Source: an uncultured Gammaproteobacteria bacterium
Lineage (GTDB): Bacteria > Pseudomonadota > Gammaproteobacteria > CAISUE01
DNA length: 64,000 nucleotides
Direction: 5' to 3'
Assembly: GCA_964471475.1 (NCBI GenBank)
Contig: CAYYFQ010000001.1
Coordinates: forward strand, 2,019-66,018
In this document: one piece after another, positions 1 to 64,000 of the stretch
How the letters are laid out: each line of letters begins with the position of its first letter
How positions within the stretch are numbered: position 1 is the first letter of the stretch
Notes under the pieces: model-generated
Databases searched by the model: none
What the model was told of the DNA's origin: nothing
The model's input: the letters and a program-made list of their open reading frames with translations, nothing else
Made by a program: the position numbers and the translations under genes

Positions 1-1
1 T

Positions 2-172
2 AGCATTAAAAAAATCGTTAAAGAAGTCGAAGAGAAAAATAAAGAAGCCGCGCTCGCCGCCTTTCAAAATGCACAACCGATTATTGATCGGATGGCCACC
101 AAAGGCATTATTCATAAGAATAAAGCTGCGCGCATTAAGAGCCGCCTAACTAAGCATATTCGCGCGATTTAG
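2..172 (+). CDS. rpsT: 30S ribosomal protein S20, C-terminal part (5' end lies outside the window)
   Basis: Frame 2 reads ...AAFQNAQPIIDRMATKGIIHKNKAARIKSRLTKHIRAI*, the conserved S20 C-terminus. It is open to the window edge, with stop TAG at 170-172. Confidence 0.85.
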   Translation, partial: SIKKIVKEVEEKNKEAALAAFQNAQPIIDRMATKGIIHKNKAARIKSRLTKHIRAI

Positions 173-204
173 TTTTTTGTCGAGGCATGATTTTTAGCGC
201 CCTG

Positions 205-390
205 TTGTCATGCCAGCGCAGGCTGGCATCCAGGTAAATAAGTATCTTGGGAAGTAAAAATAAAGTGCATTTAACTTCGCAAACTAGAATTTTTCTCTTG
301 TATTCCCTAAAAGCATGCTTGACTGGATGCCAGCCTGCGCTGGCATGACAATCGCTTAAGTTGACGCCATAAGCCTGCGCTGGCATGACA
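205..390. mobile_element. MITE-like palindromic element, family A, copy 1
   Basis: Perfect 29-bp terminal inverted repeats: ttgtcatgccagcgcaggctggcatccag at 205-233 and its reverse complement at 323-351. An extra half-terminus lies at 372-390. A second copy is at 31881-32046. There is no coding capacity, and the 78-aa ORF 150..386 is an artefact of the element. Confidence 0.75.
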
Positions 391-442
391 GTATTTCTTT
401 TAGCATAAGCTCCTTTAAGTTAGCGCCCATTTCATTATGAAA

Positions 443-1120
443 TTACCCCACTCTCCCAAGCCTCATCGCTTCCTTTAACGTTTGAATATTATTTTCTACC
501 GGCTGTTCATTAAAAGCCGATGCGCCTGCAATAAAAGTTTCAACACCTTCTTGCATTAAAGAGGGAATATTTTGCGCATTGATACCGCCATCCAGCGCAA
601 TTTCTATCTTTACTTGCCGATCCACTAATTTTGCGCGCAGATCTTTCAATTTTCGATGCGTGCTGGGAATAAAGCTTTGCCCACTAAATCCAGGATTAAC
701 CGACATAATTAAGACAAAATCGAGTTCTTCTAGCACATAATCTAAACACGTTAATGGAGTAGCAGGATTTAATGCTAAACCAGCGCGCACTCCAAGTGAT
801 TTAATCAAACGCAAACTACGATCCACATGCTTAGAGGCTTCCGGATGAAAACTGATCGCCGACGCCCCTTCTTCCGCAAATTTGGCAATTAAATCATCCA
901 CGGGCTCCACCATGAGATGCACATCAAAAAAACACCGAATGCCATTTTTTTGTAGCGCTTTCATAATCCACGGACCAAAAGTTAAATTCGGAACATAGTG
1001 ATTGTCCATCACATCAATATGTAAACCATCTGCGCCTGCAGCAAGCGCGTCAGAAGCTTCCTGCGCCAGTTTTCCAAGATTACAAGAAAGTAAAGAGGGA
1101 TAGAGTTTGCTCATCATCAA
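443..1120 (-). CDS. rpe: ribulose-phosphate 3-epimerase
   Basis: 225-aa ORF with typical Rpe features (LSCNLGKL..., HIDVMDNHYVPNLTFGP, MSVNPGFSGQSFI, DGGIN). Confidence 0.9.
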   Translation of the reverse strand: MMMSKLYPSLLSCNLGKLAQEASDALAAGADGLHIDVMDNHYVPNLTFGPWIMKALQKNGIRCFFDVHLMVEPVDDLIAKFAEEGASAISFHPEASKHVDRSLRLIKSLGVRAGLALNPATPLTCLDYVLEELDFVLIMSVNPGFSGQSFIPSTHRKLKDLRAKLVDRQVKIEIALDGGINAQNIPSLMQEGVETFIAGASAFNEQPVENNIQTLKEAMRLGRVG

Positions 1121-1127
1121 ACCCTTA

Positions 1128-2693
1128 TTAATATTGAGCGCTCAAAGCGCGACAAAGTTTATCTTCCATCGCACGATAAGGATACAGTGCGCCTACAAAA
1201 TCATTCACCACGATAGAAAATGCCAATGTTTGACCATTGCGCGTTTCTACATAACCTGATAAAGAAGATACTCCATGCATACTCCCCGTTTTCGCCCTCA
1301 CCTTACCTACAATATCGCGAGAGCCTAAGCGATTGCGTAAAGTACCATTCAGCCCACCCACCGGCAATGCGCGTAAAAAATCATTATAAATTTCGGGGTT
1401 TTTATACGCAGCCACTAAAATTTGTGAAAATTGATCAGGAGAAACACGATCGTTACGCGATAAACCAGAGCCATCGATGACCACCATCCCTGTTGTATCA
1501 ACGCCGCTAGCATGCAAAATATTTTTTACCGCAATACCACTATTTTCCCAACTCGCCGAAGCTTTATTGTAATGTGCGCCTACCGTTTTAAATAAACTAT
1601 TGGCGAATAAATTATCAGAGCGCTTCATCATTTGTACGACTAAATTCGCCAAATCTGCAGAGTCATGTGAAGCTAGTAATTTTAAATGTGATGCGTCGGT
1701 GGGTAAACTATCCCCTAACACGGTGACACCATTACGAGCTAATAATTTTGCAGCTACATTTTGACCATATTCATCTCCTGGAGGGATGGTAATGGTCATT
1801 GGCATACCAGCGCGGCGCGTTGAAATATAACCATCTAAAAATGATTTTCCATTTTCACCTTGCTTGATCGTTACACGACATCCACCGCCATTTTGAGTAA
1901 TGATGCTATTTTCCAAGGGGAGCCGAATATCGTAAGGGGCAATGATTCTCGCAGGCCCTCCTGGAATGCCTGGCAATATTTTAATAGTGATGCAATTACG
2001 ATTCAGCGTGGCACTGTTGATCGGAGCTCCATAACAATAAGCCCGATCATGCAGCTCCGTTCCAGGCGCAATGCCTTGCCGATCAAAGCAGGTAGAATCT
2101 ACATATAAGGCACCTTCAATAGTGCGAATCCCTCGGAGTACTAATTGATGGGCAAGAGCATTCATGGTTTCAAGAGTAAGTGTAGGATCACCTTCATATT
2201 TTACATAAACATTTCCATGCAATACCCCATTAACTGGGTTTGCGGAAGGAGCATCTGTCAAAATTTGCGTATGAAATCGAAATTCAGGACCTAAAAATTT
2301 TAACGCTGCGAAAGCGGTTAAAATTTTCATATTACTTGCAGGTGTATAAAGCGTTTCCGCATCATTTTGATAAATAATCGTGCCTGCAGGCAAACTCCGC
2401 ACAATCACTCCCGTTGTAGCACGACGATTCATGTCAGACACAATTCCCGACAAACTGTAAGCATTAGCAAAAGGGGAGTTGGCATTGGCCGGTGTTGCAA
2501 AATTATTTTGATATTGCCTGCGTATGCTTTTTACACGTGATTTTTTTTTGGTGGTTTTTTGGGTAGCTTTTGAAGGTGCTGTATTTTGAGCTCCTCCGTT
2601 AGTTGCCGTCTGCGCATTGACGATATTCCCCAAAAACAAACTGGAGACAAAAACACTGCATAATACTGAAATTTTAATCTTACTCATCATCAT
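1128..2693 (-). CDS. dacB: D-alanyl-D-alanine carboxypeptidase/endopeptidase (PBP4, peptidase S13)
   Basis: 521-aa ORF with an N-terminal signal peptide, an SxxK-type motif (PASNMKILT), an SDN motif (KRSDNLFANSL) and a KTG motif (RAKTGSMHGVSSLSGY). Confidence 0.8.
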   Translation of the reverse strand: MMMSKIKISVLCSVFVSSLFLGNIVNAQTATNGGAQNTAPSKATQKTTKKKSRVKSIRRQYQNNFATPANANSPFANAYSLSGIVSDMNRRATTGVIVRSLPAGTIIYQNDAETLYTPASNMKILTAFAALKFLGPEFRFHTQILTDAPSANPVNGVLHGNVYVKYEGDPTLTLETMNALAHQLVLRGIRTIEGALYVDSTCFDRQGIAPGTELHDRAYCYGAPINSATLNRNCITIKILPGIPGGPARIIAPYDIRLPLENSIITQNGGGCRVTIKQGENGKSFLDGYISTRRAGMPMTITIPPGDEYGQNVAAKLLARNGVTVLGDSLPTDASHLKLLASHDSADLANLVVQMMKRSDNLFANSLFKTVGAHYNKASASWENSGIAVKNILHASGVDTTGMVVIDGSGLSRNDRVSPDQFSQILVAAYKNPEIYNDFLRALPVGGLNGTLRNRLGSRDIVGKVRAKTGSMHGVSSLSGYVETRNGQTLAFSIVVNDFVGALYPYRAMEDKLCRALSAQY

Positions 2694-2756
2694 GGTGAGC
2701 CCTCTGATTGCTTCCTAAACCGCCTATTGTAAACGAAATTTACTTAAATGAAACCA

Positions 2757-3578
2757 TCACAAAAACAAATCAGGGAATAATGCCACATTAGGATTAACAG
2801 CATAAGGCGTAAAATCGTTGACGCCGTGAGTGCGTAACACGTCCTCATCAATAAGAAATTGACCGCTTAACTTATTCGCTGGAGTGGTCAAAATATAATA
2901 AGCAGCATCCGCCATAATCTGAGGGTGACGCGAGGCTTGCATGAGTTCTTTGGGGAAATTAAATTCAATGGCAGCGGTCGCAATAGTGGTACGAGGCCAT
3001 AAAGAATTAACGCTAATATTTTGTGGTTTTAGTTCTTCGGCTAAGCCAATCGTACACATACTCATACCATATTTGGACATCGTATAAGCAAGATGTTTGG
3101 CAAACCATTTAGGGTCTAAATTGATAGGCGGAGATAAAGTTAAGATGTGTGCGTCCTCGGCTTTGGCCAAATAAGGGACTGCCGCTTGAGAACAGGCAAA
3201 AGTCGCACGCATATTCACTTGCATCATGAGATCAAAGCGTTTCATTTCAGTATGAGCAGTATCCGTTAATTGAATGGCACTGGCATTATTAATCAAAATA
3301 TCTATTCCACCAAAATGTTCGGCGGCTTTATGAAAAGCCGCTGTAATATTTTCTTCGTTTCGCACATCCAATGGAATTGCTAAGGCATCCCCTCCAAATG
3401 CTTTGACTTCTTCCGCCACTGAAAATATCGTTCCGGGCAACTTAGGGTGTGGCGTTACCGATTTCGCCGCAATCACTAAGTTCGCCCCATCTTTCGCAAA
3501 GCGCAACGCCATTTCACGACCAATTCCGCGACTGGCACCCGTAATAAAGATAGTTTTGCCTTTAAGATTATTAGCCAT
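2757..3578 (-). CDS. short-chain dehydrogenase/reductase (SDR) family oxidoreductase
   Basis: 273-aa ORF with the TGASRGIG Rossmann motif, NNAS and YxxxK (YTMSKYG). Substrate unknown. Confidence 0.8.
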   Translation of the reverse strand: MANNLKGKTIFITGASRGIGREMALRFAKDGANLVIAAKSVTPHPKLPGTIFSVAEEVKAFGGDALAIPLDVRNEENITAAFHKAAEHFGGIDILINNASAIQLTDTAHTEMKRFDLMMQVNMRATFACSQAAVPYLAKAEDAHILTLSPPINLDPKWFAKHLAYTMSKYGMSMCTIGLAEELKPQNISVNSLWPRTTIATAAIEFNFPKELMQASRHPQIMADAAYYILTTPANKLSGQFLIDEDVLRTHGVNDFTPYAVNPNVALFPDLFL

Positions 3579-3596
3579 AGAAATCCCTTTTTTTAC

Positions 3597-5687
3597 TTAC
3601 TCCGCATCTTTGATGGACAATTTGACGCGGCCTTGGCGATCAATCTCAATCGCTTTTACACGCACTTTTTGGCCTTCACTGACTACATCCTCTACTTTAG
3701 CCACACGCTCTGCGCTCAACTGAGAAATATGCACTAAACCATCTTTACCAGGAAAAACGTTTACAAAGGCACCAAACTCCATGATTTTCATCACGGTCCC
3801 ATCATAAGTTTTACCAATTTCAAAATCAGCCGTAATATGTGCGATGCGTTCTTTAGCAGCTTTTACTGCAGCTTCATCGGTAGCAAAAATCTTAATCGTT
3901 CCATCTTCAGCGATATCAATTTGAGTTTTGGTTTCTTCTGTCAAGGCTTTGATCACTGCACCACCTTTACCAATCACATCACGAATTTTATCGGGATGAA
4001 TTTTAATGGTGGTAATTCTCGGTGCATATTTAGAAACTTCTGTGCGTGCAGATGCTAAAGCTTTATTCATTTCGCCCAAGATATGCAATCGACCAGCCGC
4101 CGCTTGCGCTAACGCTTGTGCCATGATTTCAGGCGTAATGCCATTAATTTTGATATCCATCTGCAAGGCTGTCACACCTGTGCTTGTGCCTGCCACTTTA
4201 AAATCCATATCGCCTAAATGATCTTCATCTCCTAAAATATCCGTCAAAATAGCAAATTTTTCTCCTTCTTTCACGAGCCCCATCGCAATCCCCGCCACCG
4301 GAGCTTTGAGAGGAACTCCTGCATCCATTAACGCAAGGGAAGCACCACACACCGTCGCCATGGAGCTTGAGCCATTTGATTCTGTAATTTCAGAAACCAC
4401 CCGTAATGTATACGGAAACTCCGCCAGCGTAGGCAAAACCCCCATCATTGCACGCTTTGCCAAACGACCATGACCAACTTCTCGGCGCTTTGGGCTACCC
4501 ATCATACCCACTTCACCCACAGAAAAAGGAGGAAAATTATATTGCAACATAAAAGGATCGCGTGTTTCCGTGGTATCAATCGAATCTAGTATTTGCGCAT
4601 CACGCTCAGCACCTAAAGTGGCCACCACAATCGCTTGCGTTTCACCACGAGTGAAAACCACTGAACCATGTACACGTGGTAAATAAGTAGTCGCAATTTC
4701 AATAGGACGTACGGTTTTTAAATCACGCCCATCAATGCGTTGGCCACAATCTAAAATTTGACGACGTACAATTTGGCTTTCGATTTCTGAAAATGCCGCA
4801 TTAATGGCATTTTTGCTTAAAGTGGGATTATTTTCTACATAATGTGCTAATACTTGATCGCGTAAAGCAGAAATTTTGGCATAGCGCGCTTCTTTTTCAC
4901 GAATTTGATACGCTTCTTGCAAACCAAGCCCTACTTGAGCACGAATTTCATCTACCAAAGTCGTAGTGACTGCTGGGGGCGTCCATCCCCAGTTCGGCGA
5001 GTTAACTTCCTGGGCAAAAGCTTTGATATTTTGAATCGCCACTTGTTGTTGTTGATGACCAAAAATAACCGCCGCTAACATGATATCTTCCGGCAATTCT
5101 TTCGCCGAAGATTCTACCATCAACACCGCAGTGTCAGTACCGGCAACGACTAAATCTAGTGCAGAAGTTTCAACTTCTTTAGAACTTGGATTTAATAAAA
5201 ATTGACCATCAAGATACCCTACCCTCGCAGCACCAATAGGACCTTCAAAAGGTAAACCCGCAATACTTAACGCAGCAGAAGCACCTATCATGGCGGGAAT
5301 GTCCGTATTGACGTCGGGATCGTAAGACATCACCGTGATTACTACTTGCAACTCATGATAAAAACCTTCAGGGAATAAAGGACGAATAGGACGGTCAATC
5401 AAGCGTGCAATTAAAGTTTCACGATCGGTAGGACGTCCTTCACGTTTAAAAAACCCAGCAGGAATTCTACCTGCTGCATAAAATTTTTCAATGTAATTAA
5501 CAGTGAGAGGGAAAAAATCCGTTCCTTCACGCACCGTTTTGGCAGCCACCGCGGTAACCAACATGACCGTTTCACCCATAGTGACTAAAACTGCAGCGGT
5601 TGCTTGACGTGCAAGCATTCCAGTTTCGAGCGTAACCGTGTGTTTCCCGTAAGTAAATGTTTTACTGATTTTATTAAAAAGTGACAT
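3597..5687 (-). CDS. pnp: polyribonucleotide nucleotidyltransferase (PNPase)
   Basis: 696-aa ORF with two RNase PH domains followed by KH ([14 protein letters not shown]) and S1 ([15 protein letters not shown]) domains. It sits in the canonical rpsO-pnp arrangement. Confidence 0.95.
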
Positions 5688-5714
5688 GTTATTTCCTTTG
5701 TTTAAAAAATGTTA

Positions 5715-6055
5715 AGAAAAAATTCCTAACGAAAATAACAAGAGAAGACGGAGAAAAAGTGCTAGAGGGTGGAACGATAGAATCTCGATGCATAACAAAA
5801 CTTTTGCAGAACCACTAATTATCTCTCCCCTTGTGGGTGAGATTCGCAAAGCGAATCGAGCGGGTGAGGGAGGGGGTTATAGTTTTGCATTTTATACCTC
5901 TCACTCGCGCTTTGCGCGACCTCTTCCACAAGGGGAGAGGTAACGTACTTTCATGCATTTACGTCTTGTCTTATGCAACGCGATAAAAGACATCAATCGT
6001 TTTGAAGCAATTTTTCTCTGTCCTCTAGAAGTCGTGTTCGTTAGAATTATAAAAA
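5715..6055. repeat. extended imperfect palindrome occupying the rpsO-pnp leader
   Basis: The arm at 5715-5820 and the reverse complement of 5941-6055 align over about 100 nt, for example gagaagacggagaaaaagtgct versus tagaggacagagaaaaattgct. The REP-like pair at 5823-5940 sits at the apex. Confidence 0.6.
5823..5940. repeat. REP-like element, family B, two inverted units
   Basis: tctctccccttgtgg...cgcaaagcg...gtgagg at 5823-5870 is mirrored by acctctcac...gcgctttgcgcg...ccacaaggggagagg at 5896-5940. Each unit has its own small hairpin (gattcgc aaa gcgaatc). A related single unit lies at 13216-13269. Confidence 0.7.
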
Positions 6056-6074
6056 ACCCTGTTATTCACAGGGG
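6051..6074 (-). terminator. candidate intrinsic terminator/attenuator after rpsO
   Basis: On the minus strand, ccctgt-gaata-acaggg is followed by TTTTTT and begins 10 nt after the rpsO stop. The stem is only 6 bp. Confidence 0.5.
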
Positions 6075-6083
6075 TGCGGAGGA

Positions 6084-6353
6084 TTAGTATCTTAATCCCA
6101 ATCGTTCAATTAATTGTTTGTAACGAGCAAGGTCTTTGCGTTTCAAATAATCCAACAACTTCCGGCGACGATTGATCATTGCTGATAAACCACGACGAGA
6201 ATGAACATCTTTTTTGTGTATGGCAAAGTGCTCTGTTAACTCTTTAATGTTAGCAGTCAACAAAGCTACTTGCACTTCAGGAGAACCTGAATCACTAGGT
6301 GCTAATCGATAGTCTTGAACAATTTGTTTCTTTTGTTCAACAGTTAAAGCCAT
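6084..6353 (-). CDS. rpsO: 30S ribosomal protein S15
   Basis: [15 protein letters not shown]...[24 protein letters not shown]...RLGLRY is full-length S15. The start was moved to the MALT methionine at 6353, since the track ORF has 4 extra upstream codons. Confidence 0.95.
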
Positions 6354-6450
6354 AAAAAACCTCATTTGATTTTATTGAATAAAAAAGCCTTGGCAAGGCA
6401 TATTTTCTGAGAGTTGCGTATTTTACACTAGATAGCACCCAAAAGCTAGG

Positions 6451-7257
6451 CTACCACTTACCGCTGGCGCCACCCCCACCAAAACCTCCACCGCCGCCGC
6501 TGAAACTATCATCGTCATCGTTGCCAGAACCTCCGCTCCCGCCGCCACGACCACTCCCACTACTGAGAAAAAAATATAATAACAGCCAGAAAAATGCTTT
6601 TAAGCGACTATGATCTTTAAGGGTACCGCGTAAGCTAGAGTATTGGCTACCAAAACTAATCGCACGAATCACCACAATAAGCACGAGAAAAAATAAAAAA
6701 GCGGTTGGTCCATCAATGGAGTTTGTGCCATTAGCACGGGGGGAGGCGCCCTTATATTCACCTTGAGTCACCTGCATAATGGCATTGACACCGTTTTGAA
6801 TGCCTTGATAATAATTTCCCATCTTAAAATTTGGCGCAATGTCATGCCGAATAATAAGATCCGACACTGCATCGGTTAAAACACCTTCCAGTCCATAACC
6901 CACCTCAATACGAATATCGTGGCTATCTTTAATAATCAAAAGTAGCACTCCATTATCATGTTCGTGCGAACCTATCTTCCACTGTTGTGCCAAATGGACC
7001 GAAAAATCTTCTAAAGACTCTCCATTCAACGAACCAAAAGTTGCTACCACAATTTGATTAGAAGTTTGCTGATCGAACTGATGCAATTCTTTATTGAGCG
7101 ATTGAACTTGCGCAGCATTCAATAAATGCGCGTAATCATTGACATATGTATTCGTAAACGCTGGAATCTTCAAAGTATTAGCGCTTACAACTGTACTTAT
7201 TCCTAACAAAAAAAACAGCGCGATGAAACAATGATGCCACCTTCCAAAAATTCTCAC
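6451..7257 (-). CDS. TPM-domain (YgcG-like) membrane protein
   Basis: 268-aa ORF with a signal peptide, a TPM-type domain (YVNDYAHLL..., IRIEVGYGLEG), a TM segment and a Gly-rich tail. It overlaps the LemA gene by 4 nt, the usual LemA/TPM pairing. Confidence 0.8.
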   Translation of the reverse strand: MRIFGRWHHCFIALFFLLGISTVVSANTLKIPAFTNTYVNDYAHLLNAAQVQSLNKELHQFDQQTSNQIVVATFGSLNGESLEDFSVHLAQQWKIGSHEHDNGVLLLIIKDSHDIRIEVGYGLEGVLTDAVSDLIIRHDIAPNFKMGNYYQGIQNGVNAIMQVTQGEYKGASPRANGTNSIDGPTAFLFFLVLIVVIRAISFGSQYSSLRGTLKDHSRLKAFFWLLLYFFLSSGSGRGGGSGGSGNDDDDSFSGGGGGFGGGGASGKW

Positions 7258-7838
7258 GAAAATTGTACCTTAGGGGCCGTAGCAGCCGCAGCATCCGCTG
7301 AAAAATAAGCTTTTTCATGAAATCCAAAAAGAGCAGCCACCACCATTGCTGGGAATCGACGTCTTGCGATATTGTAGGCTTCTACCGCATTGTTAAAGCG
7401 TTCTCGCGCTACTGAAATACGGTTTTCTGTGCCCTCCAACTGCGATTGCAATGCTAAAAAATTTTCACTTGCTTTTAAATCGGGATAACGCTCTACATTA
7501 ATCATTAAGCTGCTAATTGCTCCCGACAAAGCGGCCTGTGAGCGATTCACTTCATCTAAAGCAGATTGATTTTCAGGCGTAGCGCCTCGTAAACTGTTCA
7601 TTGCTTGTGCACGCGCTTGCGTCACTGCCACTAAGGTAGATTTTTCATGTGTAGCATAACCTTGTACCGTGGCTACTAAATTTGGCACAAGATCCATACG
7701 TCGTTGATAACTGGTTTCCACTTGCCCCCAGTTTTGAGACACTTGCTCTTGCAAACTCACTAAATCGTTATAACTTCCCATCATCCATAAAATTAATAAA
7801 ATGACGACCCCAATTATTATGGCAAGCGTTTTGTTCAT
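7254..7838 (-). CDS. lemA: LemA family protein
   Basis: N-terminal TM segment followed by a LemA-like region (YNDLVSLQEQV...ERYPDLKASENF...RISVARERFN). The start was chosen at MNKT (7838), which has a GGAGG 6-7 nt upstream; the track ORF begins 20 codons earlier. Confidence 0.85.
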   Translation of the reverse strand: MNKTLAIIIGVVILLILWMMGSYNDLVSLQEQVSQNWGQVETSYQRRMDLVPNLVATVQGYATHEKSTLVAVTQARAQAMNSLRGATPENQSALDEVNRSQAALSGAISSLMINVERYPDLKASENFLALQSQLEGTENRISVARERFNNAVEAYNIARRRFPAMVVAALFGFHEKAYFSADAAAATAPKVQFS

Positions 7839-7954
7839 GAAAACCTCCGAGTTCCGCGAAAAAACTATAAATCTATCATGTTGATCTCTCGCTTGCAATC
7901 GATGCTACCAGCATTTTAGAGTATACTCTTGGCTTATTATTCGATAAAAATCAT

Positions 7955-10900
7955 ATGCTTTACCAAATTATTCAAGAGCGTATCCTCTTCCTCGATGGCG
8001 CGATGGGAACGATGATCCAGCAATATCGTTTAAATGAAGAAGATTATCGCGGCTCACGATTTAAAAATTACGCAAGGGAGTTAAAAGGCAATAACGATTT
8101 ACTCACACTCACGCAGCCGCATTTAATTGAGGAAATTTACCACGCTTACTTACAAGCGGGCTCCGATATCATTACCACCAACACTTTCAATGCCAACCGC
8201 ATTTCCATGGCCGATTATGGAATGGAAAATTTAGTGGTGGAATTAAATTACCACGCTGCTTTATCGGCCAAAAAACTTGCAAACACGATAGCACTCCACA
8301 CTCCCACCAAACCACGATTTGTGGCAGGCGTTTTAGGTCCTACTAATCGCACCCTTTCGTTATCACCAGATGTAAATGATCCGAGTTTTCGCAATGTTAA
8401 TTTTTCTTTATTGGTTGAAACTTACCGTGAAGCACTTGATGGATTAATTAAAGGTGGCGTGGATATCATTTTAGTAGAAACAATTTTTGATACTTTAAAT
8501 TGCAAAGCGGCTTTATTTGCGATTCAACAATATTTCGAGCAACATCATCTGAAACTACCTATTATGATTTCAGGCACTATCACGGATGCCAGCGGCCGCA
8601 CGCTTTCTGGACAAACCACCGAAGCTTTTTGGTATTCCGTCAAACATGTTCAACCCTTTGCCATCGGCTTAAACTGCGCTTTGGGCGCAACTGAATTACG
8701 CCCTTATCTGGAAATTCTATCGCGCATTGCTGACACTCATGTCAGCGCTCATCCTAATGCCGGCCTTCCAAATGCCTTTGGCAATTATGATGAAAGCCCT
8801 GAAAGCATGGCAACTACCATTGGCGAATTTGCCGCAAGTGGTTTTTTAAATATCGTAGGGGGCTGTTGCGGGACCACTCCTGAACATATTGAAGCGATAG
8901 TGGAAGCTGTGAAAGCTTGCTCACCCCGCCACATCCCAAGCATCCCAAAAGCTTGTCGTTTAAGTGGCCTTGAAGCACTTGAGCTCAACCAAAAAAGTTT
9001 ATTTTGCAATGTAGGTGAACGTACCAATGTGACGGGTTCTAAAAAATTTGCGCGCTTAATTCGCGAAAAAAATTATACGGAAGCGCTGCATATCGCTTTA
9101 CAGCAAGTCAACAATGGCGCTCAAATCCTGGATATCAATATGGATGAAGGATTACTCGATTCTCAAAGCGAGATGGTACATTTCTTAAATTTGATTGCAG
9201 GCGAGCCTGATATTGCACGCATCCCGCTTATGATCGACTCTTCGAAATGGGAAGTGATTGAAGCCGGATTACAGTGCGTCCAAGGAAAAGCCATCGTTAA
9301 CTCCATTAGTCTTAAAGAAGGGGAAGAAAAGTTTTTAGCGCAAGCCAAATTAATTCACCAATATGGCGCCGCTGCAATCGTCATGGCCTTCGATGAGAAA
9401 GGGCAAGCAGATAGTGAAGATCGCAAAGTTGAAATTTGTACTCGCGCTTATCACTTGTTAGTTAACGCGGGTTTTCCCCCAGAAGATATTATTTTCGATG
9501 CCAATATTTTCGCATTAGCCACGGGAATTGAAGCGCACAACAATTACGGCGTTGATTTTATTAATGCAATCAAACGCATTAAATCCACACTCCCTCATGC
9601 ATTAACCAGCGGTGGTATCAGCAACGTGTCTTTTTCTTTTCGAGGCAATGACCCCTTACGAGAAGCCATTCATGCAGTGTTTTTATATCACGCCATCCGC
9701 GCAGGCCTCAGCATGGGAATTGTAAATGCGGGACAACTGATAGTATATGACGAAATTCCTCGTATGCTTTTAGAACGCACTGAAGATGTCGTCCTCAATC
9801 GACGTGCGGATGCCACAGAACGCCTACTGGAAGTCGCTGACTCCATCAGTACGCAAAGTAAAACAACTACACCAGATTTATCATGGCGTGAAAAATCACC
9901 TGTCGAACGTTTAACGCATGCTCTAGTGAGCGGCATTAACACGTTTATTGTGGAAGACACCGAGGCGGTACGTTTACAAGTGAAGCATCCTCTTGAAGTC
10001 ATTGAAGGCCCTTTAATGGATGGCATGAATGTGGTGGGTGATTTATTTGGGAGCGGCAAAATGTTTTTACCACAAGTCGTGAAAAGTGCTCGAGTCATGA
10101 AACAAGCAGTTGCTTATCTCATTCCTTTCATTGAAGCCTGCCAAGATGGCCGTAGTCAAAAAGTAAAAGGAAAAATTATTTTAGCCACTGTAAAAGGCGA
10201 TGTGCATGATATTGGTAAAAATATTGTAGCTGTTGTGTTGCAATGTAATAATTATGAAGTGATTGATTTAGGCGTGATGGTACCTTGTCAAAAAATTTTA
10301 GCAAGCGCCAAGGAGTATGAAGCTGATTTTATTGGTTTAAGTGGATTAATCACACCATCTTTAGATGAAATGGAACATATAGCTAGCGAAATGGAACGCC
10401 AATCTTTTAATCTCCCACTGTTAATTGGAGGCGCAACTACTTCCAAAATGCATACCGCCGTAAAAATTGCACCACACTACAAGCACCCTGTCGTATATGT
10501 TAAAGATGCGTCGCGCGTAGTCAATGTGGTCACGCACTTATTAAATTCGTCTTTACGAGAAGGTTATTGGGAAGAAATGCAAACCGACTATGCGAGACTC
10601 ACTGAAGCTTATCATCAAAAAAAATCACTAGCGCCCTCATGCCCTATTACGGCAGCGCGCGCAAATAAATTAAATATTAACTGGGAAATGTATGAACCTC
10701 CAGCACCCACATGGTTAGGTATTAGAGCACTTAATCATTTAAATTTAACCCAACTCCTTCCCTATATCGACTGGACGCCTTTTTTTAAATCATGGGGATT
10801 AGCAGGAAAATATCCACGCATTTTAACAGATGATATCGTAGGAGAAGCTGCCACACAATTATTTGAAGACGCTCAATCGATGCTTCAAAAAATTTTGGAT

Positions 10901-11614
10901 GAACAACTATTGCAAGCTCGCGGAGTGTTTGGGTTTTATCCTGCGAATACCGTGGATGATGATACGATTGAGATTTATGCCGATGAAACACGCCATAAAA
11001 TCATCGCACAATTTCATTGTTTGCGCCAACAAATGTCGCCACGCGCTGAAAAACCTAATTTAAGCCTGGCAGATTTTATTGCACCAAAAAATTCGCACAA
11101 AAAAGATTATTTAGGTTTATTCGCTGTAACAGCAGGCTTAAATTGTGACGAAATGGCAAGTGCTTTTGACGCTAAACAAGATAGCTATAACAGTCTGATG
11201 CTCAAAGCATTGGCAGATCGATTAGCCGAAGCCTTTGCCGAATTTTTACATGAAGAAGTCCGTAAAAAATATTGGGCTTATGCCCCTCAGGAGTTGTTGA
11301 ATAATGAGGCATTAATTGAAGAGCATTACCAAGGGATACGCCCTGCACCAGGCTACCCGGCGTGTCCAGATCATACTGATAAAAAAATAATTTTTGAGTT
11401 ATTGAATGCCACTGAACTTACTGGTATCGAGCTTACCGAAAGTCTTGCGATGTGGCCAGGTGCTTCTATTTGCGGTTTTTATTTTTCGCATCCTGAAGCA
11501 CGTTATTTCGGCACTGGCAAATTAGAAAAAGATCAAATCATTGATTACGCAAAACGTAAAAATATGGAATTGAGTGTGGTGGAAAAATGGTTAGCTTCGG
11601 TATTGCGGTATTGA
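7955..11614 (+). CDS. metH: cobalamin-dependent methionine synthase
   Basis: 1219-aa ORF with Hcy-binding, pterin-binding, B12-binding ([11 protein letters not shown], the DxHxxG motif) and AdoMet-activation domains in the canonical order. Confidence 0.95.
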
Positions 11615-11731
11615 GGGTGCCGCTTGATGATCAGGGTCTACACTGGTAGGACAAGATGCATGCGTAGACCCCGCTACAGCGTTGCCCCTCAAACACATCT
11701 AACAATTTTTGCCCCACACGAAGATTATTTA

Positions 11732-12589
11732 CTACGAAAGGTTTTCAAGAATCCGTACGCTAGGTTTTGCTTGGTTTAAGGTGTAAAAATGTAATGCAGG
11801 AGCCCCACCACGGAGCAAGGTTTCACATAACCTTGTCACCACATCCACACCAAAAGATTGCAAAGATTCCACATCTTCTCCATAACTTTCTAAATTTTTT
11901 AAAAGCCACAAAGGAATTTCAGCGCCACACATTTTAGAAAATCTTTGCAAATTTTTAAAATTTGTAATAGGCATGATGCCAGGCACAATGGGGACACGGA
12001 TACCCTTTTTATCACAGCGCTCCACAAAATAAAAATAAGCATCAGGATTGTAAAAATATTGCGTAATAACATTATCTGCTCCGGCGGCTACTTTTTGCTG
12101 TAAAAAATGTATATCGTGCGTTAAACTTTCAGCTTGAGGGTGCGGTTCTGGGTAACCTGCGACATGGATGTGAAAATATTTTCCGGTAGTCGCGCGGACA
12201 AATTCAATCAGTTCTATCGCAAATTTGAAATCGCTCTCGACGGTAGAATCAATCGGTAAGTCGCCGCGGAGAGCGACCAAATGATGAATGTTTTTTGCCC
12301 GATACCCTTCTAACTGTGCTGCTATTTGCTCACGTTGCAAACCCAAGCAAGTTAAGTGGGGGGCAATTGGCACAGGGTGCTTATTTTGCAAAGAAAAAAC
12401 TGTCTCATGGGTAAACTGCTGTGTACGGCCTCCAGCACCATGCGTGACGGAAAAATAACGAGGGTGAAATGCTGTTAAGGCTTCGATATTCACATGCAAT
12501 TTTACTAAATCGTCAGCACTTTTAGGCGGGAAAAATTCAAAACTGACTGGAGGAAACATAAAGATGGATAAAATATAAGATGCGGGCAT
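11732..12589 (-). CDS. metF: 5,10-methylenetetrahydrofolate reductase
   Basis: Contains VSFEFFPPK..., SVTHGAGG, HLTC and VALRGD motifs. The true start may be the internal Met at 12559. Confidence 0.9.
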   Translation of the reverse strand: MPASYILSIFMFPPVSFEFFPPKSADDLVKLHVNIEALTAFHPRYFSVTHGAGGRTQQFTHETVFSLQNKHPVPIAPHLTCLGLQREQIAAQLEGYRAKNIHHLVALRGDLPIDSTVESDFKFAIELIEFVRATTGKYFHIHVAGYPEPHPQAESLTHDIHFLQQKVAAGADNVITQYFYNPDAYFYFVERCDKKGIRVPIVPGIMPITNFKNLQRFSKMCGAEIPLWLLKNLESYGEDVESLQSFGVDVVTRLCETLLRGGAPALHFYTLNQAKPSVRILENLS

Positions 12590-12666
12590 TGTAACATTAA
12601 ATGACAGCCAATTAGCGATGAGCTATAATGCCACCGTATCATTTTCTCAAAAAAGGAACTTTTTTC

Positions 12667-13203
12667 ATGAAAACTTTTAAATCACTTGCTATATTTGCTC
12701 TTTTTACGACTCTTCCTTGCTTAAGCTTTGCCACTTCTTTGGATACAACTTTCAGCCAACCTGAAATTACCCGAATAGATATTGCTCCTAGCGAGCAAAG
12801 CTTAAACGAACTTCCCACAGGTTCACTCGTAAAAGTGGGGGATGATTATTATCATGCGGCAAGCCCAGAAGCCATCACCTCTTATACACAAATAATCAAT
12901 GACTATCATGGAAACATCAAGGGGATTACTCCTGCTATCATAAGACAAGGCAAAACAGGACGCGAAGTTTTTAAAGATACTAACGCGATGCAAGAGAAAA
13001 AAATTATTTTCCCAACGCTCCAAGATTTACATAGATTTGATCATGACAGTAACACTAATCCTGCGTTACGTGATTATGTAGAATCTACCGGCCGCGGCAA
13101 TTATAAATTTGTGATGACTCCTCATCACCCCGTTGATTCCAAGAAGATTTATCGATTCGACCGCCTGCATATGCCAGAACCATCTCAGGTTTCCAGAAAA
13201 TAA
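12667..13203 (+). CDS. hypothetical secreted protein (ORFan)
   Basis: Starting at MKTFKSLAIFALFTTLPCLSFATS gives a clean Sec signal peptide. No recognisable domain. The 3' end overlaps the convergent 949-aa ORF by 19 nt. Confidence 0.5.
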   Translation: MKTFKSLAIFALFTTLPCLSFATSLDTTFSQPEITRIDIAPSEQSLNELPTGSLVKVGDDYYHAASPEAITSYTQIINDYHGNIKGITPAIIRQGKTGREVFKDTNAMQEKKIIFPTLQDLHRFDHDSNTNPALRDYVESTGRGNYKFVMTPHHPVDSKKIYRFDRLHMPEPSQVSRK

Positions 13204-16034
13204 TGATTGGTTATACTCTCCTCTTCCCTTGTGGGAGAGGGGGCTGAAACGCAAAGCGTCGAAGGAGAACTTGGTGCAGGCTCTACAAACACCGCACGAG
13301 GAAAGTTGGCTGCAACCAACGCTTCATAGGAGATAATATCTGGTTCTGGTATCGGTAATTTTGTTTCAATATACGCTATGATTTTGTTTACCATTCCTTT
13401 TAATTCGAGACTAGTTTCTGAGTCTTTCACAGCTAATAAACTTGTGTGTAACTCTCTCAGAGCATCCTCATGATGCCCCCTGAACAATCCTAAGAGTGCA
13501 TCATAAATTATTTGATGGTTGGGAGGGCGCATAGATAAATCAACCGTAAACTCTCCTCTCATGAAACCAGTGATAATCGCATGAGTAGAACGTCGATCTA
13601 CTAATTCCCAATAAAGTAAATGCACAAATAATAAAAAATTAAGTCTGCACAATTTCTTTAAGCTTAGATCACAATATTGAATACCTTTCTCTCTGTCTGC
13701 TGTTGCTTCTGCGCTTCCTACGATAGTGTGCACAAAAGTGGAAGCCACAGTAAAATCAGTAGCTACTAAATCTGCATTACTGTAAAGCATGGCTGAAAAC
13801 AAGGATAAGTATTCGTCATCAGTTGCTATTTTATAATGTGTTTGTTGAACATTTAAGGATTCTATCAACACCCTTCTGGCATTTTGACCATGTGGAGTGT
13901 TTACGAACTCGAGTAATTCTACAATTAATTTTTTAGTATCAGGGTGGTAGAAGCAATTTCTGTTACCGCTGTAACCTGCATCTTCTTCAGCCAACATAAA
14001 AAAAATACTTAGCCTATAAGGAGATGCCTTCATGGGTGTAAACACGCACTCCGCCCAGCGATTCTTATGCTGTATTCCAACGTTCTCCCATATACATCCC
14101 ATCACATAGTGAAAAAGATTTCTTTCAGGATTAGTACGCGCTATGCCGTATACGTCCCCTAACAAATTCTCAAAAACATGTTTTTCTTCTCTATTCGAAG
14201 AATTTTTTAAATCAAAAAAACCCTCTGTAAATTTTTCCATCATGGAAACTACATCTGCTTTTCGCGCAAAATCAAAAAATTTTTCCAAAAGAATTTTGCT
14301 TTTGTCTTGCATTTCAAATATCGATTTAATAAGTGCTTTGGTAAAATTAGGAAAATCAGAGGGAACCGGAAATACCTTAACAATTTCTGCCGCACATACA
14401 GATAAAAATTTTTCAAAAAATGGCGTCGTATTTTCGCCCTCTACAATCTCACATAATTTATTCCATAAGTCTTTTTGTATTCCCCTTAAAACTTCAGGAT
14501 CCATCCTCTCATAGAATTCTACTATTGCGTCCGATTTATAATTTCTCACTAATCGACTGAATTTCTGAAGGATATCCTTCAAGGCTCTAGGTTCTATAAC
14601 ACCTTCTCTATCATTGGGTGAATGTATTGCCACCGATGAAACAATGGGTGTATGTGACCCAGAAGAAGCAGCAGAAGGGCTTTGCGCGGGCTTAGGTGAT
14701 TTATTTTTTTTCGGTGGGTGCTTTTTTTTTCTTCGTAATGTTTTTTCATTACTAAATGAAGGGGAGGCTCCGGGTTCTTCTCGAGCTGATTCAATCACAT
14801 CTGGAGCTGGTGGTTTTGGAGATGATTCACTTGCAGGTGCAGCAGGTGGTTCTGAAGGTGATTTAATCACAGAAGGAGCTAAAGTCACTTTATCGCTTGA
14901 GCCCGAAGGTTTCTCCAGTTTGATGCGTGAGAGCGCTGCGGCTCCAGAAGTGCTCGCACTACTTTGTTCAACTGGAGTTTCTGATACAAGACCGAAAGAC
15001 TCTTTTATAAACTTGCATAATTTTTCTAAATTTTTCACATAGTTTCGTTGATTTTCTCTTTCATCGATCGGCTCCCTAACTCGTTTATATTTAAAACGAA
15101 ACGTATCCAGCTTTCTTGCTTTTTTTACATGATGATCACGTTCTTTATCTTTTTTCAGATATTGATGATAGTCTTCGCCATCACATTCCACACCAAACTT
15201 TAAATGTTGTTCTTTGTACGTAATGGTGAAAACCGCATCCAACCAAGTATTAAAAAATTGATCCTCTTCCACATAATCTACACTTATATTAAACGGTAGT
15301 GTTTTGAGCAAATCCTTTTTCAAAGTTTTCATTAACTCTCTTTGCCACGGAGGTGGTTCTTGGTGTCTCTCCGATAAACGTACTAACCAAGAAGAAGGGA
15401 CTTCTCTATACAATTCTGCATCAAGATAACACCCTGTTAATTTTGACAGAACGGGAAGCGGTAGCCTTTCTGCCATCTCCTCTAAGTCTGCTTGACACCA
15501 ATTTTTCTGATAGGCTAAGAAAGATGCACTGACTGCTCTTAGTAGGTTTTGCATCACAGCGTTTAAATGAGCCGGCTCAGCCAAAACATACCATTCGCCC
15601 AATTTAAAAATCATGGATAGATCGAAATCTAGCGTCTTATTAAAATTCTCCAACCAGTTTTCACAGGATTGATGTCCGTGAGAAGGGGGTTGATGGTGGT
15701 GAGATCGCGCTGGAAGATATTCCAACCATTTTAAAAAATTATTTTCATTACCATAATGAATCATAATTCCAAAAAAAGTCAGGCCTCCGCCCTCAAGTGA
15801 GATCACCGTTGAAGTTAGTAAAGCATACATCTCTTCAGGACGATGTTGAAAAACATGCGCAATGATATCCAGCAACACATCCAAGTTATCAGAGGTCAGT
15901 TGTAGTGAAACTAATTCTGTAATGAAGGTAACGGCTTGTGCTACTACGCTCGCATCTGCTGCTCTCGGCAAAACGCGAATAGCACGAACATCCTCAGGAC
16001 TTTTGATAGTATTAAGATTAAGTACAGGCCACAC
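13185..16034 (-). CDS. large hypothetical protein, effector-like, with a possible DUF559/Vsr-like nuclease motif and an NLS-like basic cluster
   Basis: Uninterrupted 949-aa ORF with no signal peptide. It contains LDAVF...KFGVECDGEDYH...KERDHHVKKARKLDTFRFKY, a central Pro/Ser/Lys-rich linker with RRKKKHPPKKNKSPKP, and a helical C-terminal half. The last ~28 codons run through REP unit 13216-13269. Confidence 0.6.
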   Translation of the reverse strand: MWPVLNLNTIKSPEDVRAIRVLPRAADASVVAQAVTFITELVSLQLTSDNLDVLLDIIAHVFQHRPEEMYALLTSTVISLEGGGLTFFGIMIHYGNENNFLKWLEYLPARSHHHQPPSHGHQSCENWLENFNKTLDFDLSMIFKLGEWYVLAEPAHLNAVMQNLLRAVSASFLAYQKNWCQADLEEMAERLPLPVLSKLTGCYLDAELYREVPSSWLVRLSERHQEPPPWQRELMKTLKKDLLKTLPFNISVDYVEEDQFFNTWLDAVFTITYKEQHLKFGVECDGEDYHQYLKKDKERDHHVKKARKLDTFRFKYKRVREPIDERENQRNYVKNLEKLCKFIKESFGLVSETPVEQSSASTSGAAALSRIKLEKPSGSSDKVTLAPSVIKSPSEPPAAPASESSPKPPAPDVIESAREEPGASPSFSNEKTLRRKKKHPPKKNKSPKPAQSPSAASSGSHTPIVSSVAIHSPNDREGVIEPRALKDILQKFSRLVRNYKSDAIVEFYERMDPEVLRGIQKDLWNKLCEIVEGENTTPFFEKFLSVCAAEIVKVFPVPSDFPNFTKALIKSIFEMQDKSKILLEKFFDFARKADVVSMMEKFTEGFFDLKNSSNREEKHVFENLLGDVYGIARTNPERNLFHYVMGCIWENVGIQHKNRWAECVFTPMKASPYRLSIFFMLAEEDAGYSGNRNCFYHPDTKKLIVELLEFVNTPHGQNARRVLIESLNVQQTHYKIATDDEYLSLFSAMLYSNADLVATDFTVASTFVHTIVGSAEATADREKGIQYCDLSLKKLCRLNFLLFVHLLYWELVDRRSTHAIITGFMRGEFTVDLSMRPPNHQIIYDALLGLFRGHHEDALRELHTSLLAVKDSETSLELKGMVNKIIAYIETKLPIPEPDIISYEALVAANFPRAVFVEPAPSSPSTLCVSAPSPTREEESITNHYFLET
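13216..13269. repeat. REP-like element, family B, single unit
   Basis: ctctcctcttcccttgtgggagagggggctgaaacgcaaagcgtcgaaggagaa shares the ctcYccttgtggg and cgcaaagcg cores with 5823-5940. Confidence 0.6.
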
Positions 16035-16143
16035 GATGTATTCTTATTATTATTATCATTCTATCATTATAGTAGTATAGTTGCATTGTACGCAACGAAA
16101 GCTTAAGAAAGCGTTAAGGGCCTCTCGAAAGTAACTAGTCACC

Positions 16144-16301
16144 CTCTGCACTGGACAAAAATTTAAAAGCTACTTGAAAAAGCTTGTTAAAAACGCTGTC
16201 GCCCCGCGATTTATTCGCGGGGCCCAAGGTTTCAACTTTTTGGATCCCGCGAATAAATCGCGGATGATGACAGCTTCAGAGATTTTTTGTCCAGTGCAGA
16301 G
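16144..16301. mobile_element. MITE-like element, family D
   Basis: 18-bp terminal inverted repeats: ctctgcactggacaaaaa at 16144-16161 and tttttgtccagtgcagag at 16284-16301. Two mutually inverted internal hairpins are ccccgcga-tttat-tcgcgggg (16202-16222) and ccgcga-ataaa-tcgcgg (about 16247-16263). Confidence 0.7.
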
Positions 16302-16411
16302 ATTAATATTAGGTTAAGGTTTTTTCTTCTAAAACATGCTATGATGCACTCATCATAAAAATAACAAATAAAATAACATGTTAATAAAAATAAGCTTTTT
16401 AGTCTCAGGAC

Positions 16412-17830
16412 ATGGAAAACAGAAGCAACCTAAAAAAAGGGGTTAGTTATATGGTAAATAAGATAGCAACAGGTGAGAAACGCCTATTATCTGCAGAATT
16501 GAAGATAACCTTGTGGTCACTTTTTGACCTTTTGACTCGACTTGAAAGATTACAAGATAAATCCATCCGCTTGAAATCTGAAGCCAATCTATCTAAGAAA
16601 ATTGAAGGCAAACGCGAAATAGCAGTAGATTTGACTCGTGAAGCACAACAATTAGAGAGCCTCAATATCGCTCTACACGACCCTCTATCATTGGCTGATC
16701 TTCCCCTCTCTGATGACAAAATACTACAACAAATTTATCGCGCTCAATTTATTCTTTATCAGCATTATTTAAAAGAGTTCCTTCTCATTTTAATTAAAGA
16801 TGAGACGGGCGAAAGTACAGAGATCGAAAAGAAGTTACTTGAAAAAAACATACTGCCTACATTAGTTAATCGATTAGAGATGGGGGATTTGCAAGAAATA
16901 CTTCTTGCAATTGATCCGCCTGGAATTGAGCGGCTTGATAAGATATTCTTACCACAAGACTCCCTCTCAACTCATTCACACTTTTTAAACAACATACAAA
17001 ATGCACGCAAGGCTTCTACCTTTTCTTCCATGCAACCTCCATTGTCCAGCCCATCAAGCATTTCAAGTGGTAGTCGCCGTGAGTTTTTCCCCATATTTTC
17101 CCTAAATGCTAGCAAAAAAAACTCTCGCACTCCTATTAAATTAGCAGACCTCCAAACTACGCCGGCTTTAATTTTATCTTTTAATCCATCGCGTTTAAAA
17201 GAAAAATACGATATTCGCAAAGCATTAGCCACGATGAGTGCAAAGGAAGCACAAAGAATGTTAACGCAGATCGCACAATCCATTGCTGATGCTAATGAGC
17301 CAAAGCAAATAGACGCTTTTTTAGCATTTTGTAACCCAAATTCAACATGGGTATGGGCACGATTCGGTTTTCTTTATAACCCTTTCGCAGCGCTTCAGAG
17401 AGAAGATGACAAAAGTAATCTCCATATATTTTTAAATAAACTCGACATCAGAATTCTAGTGCCTCTGTTAATCATGCGACCTACCTTATTAACAAGTCTT
17501 GTCACTGAAACAAAGCAAGTATCCCTGCCCCACAAGAGAGGCAATTCACAGAAACAACTTGATACCTCGATGGCAATGACGGTCGCAACTGCCCTGTTCG
17601 CCCGCATCACAGACGCTCATTCAGGCTTCACCAGTCCAACAATAGAAGAACTACAAGAGCTTGCCACGAACCCTGAAAAGCTTAAAGAAAAATTACGCGC
17701 TTACGATAGCAACTTGTTACCAACAGGCTCTCTATACAAATCCAACTCTTCTCAAGCAAAAACATCGGTACCTTCCGAAATAGATTCAGGAGAACCAGCG
17801 CGGAAAGGTCCAGGAGCGTTCACCCAATAA
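16412..17830 (+). CDS. hypothetical protein (ORFan, effector-like)
   Basis: 472-aa ORF with no signal peptide, a coiled-coil-like N-terminus and Ser/Pro-rich patches. An alternative start is at 16451 (MVNK). The 3' end overlaps the convergent permease gene by 45 nt. Confidence 0.55.
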   Translation: MENRSNLKKGVSYMVNKIATGEKRLLSAELKITLWSLFDLLTRLERLQDKSIRLKSEANLSKKIEGKREIAVDLTREAQQLESLNIALHDPLSLADLPLSDDKILQQIYRAQFILYQHYLKEFLLILIKDETGESTEIEKKLLEKNILPTLVNRLEMGDLQEILLAIDPPGIERLDKIFLPQDSLSTHSHFLNNIQNARKASTFSSMQPPLSSPSSISSGSRREFFPIFSLNASKKNSRTPIKLADLQTTPALILSFNPSRLKEKYDIRKALATMSAKEAQRMLTQIAQSIADANEPKQIDAFLAFCNPNSTWVWARFGFLYNPFAALQREDDKSNLHIFLNKLDIRILVPLLIMRPTLLTSLVTETKQVSLPHKRGNSQKQLDTSMAMTVATALFARITDAHSGFTSPTIEELQELATNPEKLKEKLRAYDSNLLPTGSLYKSNSSQAKTSVPSEIDSGEPARKGPGAFTQ

Positions 17831-18622
17831 TCCCATCAAATAACACCCCAACACAATGCCACTGATCCAAAAGCTCAGTGGCCAGTTGGTGAGAGCAGAC
17901 ACCACTAATCCTACCCACATGATCAGTAAATTTAATAACACCGACAACCCCATGCCACTCCAAAAACCTTGAGAGCATTTTATCGCAATGGCAGGAGGCC
18001 CAATCAATAAAGTAAAAACTAATAAAATCCCGACCGCTTGACTCGTTAAAGTAATTGCGATGGCTAATAAAATGAAAAAACCATATTGCAAACGACGAAT
18101 GGGTAAGCCACGCGCCGCAGAAAGTTCTGGCAATAAAGCGCTCACCCACAAAGGACGCGCTAAAGCAAAAATCGCGACAATACTTAAAGCGCTAAGCACT
18201 CCCATTTGTTTAAGATCCGTATCACTCACGCTAATTAAACTGCCAAATAAAATTCGATTGATACTACCCGCATAATGATTGTATAAATAAAGAAACAAGC
18301 TTCCCAAGCCTAAAGAAAATGCCAAAATAACGCCAATGCTATTCTCATTGCGCTGGGTACGCTCCCCTAATGCCACCATTAGAATCGCCGCCATCACCGT
18401 TAAAGCAAGCTGGCCCATCATTAAAGACAATCCCACTAATCCAGCACCACATGCACCTGCAAAACCAATATGGCTTAAGGCATGTGAGGTAAAACTTAAA
18501 CGCTTTAAGACCACAAAATAACCCACGACGCCAGCTAACACTGCCACAATAGTACCTGCTAAAAAAGCATTGCGCATAAAATCATACTGTGTCAACAAAT
18601 ATAAACTCGCAATAGAAGACAT
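17786..18622 (-). CDS. metal ABC transporter permease (ABC-3 family, ZnuB/MntB-like)
   Basis: 278-aa polytopic protein with YDFMRNAFLAGTIVAV...SHALSHIGFAG, typical of ABC-3 permeases. Confidence 0.85.
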   Translation of the reverse strand: MSSIASLYLLTQYDFMRNAFLAGTIVAVLAGVVGYFVVLKRLSFTSHALSHIGFAGACGAGLVGLSLMMGQLALTVMAAILMVALGERTQRNENSIGVILAFSLGLGSLFLYLYNHYAGSINRILFGSLISVSDTDLKQMGVLSALSIVAIFALARPLWVSALLPELSAARGLPIRRLQYGFFILLAIAITLTSQAVGILLVFTLLIGPPAIAIKCSQGFWSGMGLSVLLNLLIMWVGLVVSALTNWPLSFWISGIVLGCYLMGLLGERSWTFPRWFS

Positions 18623-18626
18623 ACGT

Positions 18627-19406
18627 TTAGCCCCCCTCCTTTTGCACTACAAAATATCGATCGTCATAATGAATCACTTCCATGGACGTTTGATAAAGCT
18701 CAGATAGTTTTTTGCTATTTAACACACTGTGAATATCTCCCAAGAGCGCATGACCTTTAGCCAAATAAAGCACGCGCGTCATCACTTGAATAAAAGGATT
18801 AATATCATGAGTAGTTAATAAAATCGTTACATGATTTTCACGCTTCAATCGACTTAAAATTTCAATAAATTTTTCTTGCTGCCGAAAATCTAAATTTGCT
18901 AAAGGTTCATCCAACAATAAAACTTTAGGTTGACTCAGCAATGCTTGCGCTAACATCACGCGCCGCTGCTGGCCGCCTGAACAATCACCAAAGGCTTTGT
19001 GTGCAAAATCTAAAGCTTCCACTTGCTCTAAAGCAATGCGAATTTCCTCCGCTTGTGTGGTAGACAAATGCGGCAAACCCCATTGATGCGCTTGTGCTGC
19101 TGCGCTTAATAAAGTAAAAGCATTCAGATGACTTAGCTCTGACTGCATTAATAATTGAGGCATATACCCAATACCCACACAATCTTGATGAGGATCGTGG
19201 TTTAAAACTTTTAACAAACCTTTCAATGGCGGGATCGAGCCGAGCAGTGTTTTTAACAAAGTACTTTTGCCAGCTCCATTAGGACCTAAAACCACCACAA
19301 ATTCGCCAGAATAAATTTGCGCTGAAAAATCGCTGACAATCGCTTGTTTTTTGTAACCCACTGTGAGGTGCTGCGCTTCGATGACTGCTTGATGAACGTG
19401 ACTCAT
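18627..19406 (-). CDS. metal ABC transporter ATP-binding protein (ZnuC/MntA-like)
   Basis: Walker A GPNGAGKST, signature SGGQQRR and Walker B LLLDEP. It lies directly upstream of the ABC-3 permease. Confidence 0.85.
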   Translation of the reverse strand: MSHVHQAVIEAQHLTVGYKKQAIVSDFSAQIYSGEFVVVLGPNGAGKSTLLKTLLGSIPPLKGLLKVLNHDPHQDCVGIGYMPQLLMQSELSHLNAFTLLSAAAQAHQWGLPHLSTTQAEEIRIALEQVEALDFAHKAFGDCSGGQQRRVMLAQALLSQPKVLLLDEPLANLDFRQQEKFIEILSRLKRENHVTILLTTHDINPFIQVMTRVLYLAKGHALLGDIHSVLNSKKLSELYQTSMEVIHYDDRYFVVQKEGG

Positions 19407-20173
19407 AGATAATAATATTTATAAAAAGTTCCCATAATAGCAAATAACATTAACAAAATAAAAACTATCCTCAACCATTTGAGTCCTTTGTATATCACCA
19501 TATGTGCTCCCAAACGACCACCAATAAAAGCGCCGACTGCCATGCAAACTCCAGGAATAAACGCCACTTTACCTATAATTAAAAATACTGCTAAAGAACC
19601 TATATTCCCCACAAGGTTGAGAGGCTTCGCATACATGGTGGCAAGACGAAGATTCCATCGGAGACCACTCATTAAACTGATCATCCAAATACTGCCAGTT
19701 CCAGGGCCAAAGAACCCATTGTAAAAACCAATCAATGGACTAGATAAGCAAGCAAATTTTTTGCTCATCGTATGATCATCTTTAGCTAGTTCCTGTTGTG
19801 GCAAACGCATCAACAAAAACCATATAAAGACAAGCAATAATAAAAAAGGAATTGCTTTTTGAAGCCACAGCTGTGGCATATAGTGTAAAGCAATCGTTCC
19901 GCTCGCTGCCGCTATAAAAATAATGGGTAACGCGAAGCCAATGGGGCGAAAACTAATTTCTCCATAACGAAAAAAATGTAAGCTTGCAGAAAACTCTGCA
20001 AAAATAGTTTGCAGTCGCAAAGTTCCAAATGCAAAAGTAGGACTAATCCCAGCAAACAATAACGCAGGGAGATTCAATAATCCCCCACCACCTGCTAATG
20101 TATCAATAAAACCAGCAACCGTAGCCACTGTGGTGAGAAATAACAATATAACAACAGAATAGTGAGCTAACAT
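19403..20173 (-). CDS. TSUP (TauE/SafE) family membrane transporter
   Basis: 256-aa ORF with about 8 TM segments and the GGGGLLNLPALL motif. It overlaps the downstream ABC ATPase gene by 4 nt. Confidence 0.8.
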   Translation of the reverse strand: MLAHYSVVILLFLTTVATVAGFIDTLAGGGGLLNLPALLFAGISPTFAFGTLRLQTIFAEFSASLHFFRYGEISFRPIGFALPIIFIAAASGTIALHYMPQLWLQKAIPFLLLLVFIWFLLMRLPQQELAKDDHTMSKKFACLSSPLIGFYNGFFGPGTGSIWMISLMSGLRWNLRLATMYAKPLNLVGNIGSLAVFLIIGKVAFIPGVCMAVGAFIGGRLGAHMVIYKGLKWLRIVFILLMLFAIMGTFYKYYYL

Positions 20174-20190
20174 AGCGTAACCCCAAGATT

Positions 20191-21837
20191 TTAAAATAAC
20201 CCTTGAATCTCTCCACTTTCTTCCAAATAAAAAGCATCTGCATTGGGTATTTTATTTAAACCAGGCATCGTTACCACACTTCCTGCCAAACAGTAAACAA
20301 AACCAGCACCTGCACTTAAAAGCACTTCACGTATTGGAAAAATATAATCACGTGGCGCACCTTTTAAGGCTGGATCATGACTGATACTTAAATGAGTTTT
20401 CGCCATGCAAATCGGAAGATGCCCATAACCCAAATCGGTAAAACGCTCAAGTTGTTGCACAGCTTTTTCACTTAACTCAATATCTTGCGCTTGATACATT
20501 TTTTGCGCAAGACAACGAATTTTATCTACCAGCGGCAAATGATTTTCATACAATAATTTTAAGTGCGATGGTTGTGTAGAAGCTTGCATCACAGCTTCTG
20601 CCAAGGCCATTGCACCAACGCTTCCCTCACTGAAAGCTTGGTGCATCACACAATCCAAAGCTCCAGCAGCTAATGCCATTTCTTTCACTAAAGCTATTTC
20701 TTCTTCTTGATCTTCTAAAAAACGGTTCAAGGCGACCACCACGGGAATACCAAATTGTGCTAAATTTTTAATATGCTGCTTTAAATTCTTTGCGCCCAAG
20801 AGCAAAGCCTTTGAGTTTTTTTGAACTACTTGCGCGCGATCACTTACTCCTCCATGAGATTTTAGTGCACGGATAGTCGCCACTAGCACCACCACATTTG
20901 GTGCAAGCTCGCTCACCCGACATTTGATATCAAAAAATTTTTCAGCGCCCATATCAGCAGCAAAGCCTGCTTCTGTGATCACGTAATCAGCTAAAGGAAG
21001 CGCCATTTGGTCAGCCAAAATAGAAGAGCATCCATGCGCAATATTCGCAAAAGGACCCGCATGTAAAATAGCAGGTGTTCCTTCCGATGTCTGCATCAAG
21101 CTGGGTGCTAGTGCTTCATGCATAATCACTGAAGCAGCTCCACTGGCTTTTAATTTTTGCGCCGTAATCGGCTGATGGCTTTGATCATACGCTAAAATAA
21201 TTTTATCCAAACGCTCATGTAAATCACGAATGACTTCACGTATGGAATTCCCTTTTAGCAATGCTAAAATCGCCATCAATTCACTTGCAGCAGAAATTTC
21301 AAAACCGCTTTCACGATGATATTTGCCTGCTTCAATTTTGATATGTCGTAAACTGCGATCATTCACATCTAACACACGCTTAAAAGGAATATTATCTAAG
21401 TTAATATGGAGTTGATTACCATGATAAAGATTATTGTCTAACTGCGCCGCCATTTGATTATGCGCTTGCGTAATGGCATGAATATCGCCCGTTACATGCA
21501 GAATACTTTGCGAAAAAGGTTCAATACGTGCTTTACCTCCACCTGCGCCAGCCCCTTTGATGCCAAAAGTTGGCCCCATTGAACTTTGACGCAATGTCAC
21601 AATCGCGCGCTTACCCAGTCGATTTAACGCCATCCCAAGCCCAATCGTCGTGGTGGTTTTTCCTTCGCCAAATGCCGTCGGAGTAATAGCGGTCACGAGA
21701 ATATATTTCCCTTTCGGGCGATGTTGATTTTTTTCAAGCAAATGTAAATTTAGTTTTGCTTTATAGCGCCCATGTAATTCATAATCCTCTTCGTTAAGGC
21801 CTAAGGCGGACGCAATATGAGTGATAGGTATGGTCAT
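20191..21837 (-). CDS. fhs: formate--tetrahydrofolate ligase
   Basis: 548-aa ORF with TPTAFGEGKTTTTIGL, GPTFGIKGAGAGGG and the conserved C-terminal region. Confidence 0.95.
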   Translation of the reverse strand: MTIPITHIASALGLNEEDYELHGRYKAKLNLHLLEKNQHRPKGKYILVTAITPTAFGEGKTTTTIGLGMALNRLGKRAIVTLRQSSMGPTFGIKGAGAGGGKARIEPFSQSILHVTGDIHAITQAHNQMAAQLDNNLYHGNQLHINLDNIPFKRVLDVNDRSLRHIKIEAGKYHRESGFEISAASELMAILALLKGNSIREVIRDLHERLDKIILAYDQSHQPITAQKLKASGAASVIMHEALAPSLMQTSEGTPAILHAGPFANIAHGCSSILADQMALPLADYVITEAGFAADMGAEKFFDIKCRVSELAPNVVVLVATIRALKSHGGVSDRAQVVQKNSKALLLGAKNLKQHIKNLAQFGIPVVVALNRFLEDQEEEIALVKEMALAAGALDCVMHQAFSEGSVGAMALAEAVMQASTQPSHLKLLYENHLPLVDKIRCLAQKMYQAQDIELSEKAVQQLERFTDLGYGHLPICMAKTHLSISHDPALKGAPRDYIFPIREVLLSAGAGFVYCLAGSVVTMPGLNKIPNADAFYLEESGEIQGLF

Positions 21838-21878
21838 GTTGAAAATTTACTCTCCTCTTAATGTACTAGAACCTCTCC

Positions 21879-22970
21879 CTAGAAACAGCTCTTCGTTAAT
21901 CTCGTCTGTTGCAAATGACAAAAAATTTCATAAGAAATTGTACCGGCTGCCTGCGCCACCCACTCGATCGGATGATCTTTTCCCCATAAAGTCACGGTTT
22001 GGCCAATGAAAGCATTTGGGATATCGCTAAGATCCACTTGTAGCATATCCATAGAAACACGCGCAATGATGGGAGTGATTTTGCCATCAATAAGCACTGA
22101 ACTATTTTGAATCATACGAGGATAACCATCCCCATAACCAAAAGCCACCATACCAACACGCATATTTTTAGGGCAAGTATAAAACTCCCCATAACCTAAT
22201 TTACTGCCGGCAGGATAATCATGAATGGCAATTAATGTGGATTGAACTGTCATCACCGCTTGCAAATCAAAATCACGCCCTAATTTATCAGAAAAAGGAG
22301 AAGCTCCATACAACATAATACCAGGACGAACCCAATGTCCATGTGTTTCTGGATGCGCCATAATTGCCGCTGAATTCGCCAAACTTTTTAAAGGAGCGCC
22401 TGGCAGTTCTTGATGTACTTGATTGAACAATACCGTCTGCTCTTGAGTTTTCGTTTTCGTTAAATCATCTGCATCCGAAAAATGTGTCATCAGCGTAATA
22501 GGCTTCGTCACTCTATTTGACGCCATTAGTTGATGATAAATACGAGGGATTTCGTAAGGGCCAAACCCCAGACGACGCATTCCGGTATCCACTTTTAACC
22601 ATACTGAAAGCGGCATTGCACCTGTCAATTGCTCAACCCATACCAGGTCTTCTTTTTTGTGCAACACAATAGTCACACCCAAAGCTTGAGCTTCTTGTAA
22701 TTCCACCAAGCTTTGCACCCCATCAGCTAATACAATTTGACCTTTAATACCTGCTTCGCGCAACCGTATGGCTTCCTCCAACACAGCAACACCTAAGGCA
22801 TCTACGTTTGCCGCCGTCAGGACTTCGGCCACCCAAAGTAAACCATGACCATAAGCATTGGCTTTCACCATCGCTAAAATTTTTGCGTGCGGCGCATAAT
22901 CGCGAACGCGTTGCAAATTATGCGTTAAAGCTTGCGCATCCAAATACAAGAGACGATGTGGCTTATGCAT
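21879..22970 (-). CDS. alr: alanine racemase
   Basis: 363-aa ORF with the PLP-lysine motif (AMVKANAYGHG) and YGASP...SMDML motifs. Confidence 0.9.
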   Translation of the reverse strand: MHKPHRLLYLDAQALTHNLQRVRDYAPHAKILAMVKANAYGHGLLWVAEVLTAANVDALGVAVLEEAIRLREAGIKGQIVLADGVQSLVELQEAQALGVTIVLHKKEDLVWVEQLTGAMPLSVWLKVDTGMRRLGFGPYEIPRIYHQLMASNRVTKPITLMTHFSDADDLTKTKTQEQTVLFNQVHQELPGAPLKSLANSAAIMAHPETHGHWVRPGIMLYGASPFSDKLGRDFDLQAVMTVQSTLIAIHDYPAGSKLGYGEFYTCPKNMRVGMVAFGYGDGYPRMIQNSSVLIDGKITPIIARVSMDMLQVDLSDIPNAFIGQTVTLWGKDHPIEWVAQAAGTISYEIFCHLQQTRLTKSCF

Positions 22971-23622
22971 GAATAATATCAGTCCCTTTGGGAATTGAGA
23001 ACGTAAATAAAGAAGGATTCACGCCTTCTCTCAATTCCGAAAAACGAATATGCGTCATCTGATCTAAACTATCGATCACCGTCATTTGCGCCAACACAAA
23101 TTTATTGCCTTCTTGATTAAATTGGATTTTCAACGAATGAAAAAATGTGGGCCTCTTCGGCATCAATGTGAAAATTTCAGCTCCTGTCGCGGAAAATAAG
23201 CTGACGTTATAATTAGCACTGATTTGATCAAGACTACCTGAAAGCAACATAGCGGGTGAATTTTTCATCGCCATGGTTTGTTGTTTTTGTATCGTCACTT
23301 GTTGCAAAGCAGGATCATAAAAATAAATTTTCTGCCCATCTGCTATTAACAATTGCGTCATCGGCTTTAACGTTTGCCAACGAAACTGCCCTGTTTGTTG
23401 CCCGCTAAGCGAGCGATTCAACGCAAATACCCCACGCGTTTCTTGTACCAAAGCCCCTTTATCGTCCAAAATCTGTTGCACAAAACTTCCTTGCGTTTGT
23501 TGATATTGCGACAAATGTTGAATCAACTGTGAGGTGGGAGTCGAATCCGCGAAGCTGAGGGTAGAGATGCTCATTAACACTACCATGAAAAATAATTGAA
23601 AAATTTTTTTGGCCATACTCAT
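22963..23622 (-). CDS. lolA: outer-membrane lipoprotein carrier protein LolA
   Basis: 219-aa ORF with a signal peptide. Size and pattern fit LolA (GSFVQQ...F..., YFYDPALQQVT). Confidence 0.8.
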   Translation of the reverse strand: MSMAKKIFQLFFMVVLMSISTLSFADSTPTSQLIQHLSQYQQTQGSFVQQILDDKGALVQETRGVFALNRSLSGQQTGQFRWQTLKPMTQLLIADGQKIYFYDPALQQVTIQKQQTMAMKNSPAMLLSGSLDQISANYNVSLFSATGAEIFTLMPKRPTFFHSLKIQFNQEGNKFVLAQMTVIDSLDQMTHIRFSELREGVNPSLFTFSIPKGTDIIHA

Positions 23623-24045
23623 GAAAGTCCTTAGAAAAGTTTTTAGTGAAGGGAAATGATAGCATTTTTCTATGAAGCGCGGTCAGTGATTGCTGCTTAG
23701 AATCTTAATTCTACGTTAATAACAAATAACCTCAAAGAGTTTAATCGCATACCAAAGCTTAAACTTGAAAATTGGATTCGATAAAATGCCATGGAAATGC
23801 CAATGGGTGACGAAATCTATACCCATCGTACTTGAAGATGCTGGGTTATAACAACGTATTTTTTGCAAAATAGCAAGTATTGGAAATTTTGTTGCTAATT
23901 GTTCAAGGTGGGATGCCAAAATACCTTTAAGCATTTTTTACTCATTTTTTAAAAAGAAAAGGTTTTTATTATGAATTTGTTGTACAATTTGTCAATTGAA
24001 TTGCAAATTGGCACGCTCATCGAGAACTTCCCTAGGATATAAAAA

Positions 24046-26967
24046 ATGACCGACTACAAATCCACCCTCCACTTACCCGAAACCTCTTTTGCAATGAAAG
24101 CTAATCTTGCACAACGAGAACCCGCGATGCTTAAAGACTGGCAAGAGAAAAAAATTTATCATAAGCTACGCGAAGCACGTAAAGGGGCACCAAAATTTAT
24201 TTTGCACGATGGACCATTGTACGCCAATGGCAGCATCCATTTAGGACACGCATTAAATCGAATCTTAAAAGATATCATTGTGAAAGCAAAAGGCTTCGAA
24301 GGCTTTGATGCACCTTTTGTACCGGGGTGGGATTGTCACGGCCTCCCTATTGAGTTAAATGTTGAGAAAAAACACGGTAAACCAGGCCAAAAATTAGATG
24401 TGAATGCTTTTAGAAAAGCCTGTAGGGAATATGCGGAAAGTCAAATTGCCTCCCAGAGTGAAAGCTTCCAACGTTTAGGTGTATTTGGCGATTGGGAACG
24501 TCCTTACTTAACCATGAGCTTCCGCTACGAAGCTAATATCATTAGGGCTTTAGCCAAAATTATCGCCAACGGGCATTTACTCAAAGGCTCAAAACCAGTG
24601 TATTGGTGCTTAGATTGTGGGTCTTCACTGGCAGAGGCTGAAATTGAGTATCAAGATAAAACTTCTCCTGCCATTGATGTAGCCTTTGATGTAGTAAATG
24701 TGGAAAGTTTTAAAAAACGATTTGCCGATCAAATAAATTCAAACGTGCTCCCAAATACTCACACCGTGACTTTCCCTATTTGGACAACCACTCCTTGGAC
24801 ACTGCCTGCAAATGAAGCAGTAGCTCTTGGGCCTGAGATTGAATATAGCCTACTCTATTCTCAACAACAAAACAGAATTTTTATCGTTGCAAGCAACTTA
24901 ATAGATAGCATCAAAAACCGTTATTCTGCATCCAGCGCCCTACAAAATGAGCATATAAAACCCGATGACTATGTCGTTTTATGCACTACCTTTGGAAAAA
25001 GTTTTGAAGGGATCGAGCTCAAGCATCCTTTTTTAGATAAAAAAGTACCCATCGTTTTAGGGATACACGTTACCACCGAAACGGGCACTGGCGCCGTTCA
25101 TACAGCACCGGCTCATGGCCAAGAAGATTATCAAGTAGGTTTGACTTATGGCTTGCCGGTCCATAATCCCGTATTAGATAACGGCTGCTTTCACGAAAAT
25201 ATCCCCTTAGTAGGTGGAGTCCATTTATTAAAAGCCAATGACATTATTTTAACTACACTACAACAAAACCAAAAATTATTGCACCAAGAAAAATTATTAC
25301 ACAGCTATCCTCATTGCTGGCGCCACAAAACACCTGTGGTTTTTCGTGCAACGCCCCAATGGTTTATCAGCATGGAACAAAAAAATTTACGAGTACAAGC
25401 ATTGAACCAAATTAAACAAGTACAATGGATTCCTGAATGGGGGGAAGCACGTATTGAAAAAATGATCTCAGATCGCCCGGATTGGTGTATCTCAAGGCAA
25501 CGTACTTGGGGCGTTCCTATTCCACTTTTCGTCCATAAACAAACCCAAGCTCTCCATCCCGACACACAAAATTTATTAACACGTATTGCCGATACAGTAG
25601 AAAAAAATGGCATAGAAGCTTGGTTTAATAGTGAAACCAGCGATTGGCTTGGTGAAGATGCCCCACATTACGAAAAAATTAAAGACACCTTAGATGTGTG
25701 GTTTGACTCTGGTGTCTCGCATTATGCGGTGTTAAGCTCTGGTCAATGGCCCGAGTTACATTTTCCTGCTGATCTTTACTTAGAAGGCTCTGATCAACAT
25801 CGTGGATGGTTTAATTCTGCTTTAATGACATCAGTAGCTATGCATGGTGTTGCTCCCTTTCGCACAGTCACGACGCACGGATTCACAGTGGATGGGAACG
25901 GCCACAAAATGTCAAAATCTTTAGGCAATGTATTAGCCCCCGAAAAAATCATCAACTCCCTTGGCGCCGATATTTTGCGCTTGTGGGTTGCCTCCACAAA
26001 TTATCGCGCCGAAATTACTGTTTCGGAAGAAATATTTAAACGCATGGCGGATGCTTATCGCCGTATTCGGAATACGGCGCGTTATTTACTTGCGAACTTA
26101 CACGATTTTAATCCCGCAAAAGATTTATTACCAGCAGGACAATGGCTAGCACTTGATGTGTGGGTGGTTCAACAATGTATGCTTTTACAAACACGCGTCA
26201 TCGAATGTTATGAACGCTTTGAGTTTCATCAAGTTTACCATGAAGTGCATAATTTCTGCGTGAATGTTTTAGGGGGGCTATATTTAGATGTTATTAAAGA
26301 TCGTCAGTACACTGCCAAAAAAGACGGCACCCCTCGCCGAGCCGCTCAAAGCGCAATGTTCCACATACTGCATGCTTTAACGCGTTGGTTAGCGCCCATT
26401 TTAAGTTTTACTGCAGAAGAAATTTGGCAATCTATTCCAGGCAATCAACTTACAGATAGCGTATTTTTGACTACCTGGTATAAAAGTTTCCCGACTGAAA
26501 CAACGCTTACCGCTGCAACCACACAAAAATCTTTAACCCTGGATGATTGGCAAAATTTATTCACCTTACGCGCTATGGTGAATAAAGCTCTGGAAACCGC
26601 CCGGAATAATGGTTTAATTGGCGCCGGTTTAGAAGCCAAGGTCATTGTGCACTGTCAAAACGAAAGTAGCTTAAGCGAAGCCGCGCAAAAACTAGGAGAA
26701 GAATTAAAATTTCTTTTCATCGCCTCAGGCGCTGAAATAAAAATCAGCCCAAAATTACCTTCTCAGCTACCCATTCAAGAATGTATTTTAGCAAATGACA
26801 ACAAACTCACGCTCAGCTTTGAAATCATCCCTCTTTCGGATGCTTTAAAATGTGCTCGTTGCTGGAATCGCGTAGAAGATGTGGGACATCATCTTGCACA
26901 TCCTCAAATTTGTGGGCGCTGTGTAAGTAATGCATTTGGAGAAGGGGAAGAGCGGTTGTTTGTTTAA
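24046..26967 (+). CDS. ileS: isoleucine--tRNA ligase
   Basis: 973-aa ORF with a HIGH-type motif (SIHLGHALN), KMSKS (HKMSKSLGN) and a C-terminal Zn finger (CARCW...CGRC). Confidence 0.95.
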
Positions 26968-28128
26968 CTATCGAATGGCCGCCATTCGGCCATTCGTATC
27001 CATGACACAAACCACATTATTTCCACACGGCAGGGGTGCATTGATGATGCTGATATTTTTCATTAGCAAAAAGCACCCCATGGGTTCGCCATTGGTAGGA
27101 TTAAGAAAGTGCACATAGCCTTCCATGTCACCAAAAATTAATTGTTGATTAAAAATAATCGCGCCACTTAAGAAGCGCCACGCATAGGTTTTTTGTTGCC
27201 AGCGTTGATGGCCCTGCAATTCATCATAGGCGGTAATAGTACCATCCGCTTGCATAGCGTATACATTAACCTCATCCGCAGCTAAATTGGCATAAATCGA
27301 GTTAGGTTGTTGCCATACGATTTTTCCGGTGTTAGGATTAATCGCAACCAATGCGCCTTGATAAGTCGCCACAAATAATTTGCCATTTGCTAAAACCAAA
27401 TCTGCGTCAATATCAATAAGACGTTGAATTTCCGCGACCCCATGTGCTTCAGCCGCTTGAATACTCCAAATTTCTTCACCATTTTTTAAATTGAGTGCAA
27501 CCACTTTGCCATCCGAAAAACCAACAAAAGCACGATCTCCTTGCACCAAAACTTTACTGCTTGCATGCAGCATTAAGGAAGGTACCAAATGTTCATATTG
27601 CCACACTTGCTGCCCATTTTGTCGATCAAACGCCGTCACAGTTCCATCAATAGTTTTAACAAGCAATAAATTTGGTGTAAAGGTAGGAGCCGCTAATGCT
27701 TGCGTTGATGCAGTCGCATGCCATAGATCTTTTCCATTTGCGGTTGAGAAGACTCTCAGAACCCCTTTACTATCCACAATTGCCAACTGATTAGCATCGG
27801 CCGCTACACCACTTTTTCCAGCATTCTCAAAAGTCTTATCCCATAAAGAAGAACCATTAGTCGCAGAGGTGGCATAAAAATGCCCATTGATATCGATAGT
27901 ATAAATAACATTGTTACTGATTGTAGGCGTTAATAACAGATAATCTCCACGGCTTGCAACACCCGCTTCATGATGCCAAATTTCTTGTGGTGTTATTTTT
28001 GCTTTATAGGTAGGCAATGGTGCAGGATCAGGAATATTACTCGTACCATAAGGACTAAAAATAGAGCAAGCACTGAGAATTCCAGTGAGCAAAAAAACCA
28101 CACTAACTTTTTTAATAAAAGAGGTCAT
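26968..28128 (-). CDS. bamB: outer-membrane protein assembly factor BamB
   Basis: 386-aa ORF with a lipobox (LSAC) and repeated PQQ-like beta-propeller blades (G.L.A....G...W). It lies downstream of yfgM as in other gammaproteobacteria. Confidence 0.85.
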   Translation of the reverse strand: MTSFIKKVSVVFLLTGILSACSIFSPYGTSNIPDPAPLPTYKAKITPQEIWHHEAGVASRGDYLLLTPTISNNVIYTIDINGHFYATSATNGSSLWDKTFENAGKSGVAADANQLAIVDSKGVLRVFSTANGKDLWHATASTQALAAPTFTPNLLLVKTIDGTVTAFDRQNGQQVWQYEHLVPSLMLHASSKVLVQGDRAFVGFSDGKVVALNLKNGEEIWSIQAAEAHGVAEIQRLIDIDADLVLANGKLFVATYQGALVAINPNTGKIVWQQPNSIYANLAADEVNVYAMQADGTITAYDELQGHQRWQQKTYAWRFLSGAIIFNQQLIFGDMEGYVHFLNPTNGEPMGCFLLMKNISIINAPLPCGNNVVCVMDTNGRMAAIR

Positions 28129-28132
28129 AGCA

Positions 28133-28762
28133 TTAAGCCGATAAATTATTAAGTTTCATCACGACTAAAGAATGTAAAATAGCTTCTTCAGGAATATTCA
28201 CTAAAGCTTGTTGATAAGCTTCGCGCGCTTCATTATTTTTCTTTAACTGGGCATAAGCATCCCCACGCTCAGAAGAAATCATAGGCAAGTAGGCCTTGTC
28301 ATCAACATGCTCAAGCGTTTTCAACGCGTTATTACCCTGATCCATTTGCATTTCTAAACGAGCTAAACGCAAACGCGCTACTTGATTAATCGCAGGAGTA
28401 CGACCACGAAGCATCACATCCTTCAGTTTTTTTTCCGCATCTTCGTATTTATTTTGAGTAATATCACGTTTTACCAATAATAATTCTGCTAACTTTGCAT
28501 AATCACTTGCAGGGTAGCGTTTAATTAAATATTCCGCCGAAGCATTCGCCGCAGCTGTTTGATTAGCAGCAAGATTATCCAATAACTGTTCATAACGCGC
28601 TGACGCATGCGCATAGGCACGTTCATTTAAAAATTGCCAATGCTGATAGCCAAAAAGCAAAGCTGCCGCAAGAATAACGCTCATCACAATCGAGGCGCCG
28701 TATTCTTTTAACCAAGCTTTCACTTGCTCTATTTGTTCATGCTCTTCAATATCCAATGCCAT
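28133..28762 (-). CDS. yfgM: YfgM family (ancillary SecYEG translocon subunit-like) TPR membrane protein
   Basis: 209-aa ORF with N-terminal EQIEQVKAWLKEYG followed by a TM segment and a TPR-like C-terminus. It holds the conserved hisS-yfgM-bamB position. Confidence 0.75.
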   Translation of the reverse strand: MALDIEEHEQIEQVKAWLKEYGASIVMSVILAAALLFGYQHWQFLNERAYAHASARYEQLLDNLAANQTAAANASAEYLIKRYPASDYAKLAELLLVKRDITQNKYEDAEKKLKDVMLRGRTPAINQVARLRLARLEMQMDQGNNALKTLEHVDDKAYLPMISSERGDAYAQLKKNNEAREAYQQALVNIPEEAILHSLVVMKLNNLSA

Positions 28763-28775
28763 AAGGTGGTCTCTT

Positions 28776-30053
28776 TCATAATTGCGTCGATAAAGGGCGC
28801 TCTAAAAAATCTATTAAGTTTTGCGTAGCAATATTTATTTGTGGTTTTTCTTGACGCAAAAATTTGATGCTTATTGTATCAGCTTTCAGCTCTTCTTCGC
28901 CAATAATTAAAGCCAATTCGGCGCCACTTTTGTCAGCACGCTTGATTTGACTTTTTAAGCTTGTCAACCCTACATCCGTCACAATAGGACGAGAAAATGC
29001 ATCACGTAGTTTCTCGGCAATACCAAGGGCTTTACTTTTAGCAGCTTCCCCAAGACTGATGAGATAAATCCAAGGGTATTCCGGAAGGGGCCGTTGATGT
29101 GCCGCTTCTACCATTAGTAACACTCTTTCCAGCCCCATGGCAAAACCTATGGCTGCCGTCGATTTACCTCCCAATTGTTCTACCAATTCATTGTAACGAC
29201 CACCTGCGCATAAGGTACCTTGTGCTCCAAGTGCCGTTGTCGTCCACTCAAACACAGTATGGGTGTAATAATCTAATCCTCGCACTAACCGAGGATTGAC
29301 AGTAAAAGCAACTTGATTGGCACGCAACAAATTTTGTACGCTTTCGAAATGTTGTTGAGTGGGAGATGTAAGATAATCAACTAACTTGGGCGCACCCTCA
29401 ATTAATGGCTGCATCGCTGGATTTTTGCTATCTAAAATGCGCAAAGGATTTTTATCTAAACGACGCACCGAATCAGCATCTAATTGTTCCTTATACTGCG
29501 TAAAATACTCCACCAGCTTAGTTTTGTAGTGATGGCGCTCTGCAAAAGTCCCGAGGCTATTAATTTCTAAACAAAGATGTTGGTCAACTCCTAATGCCTT
29601 CCATAATCGAGCAGTTAATAAAATTAATTCCGCATCCGCATAAGGGTCCGCCTCACCAAAAAACTCAAAGCCCACTTGATAAAATTGACGATAACGCCCC
29701 GCTTGCGGACGCTCATAACGAAACATTGGACCACGATACCATAATCGTTGAATTTGATTATGCAACAACCCGTGTTCAATTGCGGCTCGCACGGCGCCAG
29801 CTGTTCCTTCCGGACGAAGACTCAACCACTCTTGATTTCGATCCTGAAAGGAATAAATTTCTTTTTCAACGATGTCAGTAATTTCACCCACACCTCGCAC
29901 AAATAATTCCGTTTTCTCTAAAATAGGCAATCGAATTTCTTGATAACCGTATTGAACGGCAATTTTTTGAATAATATTTTCTAAGTAGCTCCACAGGTGA
30001 CTAGTGGCAGGCAAGATATCATTGAAGCCGCGAACGGCATGGATGCTAGACAT
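28776..30053 (-). CDS. hisS: histidine--tRNA ligase
   Basis: 425-aa class II aaRS with HisRS-typical motifs (RGFNDILP, LRPEGT, FRYERPQAGRYRQF, GGRYNEL). Confidence 0.95.
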   Translation of the reverse strand: MSSIHAVRGFNDILPATSHLWSYLENIIQKIAVQYGYQEIRLPILEKTELFVRGVGEITDIVEKEIYSFQDRNQEWLSLRPEGTAGAVRAAIEHGLLHNQIQRLWYRGPMFRYERPQAGRYRQFYQVGFEFFGEADPYADAELILLTARLWKALGVDQHLCLEINSLGTFAERHHYKTKLVEYFTQYKEQLDADSVRRLDKNPLRILDSKNPAMQPLIEGAPKLVDYLTSPTQQHFESVQNLLRANQVAFTVNPRLVRGLDYYTHTVFEWTTTALGAQGTLCAGGRYNELVEQLGGKSTAAIGFAMGLERVLLMVEAAHQRPLPEYPWIYLISLGEAAKSKALGIAEKLRDAFSRPIVTDVGLTSLKSQIKRADKSGAELALIIGEEELKADTISIKFLRQEKPQINIATQNLIDFLERPLSTQL

Positions 30054-30059
30054 AATTCT

Positions 30060-31007
30060 CTAATGGTTATCGACAATATTTTCTGAAGTAGTGAGCGTGG
30101 ACGGTAAAGTAGAATCACTATTGTTTCCACTCGATTGAGGCGTGCTTACCATAATGGGTGGCTCAAAATGCGTAGAAGGCACGGCATCTTGTGGGTAGGT
30201 GTTCTCTGTGGAGACTTGTGTTGAAGAAACGTTAGTTTCTTTTTGCTCTTGTAAAATTGTTGGCATCGATGGCGAGGGCGCAGAAATCTCTGCAGCAACA
30301 GGTGGCGTCGCTGGCACAGGAGCGGCAGTAGGAGCACTAGAGGAGACTACGGCAGAAGAAACTGACGGAGTGGAAGCTGGTGCTGGAGAAGGTACGACCA
30401 CTGGAGAATGCCCCTCTTGAGTAGAAGGAACAGCAGGCATTGGAGCCGGTGTCGCTACCGCTTGTGCACTGACTTGAGGGGGAGCAGTAATCTGAGGAGG
30501 CGGTGTCGCAGGTGTTTCCACCGACGCTTCTGAAGTTTCAACGGTTTGATGCATTGCGCGCCACTCATAGCGATTATAAAGAATATAAATAATCCCCAAC
30601 ATCATACAAATAATAATAAGAATAATAAATAAACTCAATTTATCTTTCATAAAGCTATTGTCACTTACTTCAATATTTTCCGCATTCATCGCACCTTGAT
30701 CTTTTTTAGCATTTTGTTCAATATTTTTTTGAGCCGCTGTGGGTAGTGGCATTGCCTCTGCTGGGTCTTGGATTTGTGCTAAGCCTTTTTCGATATTAAC
30801 ACCTAGCATCTTGGCATAACTACGCAAATACCCTTTAACGTAAACTAAACTACCAATCTGTGGATAATTATTTTCTTCTAAGGCTTTAATGGTACTGAGT
30901 TTTAAACGCAATTGATCCGCGACTTCTTTTATGGTTAAGCCTTTTTTTTCACGCATCTTCTGAAGATATTCGCCTAATGACAATCGTGGGTTCGCTGACT
31001 CATCCAT
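30060..31007 (-). CDS. rodZ: cytoskeleton protein RodZ (HTH-TM-Pro-rich)
   Basis: N-terminal XRE-type HTH (LGEYLQKMREKKGLTIKEVADQL), one TM segment and a Pro/Ala/Ser-rich periplasmic tail. Position is conserved next to hisS. Confidence 0.75.
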   Translation of the reverse strand: MDESANPRLSLGEYLQKMREKKGLTIKEVADQLRLKLSTIKALEENNYPQIGSLVYVKGYLRSYAKMLGVNIEKGLAQIQDPAEAMPLPTAAQKNIEQNAKKDQGAMNAENIEVSDNSFMKDKLSLFIILIIICMMLGIIYILYNRYEWRAMHQTVETSEASVETPATPPPQITAPPQVSAQAVATPAPMPAVPSTQEGHSPVVVPSPAPASTPSVSSAVVSSSAPTAAPVPATPPVAAEISAPSPSMPTILQEQKETNVSSTQVSTENTYPQDAVPSTHFEPPIMVSTPQSSGNNSDSTLPSTLTTSENIVDNH

Positions 31008-31044
31008 GGTTTTTCCTTCAAGTCGATTCTAAAGTTTAAACATT

Positions 31045-31611
31045 TTAATCGCTTGAGCGTAACTGAGCAAGTATTTGGATCGCAACACTGCTGTTGGGAT
31101 TCATAGCAAGTGCTTTGTGTAAATATTTTTTGGCAAGTGTGGGTTGTTGATTAAGGTAGGCGCAAAGCCCTGCATTTTCTTCTACCGTGTCCATCGATAA
31201 ATAGGTGAGTTGATGCTCTGCTTGCGTAAGGTATTGCATTGCTTGATGATAATGGCCTTGTTGGCATAGAAATGCGCCATAATTATTGAGAACCTCAGGA
31301 TCACAGGGAAATGCTGCTAAGGCTTTTTGATAATATATCGCTGCAAGGCCGTCTCGCCCTGTGTTTTGGTAAAAATAAGCTAAGGCTAGCCATACTCGCG
31401 CATTATTTGGACTTTCTTTCTCCGCCAACCATAATTTTTCTTGAGCTAAGGCTGGTTTGTGTGCTTCCAAATAAGCTAAACCAAGCGCAACATTTAACTC
31501 CGCAGCACTGTCTAAGCTCTTCATACGATGGAAATCAGGAGAGTTTCCATTTCCTTCCGTGGTACATGCTACAAGGGTAATGAACAAAAACCAAAAAAAT
31601 ATTTTATGCAT
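31045..31611 (-). CDS. TPR lipoprotein, PilW/PilF-like
   Basis: 188-aa ORF with a lipobox (LVAC) and TPR repeats. It sits upstream of rodZ as pilW does in many gammaproteobacteria, but it is shorter than typical PilW. Confidence 0.6.
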   Translation of the reverse strand: MHKIFFWFLFITLVACTTEGNGNSPDFHRMKSLDSAAELNVALGLAYLEAHKPALAQEKLWLAEKESPNNARVWLALAYFYQNTGRDGLAAIYYQKALAAFPCDPEVLNNYGAFLCQQGHYHQAMQYLTQAEHQLTYLSMDTVEENAGLCAYLNQQPTLAKKYLHKALAMNPNSSVAIQILAQLRSSD

Positions 31612-31841
31612 TTATATTCAAAAAATTAAGATAAAAGATTCTTATTATAAAATTCTGTTCTCTCGCAAGTTAGCTTTTAGCTCAGAAAATCTCAGTTTTT
31701 GAATTATAAATTCGTCACAGCCATCCAAACACTCAATCTCTTCGACAATACGGGTGAGTCCATATATGAGGTAGAAAAATTTCCTCTGAATCGCCCCTCT
31801 CCGTTGCGAGGAGGCAGCAAAACTTCAAAAATCGTACTCCA

Positions 31842-32105
31842 CAGAGCTCTTCGCTGATGTATCCCTAAGTTTTTTTAAGTTTGTCATGCCTGCGTAGGCA
31901 GGCATCCAGGCAAGTAAGCATCGTGGGAAGTAAAAGTGAAGCGTACCTATATTTGATAAGCTAAGATTTTCGTCGCTTACATTACCTAAAAGCATGCTTA
32001 ACTGGATGCCTGCCTACGCAGGCATGACAACCGCTTAAGTTGACGCAGCAGTCTTCGCTAATATCACAATCGTTAGAAATTTTAGGGATACATCAGAGCT
32101 CTTCG
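31842..32105. mobile_element. MITE-like element, family E, interrupted by a family-A element
   Basis: Termini are cagagctcttcgctgatgtatccctaa (31842-31868) and ttagggatacatcagagctcttcg (32082-32105), which are inverted repeats. The family-A copy at 31881-32046 lies inside. Confidence 0.65.
31881..32046. mobile_element. MITE-like palindromic element, family A, copy 2 (nested)
   Basis: Perfect 29-bp inverted termini: ttgtcatgcctgcgtaggcaggcatccag at 31881-31909 and its reverse complement at 32002-30. It shares internal blocks (tgggaagtaaaa, cctaaaagcatgctt) and the right extension cgcttaagttgacgc with copy 1. Confidence 0.8.
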
Positions 32106-32145
32106 ACCTTGACCCACGCGCTCATAACCCCTAAGATAGAGCCCT

Positions 32146-33882
32146 ATGAAAAAATTGATTTTTATACTTTTTAGCTTTTGTATCGTGTTAAGCGGCTGCG
32201 TAGGATTTGTACCTAATGAGAGCGCTTCTAAACAAAGTTTTCCGACAGCAAAAAACAGGGCTTTTAAAAGAGCAAGCCCTCCTCAAGGACAAATCGCCAA
32301 GACTACTACCACCAGTACAAGCATTGCTTTGACTGATTTTACTGATTTAAGTTTAAACAACTATCAGCCTACCCAAGGAAACTTGTGGGATGAAATCGGA
32401 AGTGGTCTTACAATCGAAAGTCAAGAAAACCGACCAGAAGTGCAAGCACAAATTCGTTGGTTTATAAACCACCCTGCTTATCTTGCGCGCACTACAGAAC
32501 GCGCTCGACCTTATATGTATATTGTTTATCAAGAAGTGCAAAGCCGCCACTTACCTACAGAATTAGTATTACTTCCTATCAATGAAAGCGCTTATTACCC
32601 CTTTTCTTACTCATCCACCGGCGCTACGGGTATTTGGCAATTGATGCCAGGAACTGCAAGCGATTTTGGTTTAAAACGCAATGCATGGTATGACGGGCGA
32701 CGTGATATTTTTGATTCAACCAATGCGGCTTTAGATTATTTGACTTATTTGGCACATTACTTTAATGGAGATTGGTTGCTTGCCATTGCCGCTTATGATA
32801 CCGGCGAAGGTAATGTAGAGCGAGCGATTGCACGAAATGCACGCGCAGGATTACCTACCGATTTTTGGTCCTTACACTTAGCCGCTGAAACGCGTGCTTA
32901 CGTGCCACGCTTGATGGCTTTAGCTGCCATTATTGCGCACCCTGAACGTTATCCTGTCGCACTTCCCCCGATTGATGCAAAGCCCGTAGTCGCACCCGTC
33001 CACATCAATGGTCAAATTAAATTAACGGATGCGGCCAGATTCGCCGGTATTAGTGTCAATCAATTAAAATTACTCAATCCTGGATTAAGCCATACCATTA
33101 CTGATCCTAGCGGAGATTCAAAATTATTACTCCCTATCAACTCCATTGATTCCTTCAAAGAAAATTTATCTGGAGGGACGCCTTCTTCAGCTGGTACCGC
33201 TCCTACTTCTCCTGAAAGCTTTAGTCGTTACCGCGTCCAATACGGAGATACCATTGAATCCATTGCGAACCGCTTTAACATTAACGCAGATGACTTGCGA
33301 GCAGCTAATAGCTTGCTTGGGCATCACGTCCCTCCCGGCAAAGTTTTACTTATTCCTAACGTAGTTGAACATTACAAGCCAGCTACTACGATCAATTTAG
33401 ATCAAGCCAACTTACGATTGGAAACCACCAATAACAATTTCACCAACCGTAGGCAACTGACTGAAATGAATCGACGCAATATGCCAATTACTTTGACGCA
33501 TCAACCCGAAAATGACAGTGAAAAAGTAGATACGCGAGAAAGCATCCCCATCAACGCCGCTGTCATTAAAAAAGTTGCAAGCGCCGTTCCTTTAGGTGAC
33601 AAACACATCATTAAACATAAAGTCATGCGTGGAGAAACGTTGTCAAGCATTAGTAAACGCTATCATATCTCGATACAACAGTTGATTAATTTAAATCCGG
33701 GAATAGCCAATCGCCCCCTAAAACCAGGCGTCGTTATTATCATTCAAACCACCAATAAGCAAATGCGGGCGACTCCAGCTACTTTGACGAAAACTACGAA
33801 AGTGACGCAGAAAAAGATAGCAAGTAAGCAAATGGTGGCCAATAAGTCAAAAATGAAAAAGAAGATACAAGGAACAAATTAG
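32146..33882 (+). CDS. mltD: membrane-bound lytic murein transglycosylase D (SLT domain plus LysM repeats)
   Basis: 578-aa ORF with a lipoprotein signal (LSGC), an SLT catalytic region (ESAYYPFSYSSTGATGIWQLMPGTA...AAYDTGEGNV) and two LysM-like repeats (YRVQYGDTIESIANRF; HKVMRGETLSSISKRY). Confidence 0.85.
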   Translation: MKKLIFILFSFCIVLSGCVGFVPNESASKQSFPTAKNRAFKRASPPQGQIAKTTTTSTSIALTDFTDLSLNNYQPTQGNLWDEIGSGLTIESQENRPEVQAQIRWFINHPAYLARTTERARPYMYIVYQEVQSRHLPTELVLLPINESAYYPFSYSSTGATGIWQLMPGTASDFGLKRNAWYDGRRDIFDSTNAALDYLTYLAHYFNGDWLLAIAAYDTGEGNVERAIARNARAGLPTDFWSLHLAAETRAYVPRLMALAAIIAHPERYPVALPPIDAKPVVAPVHINGQIKLTDAARFAGISVNQLKLLNPGLSHTITDPSGDSKLLLPINSIDSFKENLSGGTPSSAGTAPTSPESFSRYRVQYGDTIESIANRFNINADDLRAANSLLGHHVPPGKVLLIPNVVEHYKPATTINLDQANLRLETTNNNFTNRRQLTEMNRRNMPITLTHQPENDSEKVDTRESIPINAAVIKKVASAVPLGDKHIIKHKVMRGETLSSISKRYHISIQQLINLNPGIANRPLKPGVVIIIQTTNKQMRATPATLTKTTKVTQKKIASKQMVANKSKMKKKIQGTN

Positions 33883-33891
33883 TGCTTTTTT

Positions 33892-34026
33892 CTAGGGCGT
33901 GTCCGTAAAAAGTATCGTTTGAAGCGAAAAAGAAGATAATCGAGGCGAATATTGGACATAATTTAACGAGGAGGATCGTGAAAATTGACCGATTTCGCTT
34001 CTTTTGCAGCCAAAAGATACTTCTAG
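33892..34026. mobile_element. MITE-like element, family C, copy 1 (right terminus degraded)
   Basis: About 90% identical to 50969-51132 apart from an 18-bp deletion. It begins ctagggcgtgtccgtaaaaagtatc and overlaps the corA stop codon at 34023-34025. Confidence 0.7.
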
Positions 34027-35156
34027 CTATCGGACCCATCCAACGAGTCAACCGTCATCAACTTACGCTGCGCTTTTCGAAAAGAAATTTGTAGCCAACC
34101 TACTTTATAAAAAATCGTCACTAAGCCAATCGCAATACTAAACATGACTAAGCATGCAATTGGATAACCATAATGCATATGCAATTCAGGCATATTCCAA
34201 TGCGAGTCATTATAATCAAAGTTCATTCCCCATAGACCCGCTAAAAAACTCAAAGGCAAAAAAATTGCTGAAAAAATAGTTAACGTCTTCATGATTTGGT
34301 TCATTTGATTTGACGTTAACGAAAAATAAATATCGAGCAAACCATTGCAATGCGCGAGCGTATTATCAAGCAAACCTATAGTCTCACTCATACGATCAGG
34401 AAATTGTTGAAACAAAACGGATTGCGCAGGCGTTACCACTTTAGTAGAAAACGCTGAGTTATTAAAAGTAACCCATTGCGTCATAACATCACGCTGCGCC
34501 CATAAATTTCTTTTTAACACCACAAGCCGCTTACGTAATTGAAAATAATTTTCAATAGAAAAAGTTTCGGGATTAATAATCAATTTACTCTCATAACCAT
34601 CAATATTTGTAGAGAGCGCTCGCACCAAGCGTGTGTAGGACGCCAAATACAACAACAATAATCGATACAAAAGAAAATCAGGCCCACTTTCACGAATATT
34701 AGAAATATTTTTATTTAAATCATTTAATATCATTGTCTCTGTATCATTAGCATCGGTTTGAACCGTAATCAATAGCTGTTTTCCTAAATAAAAACTGGTT
34801 TGTTGCCGCTTTTCATTAGGTTGATAATAATAAACATGAGTTAACAATAAATAATTTTGATGCAATACGCTAACGTGGGGATCTGCATTTAAATTTAACA
34901 CATCGCTTAATTCGACAAGATCCACATTCAGCTGTTTAAAAAGCTCATCAATTTTAGATTGCGGTACTTGTCCAATAATCATCACCCATACCGTGGACCA
35001 CTTTTGTAAAAAAGAAGGGAGGCTAGAAAGATTGTCCTCAATATTTTCCAAAGCAAGTCCATTCGCGTCATATCCAATAATTTTTATAGTAGGCTGCGCA
35101 AGAGAGAGAGTTGGAGCTCCAGGTGGTGGTGTCGTAGCAAGAGTAGTCATTGTCAT
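34023..35156 (-). CDS. corA: CorA family magnesium/cobalt transporter
   Basis: 377-aa ORF with two C-terminal TM segments and the GMNF signature (LAGLWGMNFDY). Confidence 0.85.
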   Translation of the reverse strand: MTMTTLATTPPPGAPTLSLAQPTIKIIGYDANGLALENIEDNLSSLPSFLQKWSTVWVMIIGQVPQSKIDELFKQLNVDLVELSDVLNLNADPHVSVLHQNYLLLTHVYYYQPNEKRQQTSFYLGKQLLITVQTDANDTETMILNDLNKNISNIRESGPDFLLYRLLLLYLASYTRLVRALSTNIDGYESKLIINPETFSIENYFQLRKRLVVLKRNLWAQRDVMTQWVTFNNSAFSTKVVTPAQSVLFQQFPDRMSETIGLLDNTLAHCNGLLDIYFSLTSNQMNQIMKTLTIFSAIFLPLSFLAGLWGMNFDYNDSHWNMPELHMHYGYPIACLVMFSIAIGLVTIFYKVGWLQISFRKAQRKLMTVDSLDGSDS

Positions 35157-35164
35157 TCCCCTTG

Positions 35165-37525
35165 TTAATTTCGTAATGGTTTACCGTTTTGTAGAGTATA
35201 TTGAATGCGAGCTTGCGTTTTAGGGTTATTGGCCAATTCTAAGAAATAATTCCGCTCCAAACGCAAGTACCATTCTTCATCCACTAAGCACTTTGCTTCA
35301 ATTTCACCGCCACATAAAATTTCCGCAATTTTGCGAGAGATTTCATAATCATATTGAGAAATAAATTGCCCTTCAAGCATATTAATTAACATAGCTTCAA
35401 TATTCGCAATTCCCGGCTTGCCAATCACAGGGATTTGGGGAGGCATAGGAGGTCTATAACCCGATATCATGAGCATTTTTGCTTGTGCAATCGCCACAAA
35501 TAAAATTTCATGAGGATTCATTAAAATGACATCGGCCATTGTTAAAAAACCTCGTGCGCGCGCATCTATCGCACAACTTGCAACTTCACCTTTAGCTATT
35601 TGTAAAAAATACCCCACCATATCGCGCATCGGATCATCACCTCGCGCTTCTTGGTTCGCTTTACGTGCAAATGCTAAACAGCCGCCACCTGCAGGCAATA
35701 AGCCAACTCCCACTTCCACTAAACCAATGTAAGATTCAAAAGCTGCCACCACACGATCGCAATACATTAAAAACTCACAAGAACCTCCAAGCGCCATTCC
35801 TCTTACTGCAGCAACTACCGGAACTACGGCATAGCGAAGCGCCATTGAAACACGTTGAAATTTTTCAACAATTGGGCGAATCCCTTCAACACCTTTTTTA
35901 GCAAAAACCTCACCGACTTGTTTTAAATTTGCACCAAAACTAAAGTTATTACCGTTACGTTGCCAAATCACCATCGGCTTTGCTTTGTGTTGCACAACTT
36001 CAAGCGCCGCCAGAATGCCATCTAGTACATCATCTCCAATAGTATTATTTTTACTTTTAAAGCTGAGAATGCCCACTTCATGATCCAATGTCCATAGCCG
36101 CACAGCATCAATTTCATACCAGGTTTGACCTTCATTAAAAGTTTCATTCAAGACTGCTTCTGGAAATAATTGTCTCTGATATACAGGCAGCTCAGACCGA
36201 CCGACATAAATAACTTGTTCTGGAGAAAAAGCCGCATTCAATTCATAAAAGCCACTCTCTAATACGTGGCCTAACCATTTAGGTAATGGTGCATTAACTA
36301 AACTTTTGCCTGCGGCAATATCCGCTTGCACCCATTGATAAACTTCTTGCATTCCCACCATTTGCCAGAGCTCAAAAACACCTTCACGCCAACCAAAACC
36401 CCAACGCATCGCCAGATCAATTTCTCGCACATTGTGCGCAATATCTGCAGCAAAATAAGCACAATAGTGAAAAATATCACTTAAACATAACCATAAAAAT
36501 TGAGCCTGTGGATGAGAAGCATTTTTTAACTGTGTCAAACGCATTTTTGCATCAGAAATTTTAAGAATGGCAAGCACTTCAGGATCTGCTTTCATGTTCG
36601 CTTCGCGATAATTTTTACTTGCAGGATCATAAACAGCTATCGCTTTACCTTGTTTAAAATAAATGCCAGCACCTGATTTTTGTCCGAATTTACCTTGTGA
36701 GATAAGCTCTTGCAAGAAAGCAGGAACTTCGTAATAACTGTGCCATGGATCTTCTGGCAAATTATTCGTCATTGTTTTAATGACATGCGAGAGCACATCA
36801 ATTCCCACTACGTCAATAGTTCTAAACAATGCGCTTTTTGCTCGACCAAAATCTTTGCCAGTAAGTTGATCCACCACCTCAAAAGGAATTTTCATTTCCA
36901 TTGCGCGATGCATCATCGCTAAAATTGAAAATACCCCCACTCGATTCGCAATAAAATTAGGAGTGTCTTTGGCACGAACCACCCCTTTACCAAGCGCTGT
37001 GGTTAAAAAAGTTTCCATGTTATCCATGACCGCAGACGAGGTGGTTTCATGCGGTGTAATTTCAACTAACGTCATGTAACGAGGTGGGTTAAAAAAGTGA
37101 ACTCCCAAAAATTGTGGTTTGATATTCTCTGGCAATACAGAAGCTAAAGCATCGATGCTTAAACCTGAAGTATTGCTACCAATGATTGCATCAGCTGAAA
37201 CATAAGGTGCAATTTTTTTGTATAAAGATTCTTTAATGTCTAAACGTTCAGCCACTGCTTCAAAAATAACGTCGCAATTTAATAATTCATTTAAATTGTG
37301 TTCGTAGTTGGCCGGCGTAATAAAATCAGCAAATGCTGGCATCGCAAGGGGTGAGGGTTTTAATTTTTTCAATCCCGCGATAGCTTTTAATACAATACTA
37401 TTTGGATTTCCTTCTTTAGCCGGAAGATCAAAAAGTAACGTAGAGATACCTGCATTAACCAATTGCGCTGCAATTTGTGCGCCCATTACACCCGCCCCAA
37501 GAACTGCTGCTTTTTTAACTTTCAT
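35165..37525 (-). CDS. 3-hydroxyacyl-CoA dehydrogenase / enoyl-CoA hydratase family fusion protein (FadN/FadB-like)
   Basis: 786-aa ORF with an N-terminal NAD-binding domain (KKAAVLGAGVMGAQIA) and 3HCDH domains, plus a C-terminal crotonase-fold region (AAVRGMALGGSCEFLMYCD). Confidence 0.85.
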   Translation of the reverse strand: MKVKKAAVLGAGVMGAQIAAQLVNAGISTLLFDLPAKEGNPNSIVLKAIAGLKKLKPSPLAMPAFADFITPANYEHNLNELLNCDVIFEAVAERLDIKESLYKKIAPYVSADAIIGSNTSGLSIDALASVLPENIKPQFLGVHFFNPPRYMTLVEITPHETTSSAVMDNMETFLTTALGKGVVRAKDTPNFIANRVGVFSILAMMHRAMEMKIPFEVVDQLTGKDFGRAKSALFRTIDVVGIDVLSHVIKTMTNNLPEDPWHSYYEVPAFLQELISQGKFGQKSGAGIYFKQGKAIAVYDPASKNYREANMKADPEVLAILKISDAKMRLTQLKNASHPQAQFLWLCLSDIFHYCAYFAADIAHNVREIDLAMRWGFGWREGVFELWQMVGMQEVYQWVQADIAAGKSLVNAPLPKWLGHVLESGFYELNAAFSPEQVIYVGRSELPVYQRQLFPEAVLNETFNEGQTWYEIDAVRLWTLDHEVGILSFKSKNNTIGDDVLDGILAALEVVQHKAKPMVIWQRNGNNFSFGANLKQVGEVFAKKGVEGIRPIVEKFQRVSMALRYAVVPVVAAVRGMALGGSCEFLMYCDRVVAAFESYIGLVEVGVGLLPAGGGCLAFARKANQEARGDDPMRDMVGYFLQIAKGEVASCAIDARARGFLTMADVILMNPHEILFVAIAQAKMLMISGYRPPMPPQIPVIGKPGIANIEAMLINMLEGQFISQYDYEISRKIAEILCGGEIEAKCLVDEEWYLRLERNYFLELANNPKTQARIQYTLQNGKPLRN

Positions 37526-37541
37526 AATTTACTTTACATCC

Positions 37542-38609
37542 TTAATTTTTGTGATGCCTCAAAATAGCTAATTCTATTAATTTTTCAATTAATGCTTCAT
37601 AAGAGAGTCCACTAGCTTGCCATAGCATCGGATACATACTGATCGAAGTAAAACCAGGAATAGTATTGATCTCGTTTAAATAAATTTTATTATCTGGCGT
37701 TAAGAAAAAATCCACGCGTGCAAAATCAGCACAGGATAGCACTTTAAATGCTTCCATCGCATACGCTTTGATTTTTTTAACCACCGCCTCTGGCAAATCT
37801 GGATTAGTCACCAAAGTGGCGCCGTTTTCATCAAGATACTTAGCTTCATACGAATAAAATTCATGATGAGGAATAATTTCCCCGAGTACGGCGGTAGCTA
37901 GATTTTCGTCGTTGCCCAATACAGCACATTCAATTTCACGCCCATTAATGGCTTCTTCAATAAGAATTTTTTTATCATGCGCAAAAGCAAGGTGCAACGC
38001 TTTTTCAAATTCCGCTTGATTATGCACTTTAGAAACACCCACAGAAGAGCCTGAGTTACACGGCTTCACAAAGAAAGGAAGCTGAAGAGAGTGGACTATT
38101 TTCTCAAAATCAAGAGGCTGTTGATAGCGATGAAAGACTAAAGCTTTCGCAACTGGAATACTTGCGGCTTCGAGCAAGCGCTTGCTCACGTCTTTATCCA
38201 TACAAATCGCGGACCCTAACACCTCACTCCCCACACAAGGCGTATTCATCAAACGCAATAAGCCTTGCACGGTGCCATCTTCGCCATTGGTTCCATGCAA
38301 TATAGGGAAAACCACATCCACTTTAGGTAAACTCGGTAATAATTCCGCGGAGATTAACTGTTGGTTATTGCCAGGTCGTAAACTTAAACTCGCCACTTCT
38401 ACTGGTTTAGATTCTAAAGCACTCATACCCGTATGTTCTAACAAAACTGCCGGGCTTAGTTTGTGCCATTGACCTTGGTGGTCAATACCAACAATGCTGA
38501 TATCAAATTTAGTTTGATCTAGCGCCTTGTATACATTGGCAGCAGAGCGAAGAGACACTTCATGTTCCTCGGATTGACCACCGCATAGCAATAAAATATG
38601 TTTTTTCAC
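37542..38609 (-). CDS. ddl: D-alanine--D-alanine ligase
   Basis: 355-aa ATP-grasp protein with LLCGGQSEEHEVSL, FPILHGTNGEDGTVQG and LNEINTIPGFT motifs. Confidence 0.9.
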   Translation of the reverse strand: MKKHILLLCGGQSEEHEVSLRSAANVYKALDQTKFDISIVGIDHQGQWHKLSPAVLLEHTGMSALESKPVEVASLSLRPGNNQQLISAELLPSLPKVDVVFPILHGTNGEDGTVQGLLRLMNTPCVGSEVLGSAICMDKDVSKRLLEAASIPVAKALVFHRYQQPLDFEKIVHSLQLPFFVKPCNSGSSVGVSKVHNQAEFEKALHLAFAHDKKILIEEAINGREIECAVLGNDENLATAVLGEIIPHHEFYSYEAKYLDENGATLVTNPDLPEAVVKKIKAYAMEAFKVLSCADFARVDFFLTPDNKIYLNEINTIPGFTSISMYPMLWQASGLSYEALIEKLIELAILRHHKN

Positions 38610-38611
38610 TT

Positions 38612-39148
38612 TTATTCGTCCTTGATTTTGTACTGCTTAATCCCCGCCTCGATTTCTTTGATAGCTTCATCAACACCCATCCATTTGTCGACACGCGCCC
38701 ATTTGTTAGCCTCTAAGTCTTTGTAATGTTCAAAGAAATGAGAAATTTGCTTGATAAACGCTTCAGGCACATCTTCATAAGACTTAATATGCGCATACAT
38801 CGGGGATAATTTATCAGTAGGCACGGCAAGCACTTTGTTGTCGACACCTTTTTCATCTGTCATTTGCAGCATACCAATCGCACGACAACTAATGACAGAA
38901 CCACTTATTACGGGATAAGGTGTCATGACCAAGACATCGACAGGGTCTCCATCGTCTGACAACGTCATAGGCACATAGCCATAATTGGCTGGATAAAACA
39001 TGGCTGTACTTACGAATCGATCGACAAATAAAGCCCCTGTATCTTTATCCATTTCATATTTTACAGGCATCGTTTGCATGGGTACTTCGATGACAACGTT
39101 CACTACGTAAGGGGCATTTTTACCAGGAGAAACTTGGTGTAATAGCAT
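38612..39148 (-). CDS. ppa: inorganic pyrophosphatase
   Basis: Family I PPase (VVIEVP...KYEMDKDTG...DGDPVDVLV). The start was set at [10 protein letters not shown] (39148), which has AAGGA about 10 nt upstream and aligns with the usual N-terminus. The track ORF extends to 39178. Confidence 0.9.
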
Positions 39149-39212
39149 AAAAGGGTTTTCCTTCATTAAATAAACCACGCATTATATACCTTTTCAAATA
39201 ATTATTGAAAAA

Positions 39213-40094
39213 TTATATTTCAGAGAAAAAAATATCATGAGATTGTTTTGCTGCTTTTTTCCCCACACAATACGGGCATTGTTCGCCACGAATATAAAGA
39301 GGGGATTGTTGTTCTTCTATAGTCAAGGGATTTAAACATGCAAAACACATGACCGCTTCAGTTTCTTTGAGGTGATTATCAAGCGCTACACGCTTGTCAA
39401 AAACAAAACAATCACCATCGTAATGCGCTCCTTCGCATTCTTCAAAATATTTAAGAATACCACCATCGAGTTGATATACTGATTCAAAACCTAATTGATC
39501 CATATACAATGCGGCTTTTTCGCAACGAATACCACCAGTACAAAAAGTAACGATTTTTTTACTTTTCAATTCAGATAACAAGGATTTAATTTTTTCAGGA
39601 AACTCTCGAAAATGATCTAAGTCCAATTTCACCGCATTATGAAAGCTCCCTAAACGATATTCATAATCATTCCGTGTATCTAACATAATCACTTGTTCAT
39701 CCTGATTATCTAACCAAGCTTTTAACTCTTTTGGCGCTACTGTTTTTGCACGCTGTTGATTTTGGCAGATCATTGGTGCATTCATACTAATAATTTCTTT
39801 TTTAATTTTGATAAGCAAGCGCTTGTAGGGGATCGTTGCCGACCAACTGTCTTTCCAAGGGATATTTAAAAATCGCTCATCTTCTTCCAGATAACCACGA
39901 AAAGCGTTGATAGAATCTGGTGTGCCCGCCATAAAAATATTAATGCCTTCTCCACTTAAAAGAATCGTTCCCTTCAAACCTAATGCCGCTGCTTTTTCTT
40001 TAAAAGCAGTTTGTAACTCACTGATATTGTTTAGCAAAATGAATTTGTAACCTGAGATATTAAGTATAGAATGATGAATAGTCATAGTCTTCAT
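39213..40094 (-). CDS. trhO: rhodanese-domain tRNA uridine(34) hydroxylase (UPF0176/YceA family)
   Basis: 293-aa ORF with an N-terminal YceA-like region, a rhodanese active-site loop (FCTGGIRCEKA) and a C-terminal Cys cluster. Confidence 0.85.
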   Translation of the reverse strand: MKTMTIHHSILNISGYKFILLNNISELQTAFKEKAAALGLKGTILLSGEGINIFMAGTPDSINAFRGYLEEDERFLNIPWKDSWSATIPYKRLLIKIKKEIISMNAPMICQNQQRAKTVAPKELKAWLDNQDEQVIMLDTRNDYEYRLGSFHNAVKLDLDHFREFPEKIKSLLSELKSKKIVTFCTGGIRCEKAALYMDQLGFESVYQLDGGILKYFEECEGAHYDGDCFVFDKRVALDNHLKETEAVMCFACLNPLTIEEQQSPLYIRGEQCPYCVGKKAAKQSHDIFFSEI

Positions 40095-40135
40095 ATTTAA
40101 GATATTTGCAGGGCAATATTATACACGAAAAGCTG
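40093..40135. repeat. 43-bp direct repeat, copy S1 (trhO start/5'UTR/-10 region)
   Basis: atatttaagatatttgcagggcaatattatacacgaaaagctg matches 50643-50685 at 37 of 43 positions without gaps. On the minus strand it contains a perfect TATAAT (40118-40123) about 24 nt upstream of the trhO ATG. Confidence 0.75.
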
Positions 40136-40270
40136 TATAGCCTTTAACATTTAGCTTCATACGGTGTTGCAAGTTCATTCGCCTTCGGTCATGTACGTCT
40201 ATGTACACTCCCTCGACTCATTCACTTGCGCCTTGTCTGAAACTAAATCTTAAAGGCTGTAACTACAGCT
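40131..40270. mobile_element. MITE-like element, family F
   Basis: Arms of about 50 bp are inverted repeats at roughly 75% identity: agctgtatagcctttaacatttagcttcatac... versus ...gtctgaaactaaatcttaaaggctgtaactacagct. It overlaps the GNAT stop codon at 40263-40265. Confidence 0.65.
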
Positions 40271-40919
40271 CTGCAAGCGTTGGAGAAGGCTCGCCGCCAG
40301 TCTCAACCTTGGCAGGAAGAGGACTCGAATTGGATCCGGATGCAGCAGATACACCTCCTGCGTGAGGCGCCTCCGAATTAAACATGGTGTCAACTGTTTT
40401 CAGCGTAGATACTTGCACAGTACGCTCTTCTAATGCTGGGCTCTTCAAATCTAGTTTAAAACCAATATGCGAATCGGTAAAGCCAATTTTTTTATAAAAA
40501 TGTTGTGCTTCTGGTCTTAATTTATTAGTGGTAAGTTGCACAAATCGACACTCTCTTTCTTTTGCTCTCTGAATTGCCCACTGAACAAGTTCTACACCTA
40601 ATCCTTGCCCTCTGCATTCGTTTTTAATACGAACCCCCTCTAATTGTGCTCGCGTAGCTCCTTGAAAAGTTAGCGTCGTCATATAAGTGATTTGTAAAGT
40701 TCCGATAACTTCATGTTTATCATTTTCCATGACTATTAATTCGTTATTTCTATCATCTACTATTTTGTCAAATGCCTTGTAATAACACTCATCAACCTTA
40801 AGAGTATCCGAATAAGTTTCTCTTGTGCTTCCCAGCACATCATCAGAAAGCAATTGAACAATAACGGGTATATCATGACGTGTCGCTAACCTAACATTAT
40901 ATCCTTCTAACATAAACAC
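40263..40919 (-). CDS. GNAT family N-acetyltransferase with a ~60-aa low-complexity C-terminal tail
   Basis: Acetyl-CoA-binding motif RGQGLGVELVQWAIQRA plus VQLTTNK...FYKKIGF. The tail after about residue 158 is Ser/Ala/Gly/Pro-rich. Confidence 0.8.
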   Translation of the reverse strand: MFMLEGYNVRLATRHDIPVIVQLLSDDVLGSTRETYSDTLKVDECYYKAFDKIVDDRNNELIVMENDKHEVIGTLQITYMTTLTFQGATRAQLEGVRIKNECRGQGLGVELVQWAIQRAKERECRFVQLTTNKLRPEAQHFYKKIGFTDSHIGFKLDLKSPALEERTVQVSTLKTVDTMFNSEAPHAGGVSAASGSNSSPLPAKVETGGEPSPTLAEL

Positions 40920-40942
40920 CTCACTGAATAATAAAAATTTAA

Positions 40943-41932
40943 TTAGGCAACCTTAGCTTTTATGTACCCTTCTGCAAATTTTTTCTTGTCCGCATCGGTT
41001 TGTTTATAAAGCAGCCCCCTTTGTAACCACCGGCTCATATTTTTCATTGATCCGCGGCGGCCATGCATTACCCCCCCAACATCTTTTACTCCCCAGCCAT
41101 TATTAAAAATAAGCATATCTCCTTTTTGTAACTTGATCGAAGTATAATCATCAGGATGTAATTGCAAGTGCTCAAATTTAGCAAATAACATATCTAAAAC
41201 TTTTTGTGCACGTTCAGTAACTGCCTCTAATCGAGCTTTATTTTCTACAAGTCGGGTTCTAAAACAATTTTCCGATTCTTTAGTAATTAAAGAAAATGCC
41301 GTTTTATTTATACAACCAGAAGCTGGCCCTGTATGAATTATAAACTCGGGGCATCTCATGATATCGATAGCTTCTTGTGGCAAGGAGTACACTAGCTTAT
41401 TCAAGTCAAGAAAAGTGGTAAATGCATTATCATCACCTTCTAAACACAATAAAGTTTGGAAGTCAGGTGGAGTTAAGTGATATGCAAGCTCTGTATGAAA
41501 TGTAAGGGGTTCTGCACCAAAGCTCGACTGCTCTTTTTCTCGCCCCACAACAGGCGTCACATCATGAATTAATCTCCCTCCTCGTTCATTCGGGTTCGTA
41601 TAAAGCTTAGTACCAAGTAGTTGAGCCATCCCCAATATCACATTTTCGCTAACCGAAGTTTTAACTTTAATTCGATCGTCGATATTATTTCCGGGAGGAA
41701 CTATAGAATCTATAGGCATCCCAGAAAGATGAATAATAGAGGGTACAGCGTTTTCTCTCATTGATCTTAACGTGGTATGCACTTCTGTCGGTAAAAACTC
41801 GCTTAACTTCTCCGCCATTAGTTGCATAAGGTATTCTGGCTGCGTATATGGATCAAATGAGAATTCATTTACGAATTGATTAAACTCTTTTGCAAAATTT
41901 GGGATTGTGTAACTTATAACTTCTGGATGCAT
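40943..41932 (-). CDS. clavaminate-synthase-like Fe(II)/2-oxoglutarate-dependent oxygenase (amino-acid hydroxylase-like)
   Basis: 329-aa ORF with an HxE motif (LTFHTELAYH), a distal His (GVMHGRRG) and a downstream Arg (SRWLQR), the arrangement seen in the VioC/AsnO/TauD-type fold. The assignment rests on motif pattern only. Confidence 0.6.
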   Translation of the reverse strand: MHPEVISYTIPNFAKEFNQFVNEFSFDPYTQPEYLMQLMAEKLSEFLPTEVHTTLRSMRENAVPSIIHLSGMPIDSIVPPGNNIDDRIKVKTSVSENVILGMAQLLGTKLYTNPNERGGRLIHDVTPVVGREKEQSSFGAEPLTFHTELAYHLTPPDFQTLLCLEGDDNAFTTFLDLNKLVYSLPQEAIDIMRCPEFIIHTGPASGCINKTAFSLITKESENCFRTRLVENKARLEAVTERAQKVLDMLFAKFEHLQLHPDDYTSIKLQKGDMLIFNNGWGVKDVGGVMHGRRGSMKNMSRWLQRGLLYKQTDADKKKFAEGYIKAKVA

Positions 41933-42015
41933 AAAATACTCCTCAGTTTAAATATAGCAAGTTCATCTCTTCGTTTTTTCTATTATTTTTTAAACAAGAA
42001 ATTTTAGAATTTTAA

Positions 42016-42048
42016 GGCGCCTCATAAGTTAAAAAATTTGTGAGGCGC
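42016..42048 (-). terminator. candidate terminator hairpin after acnA
   Basis: ggcgcctca...(16 nt)...tgaggcgc forms an 8-9 bp GC-rich stem starting 23 nt after the acnA stop. The U-tract is poor. Confidence 0.4.
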
Positions 42049-42070
42049 ATATTTAATTATTAGCGAATTA

Positions 42071-44779
42071 TCAACACGCCGTAGTATTCGCGCCAATAAT
42101 TTGTCGCAACACATACGGTAAAATACCACCTTGATTAAAATAATCGATTTCAATTTCGGTGTCTAACCGCAAAATTAATGGGATTTTGCGGAGGATTTGA
42201 CCTTCGTCGCTTTTTATTACCAAAGTCACTTCCTTATTAACATCAAGTTTTTCCAAGCCCAAAATATCAAATATTTCACTTCCTGTTAGTTTTAATGACT
42301 CGACACTTTCACCTTCTTTAAATTGACATGGCAAAACTCCCATACCAATTAAATTGCTTCGGTGTATTCTTTCAAAACTCTTAGCAACAACTGCTTTCAC
42401 TCCTAAAAGCTGAGTACCTTTTGCAGCCCAGTCTCTAGAACTTCCGGTACCATATTCTTCACCAGCAAAAATAATAGTGGGAATATTATTTTTTTGATAA
42501 AGCATTGCTGCATCGTAAATGCTCATCACTTCATTGTTATATTTGCAAAGCGTGTATCCACCTTCAATATCAGGAACCATTCTATTTTTTATCCGAACGT
42601 TTGAGAAAGTTCCGCGCATCATAACTTCATGATGACCTCGACGAGCACCAAAACTATTAAAATCTACAGGGGATATTCCATGATGCTGTAAATATTCACC
42701 AGCAGGTGATTTTGGGCTAATACTACCCGCAGGGCTGATATGGTCTGTTGTAATAGAATCCCCTAAAATTGCTAATGCTCGTGCATTTAAAATATTATCC
42801 ACTTTTTCTGGGTGCATTGAAAAGCCATCAAAAAATGGTGGTTCTGCTACATAAGTGGAATCACCATCCCATTGATATATTGCCAAGTCAGTAGAGGGGA
42901 TTTTTTCCCAAAGAATATTATTTTTATTCAAGTTACCATATAATTCTTTGTAAGTTTTGCTATCTTTTGCATAAAGAAGCGCATCTTCAATTTCTTTGGA
43001 AGTTGGCCATATATCTTTCAAAAATACAGGATTACCTTCCGTATCAGTACCTAACGGATCTTTGTCCATGTTAATTCTCACCGTACCTGCTAGCGCAAAT
43101 GCAACCACAAGTGGTGGACTCATTAAGAAATTAGCACGAATATTAGAGTGAATACGAGCTTCAAAATTCCGATTCCCAGAAAGAACTGCGGATACAATCA
43201 TTTTATTTTTTGTAACCGTATGCTCAATAGCTTCATCTAAATCCCCAACATTACCAATGCATGTTGCGCATCCATAACCTGCGACATCGAAACCAATTTT
43301 TTCTAAAGAATCAAGAAGACCTGCTTTTTTAAGATATTCAGTAACCACTCTGGAACCGGGGGTTAAGGAAGTTTTTATATAAGGCTTCACTGTTAGACCT
43401 TTTTCACAGGCCTTTTTTGCGAGAATACCGGCTGCAACAAGCACACTAGGATTAGAAGTATTCGTGCAAGAAGTTATACCTGCAATTAAGACATCACCAT
43501 GTGCTACTTCAGTTTCTTGACCAACTACTGGTGCTTTGGCATTAATTTTTTCTTCATCTAAGCTGTAGCCATTGTTTGCAACAGACTCTCTTAAAAGCTT
43601 TTCAAAAGTTTCTTTTAATTCAGGCAAATTGATTCTATCTTGAGGGCGTTTTGGGCCTGAAACACTAGGCAATACTTTATCAAGATCGAGTTCAATTACT
43701 TGTGTATAATCGCATTCACCATCTTGCGGTATTCCAAAAAGCTTTTGCGCTTCAAAATAGTTTTTAATTTTCTCCACTTCGTCTTTTGTTCTACCTGTTT
43801 GCTCATAATAAGCGATTGTCATTTCATCTACTGGAAAAAACCCCATTGTTGCACCGTAATCAGGGGCCATGTTGGCAATTGTGGCTCTATCTTGTGCTGT
43901 CAAATGTTTTGCACCTTCACCAAAATACTCCACGATTTTCCCAACAACCTTAGCCTTTCTTAATATTTCAGTTAAAGTTAAAACCAAATCGGTTGCCGTA
44001 ACACCCTCTCTTAACTTGCCACGCAAATGAAAACCAACTACATCAGGAGTTAAGAAATAAATAGGTTGGCCAAGCATACCCGCTTCTGCTTCAATACCAC
44101 CAACACCCCATCCTACAACACCTATACCATTAACCATAGTGGTATGAGAGTCAGTACCTACCACCGTATCTGGATAATAAACGTTATTTTTGTCTGCAAA
44201 AACTCCTTTGGAAAGATATTCAAGATTTACTTGGTGAACAATTCCCACTCCGGGAGGAACAACTTCTAATTTATTAAATGCCGAAGCACCCCATTTCATA
44301 AACTTATAACGTTCTTGATTTCTACTGAATTCTAACTCCATATTTAACGCCAATGCGTTGTGTTTTCTTGTATAGTTAGTTTGCACTGAGTGGTCAATGA
44401 CTAAACTCACAGGCACTAAGGGTTCAATAACTTCGGGATTAATACCCATACCTTTGACTGTTCCTCGCATCGCAGCAAGATCAGCTAACAATGGCACTCC
44501 TGTATAGTCCTGCAAAACGATTCTTGCAACAACAAAAGGAATTTCGTTCACTCTTTTACCTTTTGCTTCCCAGTTGGCGAGGTGATGAATGTGTTCTTTT
44601 GTGATTTTTTTTCCATCATAGTTGCGAAGCGCTGATTCAAGAATTATTCTTAAACTCACCGGCAATCTAGAAATATTCCCTAAACCATTTTTTTCAAGCA
44701 GTGGCAATGAAAAGAACTTACCCATTTCTCCAGAACTAGTGGCTTTAAATTCACTCATACAATTAAACGCATCATTCAT
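42071..44779 (-). CDS. acnA: aconitate hydratase A
   Basis: 902-aa ORF with Fe-S cluster ligand regions ([25 protein letters not shown]) and a C-terminal swivel domain. AGGA lies 10 nt upstream of the ATG, and the start is only 16 nt after the stop of the upstream adenylase gene. Confidence 0.95.
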
Positions 44780-44795
44780 AAAAAATATTCCTATG

Positions 44796-46337
44796 TTAAG
44801 TTAAATAATTTATTAATGCCTTTCTATCTATCTTGCCATTGGCATTTAATGGCATTTTTTCTAAAAAAAGAATTTGGTTTGGAACCATGTAGCTAGGAAC
44901 CAAATTTCGTAGAGATTCTAAAATTTGGGTAGAACTTGTTTCTTCCCCGGTTAAAAAAGCTACTAAACCCGCGCATGTGCCATCAATTATTGGCCACCCC
45001 AACACTACCGCATCAATTATGCCAGGGGTTTTCCTAATTATCCATTCAATTTCTGCAAGCTCTACTCTGTAGCCATTTACTTTAATTTGCTGATCCGCTC
45101 TTCCCAAGTAAATAAGCTGATTATTTTTTGATAGTTTCACCAGATCGCCAGTTCTATAGTAAATTTCACCATCTTTTTCAATATGAGCAAATAGCGTTTT
45201 TTCTTTATCATCAAGATAACCTTGAAAATTTTGTGGGCCCGCAACACACAGCTCTCCAGAAAAGCCATCTTGCGTTACTTCTTTCAAGTTTTCATCTAAA
45301 ATTTTAAATTTCAAACCAGCATAAATTTCACCTATTGAAACCACTCCATTTTCGTTATTAATATGATTTAATGAATCATAGGTATAACTTGAGCAAGCTA
45401 TTGTTAATTCAGTAGGCCCATAAAGATTTTGTATAGTAGAATTAGGAGCTGCAGCTTGCCAAGTTTCTACTGCCTCAACACTCAAGGGTTCCCCGCAAAA
45501 CAAGCTCAGCCTTAAAGTAGGCATTGAATTTTCGCGTAATATATTTTTTTTACGTGCAAAATTTATTATGGATGGTACAGAAAACCAAATGGTAATTTGA
45601 TTTTCTGACACAAAAACAGATGGCGAAAGAAGCTCAATTGGTTGTGGCACACACAGAGTGGCTCCATGGCAAAACGCCATAAAAATATCAAACATTGATA
45701 AATCAAAAGTCTGATCAAAAGTTTGTGATAATTTATCGCTAGCACTAACCTTGTATTTTTCTTGGTTATAGTGAATAAAATGATTTAAGTTTCCATGAGA
45801 AATCTGGACACCTTTAGGAATGCCTGTGCTACCAGATGTAAATAAAATATATGCAGTGTCATCATTGTTTATTTTTGGAGACCCTACGTGTATATGAAAA
45901 GTATCTAGATCATTAATACAATAAATGTTTTTATATTCATTTAGTAAATCCGAATCTGAATCAACTATAATCAGCGGGTTATAAGATAATTCCTTTAAAA
46001 CGCCTCTTAATGCATGAATACTTTGTGAGTCCACTACAATCACATCTAGTTTAGCATGTTCAATTATTGACACCGTTCTTGCGACGGGAAAATTCTTGTT
46101 TAGTGGTACAAAAGTGCTTCCTAAAAGCATCGAGGCCAACGTTCCAGCATAGCTAGTTTTGCTCCTAAAGCTAAATAGACCAATGCGTTTAGGAAAGTGA
46201 CAAAGGCTTTTTATCCCTTTTGCAAATTTGAGGACTTCACTGTTTAATTCTTTATATGTCCAGGAGTTCTCACCAATCGTTAAAGCAAGAGCCTCTGAAT
46301 TATCTTCAACAACACTTAAGAATTTTTCTATTAACAT
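44796..46337 (-). CDS. stand-alone adenylation enzyme (ANL superfamily, DltA-like amino-acid/acid--carrier ligase)
   Basis: 513-aa ORF with core motifs [47 protein letters not shown] and [13 protein letters not shown]. It has no fused carrier or condensation domain. Confidence 0.85.
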
Positions 46338-46339
46338 AT

Positions 46340-47767
46340 TTAATTGCTCCCGCTCACTTTCGCAATATTATGTCCACTAGCGGCTTGCCCATCGCTTTTC
46401 TGTAAGTATCTAAATACAATAAATGATACGAATGTAATTCCTCCAATAGCAAAGAACGAATTATGGAGTGGCATTACATCCCCCATCGTGAGATGATTAT
46501 TAAAACCAACAAATATTTTAATTACTAAAGCACTTACAGCAACACCAAAGCACATTGATAATTGCTGTATGGCACTTGCTATACTAGTTCCTTTGCTTAC
46601 ATTGCTATCTGTTAAATCGACATAACTTAAAATATTCATACAACTAAACTGCAAAGATGTGACCAGGCCATTTACAAATACTAATAAAAGTATAATGCTG
46701 TAAGGGGTGATTTTAGTGACAAAAGCAAAAGACGCCATTGAGACCCCCACCAACATTGGATTGATAATTAAAATTTTTCTAAAGCCATATAGCTTTAAAA
46801 GTTTTTTAACAAAAAATTTCATCAGTAACATAGCAATTGCTAAAGGAAAAATTAACAACCCAGAGTAAAGAGGAGATAAACCAAAACCTATTTGAAAAAG
46901 CAAAGGAAGTAAGAAAGGAATTCCTCCTATCCCTAATCTGCTCCACAAGCTACCTAAGACAGTAATTCTAAAAGTTCTAATCTTAAATACCTTAAGGTCA
47001 AAAACAGGATTTTTTGCGGTTTGATAATACCAAAAATATAGCACCAAGCAAAGTAAAGAAGAAGAAAGAATCATAAAAATAACATTGACTGACAATAGCC
47101 TTTCGCCTATAGAATCAAACCCAAATGATAATCCAGCTAATCCCACGCCAAATAAAATAAACCCTGGAACATCAAATGGTATAACATGCTCTGCTTTATA
47201 ATCTTTTACATATTTTAAAGTGAGCAACGCTCCTAATAATCCAAATGGAATGTTAACAAAAAATACCCAACGCCAAGAAGAAAATGTGGTAATAGCACCA
47301 CCTACTACAGGGCCAAGAGCAGGGCCTATTAAAGAAGGTATAGTTGCATAATTTGTGACCCTAACCAAGTCCGATTTTGGAAAAGCTTTTAATAGAATTA
47401 ACCTACCAACAGGCATCATTAGCGCCCCGCCAAGTCCTTGCAAAATTCTGGATATAATTAGTTCTGTTAGGTTGTTTGACATCCCACAAAAGATAGAACT
47501 GAGCGTAAAAAGTAAAAGAGCCAAGGAGAACACTCTCTTTGTACCAAACTTATCGGCCATCCAACCACTAATAGGAATGAATACCGCTAGACTAAGTAAA
47601 TAGCTTGTTAAAGCAACTTTCAAACTAATAGCACTCACTTGTAAGCTTATGGCTATTTTAGGGATAGCTGTACTTACGATCGTGACATCTAATGTTTCCA
47701 TAAATAAAGCAATAGCAATTACCCAGGGAATAATAATTTTAGAAAGATCTTTCAATGTTTTTTTCAT
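46340..47767 (-). CDS. MFS transporter, DHA2 (EmrB/QacA-like, ~14 TM) family
   Basis: 475-aa ORF with about 14 hydrophobic segments and the motifs LDVTIVSTAIP and GWMADKFGTKRV. Confidence 0.85.
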   Translation of the reverse strand: MKKTLKDLSKIIIPWVIAIALFMETLDVTIVSTAIPKIAISLQVSAISLKVALTSYLLSLAVFIPISGWMADKFGTKRVFSLALLLFTLSSIFCGMSNNLTELIISRILQGLGGALMMPVGRLILLKAFPKSDLVRVTNYATIPSLIGPALGPVVGGAITTFSSWRWVFFVNIPFGLLGALLTLKYVKDYKAEHVIPFDVPGFILFGVGLAGLSFGFDSIGERLLSVNVIFMILSSSLLCLVLYFWYYQTAKNPVFDLKVFKIRTFRITVLGSLWSRLGIGGIPFLLPLLFQIGFGLSPLYSGLLIFPLAIAMLLMKFFVKKLLKLYGFRKILIINPMLVGVSMASFAFVTKITPYSIILLLVFVNGLVTSLQFSCMNILSYVDLTDSNVSKGTSIASAIQQLSMCFGVAVSALVIKIFVGFNNHLTMGDVMPLHNSFFAIGGITFVSFIVFRYLQKSDGQAASGHNIAKVSGSN

Positions 47768-47775
47768 CGTAACTA

Positions 47776-48912
47776 TTAAATATATTTACTAAGCTCTTTT
47801 CTAAGTAGTTCCGCAATAATCAATGGCTCGTTTTCTTGTAAACTTATAGGATTAACGACTAAATGATTCAGCTCTTTAAAATATTGCATAAAAACTCTGG
47901 GAGAACCTTTTAACATAATTTTGGGAATATCTGCTGCACTTGGTCCATGCCATTCTTTTGTAAATATTATAACCGCCGTAGGAACATGATGATTGACTTC
48001 ATCATGAACAATTTCAACTTTTACGCCTGGAATATTGCTTAATAGTTCCACGGTTGGCTGAAGTCTTGAGCGAAACTCTTCCAGCATTTTTTCTTCATCA
48101 CTATCAATGTATATTTTTAAAGCGGTATACAAACCTACCATATCTTCTTTTGAAACTTTATGTGGTCGTCCAATTGCGTGGTTTGGACTAGCGTTTGCCA
48201 AAGCAGCTTCCACAAGGTCTTTTCTTCCATAAAGTAGCCCGGTTGCCTGTGGTGCATGTATTAATTTCCCCCCACTCACCACAACTAAATCTGCTCCTTC
48301 TTCAATAAATCGGCGCAAGTTTGTTTTAGGTGGTAACATTGCGGCTGCATCAACAATAACCGGAAGTTTATGCTTATGGGCAATATTAACAACTTGAGGC
48401 AAGGTTAAACCAGCCGTGGAAACACGTGGGCCAAGTAAATAAGTAACCGCAACAGTTTTTTCTGTAATTGCTCCCTCCAGTTCTTCTGGTAAACACTCAT
48501 TAAAATCGCCAATATCTACAAATTTTGCACCCGTAAAAGTATACATATGGCTATAAGACCCACGATGTATCCTTTGAATAATAAGTTCATTTTTCATTCC
48601 GGTAGAATCTGGTAATCTCCTTACTTTTGCAACGTCAGCTCCTGTCATACAAGCCGCAATGGATAAAACAACACCACTTGCGGCCCCGCTAGTGACCATA
48701 CCAGCTTCGGCCCCAGTGACCTTTGCAATGTATTCTCCAATTTTTCTATTTAATTCTGCCATGCTTACAAAAGACTTAGAAGCTTCAGCAATTGCTTCAA
48801 GCACACGAGGATCCATTCGGGAACCACCATACGCACTTTTCGTGCCTCCTGCATTAATAACCGGCACCACACCGATTTCTTCATAAATTTTATTTGCTAA
48901 GCAACTAGACAC
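47776..48912 (-). CDS. SelA/DgaE-family PLP-dependent enzyme
   Basis: 378-aa ORF with INAGGT...GGS at the N-terminus and VSGGKLIHAPQATGLLYG, which resembles the SelA PLP-lysine motif (SGDKLLGGPQAG). The size fits the short DgaE-like subfamily. Confidence 0.7.
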   Translation of the reverse strand: MSSCLANKIYEEIGVVPVINAGGTKSAYGGSRMDPRVLEAIAEASKSFVSMAELNRKIGEYIAKVTGAEAGMVTSGAASGVVLSIAACMTGADVAKVRRLPDSTGMKNELIIQRIHRGSYSHMYTFTGAKFVDIGDFNECLPEELEGAITEKTVAVTYLLGPRVSTAGLTLPQVVNIAHKHKLPVIVDAAAMLPPKTNLRRFIEEGADLVVVSGGKLIHAPQATGLLYGRKDLVEAALANASPNHAIGRPHKVSKEDMVGLYTALKIYIDSDEEKMLEEFRSRLQPTVELLSNIPGVKVEIVHDEVNHHVPTAVIIFTKEWHGPSAADIPKIMLKGSPRVFMQYFKELNHLVVNPISLQENEPLIIAELLRKELSKYI

Positions 48913-48939
48913 TATATGACTCCTTTACAGAAAGATAAA

Positions 48940-50328
48940 TTATCGTTCATCAAGCAATACGTATTTTGCTTCTTTTTTACCTACATAATTTAATCGAGGG
49001 CGAATTAAAATATTGTTAGACTCTTGCTCTAGTATTTGCGCAGTCCATCCTGCCATCCTACTCATAATAAAGACAGCAATAAACATATCTTGGGGAATAC
49101 CCAAGAAGTGATAAATTACTGCGGCATAAAAATCCACATTTACATTTAAGCCATATTTTGCATGAAGCGCCATTTCAATATTGATAGCTTCAAGAATATT
49201 AAAGTATCTGGTATCACCAGATTTTACGCTAATTTGGTAAGCTAACTCTCTCATGCCTTTTGCTCTGGGGTCTTCAGTTCTATAGACACGATGCCCATAA
49301 CCGTAAATAGGGCTACCATTTTTTATTTTTGTTTGAATGTAATCGGTCGTATTTTCAGGCAAATCAATTTCGTTTAACATTTCAATTACTTTTGAAAGCG
49401 CGCCGCCATGCAAATCACCGCTGAAAGTACAAATAGCTGCAATTATAGCAGAATAAAAGTTAGCTTCTGCTCCAGTTGCCACTCTAGCAACAAAAGAAGA
49501 AGCATTAGAGCCATGATCAGCGTGCATCATCATAACTTTTTCAAGTATTTTAATATCTTCTTCCGCAGGTAACTTTTGATGAATTAAAGATAAAAAGTTT
49601 TCTGCCAAAGAAGCATTCTGGTTTATCGAGGGAATTATCTGTTTTTCTCTGGAAAGTTTTTGATACGCAATAACCAGAGGTAGTTTTGCAATTAAGCTCA
49701 ATCCAGTCTCTAAAGAGCTCTTCTCGGGGGCCTCAAGCAATGAGAACATACTCAGAAAACTCTTTAACAAATCTACATATTCTAATTGATTAAACTGAGC
49801 AATGAAGTCAATGGTTTTGTTACTTAATACTTTTTTTTTGGACAAACAAGTTTTAAAATTTATTAATTCATTTTTATTTGGCAGCTCCCCAAAGATCAGC
49901 AAATGGCAAACTTCTTCGTAGGTAGAAAACCGTACTATCTCCTCAATTGCATAACCTCGGTAAAACAGTTTTCCTTGGTCACCATCTATACTTGTTATAG
50001 TGGTATTATCAAAAAAAACACCATTTAAGCCTCGATGAATACTTTTTGTCACTTTTTGCTCATTAGCTGTAGAAGTATTCGAAGAATTTATAAATTTTTC
50101 GATCGCATTAATTGAAGTAAGTTTTAAGATCTCTTTTTCATTGATATGAATTCCGTAAATTTGTTCCAGTTTCATCATCAAGTTCACATGCCTAAATGAA
50201 TCCCACTCTGATATAGACTGGTAAGATGTCTCTCCACTTAATAGTTTTTTATCAACCCCAAGATGTTCAGAAATAAAATCATAAACATTGATTGCATCCG
50301 CTTTTTTCATTGGTTTCACCGCCCTCAT
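48940..50328 (-). CDS. carrier-protein domain fused to a citrate-synthase-family enzyme
   Basis: The N-terminal ~80 aa read VYDFISEHLGV...SISEWDSFRHVNLMMKLEQIYGI...AIEKFI (4'-phosphopantetheine carrier pattern). The remaining ~370 aa are citrate-synthase-like with MHADHGSNAS, GYGHRVYRTEDPRA and NVDFY. The start is ambiguous (Met at 50328 with AGAGGA 9 nt upstream, or Met at 50310), and the track ORF extends to 50445. Confidence 0.8.
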   Translation of the reverse strand: MRAVKPMKKADAINVYDFISEHLGVDKKLLSGETSYQSISEWDSFRHVNLMMKLEQIYGIHINEKEILKLTSINAIEKFINSSNTSTANEQKVTKSIHRGLNGVFFDNTTITSIDGDQGKLFYRGYAIEEIVRFSTYEEVCHLLIFGELPNKNELINFKTCLSKKKVLSNKTIDFIAQFNQLEYVDLLKSFLSMFSLLEAPEKSSLETGLSLIAKLPLVIAYQKLSREKQIIPSINQNASLAENFLSLIHQKLPAEEDIKILEKVMMMHADHGSNASSFVARVATGAEANFYSAIIAAICTFSGDLHGGALSKVIEMLNEIDLPENTTDYIQTKIKNGSPIYGYGHRVYRTEDPRAKGMRELAYQISVKSGDTRYFNILEAINIEMALHAKYGLNVNVDFYAAVIYHFLGIPQDMFIAVFIMSRMAGWTAQILEQESNNILIRPRLNYVGKKEAKYVLLDER

Positions 50329-50642
50329 TTTACGCATTCCTCTAACATTCACTCTCAACTCTCTAATTTTGCTTTTTTCTGCACAGTAAGACTTTTGTAA
50401 AACCGCCGACCACCTCTCTCTGGAAGCCCTAAAGCATACACACAAAAAGAGATAACGTACTTACATACAGTTATGTTTTGGTGTGGAAAAAACGCTTATC
50501 CAAGCGGGTGGAGCCTTAACCCTCAGTAGTTTGCGTCATCGAGTTGACACTTCGATTTAAACCTTGATTAGCTCATATGCAACGCTACTTTTTCGCAATG
50601 AATGTTACGAATGCAAAAAGCAATAATTTTTTTACTTTTAAA

Positions 50643-50685
50643 ATATTTAGGATAGTTGCATGCCAATATTATACACGAACTGCTG
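50643..50685. repeat. 43-bp direct repeat, copy S2
   Basis: atatttaggatagttgcatgccaatattatacacgaactgctg matches 40093-40135 at 37 of 43 positions in the same orientation. A minus-strand TATAAT lies at 50668-50673, and no start codon follows. Confidence 0.75.
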
Positions 50686-50716
50686 AGTTTTTTTATGCGC
50701 AGCGGCCTTTTCCCTT

Positions 50717-50953
50717 TTAAAACCACAATGTAGCGCAAGACCCAGAAAAAATTTTGTCTGTTGAAACATCAGCAGCATCAGAATCTACGGGTTGAGGCTG
50801 CATCGAAGAAACATCAGCAGTACCAGAATCTACGGGTTGGTGCTGAACAGAAGTAGCGGAATTAGATGATGGACATATTTCTTTCATTACGCTCGATACT
50901 GGTTTTTTTTGGGGGGGAGGGGGTAATTCATCAAAAAGCATACTGCGCTCCAA
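50717..50953 (-). CDS. small hypothetical protein with an internal 15-aa tandem repeat (doubtful gene)
   Basis: 78-aa ORF with PPPPQKKP encoded by a C5-T-C7-A8 tract, plus a 45-bp tandem duplication at 50763-50848 ((Q)PVDSxxADVS, two copies). No homology recognised. Confidence 0.3.
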   Translation of the reverse strand: MERSMLFDELPPPPQKKPVSSVMKEICPSSNSATSVQHQPVDSGTADVSSMQPQPVDSDAADVSTDKIFSGSCATLWF

Positions 50954-50968
50954 AATATTATTTTTTTA

Positions 50969-51132
50969 TCTAGGGCGTGTCCCTAAAGTATCGTTTGAAG
51001 CAAAAAAGAAGATAATCGAGGCAGTTTTAACGATCATCGGCGAATATTGGACATATTTAACGAGGAGGATCGTTAAAATTGAGCGATTTCGCTTCTTTTG
51101 CAGCCAAAAGATACTTTAGGGATACGCCCTAC
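50969..51132. mobile_element. MITE-like element, family C, copy 2 (intact termini)
   Basis: Terminal inverted repeats tagggcgtgtccctaaagtatc (50971-50992) and gatactttagggatacgcccta (about 51110-51131) match at 21 of 22 positions. The interior folds back on itself (ttttaacgatc/gatcgttaaaa; gaagc.aaa/tttcgcttc). Confidence 0.8.
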
Positions 51133-51338
51133 TATAACAGTTATATTGTTCTTAACATTGTCAATAATATAATAAAAGGAAATTAAATTAAAGGTAATTA
51201 AGGTATGACGACCAGAAGTCAGATGTGAAAAATATAAAATATCGTCATATTCTTAAGGAATAACGAAGATCCCCTCGAATTTACTTTCGTTAAAAAAGCT
51301 TTTACACTTCAAATTCGTATTGAGAGGTAATCCCCATT

Positions 51339-52679
51339 ATGTTTTTTTTCCATTTCCAACGACTGCAAAGAATTGAGGCGGAATATCCTGCGGCCACTAA
51401 GCTTATAGATAAGAATGTAATTGCACTTGGTATTGCTGTGATGGGATTTTTAATTAATTCTTTTACTAACATAGTACTTACACATATTCTAAGCAAAACC
51501 ACTTATGGCGATTTTTCTTTGTGCGCTAGCGTGATAGGTTTTTTAGGAAGCATTGTTTTACTTGGCAATGATCAATCTTCAATTAAATTTATTCCTAATT
51601 ATTTTAAGTCGCAAGAATATGGGTTGCTTCATGGCATTTTATTGTATTACGGTCGCTCTTTATTAATCATGACATCTCTTGTGTTATTAATTAATTTTGG
51701 CATGTATAAATTAATGCATTCCTCTTTTGCATTAGATTCTACGCGTCATCTCGTATGGAAATATTTGTGGATCATTCCCTTTGCTGGCGTCACTTCTATT
51801 TTTGCGATGTGTTTGCGAAGTTTTAAACGAGGCTTTTATGCCTTGATTACGCAAAACGTATTGCCCGGATTACTAATGATGTTTGTTATCATGATCATTT
51901 ATTATTTTAATCGACAATTATTCACACTGAATAAAATCATGTGGATTTATTTTTTAACGGTTTATTTGGCGACTGGTTTAGTTCAAATCCTGGGTTTGTT
52001 TCATATAGTTCCATGGCAAACTTTTCAACACCCCTCGGAATATAATCGCAAAATGTGGTTCACAACCGGTGTGCAATTGTTGCTATCCGCCTTGATTTAC
52101 GACGGCGAATCCTCCATTGTTAATCTCACATTAAAATTTACAGGCCACTCTTCTTCCGAAATTGGTTCATTATCCGTAGCGATGACTTTATATGTTGCCA
52201 CTTGGCTAGGCTGTAGTGCATGCAATGCAATACTAAGCCCATTAATTAGCCCAGCAGCTGCCAATAAAGACATTCCCACGCTGCAACGCTTAACAAATAT
52301 TGGAAATACGATTGTATTTGTGAGCGGATTTTTATTATGTATTTGCTTTGCATTATTTGGAAAACATTATCTTGCTTGGTTTGGAAAGGAGTATGTCGAT
52401 GCTTATTCTACGTTATTAATTTTAAGTTTTGGCTCATTGATTGCTTTTGCAGGCAGCATGAGCTTACCACTACTGGAGTACGCTGTTCCACCTCGGATTT
52501 TAATGAATCTCACTATGATTGGAACAGGGGTTATTGTGTTAGCAGGAATTCCTCTCTGCCATTATTTCGGAATTGAAGGCGCTGCAATGGAAGTGGTTTT
52601 AATTGAGTCAGGATTAACCTTAATTTATGCTCATCGCTTAAAGAAAGATTTAAAAATTAAGCCCTTTGGAATTATATAA
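51339..52679 (+). CDS. MOP-superfamily (Wzx/polysaccharide-biosynthesis-type) flippase-like membrane protein
   Basis: 446-aa ORF with about 12-14 TM segments. The N-terminal pattern (...NIVLTHILSKTTYGDFSLCASVIGFLGSIVLLGNDQSSIKFIP) is typical of oligosaccharide flippases. The start is uncertain. Confidence 0.6.
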   Translation: MFFFHFQRLQRIEAEYPAATKLIDKNVIALGIAVMGFLINSFTNIVLTHILSKTTYGDFSLCASVIGFLGSIVLLGNDQSSIKFIPNYFKSQEYGLLHGILLYYGRSLLIMTSLVLLINFGMYKLMHSSFALDSTRHLVWKYLWIIPFAGVTSIFAMCLRSFKRGFYALITQNVLPGLLMMFVIMIIYYFNRQLFTLNKIMWIYFLTVYLATGLVQILGLFHIVPWQTFQHPSEYNRKMWFTTGVQLLLSALIYDGESSIVNLTLKFTGHSSSEIGSLSVAMTLYVATWLGCSACNAILSPLISPAAANKDIPTLQRLTNIGNTIVFVSGFLLCICFALFGKHYLAWFGKEYVDAYSTLLILSFGSLIAFAGSMSLPLLEYAVPPRILMNLTMIGTGVIVLAGIPLCHYFGIEGAAMEVVLIESGLTLIYAHRLKKDLKIKPFGII

Positions 52680-52746
52680 CGGGCCATATGCTTTGCTCTA
52701 TGAAATGAGTAGTGAGGGGTGATGGGTTACGGTTTCTTAAAAAACC

Positions 52747-53970
52747 TTAGGTGTTTTTTAAGAGCGCCCTTACCTGCGCCTTCACAACTCCATCTTGTAA
52801 TTGCAATTCAAAATGTTGCTCGGAAGAAAAATTTTTAACAGATCCCAACACATGGTGTTTTTCATCCAAAGCAATCGCGTAACCTCGTTGCAAAATCGTC
52901 AATGGATTTAAATTATTTAATTGGGCCCCCAACAATTGTAAGGCTTGATTTTTTTGTGTCCATTGTTGCTGAATCATTTCTTTTAAATGCATTTCTTGAT
53001 AATCCACCCATTGACTAATTTGTTGCCAATAGGCTTTCGGATGCTGTAGTTGACCTTGTAAAATTGCTAACTCTTGTCGATGCAATAAAATTTTTTGACG
53101 CATCATATTTTGCAACTGGCGCTCTACTTGCAAAGCATATTCGAGAATACCTGCGTTATCAGGGCTCACTAACTCTGCCGCTGCTGAAGGAGTGGGGGCC
53201 CGCACATCTGCCACCCAATCACAAATCGTAAAATCTACTTCATGCCCTACCCCGCTAATAATAGGGATCTCACTGTTATAGATCGCTCGTGCTACGATTT
53301 CTTCGTTAAATGGCCACAAATCTTCGAGAGAACCTCCTCCACGAGCCACGATCAACACATCACAGTGCCGCGCTTTATTTGCCAAACACAAAGCATCCAC
53401 AATTTGCAAAGCCGCTGCATCCCCTTGTACTGCAGTAGGATAAATAATGATGGGAATATTGGCTGCACGCCGCTTTAAAACGTGGAGGATATCTCGCAGC
53501 GCAGCTCCGGTCGCTGAGGTAATAATTCCAATACACTTAGGGCACTCAGGTAGTGGTTTTTTATGACCTTCGTCAAACAAACCTTCCTCTGATAATTTAC
53601 GCATTAGACGCTCTAATTCAAAACGTAATTTACCATCTCCCAACGATTCAAGTTTTTCAATAATCAACTGATAATCACCTCGATTTTCATAGAGGCTTAC
53701 CAAACCATGTGCCAACACTTGCATACCATTTTTCGGTTGAAAATTAAGATGCTTTAATCGATGATAAAACATCGCGCAACGAATTTGTGCTTTGCTGTCT
53801 TTGAGTGAGAAATACCAATGTCCCGAACTTGGCGCACTAAAATTGGATATTTCACCTTCCACAAAAACCATCCCTATCTTTTGCTCAAGCAAAAAACGCA
53901 CTTGTTCATTTAACGTGCTAACACTTAAAATTTCACCGGTAGTCATAAACGAACTTGCATTCAGATGCAT
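52747..53970 (-). CDS. xseA: exodeoxyribonuclease VII large subunit
   Basis: 407-aa ORF with an N-terminal OB fold (VSTLNEQVRFLLE...VFVEGEISNF..SGHWYFSLKD), a catalytic core (IARGGGSLEDLW.FNEE) and a coiled-coil C-terminus. Confidence 0.9.
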   Translation of the reverse strand: MHLNASSFMTTGEILSVSTLNEQVRFLLEQKIGMVFVEGEISNFSAPSSGHWYFSLKDSKAQIRCAMFYHRLKHLNFQPKNGMQVLAHGLVSLYENRGDYQLIIEKLESLGDGKLRFELERLMRKLSEEGLFDEGHKKPLPECPKCIGIITSATGAALRDILHVLKRRAANIPIIIYPTAVQGDAAALQIVDALCLANKARHCDVLIVARGGGSLEDLWPFNEEIVARAIYNSEIPIISGVGHEVDFTICDWVADVRAPTPSAAAELVSPDNAGILEYALQVERQLQNMMRQKILLHRQELAILQGQLQHPKAYWQQISQWVDYQEMHLKEMIQQQWTQKNQALQLLGAQLNNLNPLTILQRGYAIALDEKHHVLGSVKNFSSEQHFELQLQDGVVKAQVRALLKNT

Positions 53971-54081
53971 AAATTGGCATAGTACTCAATTCCTCATAAT
54001 ATTTGTTGAGAAGTGTATTTGAGAAAGATAACAATCGTCAACCTAAACAACAATCAGCAAATACTTATATTTTTATAACAA

Positions 54082-55554
54082 TTGCGAGCTCTTATGGATA
54101 CTACAAGCAAACAATACCCCAAAGGTTTAATCGCTGTATGCATTATGCAACTGACTTCCATGGTTGGTTTCATGGTAATTTTCAGTTTATCTACTCTGTA
54201 CATGACTAAGCAATTAGGCTATACCGATAAAGCGGCTGTCACTTTATTTGCTGCCTATGGTGCAATTGTTTACGGTATGCCATTGTTTGGTGGTTACTTA
54301 GGAGATCGTTTTTTAGGCTTTAAATTTTCAGTACTGTTTAGTACTATTACTTGCGGCATCGCGCTTTTATTTTTAAGCATCCCCTCATCATTCTTTTTTA
54401 TTTTAGGATTAGCACTGTATGCTATTTCCACGTGCGTGCAAGTCCCCAACCTTTATTGTTTAGTCGGAAATTTATATGGGTCGCAAGACGAACGCCGTCA
54501 TGGGGGCTTTACACTCGCCTACGTCGCCATGAATGTTGGTGCTTTTGCAGCCACCTTGTCAGCCGGGTTTATTAGCCAGCGCTTTGGCTACTCAGTAACT
54601 TATATTATTGCTGCGATTGTTATGTTTTCAACCTTAATTGCTTATTTTGCGGGTAATAAATATTTTGAAGAAGGATTTAAGAGTAAAGACCCTAAGCTAA
54701 CATCAAGTATTATTACACATACTGTCGCGTCTCGCCTGAAAGGCATCGCACTTTTTTTATTAACCATCCCACTTTGTGCGCTGGGCTTCAAGTACCCAGA
54801 TGCTTGCAATAATCTTATTTTATTGATCGGAGTGTTGTCTATTGCCTATATCATTTTTATTTCTATGCGCTATGAAAGTTTACAGCGCAAAAAATTGTTG
54901 GTGTTTACTGCGTTAACTATCGTTAGCATTGGATGGGGGACTTTGTATATGATGGCGCCCACTGTGTTAACTTTGTTTATCGAAAGAAATGTAGAGCGCC
55001 ATATGCTGGGTATTCTTATTCCCGCGTCAAGCGCACTAGGCTTAAATTCTTTGTTCATTATCTTAGTAGGGCCAATTCTCAGTGTAACATGGGTATTCCT
55101 AAGTCAAAAAAATAAAAATCCTTCGGGTGCACTGAAGTTATCTTTAGGCGTAATCTCTATGGGTATTGGGTTTTTAGTATTAGTTCCTGCCATTATGAAC
55201 GCAAATAGTTTAGGATTAAGTGCTTTTTATTGGATTGTAATCAGCTACTTCTTTCAAACCGTCGGTGAATTACTGGTCAATCCTGTAGGCTTTGCCTTAG
55301 TCGGGAGCTTATCACCTCCAGGTCGCGAAGGTTTTTTGATGGGTTTTTTTCAATTAGGAACGGGAGTAGCAAGCGTCCTCATGGGTTACATGGCGAGCCA
55401 AGCCAATAAATTGCAAGGCATTACAGCCCCCTTACAAACTAACGCCATGTATTCACACGCTTTTTGGAATTATGGTTTATCCAGCGTGATTTTAGGAGCG
55501 ATTGCATTGCTGCTCGTACCTTATTTTGCCAAGATCATTCGAGCACACGTATAG
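54082..55554 (+). CDS. proton-dependent oligopeptide transporter (POT/PTR2 family)
   Basis: 490-aa polytopic protein with the PTR2 signature region (FGGYLGDRFLGFKFSV) and about 14 TM segments. Confidence 0.85.
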   Translation: MRALMDTTSKQYPKGLIAVCIMQLTSMVGFMVIFSLSTLYMTKQLGYTDKAAVTLFAAYGAIVYGMPLFGGYLGDRFLGFKFSVLFSTITCGIALLFLSIPSSFFFILGLALYAISTCVQVPNLYCLVGNLYGSQDERRHGGFTLAYVAMNVGAFAATLSAGFISQRFGYSVTYIIAAIVMFSTLIAYFAGNKYFEEGFKSKDPKLTSSIITHTVASRLKGIALFLLTIPLCALGFKYPDACNNLILLIGVLSIAYIIFISMRYESLQRKKLLVFTALTIVSIGWGTLYMMAPTVLTLFIERNVERHMLGILIPASSALGLNSLFIILVGPILSVTWVFLSQKNKNPSGALKLSLGVISMGIGFLVLVPAIMNANSLGLSAFYWIVISYFFQTVGELLVNPVGFALVGSLSPPGREGFLMGFFQLGTGVASVLMGYMASQANKLQGITAPLQTNAMYSHAFWNYGLSSVILGAIALLLVPYFAKIIRAHV

Positions 55555-55611
55555 CGCTATCCACTTAGCTTTATATAAAACTAAAACATTTTTACAATTC
55601 ACTCAAAAAAA

Positions 55612-55633
55612 AAAGGCCTCGAAAGAGGCCTTT
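55612..55633. terminator. bidirectional intrinsic terminator
   Basis: aaaggcctc-gaaa-gaggccttt is a perfect 9-bp stem. It is preceded by A10 (a T-run for the minus-strand lipoprotein gene) and followed by TTTT for the plus-strand POT gene. Confidence 0.7.
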
Positions 55634-55654
55634 TGCATAATCAAAAATCGATTA

Positions 55655-55978
55655 TTAGTTAGCAGTACCACCTGTTGTTGCAGCGTCGCCAGCAGCTGGA
55701 GCAGCAGGAGTAGCGTCACCAGCAGCAGGAGCAGCAGCTGCGGCAGCAGCAGCGTGATGCATTTTCTTGTGACCTTTGTGATGAAGCGCTTTCTTAGTAT
55801 GGCATTTGCCAGCATTGCCCATACCTTTGCAAGAGCTCATACCTTTGCAAGAAGCCATTGTTTGAACAGGCGCAGCAACTACTGGAGTTGTTGTTCCATT
55901 GTCAGTTCCTTGTGAAGCACAACCGGCTAACAAGATGGAAGCAGCAGCTGCAGCAGCAAGTAATAATTTTTTAGACAT
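55655..55978 (-). CDS. small Cys/His/Met/Lys-rich lipoprotein (putative metal-binding)
   Basis: MSKKLLLAAAAAASILLAGC has a lipobox. The mature part contains SCKGMSSCKGMGNAGKCHTKKALHHKGHKKMHH followed by an Ala/Pro-rich tail. AGGA lies 8 nt upstream of the ATG at 55978, and the terminator at 55612-55633 lies downstream. Confidence 0.6.
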   Translation of the reverse strand: MSKKLLLAAAAAASILLAGCASQGTDNGTTTPVVAAPVQTMASCKGMSSCKGMGNAGKCHTKKALHHKGHKKMHHAAAAAAAAPAAGDATPAAPAAGDAATTGGTAN

Positions 55979-56213
55979 GTCAATAATCCTCATTTAATAA
56001 AATTTATAAATTTCAAAAAAAACTGAAATCCACTGGTAAAAATACACTTACCACTTTTTTTCAGCCTTTGTTCAACTATAACAACTAATTGAACAGTTAA
56101 CTAAATCGAATTATGCCAAGACTTTTAAAGAAATGCAACTCTTTTGAAATAAATCAACTTTGTACACGACAAAAGAGGGGCAATGGGTATATAATGCTCC
56201 ATTACTTTTTATC

Positions 56214-58676
56214 ATGAGAATAATATTTATGTTTGCTTTTCTATACTTAATTTTATTAATTGCCATCGTAGGCTACTGCGCTTACAAACGGGTAGTTTTC
56301 ACTGTGTGGTCCACATTTATAGGAATTCTTTTATTGGCATTAAGCTATATTCATGCTTTTCCAATCTTTCTCACTTCTATCTTCTGGCTGATTTTTATCG
56401 GCAATGTATTAATCTTTGGTGTAACTCCTATTCGTCATCATCTGTTAACAAAACCTGTGTTGGGGTTCTTTCGACGCACCTTACCCCCTATTAGCAACAC
56501 TGAAAAAGAAGCTATTGAAGCAGGCGACGTATGGTGGGAGGGAGAGTTATTTGCGGGCAACCCTGATTGGTCTAAATTACTATCGATTCCCAAGCCCATT
56601 CTCACAGAAGAAGAACAAAATTTTTTAAATACCCAAGTCAAACATCTATGTGCTATGTTAGATGATTGGACAATTGTTCAAAAATATAGCGACCTCCCAC
56701 CTGAAGTATGGGCTTATCTTAAAAAAGAAAAATTTTTTGGTATTGCTATTCCCAAAGAATACGGAGGGCGAGGATTTTCTGCATTAGCCCACTCCTCCAT
56801 TATCACAAAAATTGCGACTCGCAGTTGTAGCGCTGCTGTAAGTACGATGGTCCCCAATTCTTTAGGACCTGCAGAACTCTTAATCCATTATGGAACAGCT
56901 GAACAAAAAAATTATTACTTACCAAGACTCGCTAATGCTGAAGAAATCCCTTGCTTCGCCTTGACGGGTGAAAGCGCTGGCAGCGATGCCGCTGCGATGA
57001 CAGATTACGGCATTATCTGCAAAGGAACTTTTAACGGGGAAGAAGTGTTAGGCGCGCGCCTCACGTGGTACAAACGTTACATTACTTTAGCACCGATTGC
57101 TACAGTACTAGGTTTAGCGGTTAAACTACAAGACCCTGATCATTTGATTGGTGACAAAGAAGATGTTGGCATCTCCGTATTTTTGATTCCCACTTCTCAT
57201 CCAGGAGTTGAAATTGGCCGACGCCACTTTCCAATGAATTTAGCATTTATGAATGGCCCAACAGCGGGCAACGATGTATTTGTCCCTCTTTCTTGGCTGA
57301 TTGGTGGTGAAAGCATGGTGGGACAAGGATGGCGCATGCTAATGGAATGTTTAGCTATTGGTCGCGGTATTTCTCTCCCTGCCTTAAGTTCTGCAAATGC
57401 GCAGTTTTGCTATCGCTTAACCGGCATCTACGCTCGTATCCGCCAACAATTTAAATTATCCATTGGTAAATTTGAAGGGGTAGGAGCCGCCTTAGCGCGT
57501 ATTGCGGGCTACGGATATTTAATGAATGCAACGCGTATTTTCACGGCTGGCGCTGTCGACTTAAAAATCAAACCTGCCATTGCTTCAGCGATTGCCAAAT
57601 ATCATATGACTGAAATTTTACGCATAACGAATGATGACGCCATGGACATCCATGGAGGCCGCGGCATTCAACTAGGCCCTCGCAACTACTTAGGACAAGC
57701 TTATGAATCTATCCCTATTGGAATTACCGTAGAGGGCGCTAATATTTTAACGCGCTGCCTGATTATTTTTGGTCAAGGGGCTATTCGGGCACATCCTTAT
57801 ATTCGTAAAGAAATGGATGCTGCAGCAAACTCTGATTTAGTGAAAGGCTTTCAAGATTTTGATAAATTATTATTAGGGCATATTGGCTTTGGTGTAAGTA
57901 ACCTTATTCGCACTTTTTGGATGGGTCTCACCAATGCTAAATGGACAAGTGCTCCGCAAAATGGCCAACTCAAAAAATATTATGCTCAATTAACGCGGAT
58001 GAGCTCAGCGCTCGCATTAACGGCAGACTTATCAATGCTCATTTTGGGTGGTGATTTAAAACGCAAAGAAAATTTATCAGCGCGTTTGGGCGATGTATTA
58101 AGCCATCTCTATTTAGCATCCGCCGTGTTAAAATATTATTATGATTTACATAGCCAACCTGATGATTTACCTTATGTAGCCTGGTGTATACACCACAACT
58201 TATCAAAAATCCAGGAAGCATTTGACGATTTCTTTGATAATTTCCCAATACGCTGGCTTGGAAAAATTTTGCGCTTTATCACGTTTCCTTTCGGACGTAG
58301 TTATCATAAACCGAGCGATAAATTATGCGCCAAATTGGCCACTCACCTAATGATGCCTTCAGCACTACGTGATCGTCTCACCAGCTTAGTGTATTTAGGC
58401 GAAGAAAAAGGCGTCACCGACCCTATCTGGCGAATGGAAAACGCCTTTAACTTGGTCCTTGCTGCAGACCCCATTCAACAACGCATTCATAACGCAGTGA
58501 AAAATGGCACGATCGCAGCAACCTTGAGTCAAATCGATAAAATAAAAACCGCCTTGAATTTAGATATCATCACAACAGAAGAATATCAGTTGATTGAACA
58601 AGCAGAAGCCGCTCGTGCAGATGCTCTCAAAGTGGATGATTTTCCATTTGATGTATTTTTAAGAGAAAAATTGTAA
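56214..58676 (+). CDS. fadE: acyl-CoA dehydrogenase, FadE type (membrane-anchored long form)
   Basis: N-terminal TM segments, then PISNTEKEAIEAGDVWWEGELFAGNPDW (FadE hallmark) and ACAD domains. The start is taken at MRIIF (56214); the track ORF starts at a TTG at 56160. Confidence 0.85.
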   Translation: MRIIFMFAFLYLILLIAIVGYCAYKRVVFTVWSTFIGILLLALSYIHAFPIFLTSIFWLIFIGNVLIFGVTPIRHHLLTKPVLGFFRRTLPPISNTEKEAIEAGDVWWEGELFAGNPDWSKLLSIPKPILTEEEQNFLNTQVKHLCAMLDDWTIVQKYSDLPPEVWAYLKKEKFFGIAIPKEYGGRGFSALAHSSIITKIATRSCSAAVSTMVPNSLGPAELLIHYGTAEQKNYYLPRLANAEEIPCFALTGESAGSDAAAMTDYGIICKGTFNGEEVLGARLTWYKRYITLAPIATVLGLAVKLQDPDHLIGDKEDVGISVFLIPTSHPGVEIGRRHFPMNLAFMNGPTAGNDVFVPLSWLIGGESMVGQGWRMLMECLAIGRGISLPALSSANAQFCYRLTGIYARIRQQFKLSIGKFEGVGAALARIAGYGYLMNATRIFTAGAVDLKIKPAIASAIAKYHMTEILRITNDDAMDIHGGRGIQLGPRNYLGQAYESIPIGITVEGANILTRCLIIFGQGAIRAHPYIRKEMDAAANSDLVKGFQDFDKLLLGHIGFGVSNLIRTFWMGLTNAKWTSAPQNGQLKKYYAQLTRMSSALALTADLSMLILGGDLKRKENLSARLGDVLSHLYLASAVLKYYYDLHSQPDDLPYVAWCIHHNLSKIQEAFDDFFDNFPIRWLGKILRFITFPFGRSYHKPSDKLCAKLATHLMMPSALRDRLTSLVYLGEEKGVTDPIWRMENAFNLVLAADPIQQRIHNAVKNGTIAATLSQIDKIKTALNLDIITTEEYQLIEQAEAARADALKVDDFPFDVFLREKL

Positions 58677-58696
58677 AAAACTTGGGAATAATTATT

Positions 58697-60004
58697 ATGC
58701 GTACAAATAAACAAGCAAAACTTGGCGGCCGTCCCGTTTATATTGTGGATGGCGCCCGCACTCCTTTTTTAAAAGTACGAGGTAAACCAGGCCCCTTTAC
58801 TTCCGCCGACCTTGGCACATTAGCTTGCCGTGAACTTTTAGGAAGACAACATTTTAATTTAGATGCTATCGATGAAGTGGTGGCAGGGTGTGCAGTAGCA
58901 AGTGCGGATGAAGCTAATATTGGTCGAATTATTTGTTTACGCGCAGGACTCAATGAAAACACACCCGCATGGACCGTGCAACGTAACTGCGCATCTGGTA
59001 TGCAATCGATTGACTCTGGTGTAAAAGATATTGCACTCGGTCGATGTGATCTTGTAGTGGCTGGAGGTACTGATGCCATGAGCCACGGACCACTTTTATA
59101 CAACAGTGCCATGGTGAACTGGTTTGCCACACTTGCTCGTTCAAAAACTTTTGCTGCCAAATTAAAAACTTTTTTAGCTTTTCGCCCCCATATGCTGGCC
59201 CCTGTCATTGGTTTATTACGTGGATTAACTGACCCTTTTTGCGGCTTAAACATGGGACAAACTGCAGAAATTGTTGCTTATGATTTTGGCATCACACGTG
59301 AAATGATGGATGTTTATGCGTTGCGTAGTCATCAACGTTTAGATGCCGCTCAAAAAAACCATTATTTAGATGAAATCATTCCTATCTTTGATAGAAAAGG
59401 AAACGCCTACTTAAGTGATGATGGCTTACGCGCTGATACCACTTTAGAAAAGCTGGCTTCCCTAAAGCCTGCTTATGATAAACCTTTTGGCACAGTAACG
59501 GCAGGCAATAGCTCCCAAGTCACCGATGGTGCTTGCTTTGTGATTTTAGCAAGCGAGGAAGCACTCAAGACCCATCAACTCACCCCACTTGCTAAAATTG
59601 TTGATGTAAACTGGGCTGGTTTAAATCCGGCCATCATGGGCCTTGGGCCAGCTTATAGTATCCCAGCATTGCTTAAACGCAATCAGTTATCCTTAGCAGA
59701 TATTGATTATATGGAAATCAATGAAGCTTTCGCCGCACAAGTGTTGGGTTGCTTAAAAGCCTTAGCAGACGCTGATTTTTGTCAAAAACATTTTGAAACC
59801 AAAGATGCCTTTGGATTATATGATGAAGATCGCTTAAATATTGATGGTGGCGCCATTGCTTTGGGTCACCCCATCGGTGCCACAGGCGCACGTCTAGTCT
59901 TGCATTTAACGCAAGTGCTCAAGCGTAAACAAGCGAAACGCGGTATCGCTTCTCTTTGTATTGGGGGCGGTCAAGGTGGCGCAATGCTGATTGAAGCGGT
60001 CTAA
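58697..60004 (+). CDS. acetyl-CoA C-acyltransferase (thiolase)
   Basis: About 435 aa with the active-site Cys region (VQRNCASGMQS) and C-terminal NIDGGAIALGHPIGATGAR and CIGGGQGGAMLIE. It lies immediately downstream of fadE. Confidence 0.9.
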   Translation: MRTNKQAKLGGRPVYIVDGARTPFLKVRGKPGPFTSADLGTLACRELLGRQHFNLDAIDEVVAGCAVASADEANIGRIICLRAGLNENTPAWTVQRNCASGMQSIDSGVKDIALGRCDLVVAGGTDAMSHGPLLYNSAMVNWFATLARSKTFAAKLKTFLAFRPHMLAPVIGLLRGLTDPFCGLNMGQTAEIVAYDFGITREMMDVYALRSHQRLDAAQKNHYLDEIIPIFDRKGNAYLSDDGLRADTTLEKLASLKPAYDKPFGTVTAGNSSQVTDGACFVILASEEALKTHQLTPLAKIVDVNWAGLNPAIMGLGPAYSIPALLKRNQLSLADIDYMEINEAFAAQVLGCLKALADADFCQKHFETKDAFGLYDEDRLNIDGGAIALGHPIGATGARLVLHLTQVLKRKQAKRGIASLCIGGGQGGAMLIEAV

Positions 60005-60011
60005 ACGTCTT

Positions 60012-60635
60012 ATGGGTTCATCCACCGAAAGACTACACGCACTTGCGGCTATGGCACAAGCTGCTCAATTAAGTTTATTATTATCGCACACAGGAATTTG
60101 CTCATCTAAACAATTTGCAACACAAATAAAGAGCTTATTTGTGTTAGACCCCTCCAGCTTTCATAGCATCTATGGCAGTAAAGAAGATTTGCACTTGGGC
60201 TTATTGTTTGCAGGCCAACTAGCCACCTCTCCTTGGAAAAATTTCAATTCTAACGCTGGTAAACTCATTCAAAGTTTTTTATATTTAGCGAGAAAGCTTA
60301 CGACCAACAAGCCTTTGCAGGAAAAATTACGGGTACAGTTAAAAAGAATTGAAGAGCAAGCTTTTTATTTTGAATCGATTGAACACTCTCGGGTTATTAA
60401 TAATTTAGCGGATCTTTTTTTAGAAGCCGCAAATCAATATAAATTAGGTGTGCGGATGATAGGTAAAAAAGAATTTTTGCAAAATCCAGAGTTGATTGCT
60501 AAAATTCGAGCGCTGTTGTTTTCTGGCCTACGAGCGGCCGTCTTATGGTATCAAATGGGTGGCAGCATCATACGATTTTTATTAGAGCGCCCATTTATTT
60601 TACAGGAAGTTCAACAACTCGCGAGGTCTAAATAA
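60012..60635 (+). CDS. hflD: high frequency of lysogenization protein HflD homolog
   Basis: About 207 aa. LALAAMAQAAQL..., DPSSFHSIYG and especially LFSGLRAAVLWYQMGG parallel E. coli HflD (LLAGIRAAVLWHQVGG). Confidence 0.7.
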   Translation: MGSSTERLHALAAMAQAAQLSLLLSHTGICSSKQFATQIKSLFVLDPSSFHSIYGSKEDLHLGLLFAGQLATSPWKNFNSNAGKLIQSFLYLARKLTTNKPLQEKLRVQLKRIEEQAFYFESIEHSRVINNLADLFLEAANQYKLGVRMIGKKEFLQNPELIAKIRALLFSGLRAAVLWYQMGGSIIRFLLERPFILQEVQQLARSK

Positions 60636-60641
60636 ATTGTT

Positions 60642-63600
60642 ATGCGTTTAAAATCTATCAAACTCATGGGTTTCAAATCTTTTGTCGAACCCACCAAAAT
60701 CGAATTACCACGCAATATCACAGCTATTGTTGGCCCTAACGGATGTGGAAAATCCAACACCATTGATGCAGTACGCTGGGTGCTGGGAGAACTTTCTGCT
60801 AAATACTTACGTGGCGCGTCAATGGCAGAAGTGATTTTTAATGGTTCATTGCACCGCACACCTCTTTCTCAAGCGGCTATTGAATTGCACTTTGATAATA
60901 CGTATGGCCGTCTTGGCGGTGAATATAATAATTACACCGAGCTCCTCATTCGACGTCAAGTTTCTCGCGACGGACAATCTAATTATTACCTGAATGGCTC
61001 ACGCTGCCGCCGCAAAGATATTACTGATATTTTCTTAGGCACAGGCTTAGGTCCTAGAAGTTATGCCATTATTGAACAAGGTACTATTTCTCGTTTAATT
61101 GAAGCCAAACCTCATGAACTGCGCTCTTTTCTTGAGGAAGCCGCTGGGATTTCACGCTATAAAGAGCGTCGCAAAGAAACTGAACAGCGCATCGAAAAAA
61201 CCCAAGGAAATTTAACTCGCTTATTTGATTTACGCGAAGAATTAGGGAAACAAGTTACACATCTTGAACGACAAGCAAAATCAGCGGAAAAATATAAACA
61301 ATACAAAGCCGAAGAAAGAATATTACGCGCCAAATTATTAAGTATCCAGAGCGCCCACTTACAAAATGAATTAGAGGCGCATCAAACCTCCGTCCAACAT
61401 TTACAAAAGCAAATTACTGAAAACGAAAATCTCTACACTCAACTTTCAGAACAACTAGAAACTCAACTTTCTCAGCAAGAAGTAGGCCAAAAAAATCTTG
61501 AGCAAGCGCAACAACAGCTAGCTGAAATCGATGCCACTATTCGCTTAACGGAACAAACCATCTCTCACAACCAAGATCAACAGACACAAATTGAAGCTGA
61601 ACTTAAACAAGTTAAACAGCAACAACAAGAAAGCTCTCGCTTACTAACTATGGACAGCAGCAACATTGATCAAATCAACATCGCTCTTGACGAATTACAT
61701 AACCATTTAGAGAAGCAATTAATCCAGTTACAAGAAGCTAAACAAGCAAACGAATCCACTTTAGTAAAACAAAAAAACTGGCAACAAGACTGGCAGCAAA
61801 TAAATAATCTACTTGCACAAGCCTCACAAACCGCACAAGTTGAACAAACTCGTATTCAACAAATGGAACAACGCTTGCAGCAATTAAATACTCAAAAACA
61901 AAAATTACAAGAAGAACAGCAACCATTGCAAAATTCACTTAACAATGAAAGATTCACCACACTAAATGCGCAGTTGCAACAAATTGAATCTGCACGCGTG
62001 GAAGCCTTTGAACGGCTGCAACAACAAGAAACACTCTTGAAAGAATTACGCCTTACTCTCCAAAATAAAATTGATCAAGTATATGCAATTCGTCGCGAAC
62101 AACAACAAGCAGAAGGAAAGCTTGCTGGCCTGCAAACTTTGCAACAAGGCGCGCAAGTTCAACAAGGCTCACAAGTAAATCATTGGCTAAAGGAAAAAAA
62201 ACTAGATGTTTCTCAACGTTTATTAGATGTGATCGAGGTGGAACAAGGCTTTGAGCTTTATTTAGAAAATTATTTTGGTGAAAAATTACAAGCTATTGCA
62301 CTTACAGACTGGGAAAGCTTAGCCACCTTTGCAGAAAGTTTACCCAAAGGAGCTTTAGATTTTTTTAGCACTCTTAACAGTCACTCATCTTCCGCAACAC
62401 CGAGTCACGATGCCAAATTAGGTGATAAAGTCAAAGGTCCAACCAGCTTTTTAAAACAGCTTGAAAACGTTTATTACGCTGAAAATTTTCAACAAGCGCA
62501 TACATTGCTCGCTTCTTTAGGTAAAGAAGCCGAAATTATTACTCAAGATGGTCTACTATTAAAGAACGGTTGGCTCCAAGTACGACGCGCTTCACAAGAT
62601 CAATCAGGCGCACTTCAACGTAAAAGGGAAATCACGCAATTACAAAAATACCTTACCGACTCACAAAAAAGCTTAGTAGATGCCCAAAAAGAACAACAAC
62701 TATTAGACACACAAATTGCAACAGCAGAAGAACTTAAGCAAAAATTACAAGTTGAATGGCAAAAGCAAGATCAAGTTTGCCATGAGCACAAAGCAAAAAT
62801 CCAAATTCAACAAGCGCAAATCGAACAAACCCATCAACGTTTACAAAAAATCAATCAAGAATTAACGAATTTCACAAATGATCAAAAAAATATCACTGAC
62901 GAACACGATAATGCACGACACAAATGGCAGCAAGCCCTTTCCGAGTTAGAAACACACAATAAAACTAAAGAAATTTTAGCGCAAGCGCAACAAGAAATAG
63001 AAACGGTCGTCCAAACATGCGCCAAAAATTTACAACAAAGTGAATATGCTTACCAAGAAAACAAATTAAAAGAGCAACGCTTAAGTGCTGAACAGCAGGG
63101 TTTAAAAGTACAACAAGAACGCACCTCCTGGCAACAACAAAAACTTCAAGAACGCGAGCAAAATTTAATTCAGCAAACACAAAGTTTAATTCCAGCACTT
63201 CAAGAATTTGTTACTCGGTTACAAGCACTACAAGCAGAGAAAATGACAGCAGCGCAAGCTTTTCAAATAGAACAGAAAAATGCAAATCAGCTCACTCAAA
63301 ATTTACGTCATACTGAAAATGAACGAAAAACTTTCTCAACTATTTTAGAAGAATTACGTGAAAAACATACCAGACATCAAGTAGAAGCAAGCCAAAAAGA
63401 AACTAAAATGCAAGGACTTCTGGAGCAACTTCAAGAACTAGAACTGGATCCGACAAGTTTACAAGAAGATTTCCTACAAGAAACAGATGGCGCACAATTA
63501 CAAACAGCTCTTGAAGAGCTACTAAGACGCATTGAACGCTTGGGAGCAATTAATTTAGCGGCCATTGAAGAACTCACACAACAACTTGAACGAAAAACTT

Positions 63601-64000
63601 ACTACGATACTCAGCATGAAGATTTAACTCAAGCACTAGCCACTTTACAAACTGCCATTCGCGAAATTGATCAAGAAACTCAAGCTAAATTCCAATCAAC
63701 TTTTGAAACAGTGAATAATAATTTCCAAACTTTGTTTCCAAAAATTTTCTCTGGTGGCAATGCGTATTTATCCTTAGTGTCGGAAGATCTTTTAGAAACA
63801 GGGGTTTCCGTCTTTGCTCAACCCCCTGGTAAACGCAACAGCTCGATTCACTTACTATCAGGTGGTGAAAAAGCTTTAACAGCGCTTGCCTTAGTTTTTG
63901 CTATTTTTGAATTAAATCCAGCACCTTTCTGCATGTTAGACGAAGTGGACGCTCCACTTGATGACGTCAACGTCGGCCGCTTCTGTAATCTCGTAAAAGC
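60642..64000 (+). CDS. smc: chromosome segregation protein SMC (3' end lies outside the window)
   Basis: The ATG at 60642 opens a frame that stays open to the window end. It has N-terminal Walker A (MRLKSIKLMGFKSF...IVGPNGCGKSNTIDA), a long Gln/Glu/Leu-rich coiled coil, and near the end the signature motif LSGGEKALTALAL and Walker B CMLDEVDAPLD. Confidence 0.9.
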   Translation, partial: MRLKSIKLMGFKSFVEPTKIELPRNITAIVGPNGCGKSNTIDAVRWVLGELSAKYLRGASMAEVIFNGSLHRTPLSQAAIELHFDNTYGRLGGEYNNYTELLIRRQVSRDGQSNYYLNGSRCRRKDITDIFLGTGLGPRSYAIIEQGTISRLIEAKPHELRSFLEEAAGISRYKERRKETEQRIEKTQGNLTRLFDLREELGKQVTHLERQAKSAEKYKQYKAEERILRAKLLSIQSAHLQNELEAHQTSVQHLQKQITENENLYTQLSEQLETQLSQQEVGQKNLEQAQQQLAEIDATIRLTEQTISHNQDQQTQIEAELKQVKQQQQESSRLLTMDSSNIDQINIALDELHNHLEKQLIQLQEAKQANESTLVKQKNWQQDWQQINNLLAQASQTAQVEQTRIQQMEQRLQQLNTQKQKLQEEQQPLQNSLNNERFTTLNAQLQQIESARVEAFERLQQQETLLKELRLTLQNKIDQVYAIRREQQQAEGKLAGLQTLQQGAQVQQGSQVNHWLKEKKLDVSQRLLDVIEVEQGFELYLENYFGEKLQAIALTDWESLATFAESLPKGALDFFSTLNSHSSSATPSHDAKLGDKVKGPTSFLKQLENVYYAENFQQAHTLLASLGKEAEIITQDGLLLKNGWLQVRRASQDQSGALQRKREITQLQKYLTDSQKSLVDAQKEQQLLDTQIATAEELKQKLQVEWQKQDQVCHEHKAKIQIQQAQIEQTHQRLQKINQELTNFTNDQKNITDEHDNARHKWQQALSELETHNKTKEILAQAQQEIETVVQTCAKNLQQSEYAYQENKLKEQRLSAEQQGLKVQQERTSWQQQKLQEREQNLIQQTQSLIPALQEFVTRLQALQAEKMTAAQAFQIEQKNANQLTQNLRHTENERKTFSTILEELREKHTRHQVEASQKETKMQGLLEQLQELELDPTSLQEDFLQETDGAQLQTALEELLRRIERLGAINLAAIEELTQQLERKTYYDTQHEDLTQALATLQTAIREIDQETQAKFQSTFETVNNNFQTLFPKIFSGGNAYLSLVSEDLLETGVSVFAQPPGKRNSSIHLLSGGEKALTALALVFAIFELNPAPFCMLDEVDAPLDDVNVGRFCNLVK

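Follow-up and report, generated by a model that had tools for sequence, protein, structure and literature searches.

Insertion within a gene by an element that carries a replacement gene end is known from e14 and phage 21 in icd and from tRNA-gene islands, the replacement being supplied along with an integrase that targets icd or a tRNA gene. Gene fragments may also be orphaned by homology-facilitated illegitimate recombination (HFIR), the mechanism proposed for the Rhs/CDI/T6SS effector-immunity arrays (PMC5361080, which cites de Vries & Wackernagel 2002 and Prudhomme et al. 2002). In specialised metabolism, a citrate-synthase homologue, BolR, has been recruited into the bolagladin cluster (PMC7756342).

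Here we analyse a locus that bears on these subjects in a 64,000-nucleotide stretch of DNA (the window) from an uncultured gammaproteobacterium. A first-pass annotation of the window had described a 43-bp direct repeat, with one copy in the promoter of trhO, bracketing an AT-richer block of biosynthetic genes. Our preferred reading is that the arrangement is an ordinary, integrase-free insertion scar and not an att site.

The boundary repeat belongs to a trhO pseudogene

The repeat itself is genuine: copies S1 (40093-40135) and S2 (50643-50685), both read on the minus strand, are identical at 37 of 43 positions, ungapped and in direct orientation (E=2.5e-7, BLAST within the window), and the 24-nt repeat core, TTGCANGSCAATATTATACACGAA, has two occurrences in the window, a number reached in none of 100 shuffles. 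S1 comprises the 5'UTR and -10 box of trhO (TATAAT at 40123->40118, i.e. minus-strand 40118-40123) and S2 retains an intact TATAAT at 50673->50668 (minus-strand 50668-50673). The -10 box and the 16-17 nt around it are perfectly conserved, the longest exact core being at most 17 nt. The two TATAAT boxes, and the lack of a gene start after S2, had been correctly described; at S2 the ATG is lost (...AAATATT...).

The intact trhO (39213-40094, minus strand; UPF0176_N and rhodanese domains by Pfam; 100% match to P0001), whose publicly annotated start is the ATG at 40085, is followed by ppa. The homology between the two ends of the block is longer than the 43 bp first reported, as the adjoining 106 nt (50537-50642, minus strand), which directly abut S2, match codons 176-210 of trhO (78/106 or 74% identical to 39464-39569, E=1.7e-15, BLAST within the window). 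In the intact gene the same two pieces are 523 bp apart. The segment 50537-50685 is thus a 149-bp trhO pseudogene, oriented like the intact gene and placed exactly at the distal edge of the block. Loss of 523 bp has fused its promoter/5'UTR to a stretch from within the coding sequence, and homology to trhO ends sharply at 50537 and at 50685. We call it a pseudogene because the coding remnant reads FKSKKIIAFCIRNIHCEKVALHMS*..., with an in-frame TAA stop, because the ATG is lost and the catalytic rhodanese motif CTGGIRCE is destroyed (CIRNIHCE), and because the mismatches to trhO follow a neutral pattern (10/8/10 at codon positions 1/2/3, without third-position excess). A chance similarity, or a regulatory motif shared without common descent, could be imagined for a repeat that is AT-rich and promoter-like, TATAAT boxes being common, but we reject it as having a negligible probability on the E-values of the 43-mer and of the adjoining coding match and on the shuffles.

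Wherever the two differ at a first or second codon position, the relatives side with the intact trhO and the change is the pseudogene's own. The fragment is nearer to the window's own trhO (77/105) than to the trhO of relatives (58-66/105). The alignments show neutral decay of a sequence that was close to that of the resident gene. The two copies are 74-86% identical, and the approximately 0.3 substitutions per site in the pseudogene indicate that the duplication event is old. The resident TrhO is not a 5'/3' mosaic: its ratio against the relatives is 1.07, and the relatives compared with one another give 1.09. We therefore place the event in this lineage or one very close to it, unless it was an internal duplication. 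The original interpretation of the 43-mer as an att-like duplication caused by insertion into the trhO promoter is unsupported: the 43-mer is the upstream tip of the pseudogene fragment, so that the duplicated unit was the promoter plus approximately 210 codons (~673 bp).

The enclosed block is compositionally distinct

The AT-richness of the block, at first an impression, was computed. GC content is 0.366 between the repeats vs 0.410 in the left flank and 0.397 in the right flank. The seven enclosed genes have a GC3 of 0.280 and the remaining 35 one of 0.348 (p=1.4e-6, Mann-Whitney), with no difference between the two sets in GC1 or GC2. Across the whole window, an unsupervised change-point scan placed its best low-GC3 segment at 39167/40449-51605 (LLR 34 vs a maximum of 14 in 100 block permutations). 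A discontinuity is present, with boundary support intervals (38957-42290 and 49513-51845, a resolution of approximately 1-2 kb) that each contain one of the two repeats. The composition of the block differs from its surroundings and has localised boundaries, as that of a genomic island does.

The claim that the block is AT-richer than its flanking genes nevertheless fails for trhO, whose GC3 (0.282) is like that of the block, so the composition step is not placeable at S1 rather than at the trhO/ppa border. Because the event is old, and because trhO and the operon copy on contig L134 are equally AT-rich at third positions, the remaining GC3 gap may reflect weak codon selection in accessory genes and not a foreign origin.

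A seven-gene operon with a patchy distribution

The block holds seven genes on the minus strand (40263-50328), and Pfam and NCBIfam searches confirmed the gene content initially listed. The first gene (48940-50328) encodes a carrier-protein::citrate-synthase (CS) fusion with a Citrate_synt domain (Pfam) and an ACP-like N-terminus (residues 14-83; NCBIfam E=5.7e-9, Pfam PP-binding E=0.0075), and its homologues combine PF00550 and PF00285. It is followed by genes for a SelA-related PLP-dependent enzyme of the DgaE family (47776-48912) and an MFS (DHA2-type) efflux transporter (46340-47767), both assigned by Pfam, NCBIfam and comparison with L134; a stand-alone, DltA-like adenylating enzyme with an amino-acid adenylation domain (44796-46337; Pfam, NCBIfam; 45% identical in L134); an aconitate hydratase of the AcnA type (42071-44779; Pfam and above the NCBIfam AcnA cut-offs; 86% identical to its L134 counterpart); and a TauD-family Fe(II)/2-oxoglutarate dioxygenase resembling the GntD/VioC amino-acid beta-hydroxylases (40943-41932; Pfam, NCBIfam; 78% to P0244 of L134). 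The last gene encodes a GNAT N-acetyltransferase (40263-40919; Pfam, with weak ArsN1/PhnO-like NCBIfam matches; 62% identical in L134), possibly a self-resistance or tailoring enzyme. The reported absence of integrase and transposase was borne out: Pfam and NCBIfam detected no integrase, recombinase, transposase or excisionase domain in ten ORFs of at least 150 aa from the 39-54 kb region (trhO, all seven genes of the operon, a flippase-like gene and xseA; three ORFs beyond the trhO end were left out).

An independent Logan contig (L008) covers 48197-50909 at 100% identity, and the junctions are therefore not an artefact of MAG assembly. In four relatives (TrhO 63-70% identical), the order trhO-ppa is kept, a HIT gene lies on the other side of trhO and the operon is absent upstream. 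The HIT gene, beside trhO in all four, is missing on both sides in the window, so further rearrangements must have occurred at the locus; xseA is also inverted relative to the relatives. The comparison with relatives for which the first-pass annotation had called thus established the absence of the cassette upstream of trhO, in regions too diverged for the junctions to be compared (nearest TrhO 70-71%). Three collection scans for a strain with a closer trhO and a true empty site gave hits of at most 52% or none.

Other copies of the operon lie elsewhere. L134 carries all seven genes in the same order, between different flanks and without trhO, and this operon copy is as AT3-rich as that of the window. 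L135 carries a 66% homologue of the carrier::CS gene, the most similar found by our search apart from the source itself, with a different upstream flank: DNA homology with the window starts at 50332, right at the CS start codon, and an unrelated gene lies ahead of it in L135. A related core is found on the Vibrio tubiashii plasmid p251, accompanied there and in contig L006 by DUF6025, of which we found no mention in the literature searched. In L134, L135, L006 and L133, no trhO lies beside the cassette and neither the 43-mer nor a trhO fragment was detected; a donor carrying both cassette and trhO was not found. Between the window and L134, CS and adenylase are 41-45% identical and AcnA and hydroxylase 78-86%, and members of the cassette family appear, from these identities, to swap the loading pair (CS and adenylase). 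The patchy distribution, with the same block in different contexts (L134, L135), suggests a horizontally acquired island. The view that the repeat brackets a compositionally distinct accessory cassette is thus upheld, the cassette being absent in relatives and in another context in L134.

The edges of the operon

S1 lies 127 bp from the operon end. Between the two, from the GNAT stop codon to the trhO -10 box, is a 126-bp palindrome (40136-40262, minus strand), self-complementary by BLAST and with terminal inverted repeats. Transcribed in the operon sense, it folds into a long hairpin (minus strand, -52.8 kcal/mol and z=-9.1; plus strand, -39.3 kcal/mol). It had been labelled 'MITE F', a repeat family of which there is no demonstration: the element is single-copy in the 64-kb window and no second copy was found in L134, L135, L006 or L133. 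It is probably a terminator, an insulator or an RNA-end-stabilising element, or else a solo MITE. At the other edge, 208 bp separate the pseudogene from the start of the operon. This spacer or leader (208 nt, 50329-50536, minus strand) has no homology to trhO or its flanks, to L134, L135 or L006, or to Rfam; it contains a terminator-like hairpin (50493-50506) whose stability is not unusual. The right flank beyond S2 contains an ORF of 74-78 aa (50717-50953, minus strand) with a 45-bp tandem repeat (50763-50852) and no family match, and a palindromic MITE (50951-51147) with a second copy at 33875-34022.

S2 is a candidate captured operon promoter. Its match to S1 is slightly above the 74% neutral expectation (p=0.04-0.05), a difference in conservation between the promoter and coding parts of the pseudogene gives a Fisher p of 0.13, and a scan revealed no acceptable -35 hexamer at S2 or on the strand of trhO at S1. 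The alternative initially offered, that S2 is a duplicated promoter now driving the operon through a leader of approximately 330 nt, is possible, with marginal support from these statistics and from the conserved -10 box.

Discussion

We propose that the 43-mer is the upstream tip of an orphaned, decaying trhO 5' fragment left by the integrase-free recombination that placed the cassette upstream of trhO, a reading to which we give a probability of roughly 0.55. A single event would have left the promoter and codons 1-210 in duplicate, flanking the insert on both sides. In one version, a circular intermediate that included a 5' segment of trhO would have integrated by a Campbell-type single crossover. 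In another, homology-facilitated illegitimate recombination would have used trhO/ppa as its anchor and joined the opposite end near codon 210; the joint, at 50536/50537, has decayed. The proximal copy, continuous with the trhO 3' end and ppa, would have stayed functional, and the distal copy would have lost codons 1-175 through the 523-bp deletion and gained its ~0.3 substitutions per site. The distal -10 box, the best-preserved part, may now promote transcription of the operon (promoter capture), and the 126-bp hairpin after GNAT would separate operon transcripts from trhO.

Other histories can be written for the same arrangement. A block of distinct composition with a direct repeat at either edge, together with an intact target gene and a displaced fragment, as with e14 and phage 21 in icd, is what would be expected if the 43-mer or its core were the att site of a trhO-targeting island that carried a replacement 5' end and whose integrase was lost or acted in trans. 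We consider such site-specific integration very unlikely: the scanned ORFs of the block and flanks contain no integrase, recombinase or excisionase domain, the repeats are 74-86% identical with an exact core of at most 17 nt, and the operon copies of L134 and L135 are not accompanied by a 43-mer, a trhO piece or an integrase. Moreover, what was duplicated is ~673 bp of a gene, and the crossover would lie at codon 210, where the homology ends (39464/50537), and not in the 43-mer. A separate possibility is that repeat and operon have independent origins: the 5' region of trhO would have been duplicated locally at an older date and decayed in place, and the operon would have landed later or already lain between the copies. 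The sequence similarity of the pseudogene to the resident trhO, the non-mosaic TrhO, the deep decay (about 26%) and the rearrangements relative to the relatives (HIT lost, xseA inverted) would all be accommodated, and the repeat would then be uninformative on the arrival of the operon. But two independent events with coinciding end points would be needed, and a tandem duplication alone would not explain why 10 kb of foreign-looking genes lie exactly between its copies, so that we regard this history as doubtful.

The block might also be an old resident operon with third positions made AT-rich by low expression and mutational bias, the trhO fragment resulting from a local rearrangement, for example a tandem duplication of the operon and the trhO 5' end followed by deletion of one operon copy. 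The GC3 of the block (0.275) is near the non-coding GC (0.28-0.32), GC1 and GC2 are unremarkable, the age of the pseudogene leaves time for amelioration and the operon is equally AT3-rich in L134. Yet the operon is missing at the trhO of all four relatives and, by the CS search, also from the closest MAG; it occurs in unrelated contexts in L134 and L135, a related core sits on a plasmid, and duplication followed by deletion requires an extra, precise deletion. Long residence thus seems improbable to us, and we retain integrase-free recombination upstream of trhO as the preferred reading.

It is tempting to speculate further that S2 drives the operon, preserved by selection as the remainder of the trhO fragment decays, and that the operon makes an undescribed small molecule; this combined proposal is tentative, and we would rather bet against it than for it. 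An amino acid would be loaded by the DltA-like adenylase onto the carrier domain fused to citrate synthase and processed by the dedicated AcnA, the DgaE-like PLP enzyme and the VioC-like hydroxylase; the MFS pump would export the product and GNAT would give self-protection. The orphan operon is a more interesting object than the scar, which is ordinary genome evolution, and the practical value lies mostly in the cassette: an uncharacterised carrier::citrate-synthase/adenylase/AcnA operon family seen in an unsampled gammaproteobacterial lineage, in metagenome contigs and, as a related core, on a Vibrio plasmid. The scar has its own lessons. What was taken for an att-like repeat becomes a dated and mechanistically informative trace of how a biosynthetic cassette without mobility genes can be fixed through recombination beside a housekeeping gene, with a stub of that gene and its promoter left behind and possibly co-opted. 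For annotation, short boundary repeats should be extended and compared with neighbouring genes before an att site is called.

Comparison with known systems

As with e14 and phage 21 in icd, the target gene is functional and a partial gene duplicate forms a direct repeat at the far end of the insert; unlike these, no integrase was found in the scanned ORFs of the block and flanks, the repeats are diverged gene fragments without an exact att core and the duplicate is the 5' end with its promoter, not the 3' end. The ~10-kb low-GC3 block resembles a classical genomic island in its secondary-metabolism content, its absence in relatives and its different contexts elsewhere, but it has neither mobility genes nor a tRNA, its core-gene neighbour trhO matches it in AT-richness, and the scar, at ~0.3 substitutions per site, records an old event. 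The likeness to the HFIR arrays (PMC5361080) is in the proposed process: integrase-free, with one side anchored by homology and the other joined illegitimately, and a truncated piece of the resident gene persisting and decaying by the new cassette. In the window, however, the orphan is the 5' fragment and promoter of a housekeeping tRNA-modification gene, where the arrays leave a 3' toxin tip or an immunity gene; insertion took place only once; and the mechanism is an inferred one that a Campbell-type single crossover fits equally well. The operon itself, like the bolagladin cluster, uses a citrate-synthase homologue in specialised metabolism, and it shares with the uncharacterised V. tubiashii p251 cluster a core of adenylating enzyme, MFS, carrier::CS and AcnA. 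It differs in having no NRPS or PKS and in its combination of a carrier-fused CS with a DltA-like adenylase, AcnA, a DgaE-like PLP enzyme, a VioC/GntD-like hydroxylase and GNAT.

Results

The 43-bp direct repeat reported by the first-pass annotation was borne out: the copy at the trhO promoter/5'UTR (S1, 40093-40135) and its distal counterpart (S2, 50643-50685) share 37 of 43 positions in an ungapped alignment of the same orientation (E=2.5e-7, BLAST inside the window), and each has a minus-strand TATAAT (40118-40123; 50668-50673), as had been read. A degenerate 24-nt core of the 43-mer occurs exactly twice in the window, while none of 100 dinucleotide-preserving shuffles gave two copies; a dispersed promoter cassette was ruled out, there being only two copies in the window.

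The repeat is the tip of a longer duplicate. The segment 50537-50642, which abuts S2 directly, is identical at 78 of 106 positions to 39464-39569 (E=1.7e-15; repeat search and local alignment), that is, to codons 176-210 inside the trhO coding sequence (39213-40094, minus strand; Pfam/NCBIfam). The two homologous pieces lie 523 bp apart in trhO and are fused at the block's right edge, so that 50537-50685 is a trhO pseudogene fragment, with promoter and 5'UTR joined to codons 176-210 and codons 1-175 deleted, all oriented as in intact trhO. The ATG is gone, an in-frame stop is present (translation FKSKKIIAFCIRNIHCEKVALHMS* against LKSKKIVTFCTGGIRCEKAALYMDQ in TrhO) and mismatches fall 10/8/10 by codon position. 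Codon alignment with four relatives places all first- and second-position differences as derived on the pseudogene side, and the fragment is nearest to the window's own trhO (77/105; relatives, 58-66/105). These features are those of a decaying pseudogene. At first and second codon positions 18/70 sites differ, which gives a Jukes-Cantor distance of about 0.3 substitutions per site and indicates that the duplication is old.

Homology to the trhO region stops sharply at 50537 and 50685: no similarity above shuffles was found between the 208-bp leader (50329-50536) and the trhO 3' end and surroundings, or between the sequences upstream of S2 and of S1. An independently assembled contig from the same sample covers 48197-50909 at 100% identity, and the junctions are thus not a binning chimera; the cluster members P0241 and P0242 gave nothing beyond an unrelated TARA contig and a same-sample contig identical to the window. 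Immediately upstream of S2 is a small ORF (50717-50953, minus strand, 74-78 aa), with no match in Pfam or NCBIfam and two 45-bp tandem repeats (50763-50852, 84% identical) encoding QPVDSxxADVS. The window also holds two palindromic MITE-like families of two copies each (50951-51147 and 33875-34022; 205-390 and 31881-32068), whose copies are 78-81% identical overall with blocks at 97%; the copy at 50951-51147 lies 270 bp past S2, beside the right flank of the block.

Between the repeats, the gene list of the first-pass annotation was correct by Pfam and NCBIfam. Every gene is on the minus strand: a GNAT (40263-40919), a TauD-type dioxygenase (40943-41932), AcnA (42071-44779), an adenylase (44796-46337), an MFS transporter (46340-47767), a SelA/DgaE-like PLP enzyme (47776-48912) and a carrier::citrate synthase (CS) fusion (48940-50328), whose ACP-like N-terminus is a weak match here and explicit in homologues. 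The reported lack of an integrase or transposase also held, no such domain being found by Pfam or NCBIfam in trhO, the seven operon genes, xseA or a flippase-like gene beyond S2.

That the block is AT-richer than its flanks, at first an eye impression, is now supported by computed GC (0.366, against 0.410 on the left and 0.397 on the right) and GC3 (0.280 for the seven genes against 0.348 for 35 other genes, p=1.4e-6); GC1 and GC2 show no difference. A two-boundary likelihood scan of all third codon positions in the window gave 39167/40449-51605 as the best single low-GC3 segment (LLR 34, against a maximum of 14 among 100 block permutations), with support intervals of 38957-42290 (left) and 49513-51845 (right). 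The visual impression thus holds, and the boundaries match S1 and S2 within 1-2 kb, but trhO itself is as AT-rich as the block (GC3 0.282; adjoining ppa, 0.413) and its inclusion gives a slightly better fit (LLR 32.3 vs 29.8). The trhO genes of relatives are not conspicuously AT-richer than adjoining genes. Since non-coding DNA in the window has a GC of about 0.28-0.32, the low GC3 of the block may also reflect weak codon selection instead of foreign origin. The statistical right boundary lies within a low-GC gene (0.359) at 51339-52679 on the plus strand, encoding a 446-aa polytopic membrane protein that matches only Polysacc_synt (flippase-like), weakly, and nothing in NCBIfam. Elsewhere, AT skew is strongly positive at 61001-64000 (0.22-0.32) and at 17001-20000 (0.15-0.20); repeated Q/K/E-rich coding motifs at 61-63 kb may belong to a large repetitive coiled-coil-type gene running past the window end.

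The source organism is sparsely sampled, the best TrhO matches outside it being 68-71% identical; in scans with TrhO, the matches listed among genome contigs were at most 51% identical and those in metagenome contigs at most 52%. Four trhO contigs of relatives (L002, L130, L131, L132) all have a divergent HIT gene, trhO and ppa, and none of the four has the biosynthetic genes upstream. In L002 (MAG GCA_021156105.1, annotated Gammaproteobacteria bacterium), trhO has xseA 3.6 kb upstream, with an RND pump and HIT between; in the window the distance is 12.6 kb and the orientation of the two genes relative to each other is reversed, and no HIT gene was found in the whole 64 kb, nor any remnant near S1 or S2. 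A 5'/3' mosaic in TrhO, which would have pointed to a foreign replacement end, was not seen at codon 210 (identity ratio 1.07; among the relatives, 1.09±0.12).

The operon itself recurs elsewhere. The CS fusion found no relative among genome contigs of species representatives, a set from which the source genome is itself missing, and its best homologue, at 66%, is on a 1.8-kb contig (L135; next, 46%). A dioxygenase search led to contig L134 (19.4 kb), whose dioxygenase is 78% identical and on which the seven genes all recur in unchanged order (window 40263-50328 vs L134 962-11034). Amino-acid identities are uneven: 86% for AcnA, 78% for the dioxygenase, 64% for the PLP enzyme, 62% for the GNAT and 57% for the MFS transporter, against 45% for the adenylase and 41% for the CS fusion, which suggests that this substrate-loading pair was exchanged, or evolves much faster, inside an otherwise conserved cassette. 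DNA homology spans window 50042-40446; the L134 flanks are wholly different, with no homology to trhO, the 43-mer, the hairpin or the leader. In L135, nucleotide homology begins at 50332, practically at the start codon of CS, preceded by an unrelated gene end. From these comparisons, the conserved unit runs from the CS start to the GNAT stop (40263-50328) and sits at differing genomic sites across genomes. The L134 operon is likewise AT3-rich (GC3 0.22-0.28, vs 0.31-0.36 in part of its flank). At two more distant loci, L006 and the Vibrio tubiashii plasmid p251, the core of carrier::CS, adenylase, AcnA and MFS is kept. The related clusters in L006 and L134 are adjoined by a gene of the queuosine-precursor transporter family (Vut_1) and by an HTH regulator (L006 8346-9809; L134 11425-13013), and the gene end directly upstream of CS in L135 (1-249) encodes 82 aa with no family assigned. 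All three are absent from the window's copy, whose usual regulator thus seems not to have come with it.

S2 retains a perfect TATAAT within a fully conserved 16-17 nt stretch. It is 86% identical to S1, and the adjoining coding remnant is 74% identical to trhO; at 74% identity, the probability of at least 37/43 matches is 0.04-0.05, and direct Fisher comparison gives p=0.13. No -35 box was detected at S2, nor at S1 on the strand of trhO, where its position falls within the hairpin element 40136-40262. A transcript starting from S2 would carry a leader of about 330 nt, and an Rfam scan of 38-53 kb, S2 leader included, gave no match; the one hairpin in it that resembles a terminator, at 50493-50506, was dismissed as unremarkable (z=0.87). 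Capture of the promoter, such that S2 now drives the operon, is plausible, if at somewhat less than even odds. The 126-bp palindrome 40136-40262, between the GNAT gene and the trhO -10 box, had been called a MITE; as a single copy in the sequences compared, it is at most a putative one. It folds far better in operon-sense RNA (-52.8 vs -39.3 kcal/mol; z=-9.1), which suits a predicted transcript-end or insulator element.

Discussion

At the distal edge of the cassette stands a 5' copy of trhO, promoter included, that is truncated and decayed; at the proximal edge stands intact trhO with its promoter. Most economically, we infer that a single recombination event left the insert flanked on either side by 'promoter + codons 1-210'. 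This could have been a Campbell-type single crossover with a circular intermediate that bore a 5' segment of trhO, or homology-facilitated illegitimate recombination (HFIR), in which one end was anchored by homology in trhO/ppa and the other was joined near codon 210. Both routes would yield the observed geometry and are indistinguishable from the present sequence; a donor arrangement, with the cassette beside trhO, was not found among the contigs compared. The att-like duplication first proposed is only partly supported: the repeat does bound the cassette, but integration by an integrase at an att site is disfavoured because an integrase and an exact core are both absent, because the homology ends at codon 210, outside the 43-mer, and because other copies of the cassette lack such a sequence.

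The orphan operon family is a more unusual object than the insertion scar. Citrate-synthase homologues have a precedent in bacterial specialised metabolism in BolR (PMC7756342). We found no description of a carrier-fused CS accompanied by both a DltA-like adenylase and a dedicated AcnA, and a literature search returned no mention of DUF6025, a domain accompanying the related core at other loci.

The locus itself is of a kind already known: an insertion of genomic-island type that lacks mobility genes and is bounded by a partial copy of the neighbouring gene. For T6SS and Rhs arrays, HFIR has been proposed as the source of orphaned gene fragments (PMC5361080), and such orphaned or displaced fragments are among the closest analogues of the trhO stub; the other is the gene-end duplication left by elements that integrate within genes.

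What the first reader, a model, noticed from the sequence alone, without database searches (positions are those of the whole stretch)
42071..50445. Orphan five-gene operon: carrier::citrate-synthase fusion, SelA-family PLP enzyme, DHA2 exporter, DltA-like adenylase and aconitase
Seen in the sequence: five same-strand ORFs are separated by only 27, 8, 2 and 16 nt and are followed by a hairpin at 42016-42048, so they look like one transcription unit. The adenylase has all the ANL core motifs ([47 protein letters not shown]) but no fused carrier or condensation domain. A carrier-like domain (EWDSFRHVNLMMKLEQIYGI) sits at the N-terminus of a citrate-synthase-family protein that keeps MHADHG, GYGHRVY and NVDFY. 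The third gene carries the SelA-type PLP-lysine motif VSGGKLIHAPQATG. The remaining genes are a ~14-TM DHA2 MFS and a full-length AcnA. Established knowledge: citrate-synthase-like plus aconitase pairs are reused outside the TCA cycle for 2-oxoacid-type chain extension, as in the phosphinothricin and FR-900098 pathways. Stand-alone adenylases load dedicated carriers, as DltA loads DltC. Inference: a carrier-tethered substrate is coupled to TCA-like C-C bond formation and isomerisation, and the product is exported. It could be a citrate/aconitate-derived siderophore-like or antimetabolite-like compound. No PEP mutase, IucA/IucC-type NIS synthetase, NRPS condensation domain or PKS is present, so the set does not fit any pathway class I know.
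Basis: partly seen in the sequence, partly recalled or inferred. Interest (0 to 1): 0.85.

Follow-up and report, generated by a model that had tools for sequence, protein, structure and literature searches.

The report
Carrier-tethered glycine citrate-synthase operon
This five-gene operon is real and recurs in many bacteria, and it most likely loads glycine onto a carrier domain fused to a citrate synthase, joins it to oxaloacetate, reworks the product and exports it, which is citrate-synthase chemistry that I found described nowhere.

Summary
There are five co-directional genes with gaps of 27, 8, 2 and 16 nt, every quoted motif is present, and a hairpin follows the aconitase gene. "Orphan" is wrong. 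The carrier::citrate-synthase fusion forms a single clade of about 75 sequence clusters. An orthologous adenylase lies within 10 kb in 41 of 42 genome loci, and an aconitase in 31 of 42. The same five-gene order recurs complete in three other contigs and truncated in two. Natural A–ACP–CS and ACP–CS–A single-chain fusions show that the adenylase serves this carrier. The adenylase pocket code, DLFFLCLIAK, is identical in 43 of 44 orthologues. It matches the glycine ligase AlmE at 7 of 10 positions, including the two residues shown by mutagenesis to matter in AlmE. All catalytic and oxaloacetate-binding residues of the citrate synthase are invariant. The N-terminal domain folds as an ACP, with the serine at the start of helix II. 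Best reading: glycyl-S-ACP plus oxaloacetate gives an aminocitrate-type acid, which is then processed by the aconitase and a DgaE-related PLP enzyme and exported. The product, and the order of the last steps, are unknown. Ten full-text literature searches found no characterised homologue, and MIBiG could not be run. Verdict: a new variant of a known kind.

The parts
48940..50328 (-). Gene 1: ACP::citrate-synthase fusion, 462 aa from the ATG at 50328. The longest ORF starts at the TTG at 50445.
   Evidence: The protein is 100% identical to database protein P0001 (462 aa).
50059..50295 (-). Acyl-carrier domain, about residues 12-90. The phosphopantetheine serine, Ser44, is the codon at 50197-50199 within the W-D-S motif.
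   Evidence: The AlphaFold2 model of residues 1-100 has pLDDT 78.6 and four helices, with helix II starting at Ser44. The top 50 Foldseek PDB matches are all ACPs, with TM 0.72-0.87. Trp42 and Ser44 are invariant in 47 fusions. NCBIfam ACP models hit at E=7e-9 but below their cut-offs.
48943..50040 (-). Citrate-synthase domain, residues 97-462, of the type II (small) kind.
   Evidence: PF00285 scores 347 bits. The best PDB matches are small citrate synthases. The equivalents of pig H238, N242, H274, H320, R329, D375, F397, R401 and R421 are invariant in the family.
47776..48912 (-). Gene 2: DgaE/SelA-related fold-type I PLP enzyme. The PLP lysine lies in VSGGK.
   Evidence: It is 62-70% identical to the PLP genes that follow ACP-CS in L087-L090 and L094.
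46340..47767 (-). Gene 3: DHA2-type MFS transporter, a presumed exporter.
   Evidence: TIGR00711 scores 251 bits, above its cut-off of 230. There are about 13-14 hydrophobic peaks. Orthologues sit in the same slot in L089, L090 and L094 at 57-59% identity, and in L008 at 54%.
44796..46337 (-). Gene 4: stand-alone NRPS-type adenylation enzyme. The predicted substrate is glycine, with D-alanine less likely.
   Evidence: The pocket code is DLFFLCLIAK.
42071..44779 (-). Gene 5: AcnA-type aconitase. The three Fe-S cysteines (SCTN, CATC) are present.
   Evidence: An aconitase lies within the fetched 10-kb flanks in 31 of 42 genome loci.
42017..42048 (.). Hairpin after the aconitase stop codon. It is a likely terminator or attenuator of the five-gene unit.
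   Evidence: A hairpin of unrelated sequence followed by a T-run sits at the same place in L094.
40943..41932 (-). Possible lineage-specific accessory gene: a TauD/clavaminate-synthase-like Fe(II)/2-oxoglutarate oxygenase. Its best, sub-threshold hits are amino-acid beta-hydroxylases.
   Evidence: Only a decayed remnant is found after the aconitase in L094. It is absent from the other related loci.
40263..40919 (-). Possible accessory gene: a GNAT N-acetyltransferase, a candidate for self-resistance.
   Evidence: It is 60% identical to the GNAT downstream of the same operon in L094. It is absent from the other related loci.

Best explanation
The operon encodes a split, NRPS-like "A - T - citrate synthase" system.

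1. The stand-alone adenylase activates glycine with ATP. It loads the glycine as a thioester onto the phosphopantetheine arm of the ACP domain fused to the citrate synthase.
2. The citrate-synthase domain uses its unchanged His/His/Asp machinery and oxaloacetate site. It deprotonates the glycyl alpha-carbon, adds it to oxaloacetate and hydrolyses the thioester. This releases a 2-aminocitrate-type amino-tricarboxylic acid and regenerates the holo-carrier.
3. The AcnA-type aconitase dehydrates or isomerises this substituted citrate, as aconitases do with citrate and 2-methylcitrate.
4. The DgaE-related PLP enzyme acts on the alpha-amino-acid end, by elimination, deamination or decarboxylation.
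5. The DHA2 transporter exports the product, most likely an antimetabolite-like small acid.

Shown: gene and domain content; conservation; the coupling of A, ACP and CS; a pocket shaped for a small amino acid; intact CS catalytic residues.

Inferred: glycine as the substrate; C-C bond formation at its alpha-carbon; oxaloacetate as the partner; the order and chemistry of the aconitase and PLP steps; export; bioactivity.
For: 1. Coupling of A, ACP and CS.
- An adenylase 37-48% identical to the window's lies within 10 kb of ACP-CS in 41 of 42 genome loci.
- Single-chain A-ACP-CS proteins (P0382, P0391, P0482) and ACP-CS-A proteins (P0384, P0399) exist. They carry the same pocket motifs.

2. The carrier is real.
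- The model of the N-terminal domain is an ACP fold, and all top-50 PDB matches are ACPs. Helix II starts at the invariant Ser44.

3. Substrate.
- Asp235 and Lys517 are present, so the substrate is an alpha-amino acid.
- The 10-residue code DLFFLCLIAK is identical in 43 of 44 orthologues that are only 41-48% identical overall.
- In the pocket region the best PDB matches are IdnL7 (Gly, L-Ala, L-Ser), AlmE (Gly) and VinM, at 102-108 bits. DltA scores about 52 bits.
- The code matches AlmE at 7 of 10 positions. These include Leu236 and Cys301, the residues that mutagenesis tied to glycine selectivity in AlmE (PMC11253843).

4. CS chemistry.
- The equivalents of pig H274, H320 and D375, and of the oxaloacetate ligands H238, N242, R329, R401 and R421, are invariant across the family.
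- The fusion clade separates from plain citrate synthases by a single split in a neighbour-joining tree.
- It has its own residues, Phe302 and Leu306, flanking the catalytic His.
- Two arginines that are invariant in plain type II enzymes are no longer conserved. One lies in the segment that binds the CoA phosphates in pig citrate synthase. This fits loss of CoA-nucleotide contacts.

5. Dedicated aconitase.
- An aconitase is present in 31 of 42 genome loci. PrpF, the partner of AcnD in 2-methylcitrate dehydration, lies beside the operon in two relatives.

6. The five-gene set is conserved in the same order.
- It is complete in the contig of P0064, in L089 and in L094. It is truncated in L090 and L087.

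7. Signs of a mobile, foreign cassette.
- G+C is 36.3% against 40.6% for the rest of the window.
- The CS is type II in a gammaproteobacterium.
- Integrases or IS elements flank the relatives.
Against: - No biochemical data exist for any family member, and I have no product.
- The AlmE-like Leu/Cys pair is also found in DltA, which activates D-Ala. D-alanine is therefore not excluded.
- A DgaE-type ammonia-lyase acting directly on 2-aminocitrate would give oxalosuccinate. That would leave the aconitase with no role, so the order and chemistry of the last two steps do not yet form a closed scheme.
- The PLP gene is missing from most loci that have the core trio. Its role is therefore accessory and may have nothing to do with the amino-tricarboxylate.
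- Pfam's PP-binding model does not reach threshold on the window protein.
- The single-chain fusions are gene predictions on metagenome contigs.
- The reading of the relaxed arginines as lost CoA contacts rests on motif position, not on a structure.
Confidence: 0.55

Rival explanations
1. Glycine-to-2-oxoglutarate shunt in primary or catabolic metabolism. Glycyl-ACP plus oxaloacetate gives aminocitrate. Dehydration and deamination give oxalosuccinate, which loses CO2 to give 2-oxoglutarate. This would feed glycine carbon into the TCA cycle rather than make a secreted compound.
For: The chemistry is coherent for CS plus either the PLP lyase or an AcnD-like dehydration. DgaE-type enzymes are catabolic. 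A 55%-identical PLP homologue in Dehalococcoidia sits in a catabolic-looking cluster with enolase-superfamily enzymes and amidases.
Against: - The route spends ATP to AMP for a step with no obvious need for it.
- The PLP enzyme and the aconitase would be redundant.
- A DHA2 efflux-type transporter sits inside the operon.
- In most other genomes the same core is embedded with ATP-grasp ligases, DUF6025, a luciferase-like oxygenase and MFS pumps, which looks biosynthetic.
- Relatives lie on mobile, IS-flanked islands.
Confidence: 0.15
2. CoA-independent citrate or aconitate production for export, for example as an iron chelator. The adenylase loads acetate or another simple acid onto the ACP. 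The CS domain makes citrate, the aconitase makes aconitate or isocitrate, and the MFS pump exports it.
For: The CS catalytic and oxaloacetate residues are those of ordinary citrate synthases. The aconitase passes the AcnA equivalog cut-off. There is a precedent for ATP-dependent acetylation of a carrier in citrate lyase (CitC and CitD; established knowledge).
Against: - The adenylase has the alpha-amino-binding Asp235 and the AlmE-type Leu/Cys pocket. It scores best against amino-acid A domains.
- This reading gives the PLP enzyme nothing to do.
- There is no Fur-box-like site (best match 12 of 19).
- The neighbouring genes I scanned include no siderophore receptor or uptake genes.
Confidence: 0.1
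3. The adenylase is a VinM/IdnL7-type amide ligase. It adds Gly or Ala to an amine on an intermediate already bound to the ACP, as a protecting group, rather than loading the thiol.
For: IdnL7 and VinM are the best full-length single-domain PDB matches, at 301 and 288 bits. They also lead in the pocket region.
Against: - No second loading enzyme is present in the minimal five-gene set or in the A-ACP-CS single-chain proteins.
- At the three positions that the review ties to IdnL7/VinM specificity (Cys217, Ala285, Thr318), the window enzyme has AlmE's residues instead.
Confidence: 0.07
4. Chance neighbourhood. Housekeeping citrate synthase and aconitase genes happen to lie next to unrelated genes.
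For: The aconitase meets the AcnA equivalog threshold. It is 85% identical to the L094 copy, while the other four genes are only 38-64% identical, so it has a partly separate history.
Against: - The CS carries a fused carrier and belongs to a separate clade.
- It misses the curated cut-offs of every ordinary citrate-synthase model.
- The five-gene order is conserved in several unrelated contigs, and the trio across phyla.
- The genes are separated by 2-27 nt.
Confidence: 0.03

Closest known systems
2-Methylcitrate cycle enzymes: PrpC methylcitrate synthase, and AcnD with PrpF (or PrpD) as the dehydratase
   Same: A citrate-synthase-family enzyme adds the alpha-carbon of a substituted acyl thioester to oxaloacetate. 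An AcnA/AcnD-type aconitase then processes the 2-substituted citrate. PrpF lies beside the operon in two relatives.
   Different: - The donor is tethered to a fused carrier and loaded by an NRPS-type amino-acid adenylase, not propionyl-CoA.
- I saw no PrpB lyase or PrpE.
- AcnD's curated threshold is not met, at 749 bits against 1420.
- A PLP enzyme and an efflux pump are part of the unit.
AlmE/AlmF (glycine) and DltA/DltC (D-alanine) small-amino-acid carrier ligases
   Same: A stand-alone A enzyme loads a very small amino acid onto a dedicated carrier. The window enzyme shares the Asp-Leu...Cys pocket triad, and 7 of 10 code positions with AlmE.
   Different: - The carrier is fused to a citrate synthase instead of feeding a cell-envelope acyltransferase.
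- The DltA equivalog cut-off is not met, at 289 bits against 560.
- The loaded amino acid is predicted to be a carbon nucleophile, not an acyl donor.
TCA-like steps in phosphinothricin and FR-900098 biosynthesis, and fungal alkylcitrate synthases (squalestatin, maleidrides)
   Same: Citrate-synthase-type condensation with oxaloacetate or a related acid, followed by an aconitase-type or methylcitrate-dehydratase-type step, is reused in secondary metabolism (established knowledge).
   Different: - Those systems use CoA thioesters or phosphonate analogues.
- They have no fused carrier and no dedicated adenylase.
- No PEP mutase, PKS or FAS lies next to the window operon.
Citrate lyase CitC/CitD/CitE/CitF
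   Same: Citrate chemistry is run on a protein-bound thioester. An ATP-dependent ligase charges the carrier (established knowledge).
   Different: The protein families and the prosthetic group are unrelated. That system cleaves citrate with acetate as the acyl group. The system here is predicted to build a bond with an amino acid.
DgaE, the D-glucosaminate-6-phosphate ammonia-lyase (PDB 7LC0), and SelA
   Same: The fold and the aligned PLP lysine are the same. The family eliminates a beta-hydroxyl from an alpha-amino acid. SelA does this on a tethered (tRNA-bound) aminoacyl group.
   Different: - The enzyme is about 38% identical to DgaE (my count from the alignment).
- It scores below both DgaE-family cut-offs.
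- There is no sugar-acid catabolic context.
- The substrate here is unknown.

Membership tests
Citrate synthase family (PF00285) | The Pfam domain scores above its gathering threshold. The catalytic His274, His320 and Asp375 and the oxaloacetate ligands (pig numbering) are present. | tested here: met
   The domain scores 346.9 bits against a cut-off of 27. H307, H346, D399, H272, N275, R355, R424 and R443 are invariant in the family alignment.
Ordinary citrate / 2-methylcitrate synthase (NCBIfam TIGR01800 and the equivalogs) | The whole-protein score reaches the curated cut-off. | tested here: not met
   TIGR01800 scores 360.6 bits against 421.3. Every citrate-synthase equivalog is below its cut-off. 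The domain falls in a separate clade from plain citrate synthases.
Acyl/peptidyl carrier protein (PF00550) | A four-helix carrier fold with a conserved Ser at the N-terminus of helix II, and a profile match. | tested here: met
   The fold is met: the top 50 PDB matches are all ACPs, and Ser44 starts helix II. Ser44 is invariant. The profile match is only sub-threshold on the window protein, at 35 bits against 71, with no Pfam hit. PF00550 is recorded for several homologues. Phosphopantetheinylation itself cannot be tested here.
NRPS-type amino-acid adenylation domain (ANL superfamily) | The AMP-binding core motifs, Asp235 for the alpha-amino group, and Lys517. | tested here: met
   PF00501 scores 224.5 bits and PF13193 27.5 bits. 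FDLS and NGKIDRK are present. TIGR01733 scores 308.1 bits, just under its cut-off of 317.4.
DltA (D-alanine--carrier protein ligase) equivalog | The curated score cut-off is reached, with a DltBCD context. | tested here: not met
   TIGR01734 scores 288.7 bits against 559.85. The pocket region scores about 52 bits to DltA structures against 103 bits to AlmE. There are no dltBCD genes in the neighbourhood.
Glycine-specific A domain of the AlmE type | Leu next to Asp235, and Cys at position 301, both close to the glycine alpha-carbon (mutagenesis in AlmE). | tested here: met
   The window enzyme has D235, L236 and C301. Its code DLFFLCLIAK compares with AlmE's DLHLFCLIAK, read from the alignment. 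The role of these residues comes from PMC11253843. The actual substrate is not testable here.
DgaE family PLP ammonia-lyase (TIGR01437, NF047797) | The curated score cut-off is reached, and the PLP lysine is present. | tested here: not met
   The scores are 240.4 bits against 385.3, and 211.3 bits against 600. The lysine is aligned with those of DgaE and SelA. The enzyme is related but is not a member by the curated test.
DHA2 (14-TMS) MFS efflux family (TIGR00711) | The curated cut-off is reached, with about 14 transmembrane segments. | tested here: met
   The score is 251.4 bits against 230.2. A Kyte-Doolittle scan gives about 13-14 hydrophobic peaks.
Aconitate hydratase AcnA (TIGR01341) | The curated cut-off is reached, with three Fe-S cysteines and the catalytic Ser/Arg segment. 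| tested here: met
   The score is 1282 bits against 945. SCTN, CATC and GSSRD are present in the translation. AcnD (TIGR02333) scores 749 bits against 1420, so that test is not met.
NIS siderophore, NRPS or PKS gene cluster | An IucA/IucC synthetase, a condensation domain or a ketosynthase is present. | tested here: not met
   None appears in the five proteins or in the 20 flanking proteins scanned.
Any characterised biosynthetic gene cluster (MIBiG) | A homologous cluster with a known product exists. | not testable with these tools
   antiSMASH, MIBiG and cblaster are not available. Ten full-text literature searches found nothing relevant.

The most novel reading that the evidence does not exclude
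This would be the first carrier-protein-dependent citrate synthase, an NRPS-like A-T-CS module, split here and fused in some genomes. It would use an aminoacyl thioester (glycyl-S-ACP) as the carbon nucleophile towards oxaloacetate. That would open a route to amino-tricarboxylic-acid metabolites, so far unrecognised. The route would be encoded in about 75 sequence clusters across at least six phyla, including some 30 Streptomyces and Kitasatospora species.
Probability: 0.45. Interest if true: 0.8.

Novelty: new variant of a known kind. Interest (0 to 1): 0.68.

Why it matters
- **New chemistry.** Citrate synthases are textbook CoA-dependent enzymes. A version that takes its donor from a fused carrier charged by an NRPS-type adenylase, and that uses an amino acid as the enolate partner, would be a new way of making C-C bonds in natural-product biosynthesis.
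- **A cluster type with no curated family model.** No curated NCBIfam citrate-synthase model reaches its cut-off on the fusion protein. Whether cluster-mining tools flag the cassette could not be tested here. It is conserved in many Streptomyces genomes next to ATP-grasp ligases, so it probably makes an unknown family of amino-acid or peptide antimetabolites.
- **A minimal system to test.** The window holds four enzymes and a pump, which is a compact set for reconstitution.

Tried and rejected
- **ACP-only profile for the genome scan.** The 18-sequence alignment had no stretch conserved enough to search with. A 7-sequence alignment worked. It only finds members with the motif YQSIxEWDS, so the counts are lower bounds. 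About 38 of the 80 loci returned were unrelated ACPs with no citrate synthase.
- **Locating the window's own contig.** The look-up of P0001 found nothing. The exact-match cluster look-up returned no names. The window's genome is not among the species representatives.
- **Organism.** It can only be placed as an uncultured gammaproteobacterium. The closest polynucleotide phosphorylase that carries a name is 75% identical, from a MAG.
- **Riboswitch or other RNA upstream.** There is no Rfam hit and no tRNA.
- **Fur box.** The best match is 12 of 19.
- **PrpF in the window.** None was found.
- **TauD as a conserved member.** The cyanobacterial TauD next to ACP-CS is not orthologous to the window's. 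The window's TauD and GNAT are absent from L001-L090 and recur only in L094.
- **Naive ORF clustering.** It was unreliable in high-G+C actinomycete loci. I used tblastn counts instead.
- **Literature.** Searches for DUF6025, the PDB code 8T7J, aminocitrate, alahopcin and combinations of citrate synthase with carrier, adenylation or ATP-grasp terms gave nothing relevant.
- **Alahopcin.** From memory, its 3-carboxyglutamate skeleton would fit the larger Streptomyces cluster. I could not test this and make no claim.
- **Internal terminator-like hits.** Those inside the genes on the minus strand are weak, and the total number found is not above the shuffled expectation (13 against 8.8 ± 3.5).

Full report
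**1. What is in the sequence**

Five minus-strand ORFs lie at 48940-50445, 47776-48912, 46340-47767, 44796-46337 and 42071-44779. The gaps between them are 27, 8, 2 and 16 nt.

Pfam and NCBIfam give these assignments:
- Gene 1 has a citrate-synthase domain at residues 139-484 of the longest ORF. In front of it is a stretch that hits ACP models at E=7e-9, but below their cut-offs.
- Gene 2 is a SelA/class-V-fold PLP enzyme. Its best family is DgaE-related TIGR01437, at 240 bits against a cut-off of 385.
- Gene 3 is a DHA2 MFS transporter. TIGR00711 scores 251 bits, above its cut-off of 230.
- Gene 4 is an adenylation enzyme with AMP-binding and AMP-binding_C only.
- Gene 5 is an AcnA-type aconitase. 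TIGR01341 scores 1282 bits, above its cut-off of 945.

The hairpin after the aconitase stop codon is real. It lies at 42017-42048, with an energy of -13.2 kcal/mol and a z-score of -2.45.

One correction: gene 1 most likely starts at the ATG at 50328, giving 462 aa. That is the form held in the database, and it has an AGAGGA upstream.

The window is chromosomal DNA of an uncultured gammaproteobacterium. It carries pnp, metH, fhs, ileS, ddl and xseA. The closest polynucleotide phosphorylase that carries a name is 75% identical and comes from a MAG. The operon is lower in G+C than the rest of the window, 36.3% against 40.6%. Its third-position G+C is 0.26-0.29, against 0.30-0.36 for housekeeping genes.

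**2. The operon is not an orphan**

A search with gene 1 found many proteins of 440-520 aa that share both the carrier and the citrate-synthase parts at 36-66% identity. Named sources include Numidum, Metabacillus, Ktedonosporobacter and Vibrio splendidus.

In a neighbour-joining tree of the citrate-synthase domains, one split separates all 61 fusions, plus one probably truncated protein, from 58 plain citrate synthases. A profile search of 1.84 billion representative proteins puts about 75 fusion clusters among the top 150 hits.

I scanned one genome per species with the carrier motif YQSIxEWDS. This gave 42 loci in which the motif is followed by a citrate synthase:
- 41 of them have an adenylase 37-48% identical to the window's within 10 kb. 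The exception is a 1.2-kb contig.
- 31 of them have an aconitase within 10 kb.
- They come from Streptomyces, Kitasatospora, Streptantibioticus, Dactylosporangium, Paenibacillus, Nostoc, Fischerella, Mycoavidus, Silvanigrellaceae, a Cytophagales MAG and alphaproteobacterial MAGs.

Neighbourhood tables show a larger common cluster in which the trio sits with DUF6025, one or two ATP-grasp ligases, an MFS pump, an enolase-superfamily protein, a 2-hydroxyacid dehydrogenase and a luciferase-like oxygenase.

The window carries a leaner variant, and that variant also recurs.
- The order ACP-CS, PLP, MFS, A, aconitase is complete in three other contigs. These are a 20.6-kb contig where it is preceded by PrpF, L089 and L094.
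- L090 and L087 show the same order but stop at a contig end.
- Alicyclobacillus sp. SO9 has ACP-CS, PLP, A, aconitase, DUF6025, MFS and an ATP-grasp ligase between IS elements.
- Three more PLP and ACP-CS pairs share source and contig length. They are P0016/P0133, P0058/P0136 and P0042/P0155. That they share a contig is an inference.

**3. The adenylase serves the fused carrier**

Among the representative proteins are single chains of about 950-1030 aa. Three have the order AMP-binding, ACP, CS (P0382, P0391, P0482). Two have the order ACP, CS, AMP-binding (P0384, P0399). Another is ACP-CS fused to DUF6025. Their adenylation parts carry the same pocket motifs as the window enzyme. These are Rosetta-stone fusions, and they make the split system an A-T-CS module.

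The carrier assignment needed an independent check, because Pfam's PP-binding model does not fire on the window protein. An AlphaFold2 model of residues 1-100 was built with 47 family sequences and has a mean pLDDT of 78.6. It is a four-helix bundle in which helix II begins at Ser44. Its best 50 PDB matches are all acyl carrier proteins, with target TM-scores of 0.72-0.87 and rmsd of 1.2-2.1 Å. Trp42 and Ser44 are invariant in the family.

**4. What is loaded**

Asp235 and Lys517 are present (GrsA numbering), so the substrate is an alpha-amino acid. I read the ten pocket residues from alignments to LgrA, IdnL7 and AlmE. The code is DLFFLCLIAK. It is identical in 43 of 44 orthologues and differs at one position (I to V) in the other. 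These orthologues are only 41-48% identical overall and span four phyla. All these systems therefore use the same substrate.

Over the full length, the best single-domain PDB matches are IdnL7 (301 bits), VinM (288 bits) and AlmE (269 bits). DltA scores about 170-180 bits. In the pocket region alone, IdnL7, AlmE and VinM score 102-108 bits, and DltA about 52 bits.

According to a 2024 review (PMC11253843):
- AlmE activates glycine. Its Leu248 and Cys316 lie next to the alpha-carbon, and mutagenesis confirmed their proposed steric roles.
- IdnL7 accepts Gly, L-Ala and L-Ser. It owes that to Cys217, Ala285 and Thr318.

The window enzyme matches IdnL7 at seven positions. It differs at exactly those three, where it has AlmE's Leu, Cys and Ala. 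It matches AlmE (DLHLFCLIAK) at 7 of 10 positions. Glycine is therefore the best prediction. DltA shares the Leu/Cys pair, so D-alanine is not excluded.

**5. What the citrate-synthase domain can do**

The equivalents of pig His274, His320 and Asp375, and of the oxaloacetate ligands His238, Asn242, Arg329, Phe397, Arg401 and Arg421, are invariant in the family. The mapping is by motif. The domain should therefore still bind oxaloacetate, or a very similar 2-oxo-diacid, and carry out enolisation, aldol addition and thioester hydrolysis.

The fusion clade has its own fixed residues around the catalytic His. It reads FSGxLHGGA where the plain enzymes of this sample read LSGPAHGGA.

Two arginines that are 100% conserved in the plain enzymes lie 11 residues before the second catalytic His and 8 before the catalytic Asp. 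In the fusions they are replaced by neutral or acidic residues in most sequences. The second lies in the segment that holds Lys366 and Lys368, the CoA-phosphate ligands of pig citrate synthase. This fits a donor that lacks the nucleotide part of CoA. I could not check it on a structure.

**6. The aconitase, the PLP enzyme and the pump**

The aconitase has its three cluster cysteines and passes the AcnA cut-off. It fails the AcnD cut-off. Two relatives have PrpF next to the operon. PrpF works with AcnD on 2-methylcitrate, which is the closest known case of an aconitase handling a 2-substituted citrate. The window has no PrpF.

The PLP enzyme aligns over its whole length with DgaE (7LC0) and with an uncharacterised relative (8T7J). 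Its lysine aligns with theirs and with SelA's. It is the best conserved of the five proteins, at 62-70% identity between loci in which the ACP-CS proteins are only 38-41% identical. It is absent from most loci that have the trio, so it is a tailoring enzyme, not part of the bond-forming core. A 55%-identical homologue in Dehalococcoidia sits with enolase-superfamily proteins and amidases.

A DgaE-type reaction on 2-aminocitrate, which is a beta-hydroxy-alpha-amino acid, would give oxalosuccinate and make the aconitase pointless. The real order is therefore probably aconitase first, with the PLP enzyme then acting on the rearranged or dehydrated amino acid. This is inference only.

The pump is a DHA2 transporter with orthologues in the same slot in L089, L090 and L094.

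**7. Edges of the unit**

Upstream there is no recognisable regulator, riboswitch or Fur box.

Downstream, beyond the hairpin, lie a TauD/clavaminate-synthase-like oxygenase and a GNAT acetyltransferase. The oxygenase gives weak hits to amino-acid beta-hydroxylases. The acetyltransferase gives weak hits to antimetabolite-resistance acetyltransferases such as ArsN1 and PhnO. They are missing from most related loci. In L094, however, the aconitase (85% identical) is followed by a decayed remnant of the same oxygenase and by a GNAT that is 60% identical. L094 also has a hairpin of unrelated sequence plus a T-run at the same intergenic position. I therefore treat the five genes as the transcription unit, and the oxygenase and GNAT pair as a possible sublineage-specific accessory, with the GNAT as a candidate for self-protection.

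**8. Comparison with known systems, and verdict**

The system works like the first steps of the methylcitrate cycle, with the donor supplied in the manner of AlmE/AlmF or DltA/DltC. By the curated tests it is not a member of the ordinary citrate or methylcitrate synthase, DltA, DgaE or AcnD families. It contains no NRPS condensation, PKS, NIS or PEP-mutase component.

Ten full-text searches found no description of an ACP-linked citrate synthase, of DUF6025, or of a matching cluster. MIBiG and antiSMASH could not be run.

I rate it a real, conserved and uncharacterised biosynthetic cassette, and a new variant of known enzyme kinds. The A-T-CS logic is well supported, the glycine prediction moderately well supported, and the product unknown.

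Noticed in passing
window 50971-51131: A 161-nt nested palindromic element lies in the divergent intergenic region upstream of the operon. Its outer arms are 27 nt and 93% complementary, and its inner arms are 35 nt and 71% complementary. There is only one copy in the window. It could be a MITE-like or REP-like element.
   Followed up: partly
window 50717-50941 (- strand): An unannotated 74-aa ORF with a GGAG ribosome-binding site lies about 390 nt upstream of gene 1. It contains a 45-nt tandem repeat that encodes QPVDS..ADVS twice. Its function is unknown.
   Followed up: no
L094:10910-14674 compared with window 40263-44779: The relationship is mosaic. The L094 aconitase is 85% identical to the window's, its TauD remnant 70-74% and its GNAT 60-64%. 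The ACP-CS, A, MFS and PLP genes of the same locus are only 38-64% identical. This suggests recombination or a cassette swap within the cluster.
   Followed up: partly
L005:10001-11986, L006 and L019 (cyanobacterial loci): Cyanobacterial family members carry an extra N-terminal APS-kinase/AAA_33-like domain in front of ACP-CS. They have no aconitase. Their neighbours include a TauD oxygenase, plus a fumarate-reductase-like flavoprotein and a ferredoxin in L005 and L006.
   Followed up: no
P0385 (916 aa): This is a single-chain ACP-CS-DUF6025 fusion. It implies that DUF6025 acts directly on the citrate-synthase product or on the carrier-bound intermediate in the larger cluster type.
   Followed up: no
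L001, L087, L089 and L090, upstream of ACP-CS: A Vut_1 (YhhQ-like) transporter gene and an XRE-type HTH regulator recur immediately upstream of the cassette. In L001 and L087 the regulator also carries a Peptidase_S24 domain. Integrases or IS elements lie nearby in several of these loci. The window lacks this pair.
   Followed up: no
L090:2423-16009: Two cassette types sit side by side. The first is a truncated CS with DUF6025, an enolase-superfamily protein, a 2-hydroxyacid dehydrogenase and a luciferase-like oxygenase. The second is ACP-CS, PLP, MFS and A, followed by the start of an aconitase gene cut off at the contig end.
   Followed up: no
window 13185-16034 (-) and 16412-17830 (+): Two large ORFs, of 949 and 472 aa, have no Pfam domain at E<=1e-5.
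   Followed up: no
L091-L093 (Dehalococcoidia and marine MAGs): A PLP homologue 55% identical to gene 2 is widespread. It was read on 24 contigs. It sits between enolase-superfamily genes, amidases, an amidohydrolase and an MFS transporter. This looks like a conserved, uncharacterised catabolic cluster.
   Followed up: no

Follow-up and report, generated by a model that had tools for sequence, protein, structure and literature searches.

Citrate synthase (CS) is a textbook acyl-CoA enzyme in which the CoA nucleotide supplies binding energy and promotes domain closure. Fungal alkylcitrate synthases of the maleidride and squalestatin pathways are CS-family enzymes that combine an unusual thioester with oxaloacetate ahead of a dehydratase (PMC9890510). 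These fungal enzymes stand alone and were assayed with acyl-CoA (2-decenoyl-CoA), a separate hydrolase freeing the PKS-carrier chain; they have neither a fused carrier nor an amino-acid donor. Carrier-bound acetyl and citryl thioesters undergo an oxaloacetate-forming or -consuming reaction in citrate lyase (CitDEF), and in phosphinothricin biosynthesis the CS-like phosphinomethylmalate synthase and an aconitase-type isomerase build a glutamate analogue, with the GNAT enzyme PAT/Bar providing self-resistance. Stand-alone adenylases paired with small carriers are represented by AlmE–AlmF (lipid A glycylation in V. cholerae) and DltA–DltC (D-alanylation), whose carriers pass their cargo to a membrane acyltransferase.

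The protein described here, an acyl carrier protein–citrate synthase fusion (ACP-CS), touches on each of these systems. Its fold is that of short-type (type II) CSs (GltA/CitZ/PrpC; PF00285, TIGR01800), whose catalytic and oxaloacetate-binding residues it retains without exception, but it has an N-terminal carrier, a dedicated adenylase, and a phenylalanine, F302, fixed in the fused clade; its predicted donor is a carrier-bound aminoacyl thioester rather than acyl-CoA. Like the fungal alkylcitrate synthases, it appears to be a CS-family enzyme recruited to secondary metabolism. CitDEF sets a precedent for oxaloacetate chemistry with carrier-bound acetyl and citryl groups, although CitD bears another prosthetic group and does not have the PP-binding fold, CitE is not a CS-family enzyme, and the physiological direction is cleavage. 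The gene lies in a 64-kb stretch of DNA (the window; GC ~38%), an Rfam scan of which gave no match. An origin in Legionellales, considered on account of the GC content, was dropped because the nearest PNPase relatives are Gammaproteobacteria at 75–79%, followed by mixed orders at ~64%; these relatives place the genome as an unclassified gammaproteobacterial MAG. An exact search of the contig index with the ACP-CS protein found no entry. The features of the gene are:

48940..50328, minus strand: ACP-CS fusion gene (462 aa plus stop, with ATG 50328 as likeliest start)
50077..50301, minus strand: predicted carrier (ACP-like) domain, residues 10–84, four helices (profile, AlphaFold, Foldseek)
50197..50199, minus strand: codon of Ser44, predicted 4'-phosphopantetheine attachment site (W42-D43-S44-F-R-H47; alignments)
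50032..50076, minus strand: flexible linker, residues 85–99 (pLDDT <50)
48994..50031, minus strand: citrate synthase domain, residues 100–445 (Pfam match to PF00285)
49408–49410, minus strand: catalytic H307 (alignment)
49291–49293, minus strand: catalytic H346 (alignment)
49132–49134, minus strand: catalytic D399 (alignment)
49423–49425, minus strand: clade-specific F302 (fused versus unfused comparison)

The preliminary description had placed the gene at the correct coordinates, 48940–50328, without giving its strand, which is minus. Within the program-made enclosing ORF (48940..50445, minus strand), ATG 50328 is the likeliest start, judging by an AGAGGA Shine–Dalgarno sequence 9 nt 5' of it; ATG 50337 and ATG 50310 are the other possible starts. 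All three codons lie 5' of the carrier-coding region, and at least 81 relatives keep the carrier in the same reading frame, which speaks against a start downstream of the carrier.

By profile and predicted structure, residues 10–84 are a phosphopantetheine carrier fold, as had been proposed for the N terminus. A profile of 38 N-domain sequences matches solved AcpP-type ACPs end to end (E = 1e-11), aligning the family serine at position 44 with their DSL serine. The window sequence alone scores 17.1 bits against PF00550 (E = 0.0065), under the gathering score of 20.8; NCBIfam ACP models match it significantly (NF002148, E = 4.4e-10; TIGR00517, E = 2.5e-8), and precomputed PF00550 matches exist for several homologues. 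AlphaFold predicts a four-helix bundle (pLDDT 84–91 in the full-length model and 93.9 for the domain alone) in which helix II begins at Ser44, residue 34 of the domain-only model. The top PDB matches of this model in Foldseek are acyl carrier proteins of the AcpP kind (TM 0.85–0.87, rmsd 1.2–1.4 Å, probability 1.00). A CitD-type carrier is not indicated: no CitD family appeared among the Pfam matches of the N-domain at E values up to 10.

This domain is more conserved than the protein overall. Mean column identity is 54% in the carrier and 37% in the whole protein, and the alignment of 38 sequences shows no substitution at Trp42, Ser44, or His47; the serine is therefore conserved among orthologues, the point on which the carrier reading had been said to turn, and the W-x-S-x-x-H motif recurs in 81 of the 120 best relatives. 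The 15-residue linker that follows varies in length and sequence between homologues and is predicted by AlphaFold to be disordered. The pairing of WDS-type carriers with stand-alone adenylases, pointed out earlier, also agrees with the genomes: a scan with seven ACP sequences found 13 loci of free-standing YQSI[SA]EWD carriers, and at most of these an AMP-binding gene, distantly related, lies no more than a few kilobases away.

The remainder of the protein is an intact short-type citrate synthase, as first suggested. It covers the full 357-position PF00285 model (E = 1.3e-103; 347.2 bits against a cut-off of 27), and its nearest solved structures are true archaeal and bacterial citrate synthases (6ABX, 1VGP, 1IOM, and 1AJ8). 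It is 40–47% identical to unfused bacterial CSs and scores below the cut-offs of TIGR01800 (361 versus 421.3 bits) and of every NCBIfam CS equivalog model. H272, H307, H346, D399, R355, R424, and R443 are invariant across a 50-sequence alignment; H272 and the three arginines form the oxaloacetate-binding set. In the numbering of the pig enzyme, H307 (LHGGA) corresponds to the catalytic His274, H346 (GHRVY) to His320, and D399 (VDFY) to Asp375, while H272 (HADHG) matches the oxaloacetate-binding His238 and R355, R424, and R443 match the oxaloacetate/citrate ligands R329, R401, and R421'. The catalytic triad read initially from HADHG, GHRVY, and VDFY therefore stands for the latter two motifs, but the HADHG histidine is the equivalent of the oxaloacetate-binding one, and the catalytic histidine is that of LHGGA.

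Clade-specific changes in this domain are few. F302 is fixed in 81 of 81 fused members, and basic positions 108, 117, 208, 332, 335, and 391, conserved in the nearest unfused CSs (a phylogenetically narrow comparison set), are relaxed in the fused clade; together these changes are a weak hint of a non-CoA donor. In the acyl pocket, no more than one or two residues differ in a way particular to the fused clade. R99 and R350, presumably the counterparts of the CoA-phosphate-binding Arg46 and Arg324 of the pig enzyme, are still conserved, so that free acetyl- or propionyl-CoA may still be used. In a neighbor-joining tree of CS domains, fused and unfused sequences do not separate cleanly.

The fusion is widespread. 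In a survey of the architecture, which the preliminary description had proposed, at least 81 of the 120 closest database matches proved to have a carrier joined to PF00285; they come from at least six phyla (Bacillota, Actinomycetota, Cyanobacteria, Chloroflexota, Pseudomonadota, and others). Hosts include the culturable Paenibacillus dendritiformis, Clostridium botulinum, Streptomyces, Vibrio splendidus, Nostoc, and Fischerella. Larger fusions occur as well: A-ACP-CS, with an adenylation (A) domain in front (P0200 and P0228), ACP-CS-A (P0182), ACP-CS-DUF6025 (P0160), and kinase-ACP-CS in a Fischerella cluster. Public annotation of these proteins is plain "citrate/2-methylcitrate synthase," and searches of the openly accessible literature found no characterized member.

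In the window, the fusion gene stands at the head of a cluster of seven minus-strand genes (40263–50328):

47776..48912, minus strand: fold-type-I PLP-dependent enzyme of the SelA/DgaE kind (27 bp beyond the end of ACP-CS)
46340..47767, minus strand: MFS transporter, probable exporter (Pfam match)
44796..46337, minus strand: stand-alone adenylase, AlmE/DltA/IdnL7-like (code DLFFLCLIAK; Asp235 and Lys517 kept)
42071..44779, minus strand: AcnA-type aconitase, cluster-associated copy (AcnA models)
42017..42048, no strand assigned: palindromic hairpin with a 14-bp stem, between the aconitase and TauD genes
40943..41932, minus strand: Fe(II)/2-oxoglutarate dioxygenase, TauD family (nearest amino-acid β-hydroxylases GntD and VioC)
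40263..40919, minus strand: GNAT N-acetyltransferase (weak best match ArsN1)

The adenylase is, on the genomic evidence, the true partner of ACP-CS, because all 11 independent genomic contexts encode an orthologue and because adenylase and ACP-CS are fused in three proteins (P0200, P0228, and P0182), a conservation of genetic linkage like that of AlmE/AlmF and DltA/DltC. It is an ANL adenylase with the core motifs of A domains, comprises PF00501 and PF13193, scores 308 bits against TIGR01733 (slightly below the cut-off of 317), and misses the DltA equivalog cut-offs by a wide distance (TIGR01734, 288.7 versus 559.85 bits; NF003417, 297 versus 476 bits). Homology to AlmE (4OXI) extends over the full length (E = 7e-79). 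With AlmE and DltA it shares, beyond this full-length homology, the Leu236/Cys301 small-substrate pocket and predicted loading of a partner carrier; it differs from them in that its carrier is AcpP-like with a W-D-S-x-x-H motif and is fused to a C–C bond-forming enzyme.

The specificity code is nearly uniform. Ten complete stand-alone adenylases and three fused A domains all carry DLFFLCLIAK, although the mean identity among the adenylases is ~43%; it is departed from in a partial gene (L005) and in a decayed copy (L026). An α-amino acid substrate is indicated by Asp235, which binds the α-amino group, and by Lys517. The top PDB pocket matches are IdnL7 (Gly, L-Ala, L-Ser), 8K4R (an uncharacterized NRPS entry), and AlmE (Gly), with AlmE sharing 7 of 10 code residues, including Leu236 and Cys301. 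A review credits the glycine restriction of AlmE to these two residues (PMC11253843). The constancy of the code despite 43% identity, the Asp235/Lys517 pair, and the AlmE-like pocket argue for one small amino-acid substrate family-wide; most likely the adenylase would load glycine, and less likely alanine, on Ser44. Searches of the accessible literature for the DLFFLCLIAK code or for aminocitrate found no characterized system.

The other neighbors are less constant. An aconitase accompanies ACP-CS in 8 of 11 contexts; the window copy passes AcnA models (1,282 versus 945 bits) and fails AcnD (749 versus 1,420 bits). PrpC accepts an α-substituted donor and works with AcnD and PrpF, a partnership paralleled by the aconitase in most ACP-CS clusters and by PrpF in L001, the only context with that gene; with neither an AcnD type nor PrpF, the window lacks the methylcitrate-cycle module itself. 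The PLP-dependent enzyme is conserved in L025 and L026; MFS copies are 54–57% identical in L024, L025, and L026; and L025 has TauD and GNAT copies at equivalent positions (78 and 70% identical). L024, with the adenylase, ACP-CS, and MFS genes, was considered as a self-sufficient minimal cassette and rejected, since its contig ends 290 bp beyond the MFS gene. The hairpin is a possible terminator or attenuator dividing the cluster into two transcription units, and the GNAT enzyme may serve self-protection or tailoring. In combining a CS-like enzyme, an aconitase, and a GNAT enzyme, the window cluster resembles the phosphinothricin pathway; that pathway, however, uses an acetyl-CoA donor and a phosphinate oxaloacetate analogue as acceptor, whereas the window cluster has no phosphonate genes and it is the donor that would be unusual.

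ACP-CS occurs in at least two different cluster types. The Fischerella cluster holds kinase-ACP-CS, A, and two TauD genes; neither it nor the window-type cluster, L025 included, contains a thioesterase or condensation enzyme. DUF6025, present in 6 of 11 contexts, has no Pfam clan match, no PDB relative, and no mention found in the literature. Other ACP-CS clusters contain ATP-grasp enzymes, many contain enolase-superfamily genes like N-succinyl-amino-acid racemases, and the Paenibacillus cluster adjoins FecCD/ABC iron-uptake genes.

Among the roles earlier offered for the carrier—acyl donor, aminoacyl donor, or tether for the product—we favor the aminoacyl donor, most likely glycyl. The reading that we judge to have an even chance of being right is that ACP-CS and the adenylase form an NRPS-like A/T/citrate synthase unit in which a carrier-bound aminoacyl thioester is the nucleophile. 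A host phosphopantetheinyl transferase would convert Ser44 to the holo form, and the adenylase, going by its pocket residues, would activate glycine (less likely alanine) and form the thioester on the carrier. The 15-residue linker would then let the aminoacyl-S-pantetheine arm reach an acyl-CoA site, either that of its own CS domain or that of the partner subunit in the CS dimer, where D399 and H307 (both present) would enolize the thioester at Cα and the enolate would attack the keto group of oxaloacetate held by H272, H346, R355, R424, and R443. Hydrolysis of the thioester at the same site, as in ordinary citrate synthase, would release a free amino-tricarboxylate and the holo-carrier; glycine would give 2-aminocitrate, that is, 3-carboxy-3-hydroxyglutamate. 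The AcnA-type aconitase could isomerize or dehydrate this product; the PLP enzyme, the VioC/GntD-like hydroxylase, and the GNAT enzyme could tailor or detoxify the glutamate-like amino acid; and the MFS pump could export the result.

Several observations are consistent with this scheme. Coupling of the three domains is supported by the adenylase in 11 of 11 contexts and by the Rosetta-stone fusions P0200, P0228, and P0182, the first two of which have the A-T-X order of a canonical NRPS with a standard Stachelhaus-type A domain, X being a citrate synthase predicted to form a C–C bond and hydrolyze rather than a condensation or thioesterase domain. The missing thioesterase and condensation enzyme in the window-type and Fischerella clusters support release by the CS domain, and the aconitase in 8 of 11 contexts, with window tailoring enzymes that all belong to amino-acid-handling families, fits an amino-headed tricarboxylate. 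Against a carrier-borne donor stand, besides the retained R99 and R350 and the little-changed acyl pocket, the following points: fused CS domains are no more divergent from unfused ones (48.5% identity) than from each other (47%); a carrier-borne arm does not offer the CoA nucleotide; and we know of no precedent in the citrate synthase family for a free α-ammonium adjacent to the enolate.

An unlikely account, though the most durable of the competing ones, treats the fusion as co-localization only: the CS would be an ordinary acetyl-CoA enzyme supplying citrate or, via aconitase, aconitate or isocitrate, and the carrier would offer glycyl-S-ACP to other enzymes that join or modify these building blocks. 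Candidates for that task are DUF6025 or ATP-grasp in other clusters and the GNAT, PLP, or TauD enzyme in the window. The essentially unchanged CS active site, with R99 and R350 retained, suits this account; DUF6025, frequent in the contexts and once fused after ACP-CS (P0160), suggests that another carrier-dependent enzyme may exist, and TauD-family hydroxylases of carrier-bound amino acids are known (SyrP). Yet window-type and Fischerella clusters have neither DUF6025 nor a recognizable transferase, condensation enzyme, or thioesterase for unloading; the order in P0200 and P0228 puts the CS at the NRPS position that acts on a loaded thioester; and fusion of a carrier to a housekeeping-type supply enzyme in at least six phyla is hard to explain.

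Next in plausibility, and likewise improbable, is aminolysis. Here enzyme-bound citryl-CoA made from acetyl-CoA and oxaloacetate, a genuine intermediate of the established CS mechanism, would not be hydrolyzed but captured by the amine of glycyl-S-ACP. The resulting N-citryl-glycyl-S-ACP would be a citryl-amino-acid unit such as carboxylate siderophores contain. The racemase-like genes of many clusters and the iron-uptake genes beside the Paenibacillus cluster would suit such a product, but it would stay tethered in a window cluster without a release enzyme; an amide on one arm fits aconitase poorly, as aconitase requires a free tricarboxylate; and no clade-specific residue indicates a second substrate channel.

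We consider it very improbable that the adenylase instead acts on a tricarboxylate made by CS and aconitase (citrate, aconitate, or isocitrate) and attaches it to the carrier to be passed on, much as Fum10 and Fum14 do with tricarballylate on the way to fumonisins. The four components, CS, aconitase, adenylase, and carrier, do co-occur, but the adenylase keeps Asp235, and its small AlmE/DltA-like pocket is hydrophobic throughout and lacks a basic residue for extra carboxylates; the window cluster, moreover, contains no enzyme that would unload the carrier. An artifact or relic (mis-assembly, accidental fusion, or a functionless decayed carrier), for which the subthreshold PF00550 score of the window sequence could be cited, is scarcely credible and effectively refuted by conservation, given that the fusion is shared by at least 81 of the top 120 relatives, from many phyla and independent assemblies, and given the invariant Ser, Trp, and His, the high-confidence structure prediction, and the ever-present partner adenylase.

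Returning to the aminoacyl-donor reading, the carrier–CS–adenylase trio is widespread and uncharacterized in the searchable literature, and its probable reaction is to couple oxaloacetate with an amino acid held on the carrier, as the opening step of a small-molecule pathway. More tentatively, and with somewhat less than even confidence, we propose that A-T-CS is a previously unrecognized NRPS-like module whose CS domain makes the C–C bond between a glycyl enolate and oxaloacetate and then hydrolyzes the thioester. This would be a PLP-independent route to an α-amino-β-hydroxy tricarboxylate, aminocitrate, that would seed a widespread family of glutamate-like antimetabolites or metallophores, with the aconitase as a pathway enzyme or a resistant target copy. 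The system should be easily tested: two soluble proteins and Sfp should suffice, and it occurs in culturable bacteria. Because the proteins are annotated as plain citrate synthases, their clusters are hidden from genome mining, and metabolic reconstructions can be distorted. If the proposal is true, the Claisen/aldol chemistry of the CS fold would extend to carrier-tethered aminoacyl donors, and NRPS-like logic would gain a new type of release and C–C bond-forming domain.

The gene encoding the carrier domain–citrate synthase (CS) fusion, ACP-CS (P0001), heads a tightly spaced run of genes in the window:

48940–50445, minus strand: mechanical open reading frame of ACP-CS
Gene order: ACP-CS, SelA/DgaE-like PLP enzyme, MFS protein (probable exporter), adenylase, aconitase (AcnA), with gaps of 2–27 bp
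42017–42048: hairpin with a 14-bp stem, after AcnA and before TauD and GNAT

The likeliest start is the ATG at 50328, with AGAGGA 9 nt upstream, which gives a 462-aa product; 50337 and 50310 offer alternative ATGs. Since each of these precedes the carrier region, the worry that the true start might fall downstream of it disappears. Public names of family members are generally plain citrate/2-methylcitrate synthase, and one 429-aa entry (P0022, "citrate (Si)-synthase [Fischerella sp.]") has its annotated start inside the carrier domain (MLKLTSIAAIREY...), so its gene call truncates the fusion.

The N-terminal carrier proposed in the preliminary description was borne out by profile and structure comparisons. 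Taken alone, the first 96 residues missed the Pfam threshold for PP-binding (E = 0.0065), and against NCBIfam ACP models they reached E = 4e-10; a profile built from 38 homologous N-terminal domains matched solved AcpP-type carriers end to end (E = 1e-11), placing the invariant family Ser on their attachment serine. In this alignment Trp42, Ser44, and His47 (W-D-S-x-x-H) are all invariant. The full-length AlphaFold model (pLDDT 89.4, pTM 0.87) shows four helices at residues 10–84 (pLDDT 84–91), with Ser44 opening helix II, followed by a disordered stretch (residues 85–99). Modeled alone, the carrier domain reached pLDDT 93.9, and its best PDB matches were acyl carrier proteins (TM 0.85–0.87, rmsd 1.2–1.4 Å).

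The remainder is a full-length Pfam Citrate_synt domain (residues 100–445, E = 1.3e-103) whose closest solved structures are the short-type citrate synthases 6ABX, 1VGP, 1IOM, and 1AJ8 (E = 1e-75 to 1e-67). Its nearest NCBIfam subfamily, 2-methylcitrate/citrate synthase II, scored 361 bits, below the curated cut-off of 421. ACP-CS genuinely belongs to the CS and carrier-protein folds and lies outside every curated CS equivalog. Seven residues are invariant across a 50-sequence alignment (H272, H307, H346, D399, R355, R424, and R443), which correspond in the pig enzyme to His238, His274, His320, Asp375, Arg329, Arg401, and Arg421'. The enzyme is accordingly predicted to be catalytically intact, as proposed, with one correction: the GHRVY His and VDFY Asp stand as catalytic residues, whereas the HADHG His is an oxaloacetate ligand and the His274 equivalent lies in LHGGA.

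A W-x-S-x-x-H motif precedes the CS domain in 81 of the 120 best relatives from a 5.8-billion-protein collection; the calls for another three are variant or truncated. Named hosts include Paenibacillus dendritiformis, Clostridium botulinum, Metabacillus, Nostoc, Fischerella, Ktedonosporobacter, Streptomyces, Vibrio splendidus, and a Thermoanaerobaculia MAG, and a genome scan added a Silvanigrellaceae MAG. ACP-CS is a family, not an accident. In some members (P0006–P0008, P0011, and P0016; 661–665 aa) an APS-kinase-like P-loop domain is added at the N terminus, giving kinase-ACP-CS.

The carrier profile, run against 1.84 billion cluster representatives, returned 1,051 matches at E < 1e-10; the best 150 comprised ~47 full and ~8 truncated ACP-CS proteins, the remainder being mostly free-standing carriers of 70–110 aa. 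Of 13 free-standing carrier loci from the genome scan, most lie within a few kb of an AMP-binding gene that is only distantly related, which supports the earlier remark that WDS-type carriers partner stand-alone adenylases. At these loci (L009–L021; Flavobacterium, Lachnospiraceae, Methylocystaceae, SAR324, and others) the carriers bear YQSI[SA]EWD and the neighbors show 22–27% identity, making up a broader, apparently uncharacterized WDS-type carrier/adenylase family.

Housekeeping genes border the window cluster, a TrhO-like gene with Ppa and Ddl at one end and XseA at the other. An identical seven-gene order occurs in one sequencing-run assembly (L025) and, partly decayed, in another (L026/L027); their flanks are unlike the window's, which indicates a transferable cluster. 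The aconitase, judged by sequence relationships, is a cluster member, since its sole close relatives (85–86%) are the copies in these assemblies, the next being housekeeping AcnAs at 64–65%. Between window 40263–50328 and L025 962–11034, identities are 86% for Acn, 78% for TauD, 70% for GNAT, 64% for PLP, and 57% for MFS, and despite synteny only 45% for the adenylase, whose specificity code is identical, and 41% for ACP-CS. The two ACP-CS proteins belong to different sub-lineages, with nearest relatives P0002 (67%) and P0035 (83%). This unevenness points to fast coevolution or exchange of the adenylase/ACP-CS pair. The L026/L027 copy looks decayed (6178–7038, 12808–13766): PLP is short (286 aa), TauD is in fragments of 75 and 34 aa, and GNAT is split.

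Upstream of the window operon (50446–52679), a ~900-bp intergenic region yielded no Rfam elements; past it, a divergently transcribed ORF encodes a 446-aa membrane protein whose only match, Polysacc_synt/MOP-flippase-like, is weak (E = 1e-4); it may be either unrelated or a second exporter. Elsewhere in the window, LolA and BamB confirm the chromosome as Gram-negative, PNPase is 75–79% identical to "Gammaproteobacteria bacterium" MAG proteins and ~64% to diverse orders, and two large ORFs lack Pfam matches at E ≤ 1e-5 (13185–16034, minus strand, 949 aa; 16412–17830, plus strand, 472 aa).

A second, commoner cluster type unites adenylase and ACP-CS with aconitase, DUF6025, and a member of the enolase superfamily, often along with a luciferase-like monooxygenase, ATP-grasp ligases, and PrpF or PhzF. 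DUF6025 (PF19490; L001 16425–17885, L004 15860–17314, L022 14009–15535), often a partner in these clusters, has no detectable relatives in Pfam or PDB, and P0160 (916 aa) is an ACP-CS-DUF6025 fusion. The Fischerella cluster holds kinase-ACP-CS, an adenylase, and two TauD genes; in F. muscicola, with kinase-ACP-CS at L023 10001–11998, the genes stand in this order and aconitase is absent. Vut_1 (YhhQ-like) transporter and HTH_3-type regulator genes adjoin two different cluster types (L001 8346–9809; L025 11425–13013).

An adenylase 37–48% identical to the window's accompanies ACP-CS in all 11 independent contexts: the window, a metagenome contig (L001), C. botulinum (L002/L003), Paenibacillus (L004), Silvanigrellaceae (L005), Fischerella (L006/L023), Streptomyces (L007, L008), Vibrio (L022), an NCBI assembly contig (L024), and the sequencing-run assemblies L025 and L026/L027. 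In three database proteins it forms one chain with the synthase, as A-ACP-CS (P0200, P0228) or ACP-CS-A (P0182). Codes were read from an alignment anchored on a GrsA fragment, which returned the canonical Phe code DAWTIAAICK and so validated the register. The code DLFFLCLIAK occurs in 10 complete stand-alone adenylases and all three fused A domains, at a mean identity of only 43%; exceptions are the partial L005 gene and the decayed L026 copy (DFFFLCLISK).

This pocket is small and wholly hydrophobic, and its Asp235 and Lys517, as read from the alignment, mark an α-amino-acid substrate. The pocket segment best matches IdnL7 (6AKD; Gly, L-Ala, L-Ser), 8K4R (an NRPS entry), and AlmE (4OXI; Gly), with DltA ranking below. 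AlmE's code, read from its pocket match as DLHLFCLIAK, has 7 of 10 residues in common with DLFFLCLIAK, among them Leu236 and Cys301, the pair to which a review attributes AlmE's restriction to glycine (PMC11253843). From pocket size, these matches, and this shared pair, we predict glycine as substrate, with alanine as the alternative.

As to chemistry, there is about an even chance that the CS donor is an aminoacyl-S-carrier. Jointly favoring it are the fusion itself, the NRPS-like A-T-CS order, the invariant small-amino-acid code, intact condensation/hydrolysis and oxaloacetate sites, and amino-acid-handling tailoring families (VioC/GntD-like hydroxylase, SelA/DgaE-like PLP enzyme, GNAT). Window-type and Fischerella clusters contain no unloading enzyme, and the co-clustered aconitase needs free tricarboxylate; both also argue for this donor. 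With glycine, the CS would form 2-aminocitrate, which has a glutamate skeleton and would suit the GNAT, whose best match, a weak one, is the arsinothricin-resistance enzyme ArsN1.

Counting against a carrier donor, the CS pocket is barely remodeled, with only F302 (81/81) and L306 clade-specific, and equivalents of the CoA-phosphate-binding Arg46 and Arg324 are still conserved. Compared with the nearest unfused CSs, a narrow set, conservation is relaxed at several further basic positions. Among the rival readings, mere co-localization with an ordinary CS is unlikely, and capture of citryl-CoA by the glycyl amine through aminolysis is slightly less likely still. A tricarboxylate tethered to the carrier deserves very little credence, and for so recurrent an architecture an artefact is barely conceivable.

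In searches of open-access literature and bioRxiv, no characterized protein with this architecture came up, nor any mention of DUF6025 or DLFFLCLIAK. The nearest characterized systems are PrpC-type synthases with AcnD and PrpF, citrate lyase with its own ACP-bound citryl thioester, the loading pairs AlmE/AlmF and DltA/DltC, and fungal alkylcitrate synthases, stand-alone enzymes whose assays used acyl-CoA (PMC9890510). We file ACP-CS as a citrate synthase that is predicted to have been made carrier-dependent.
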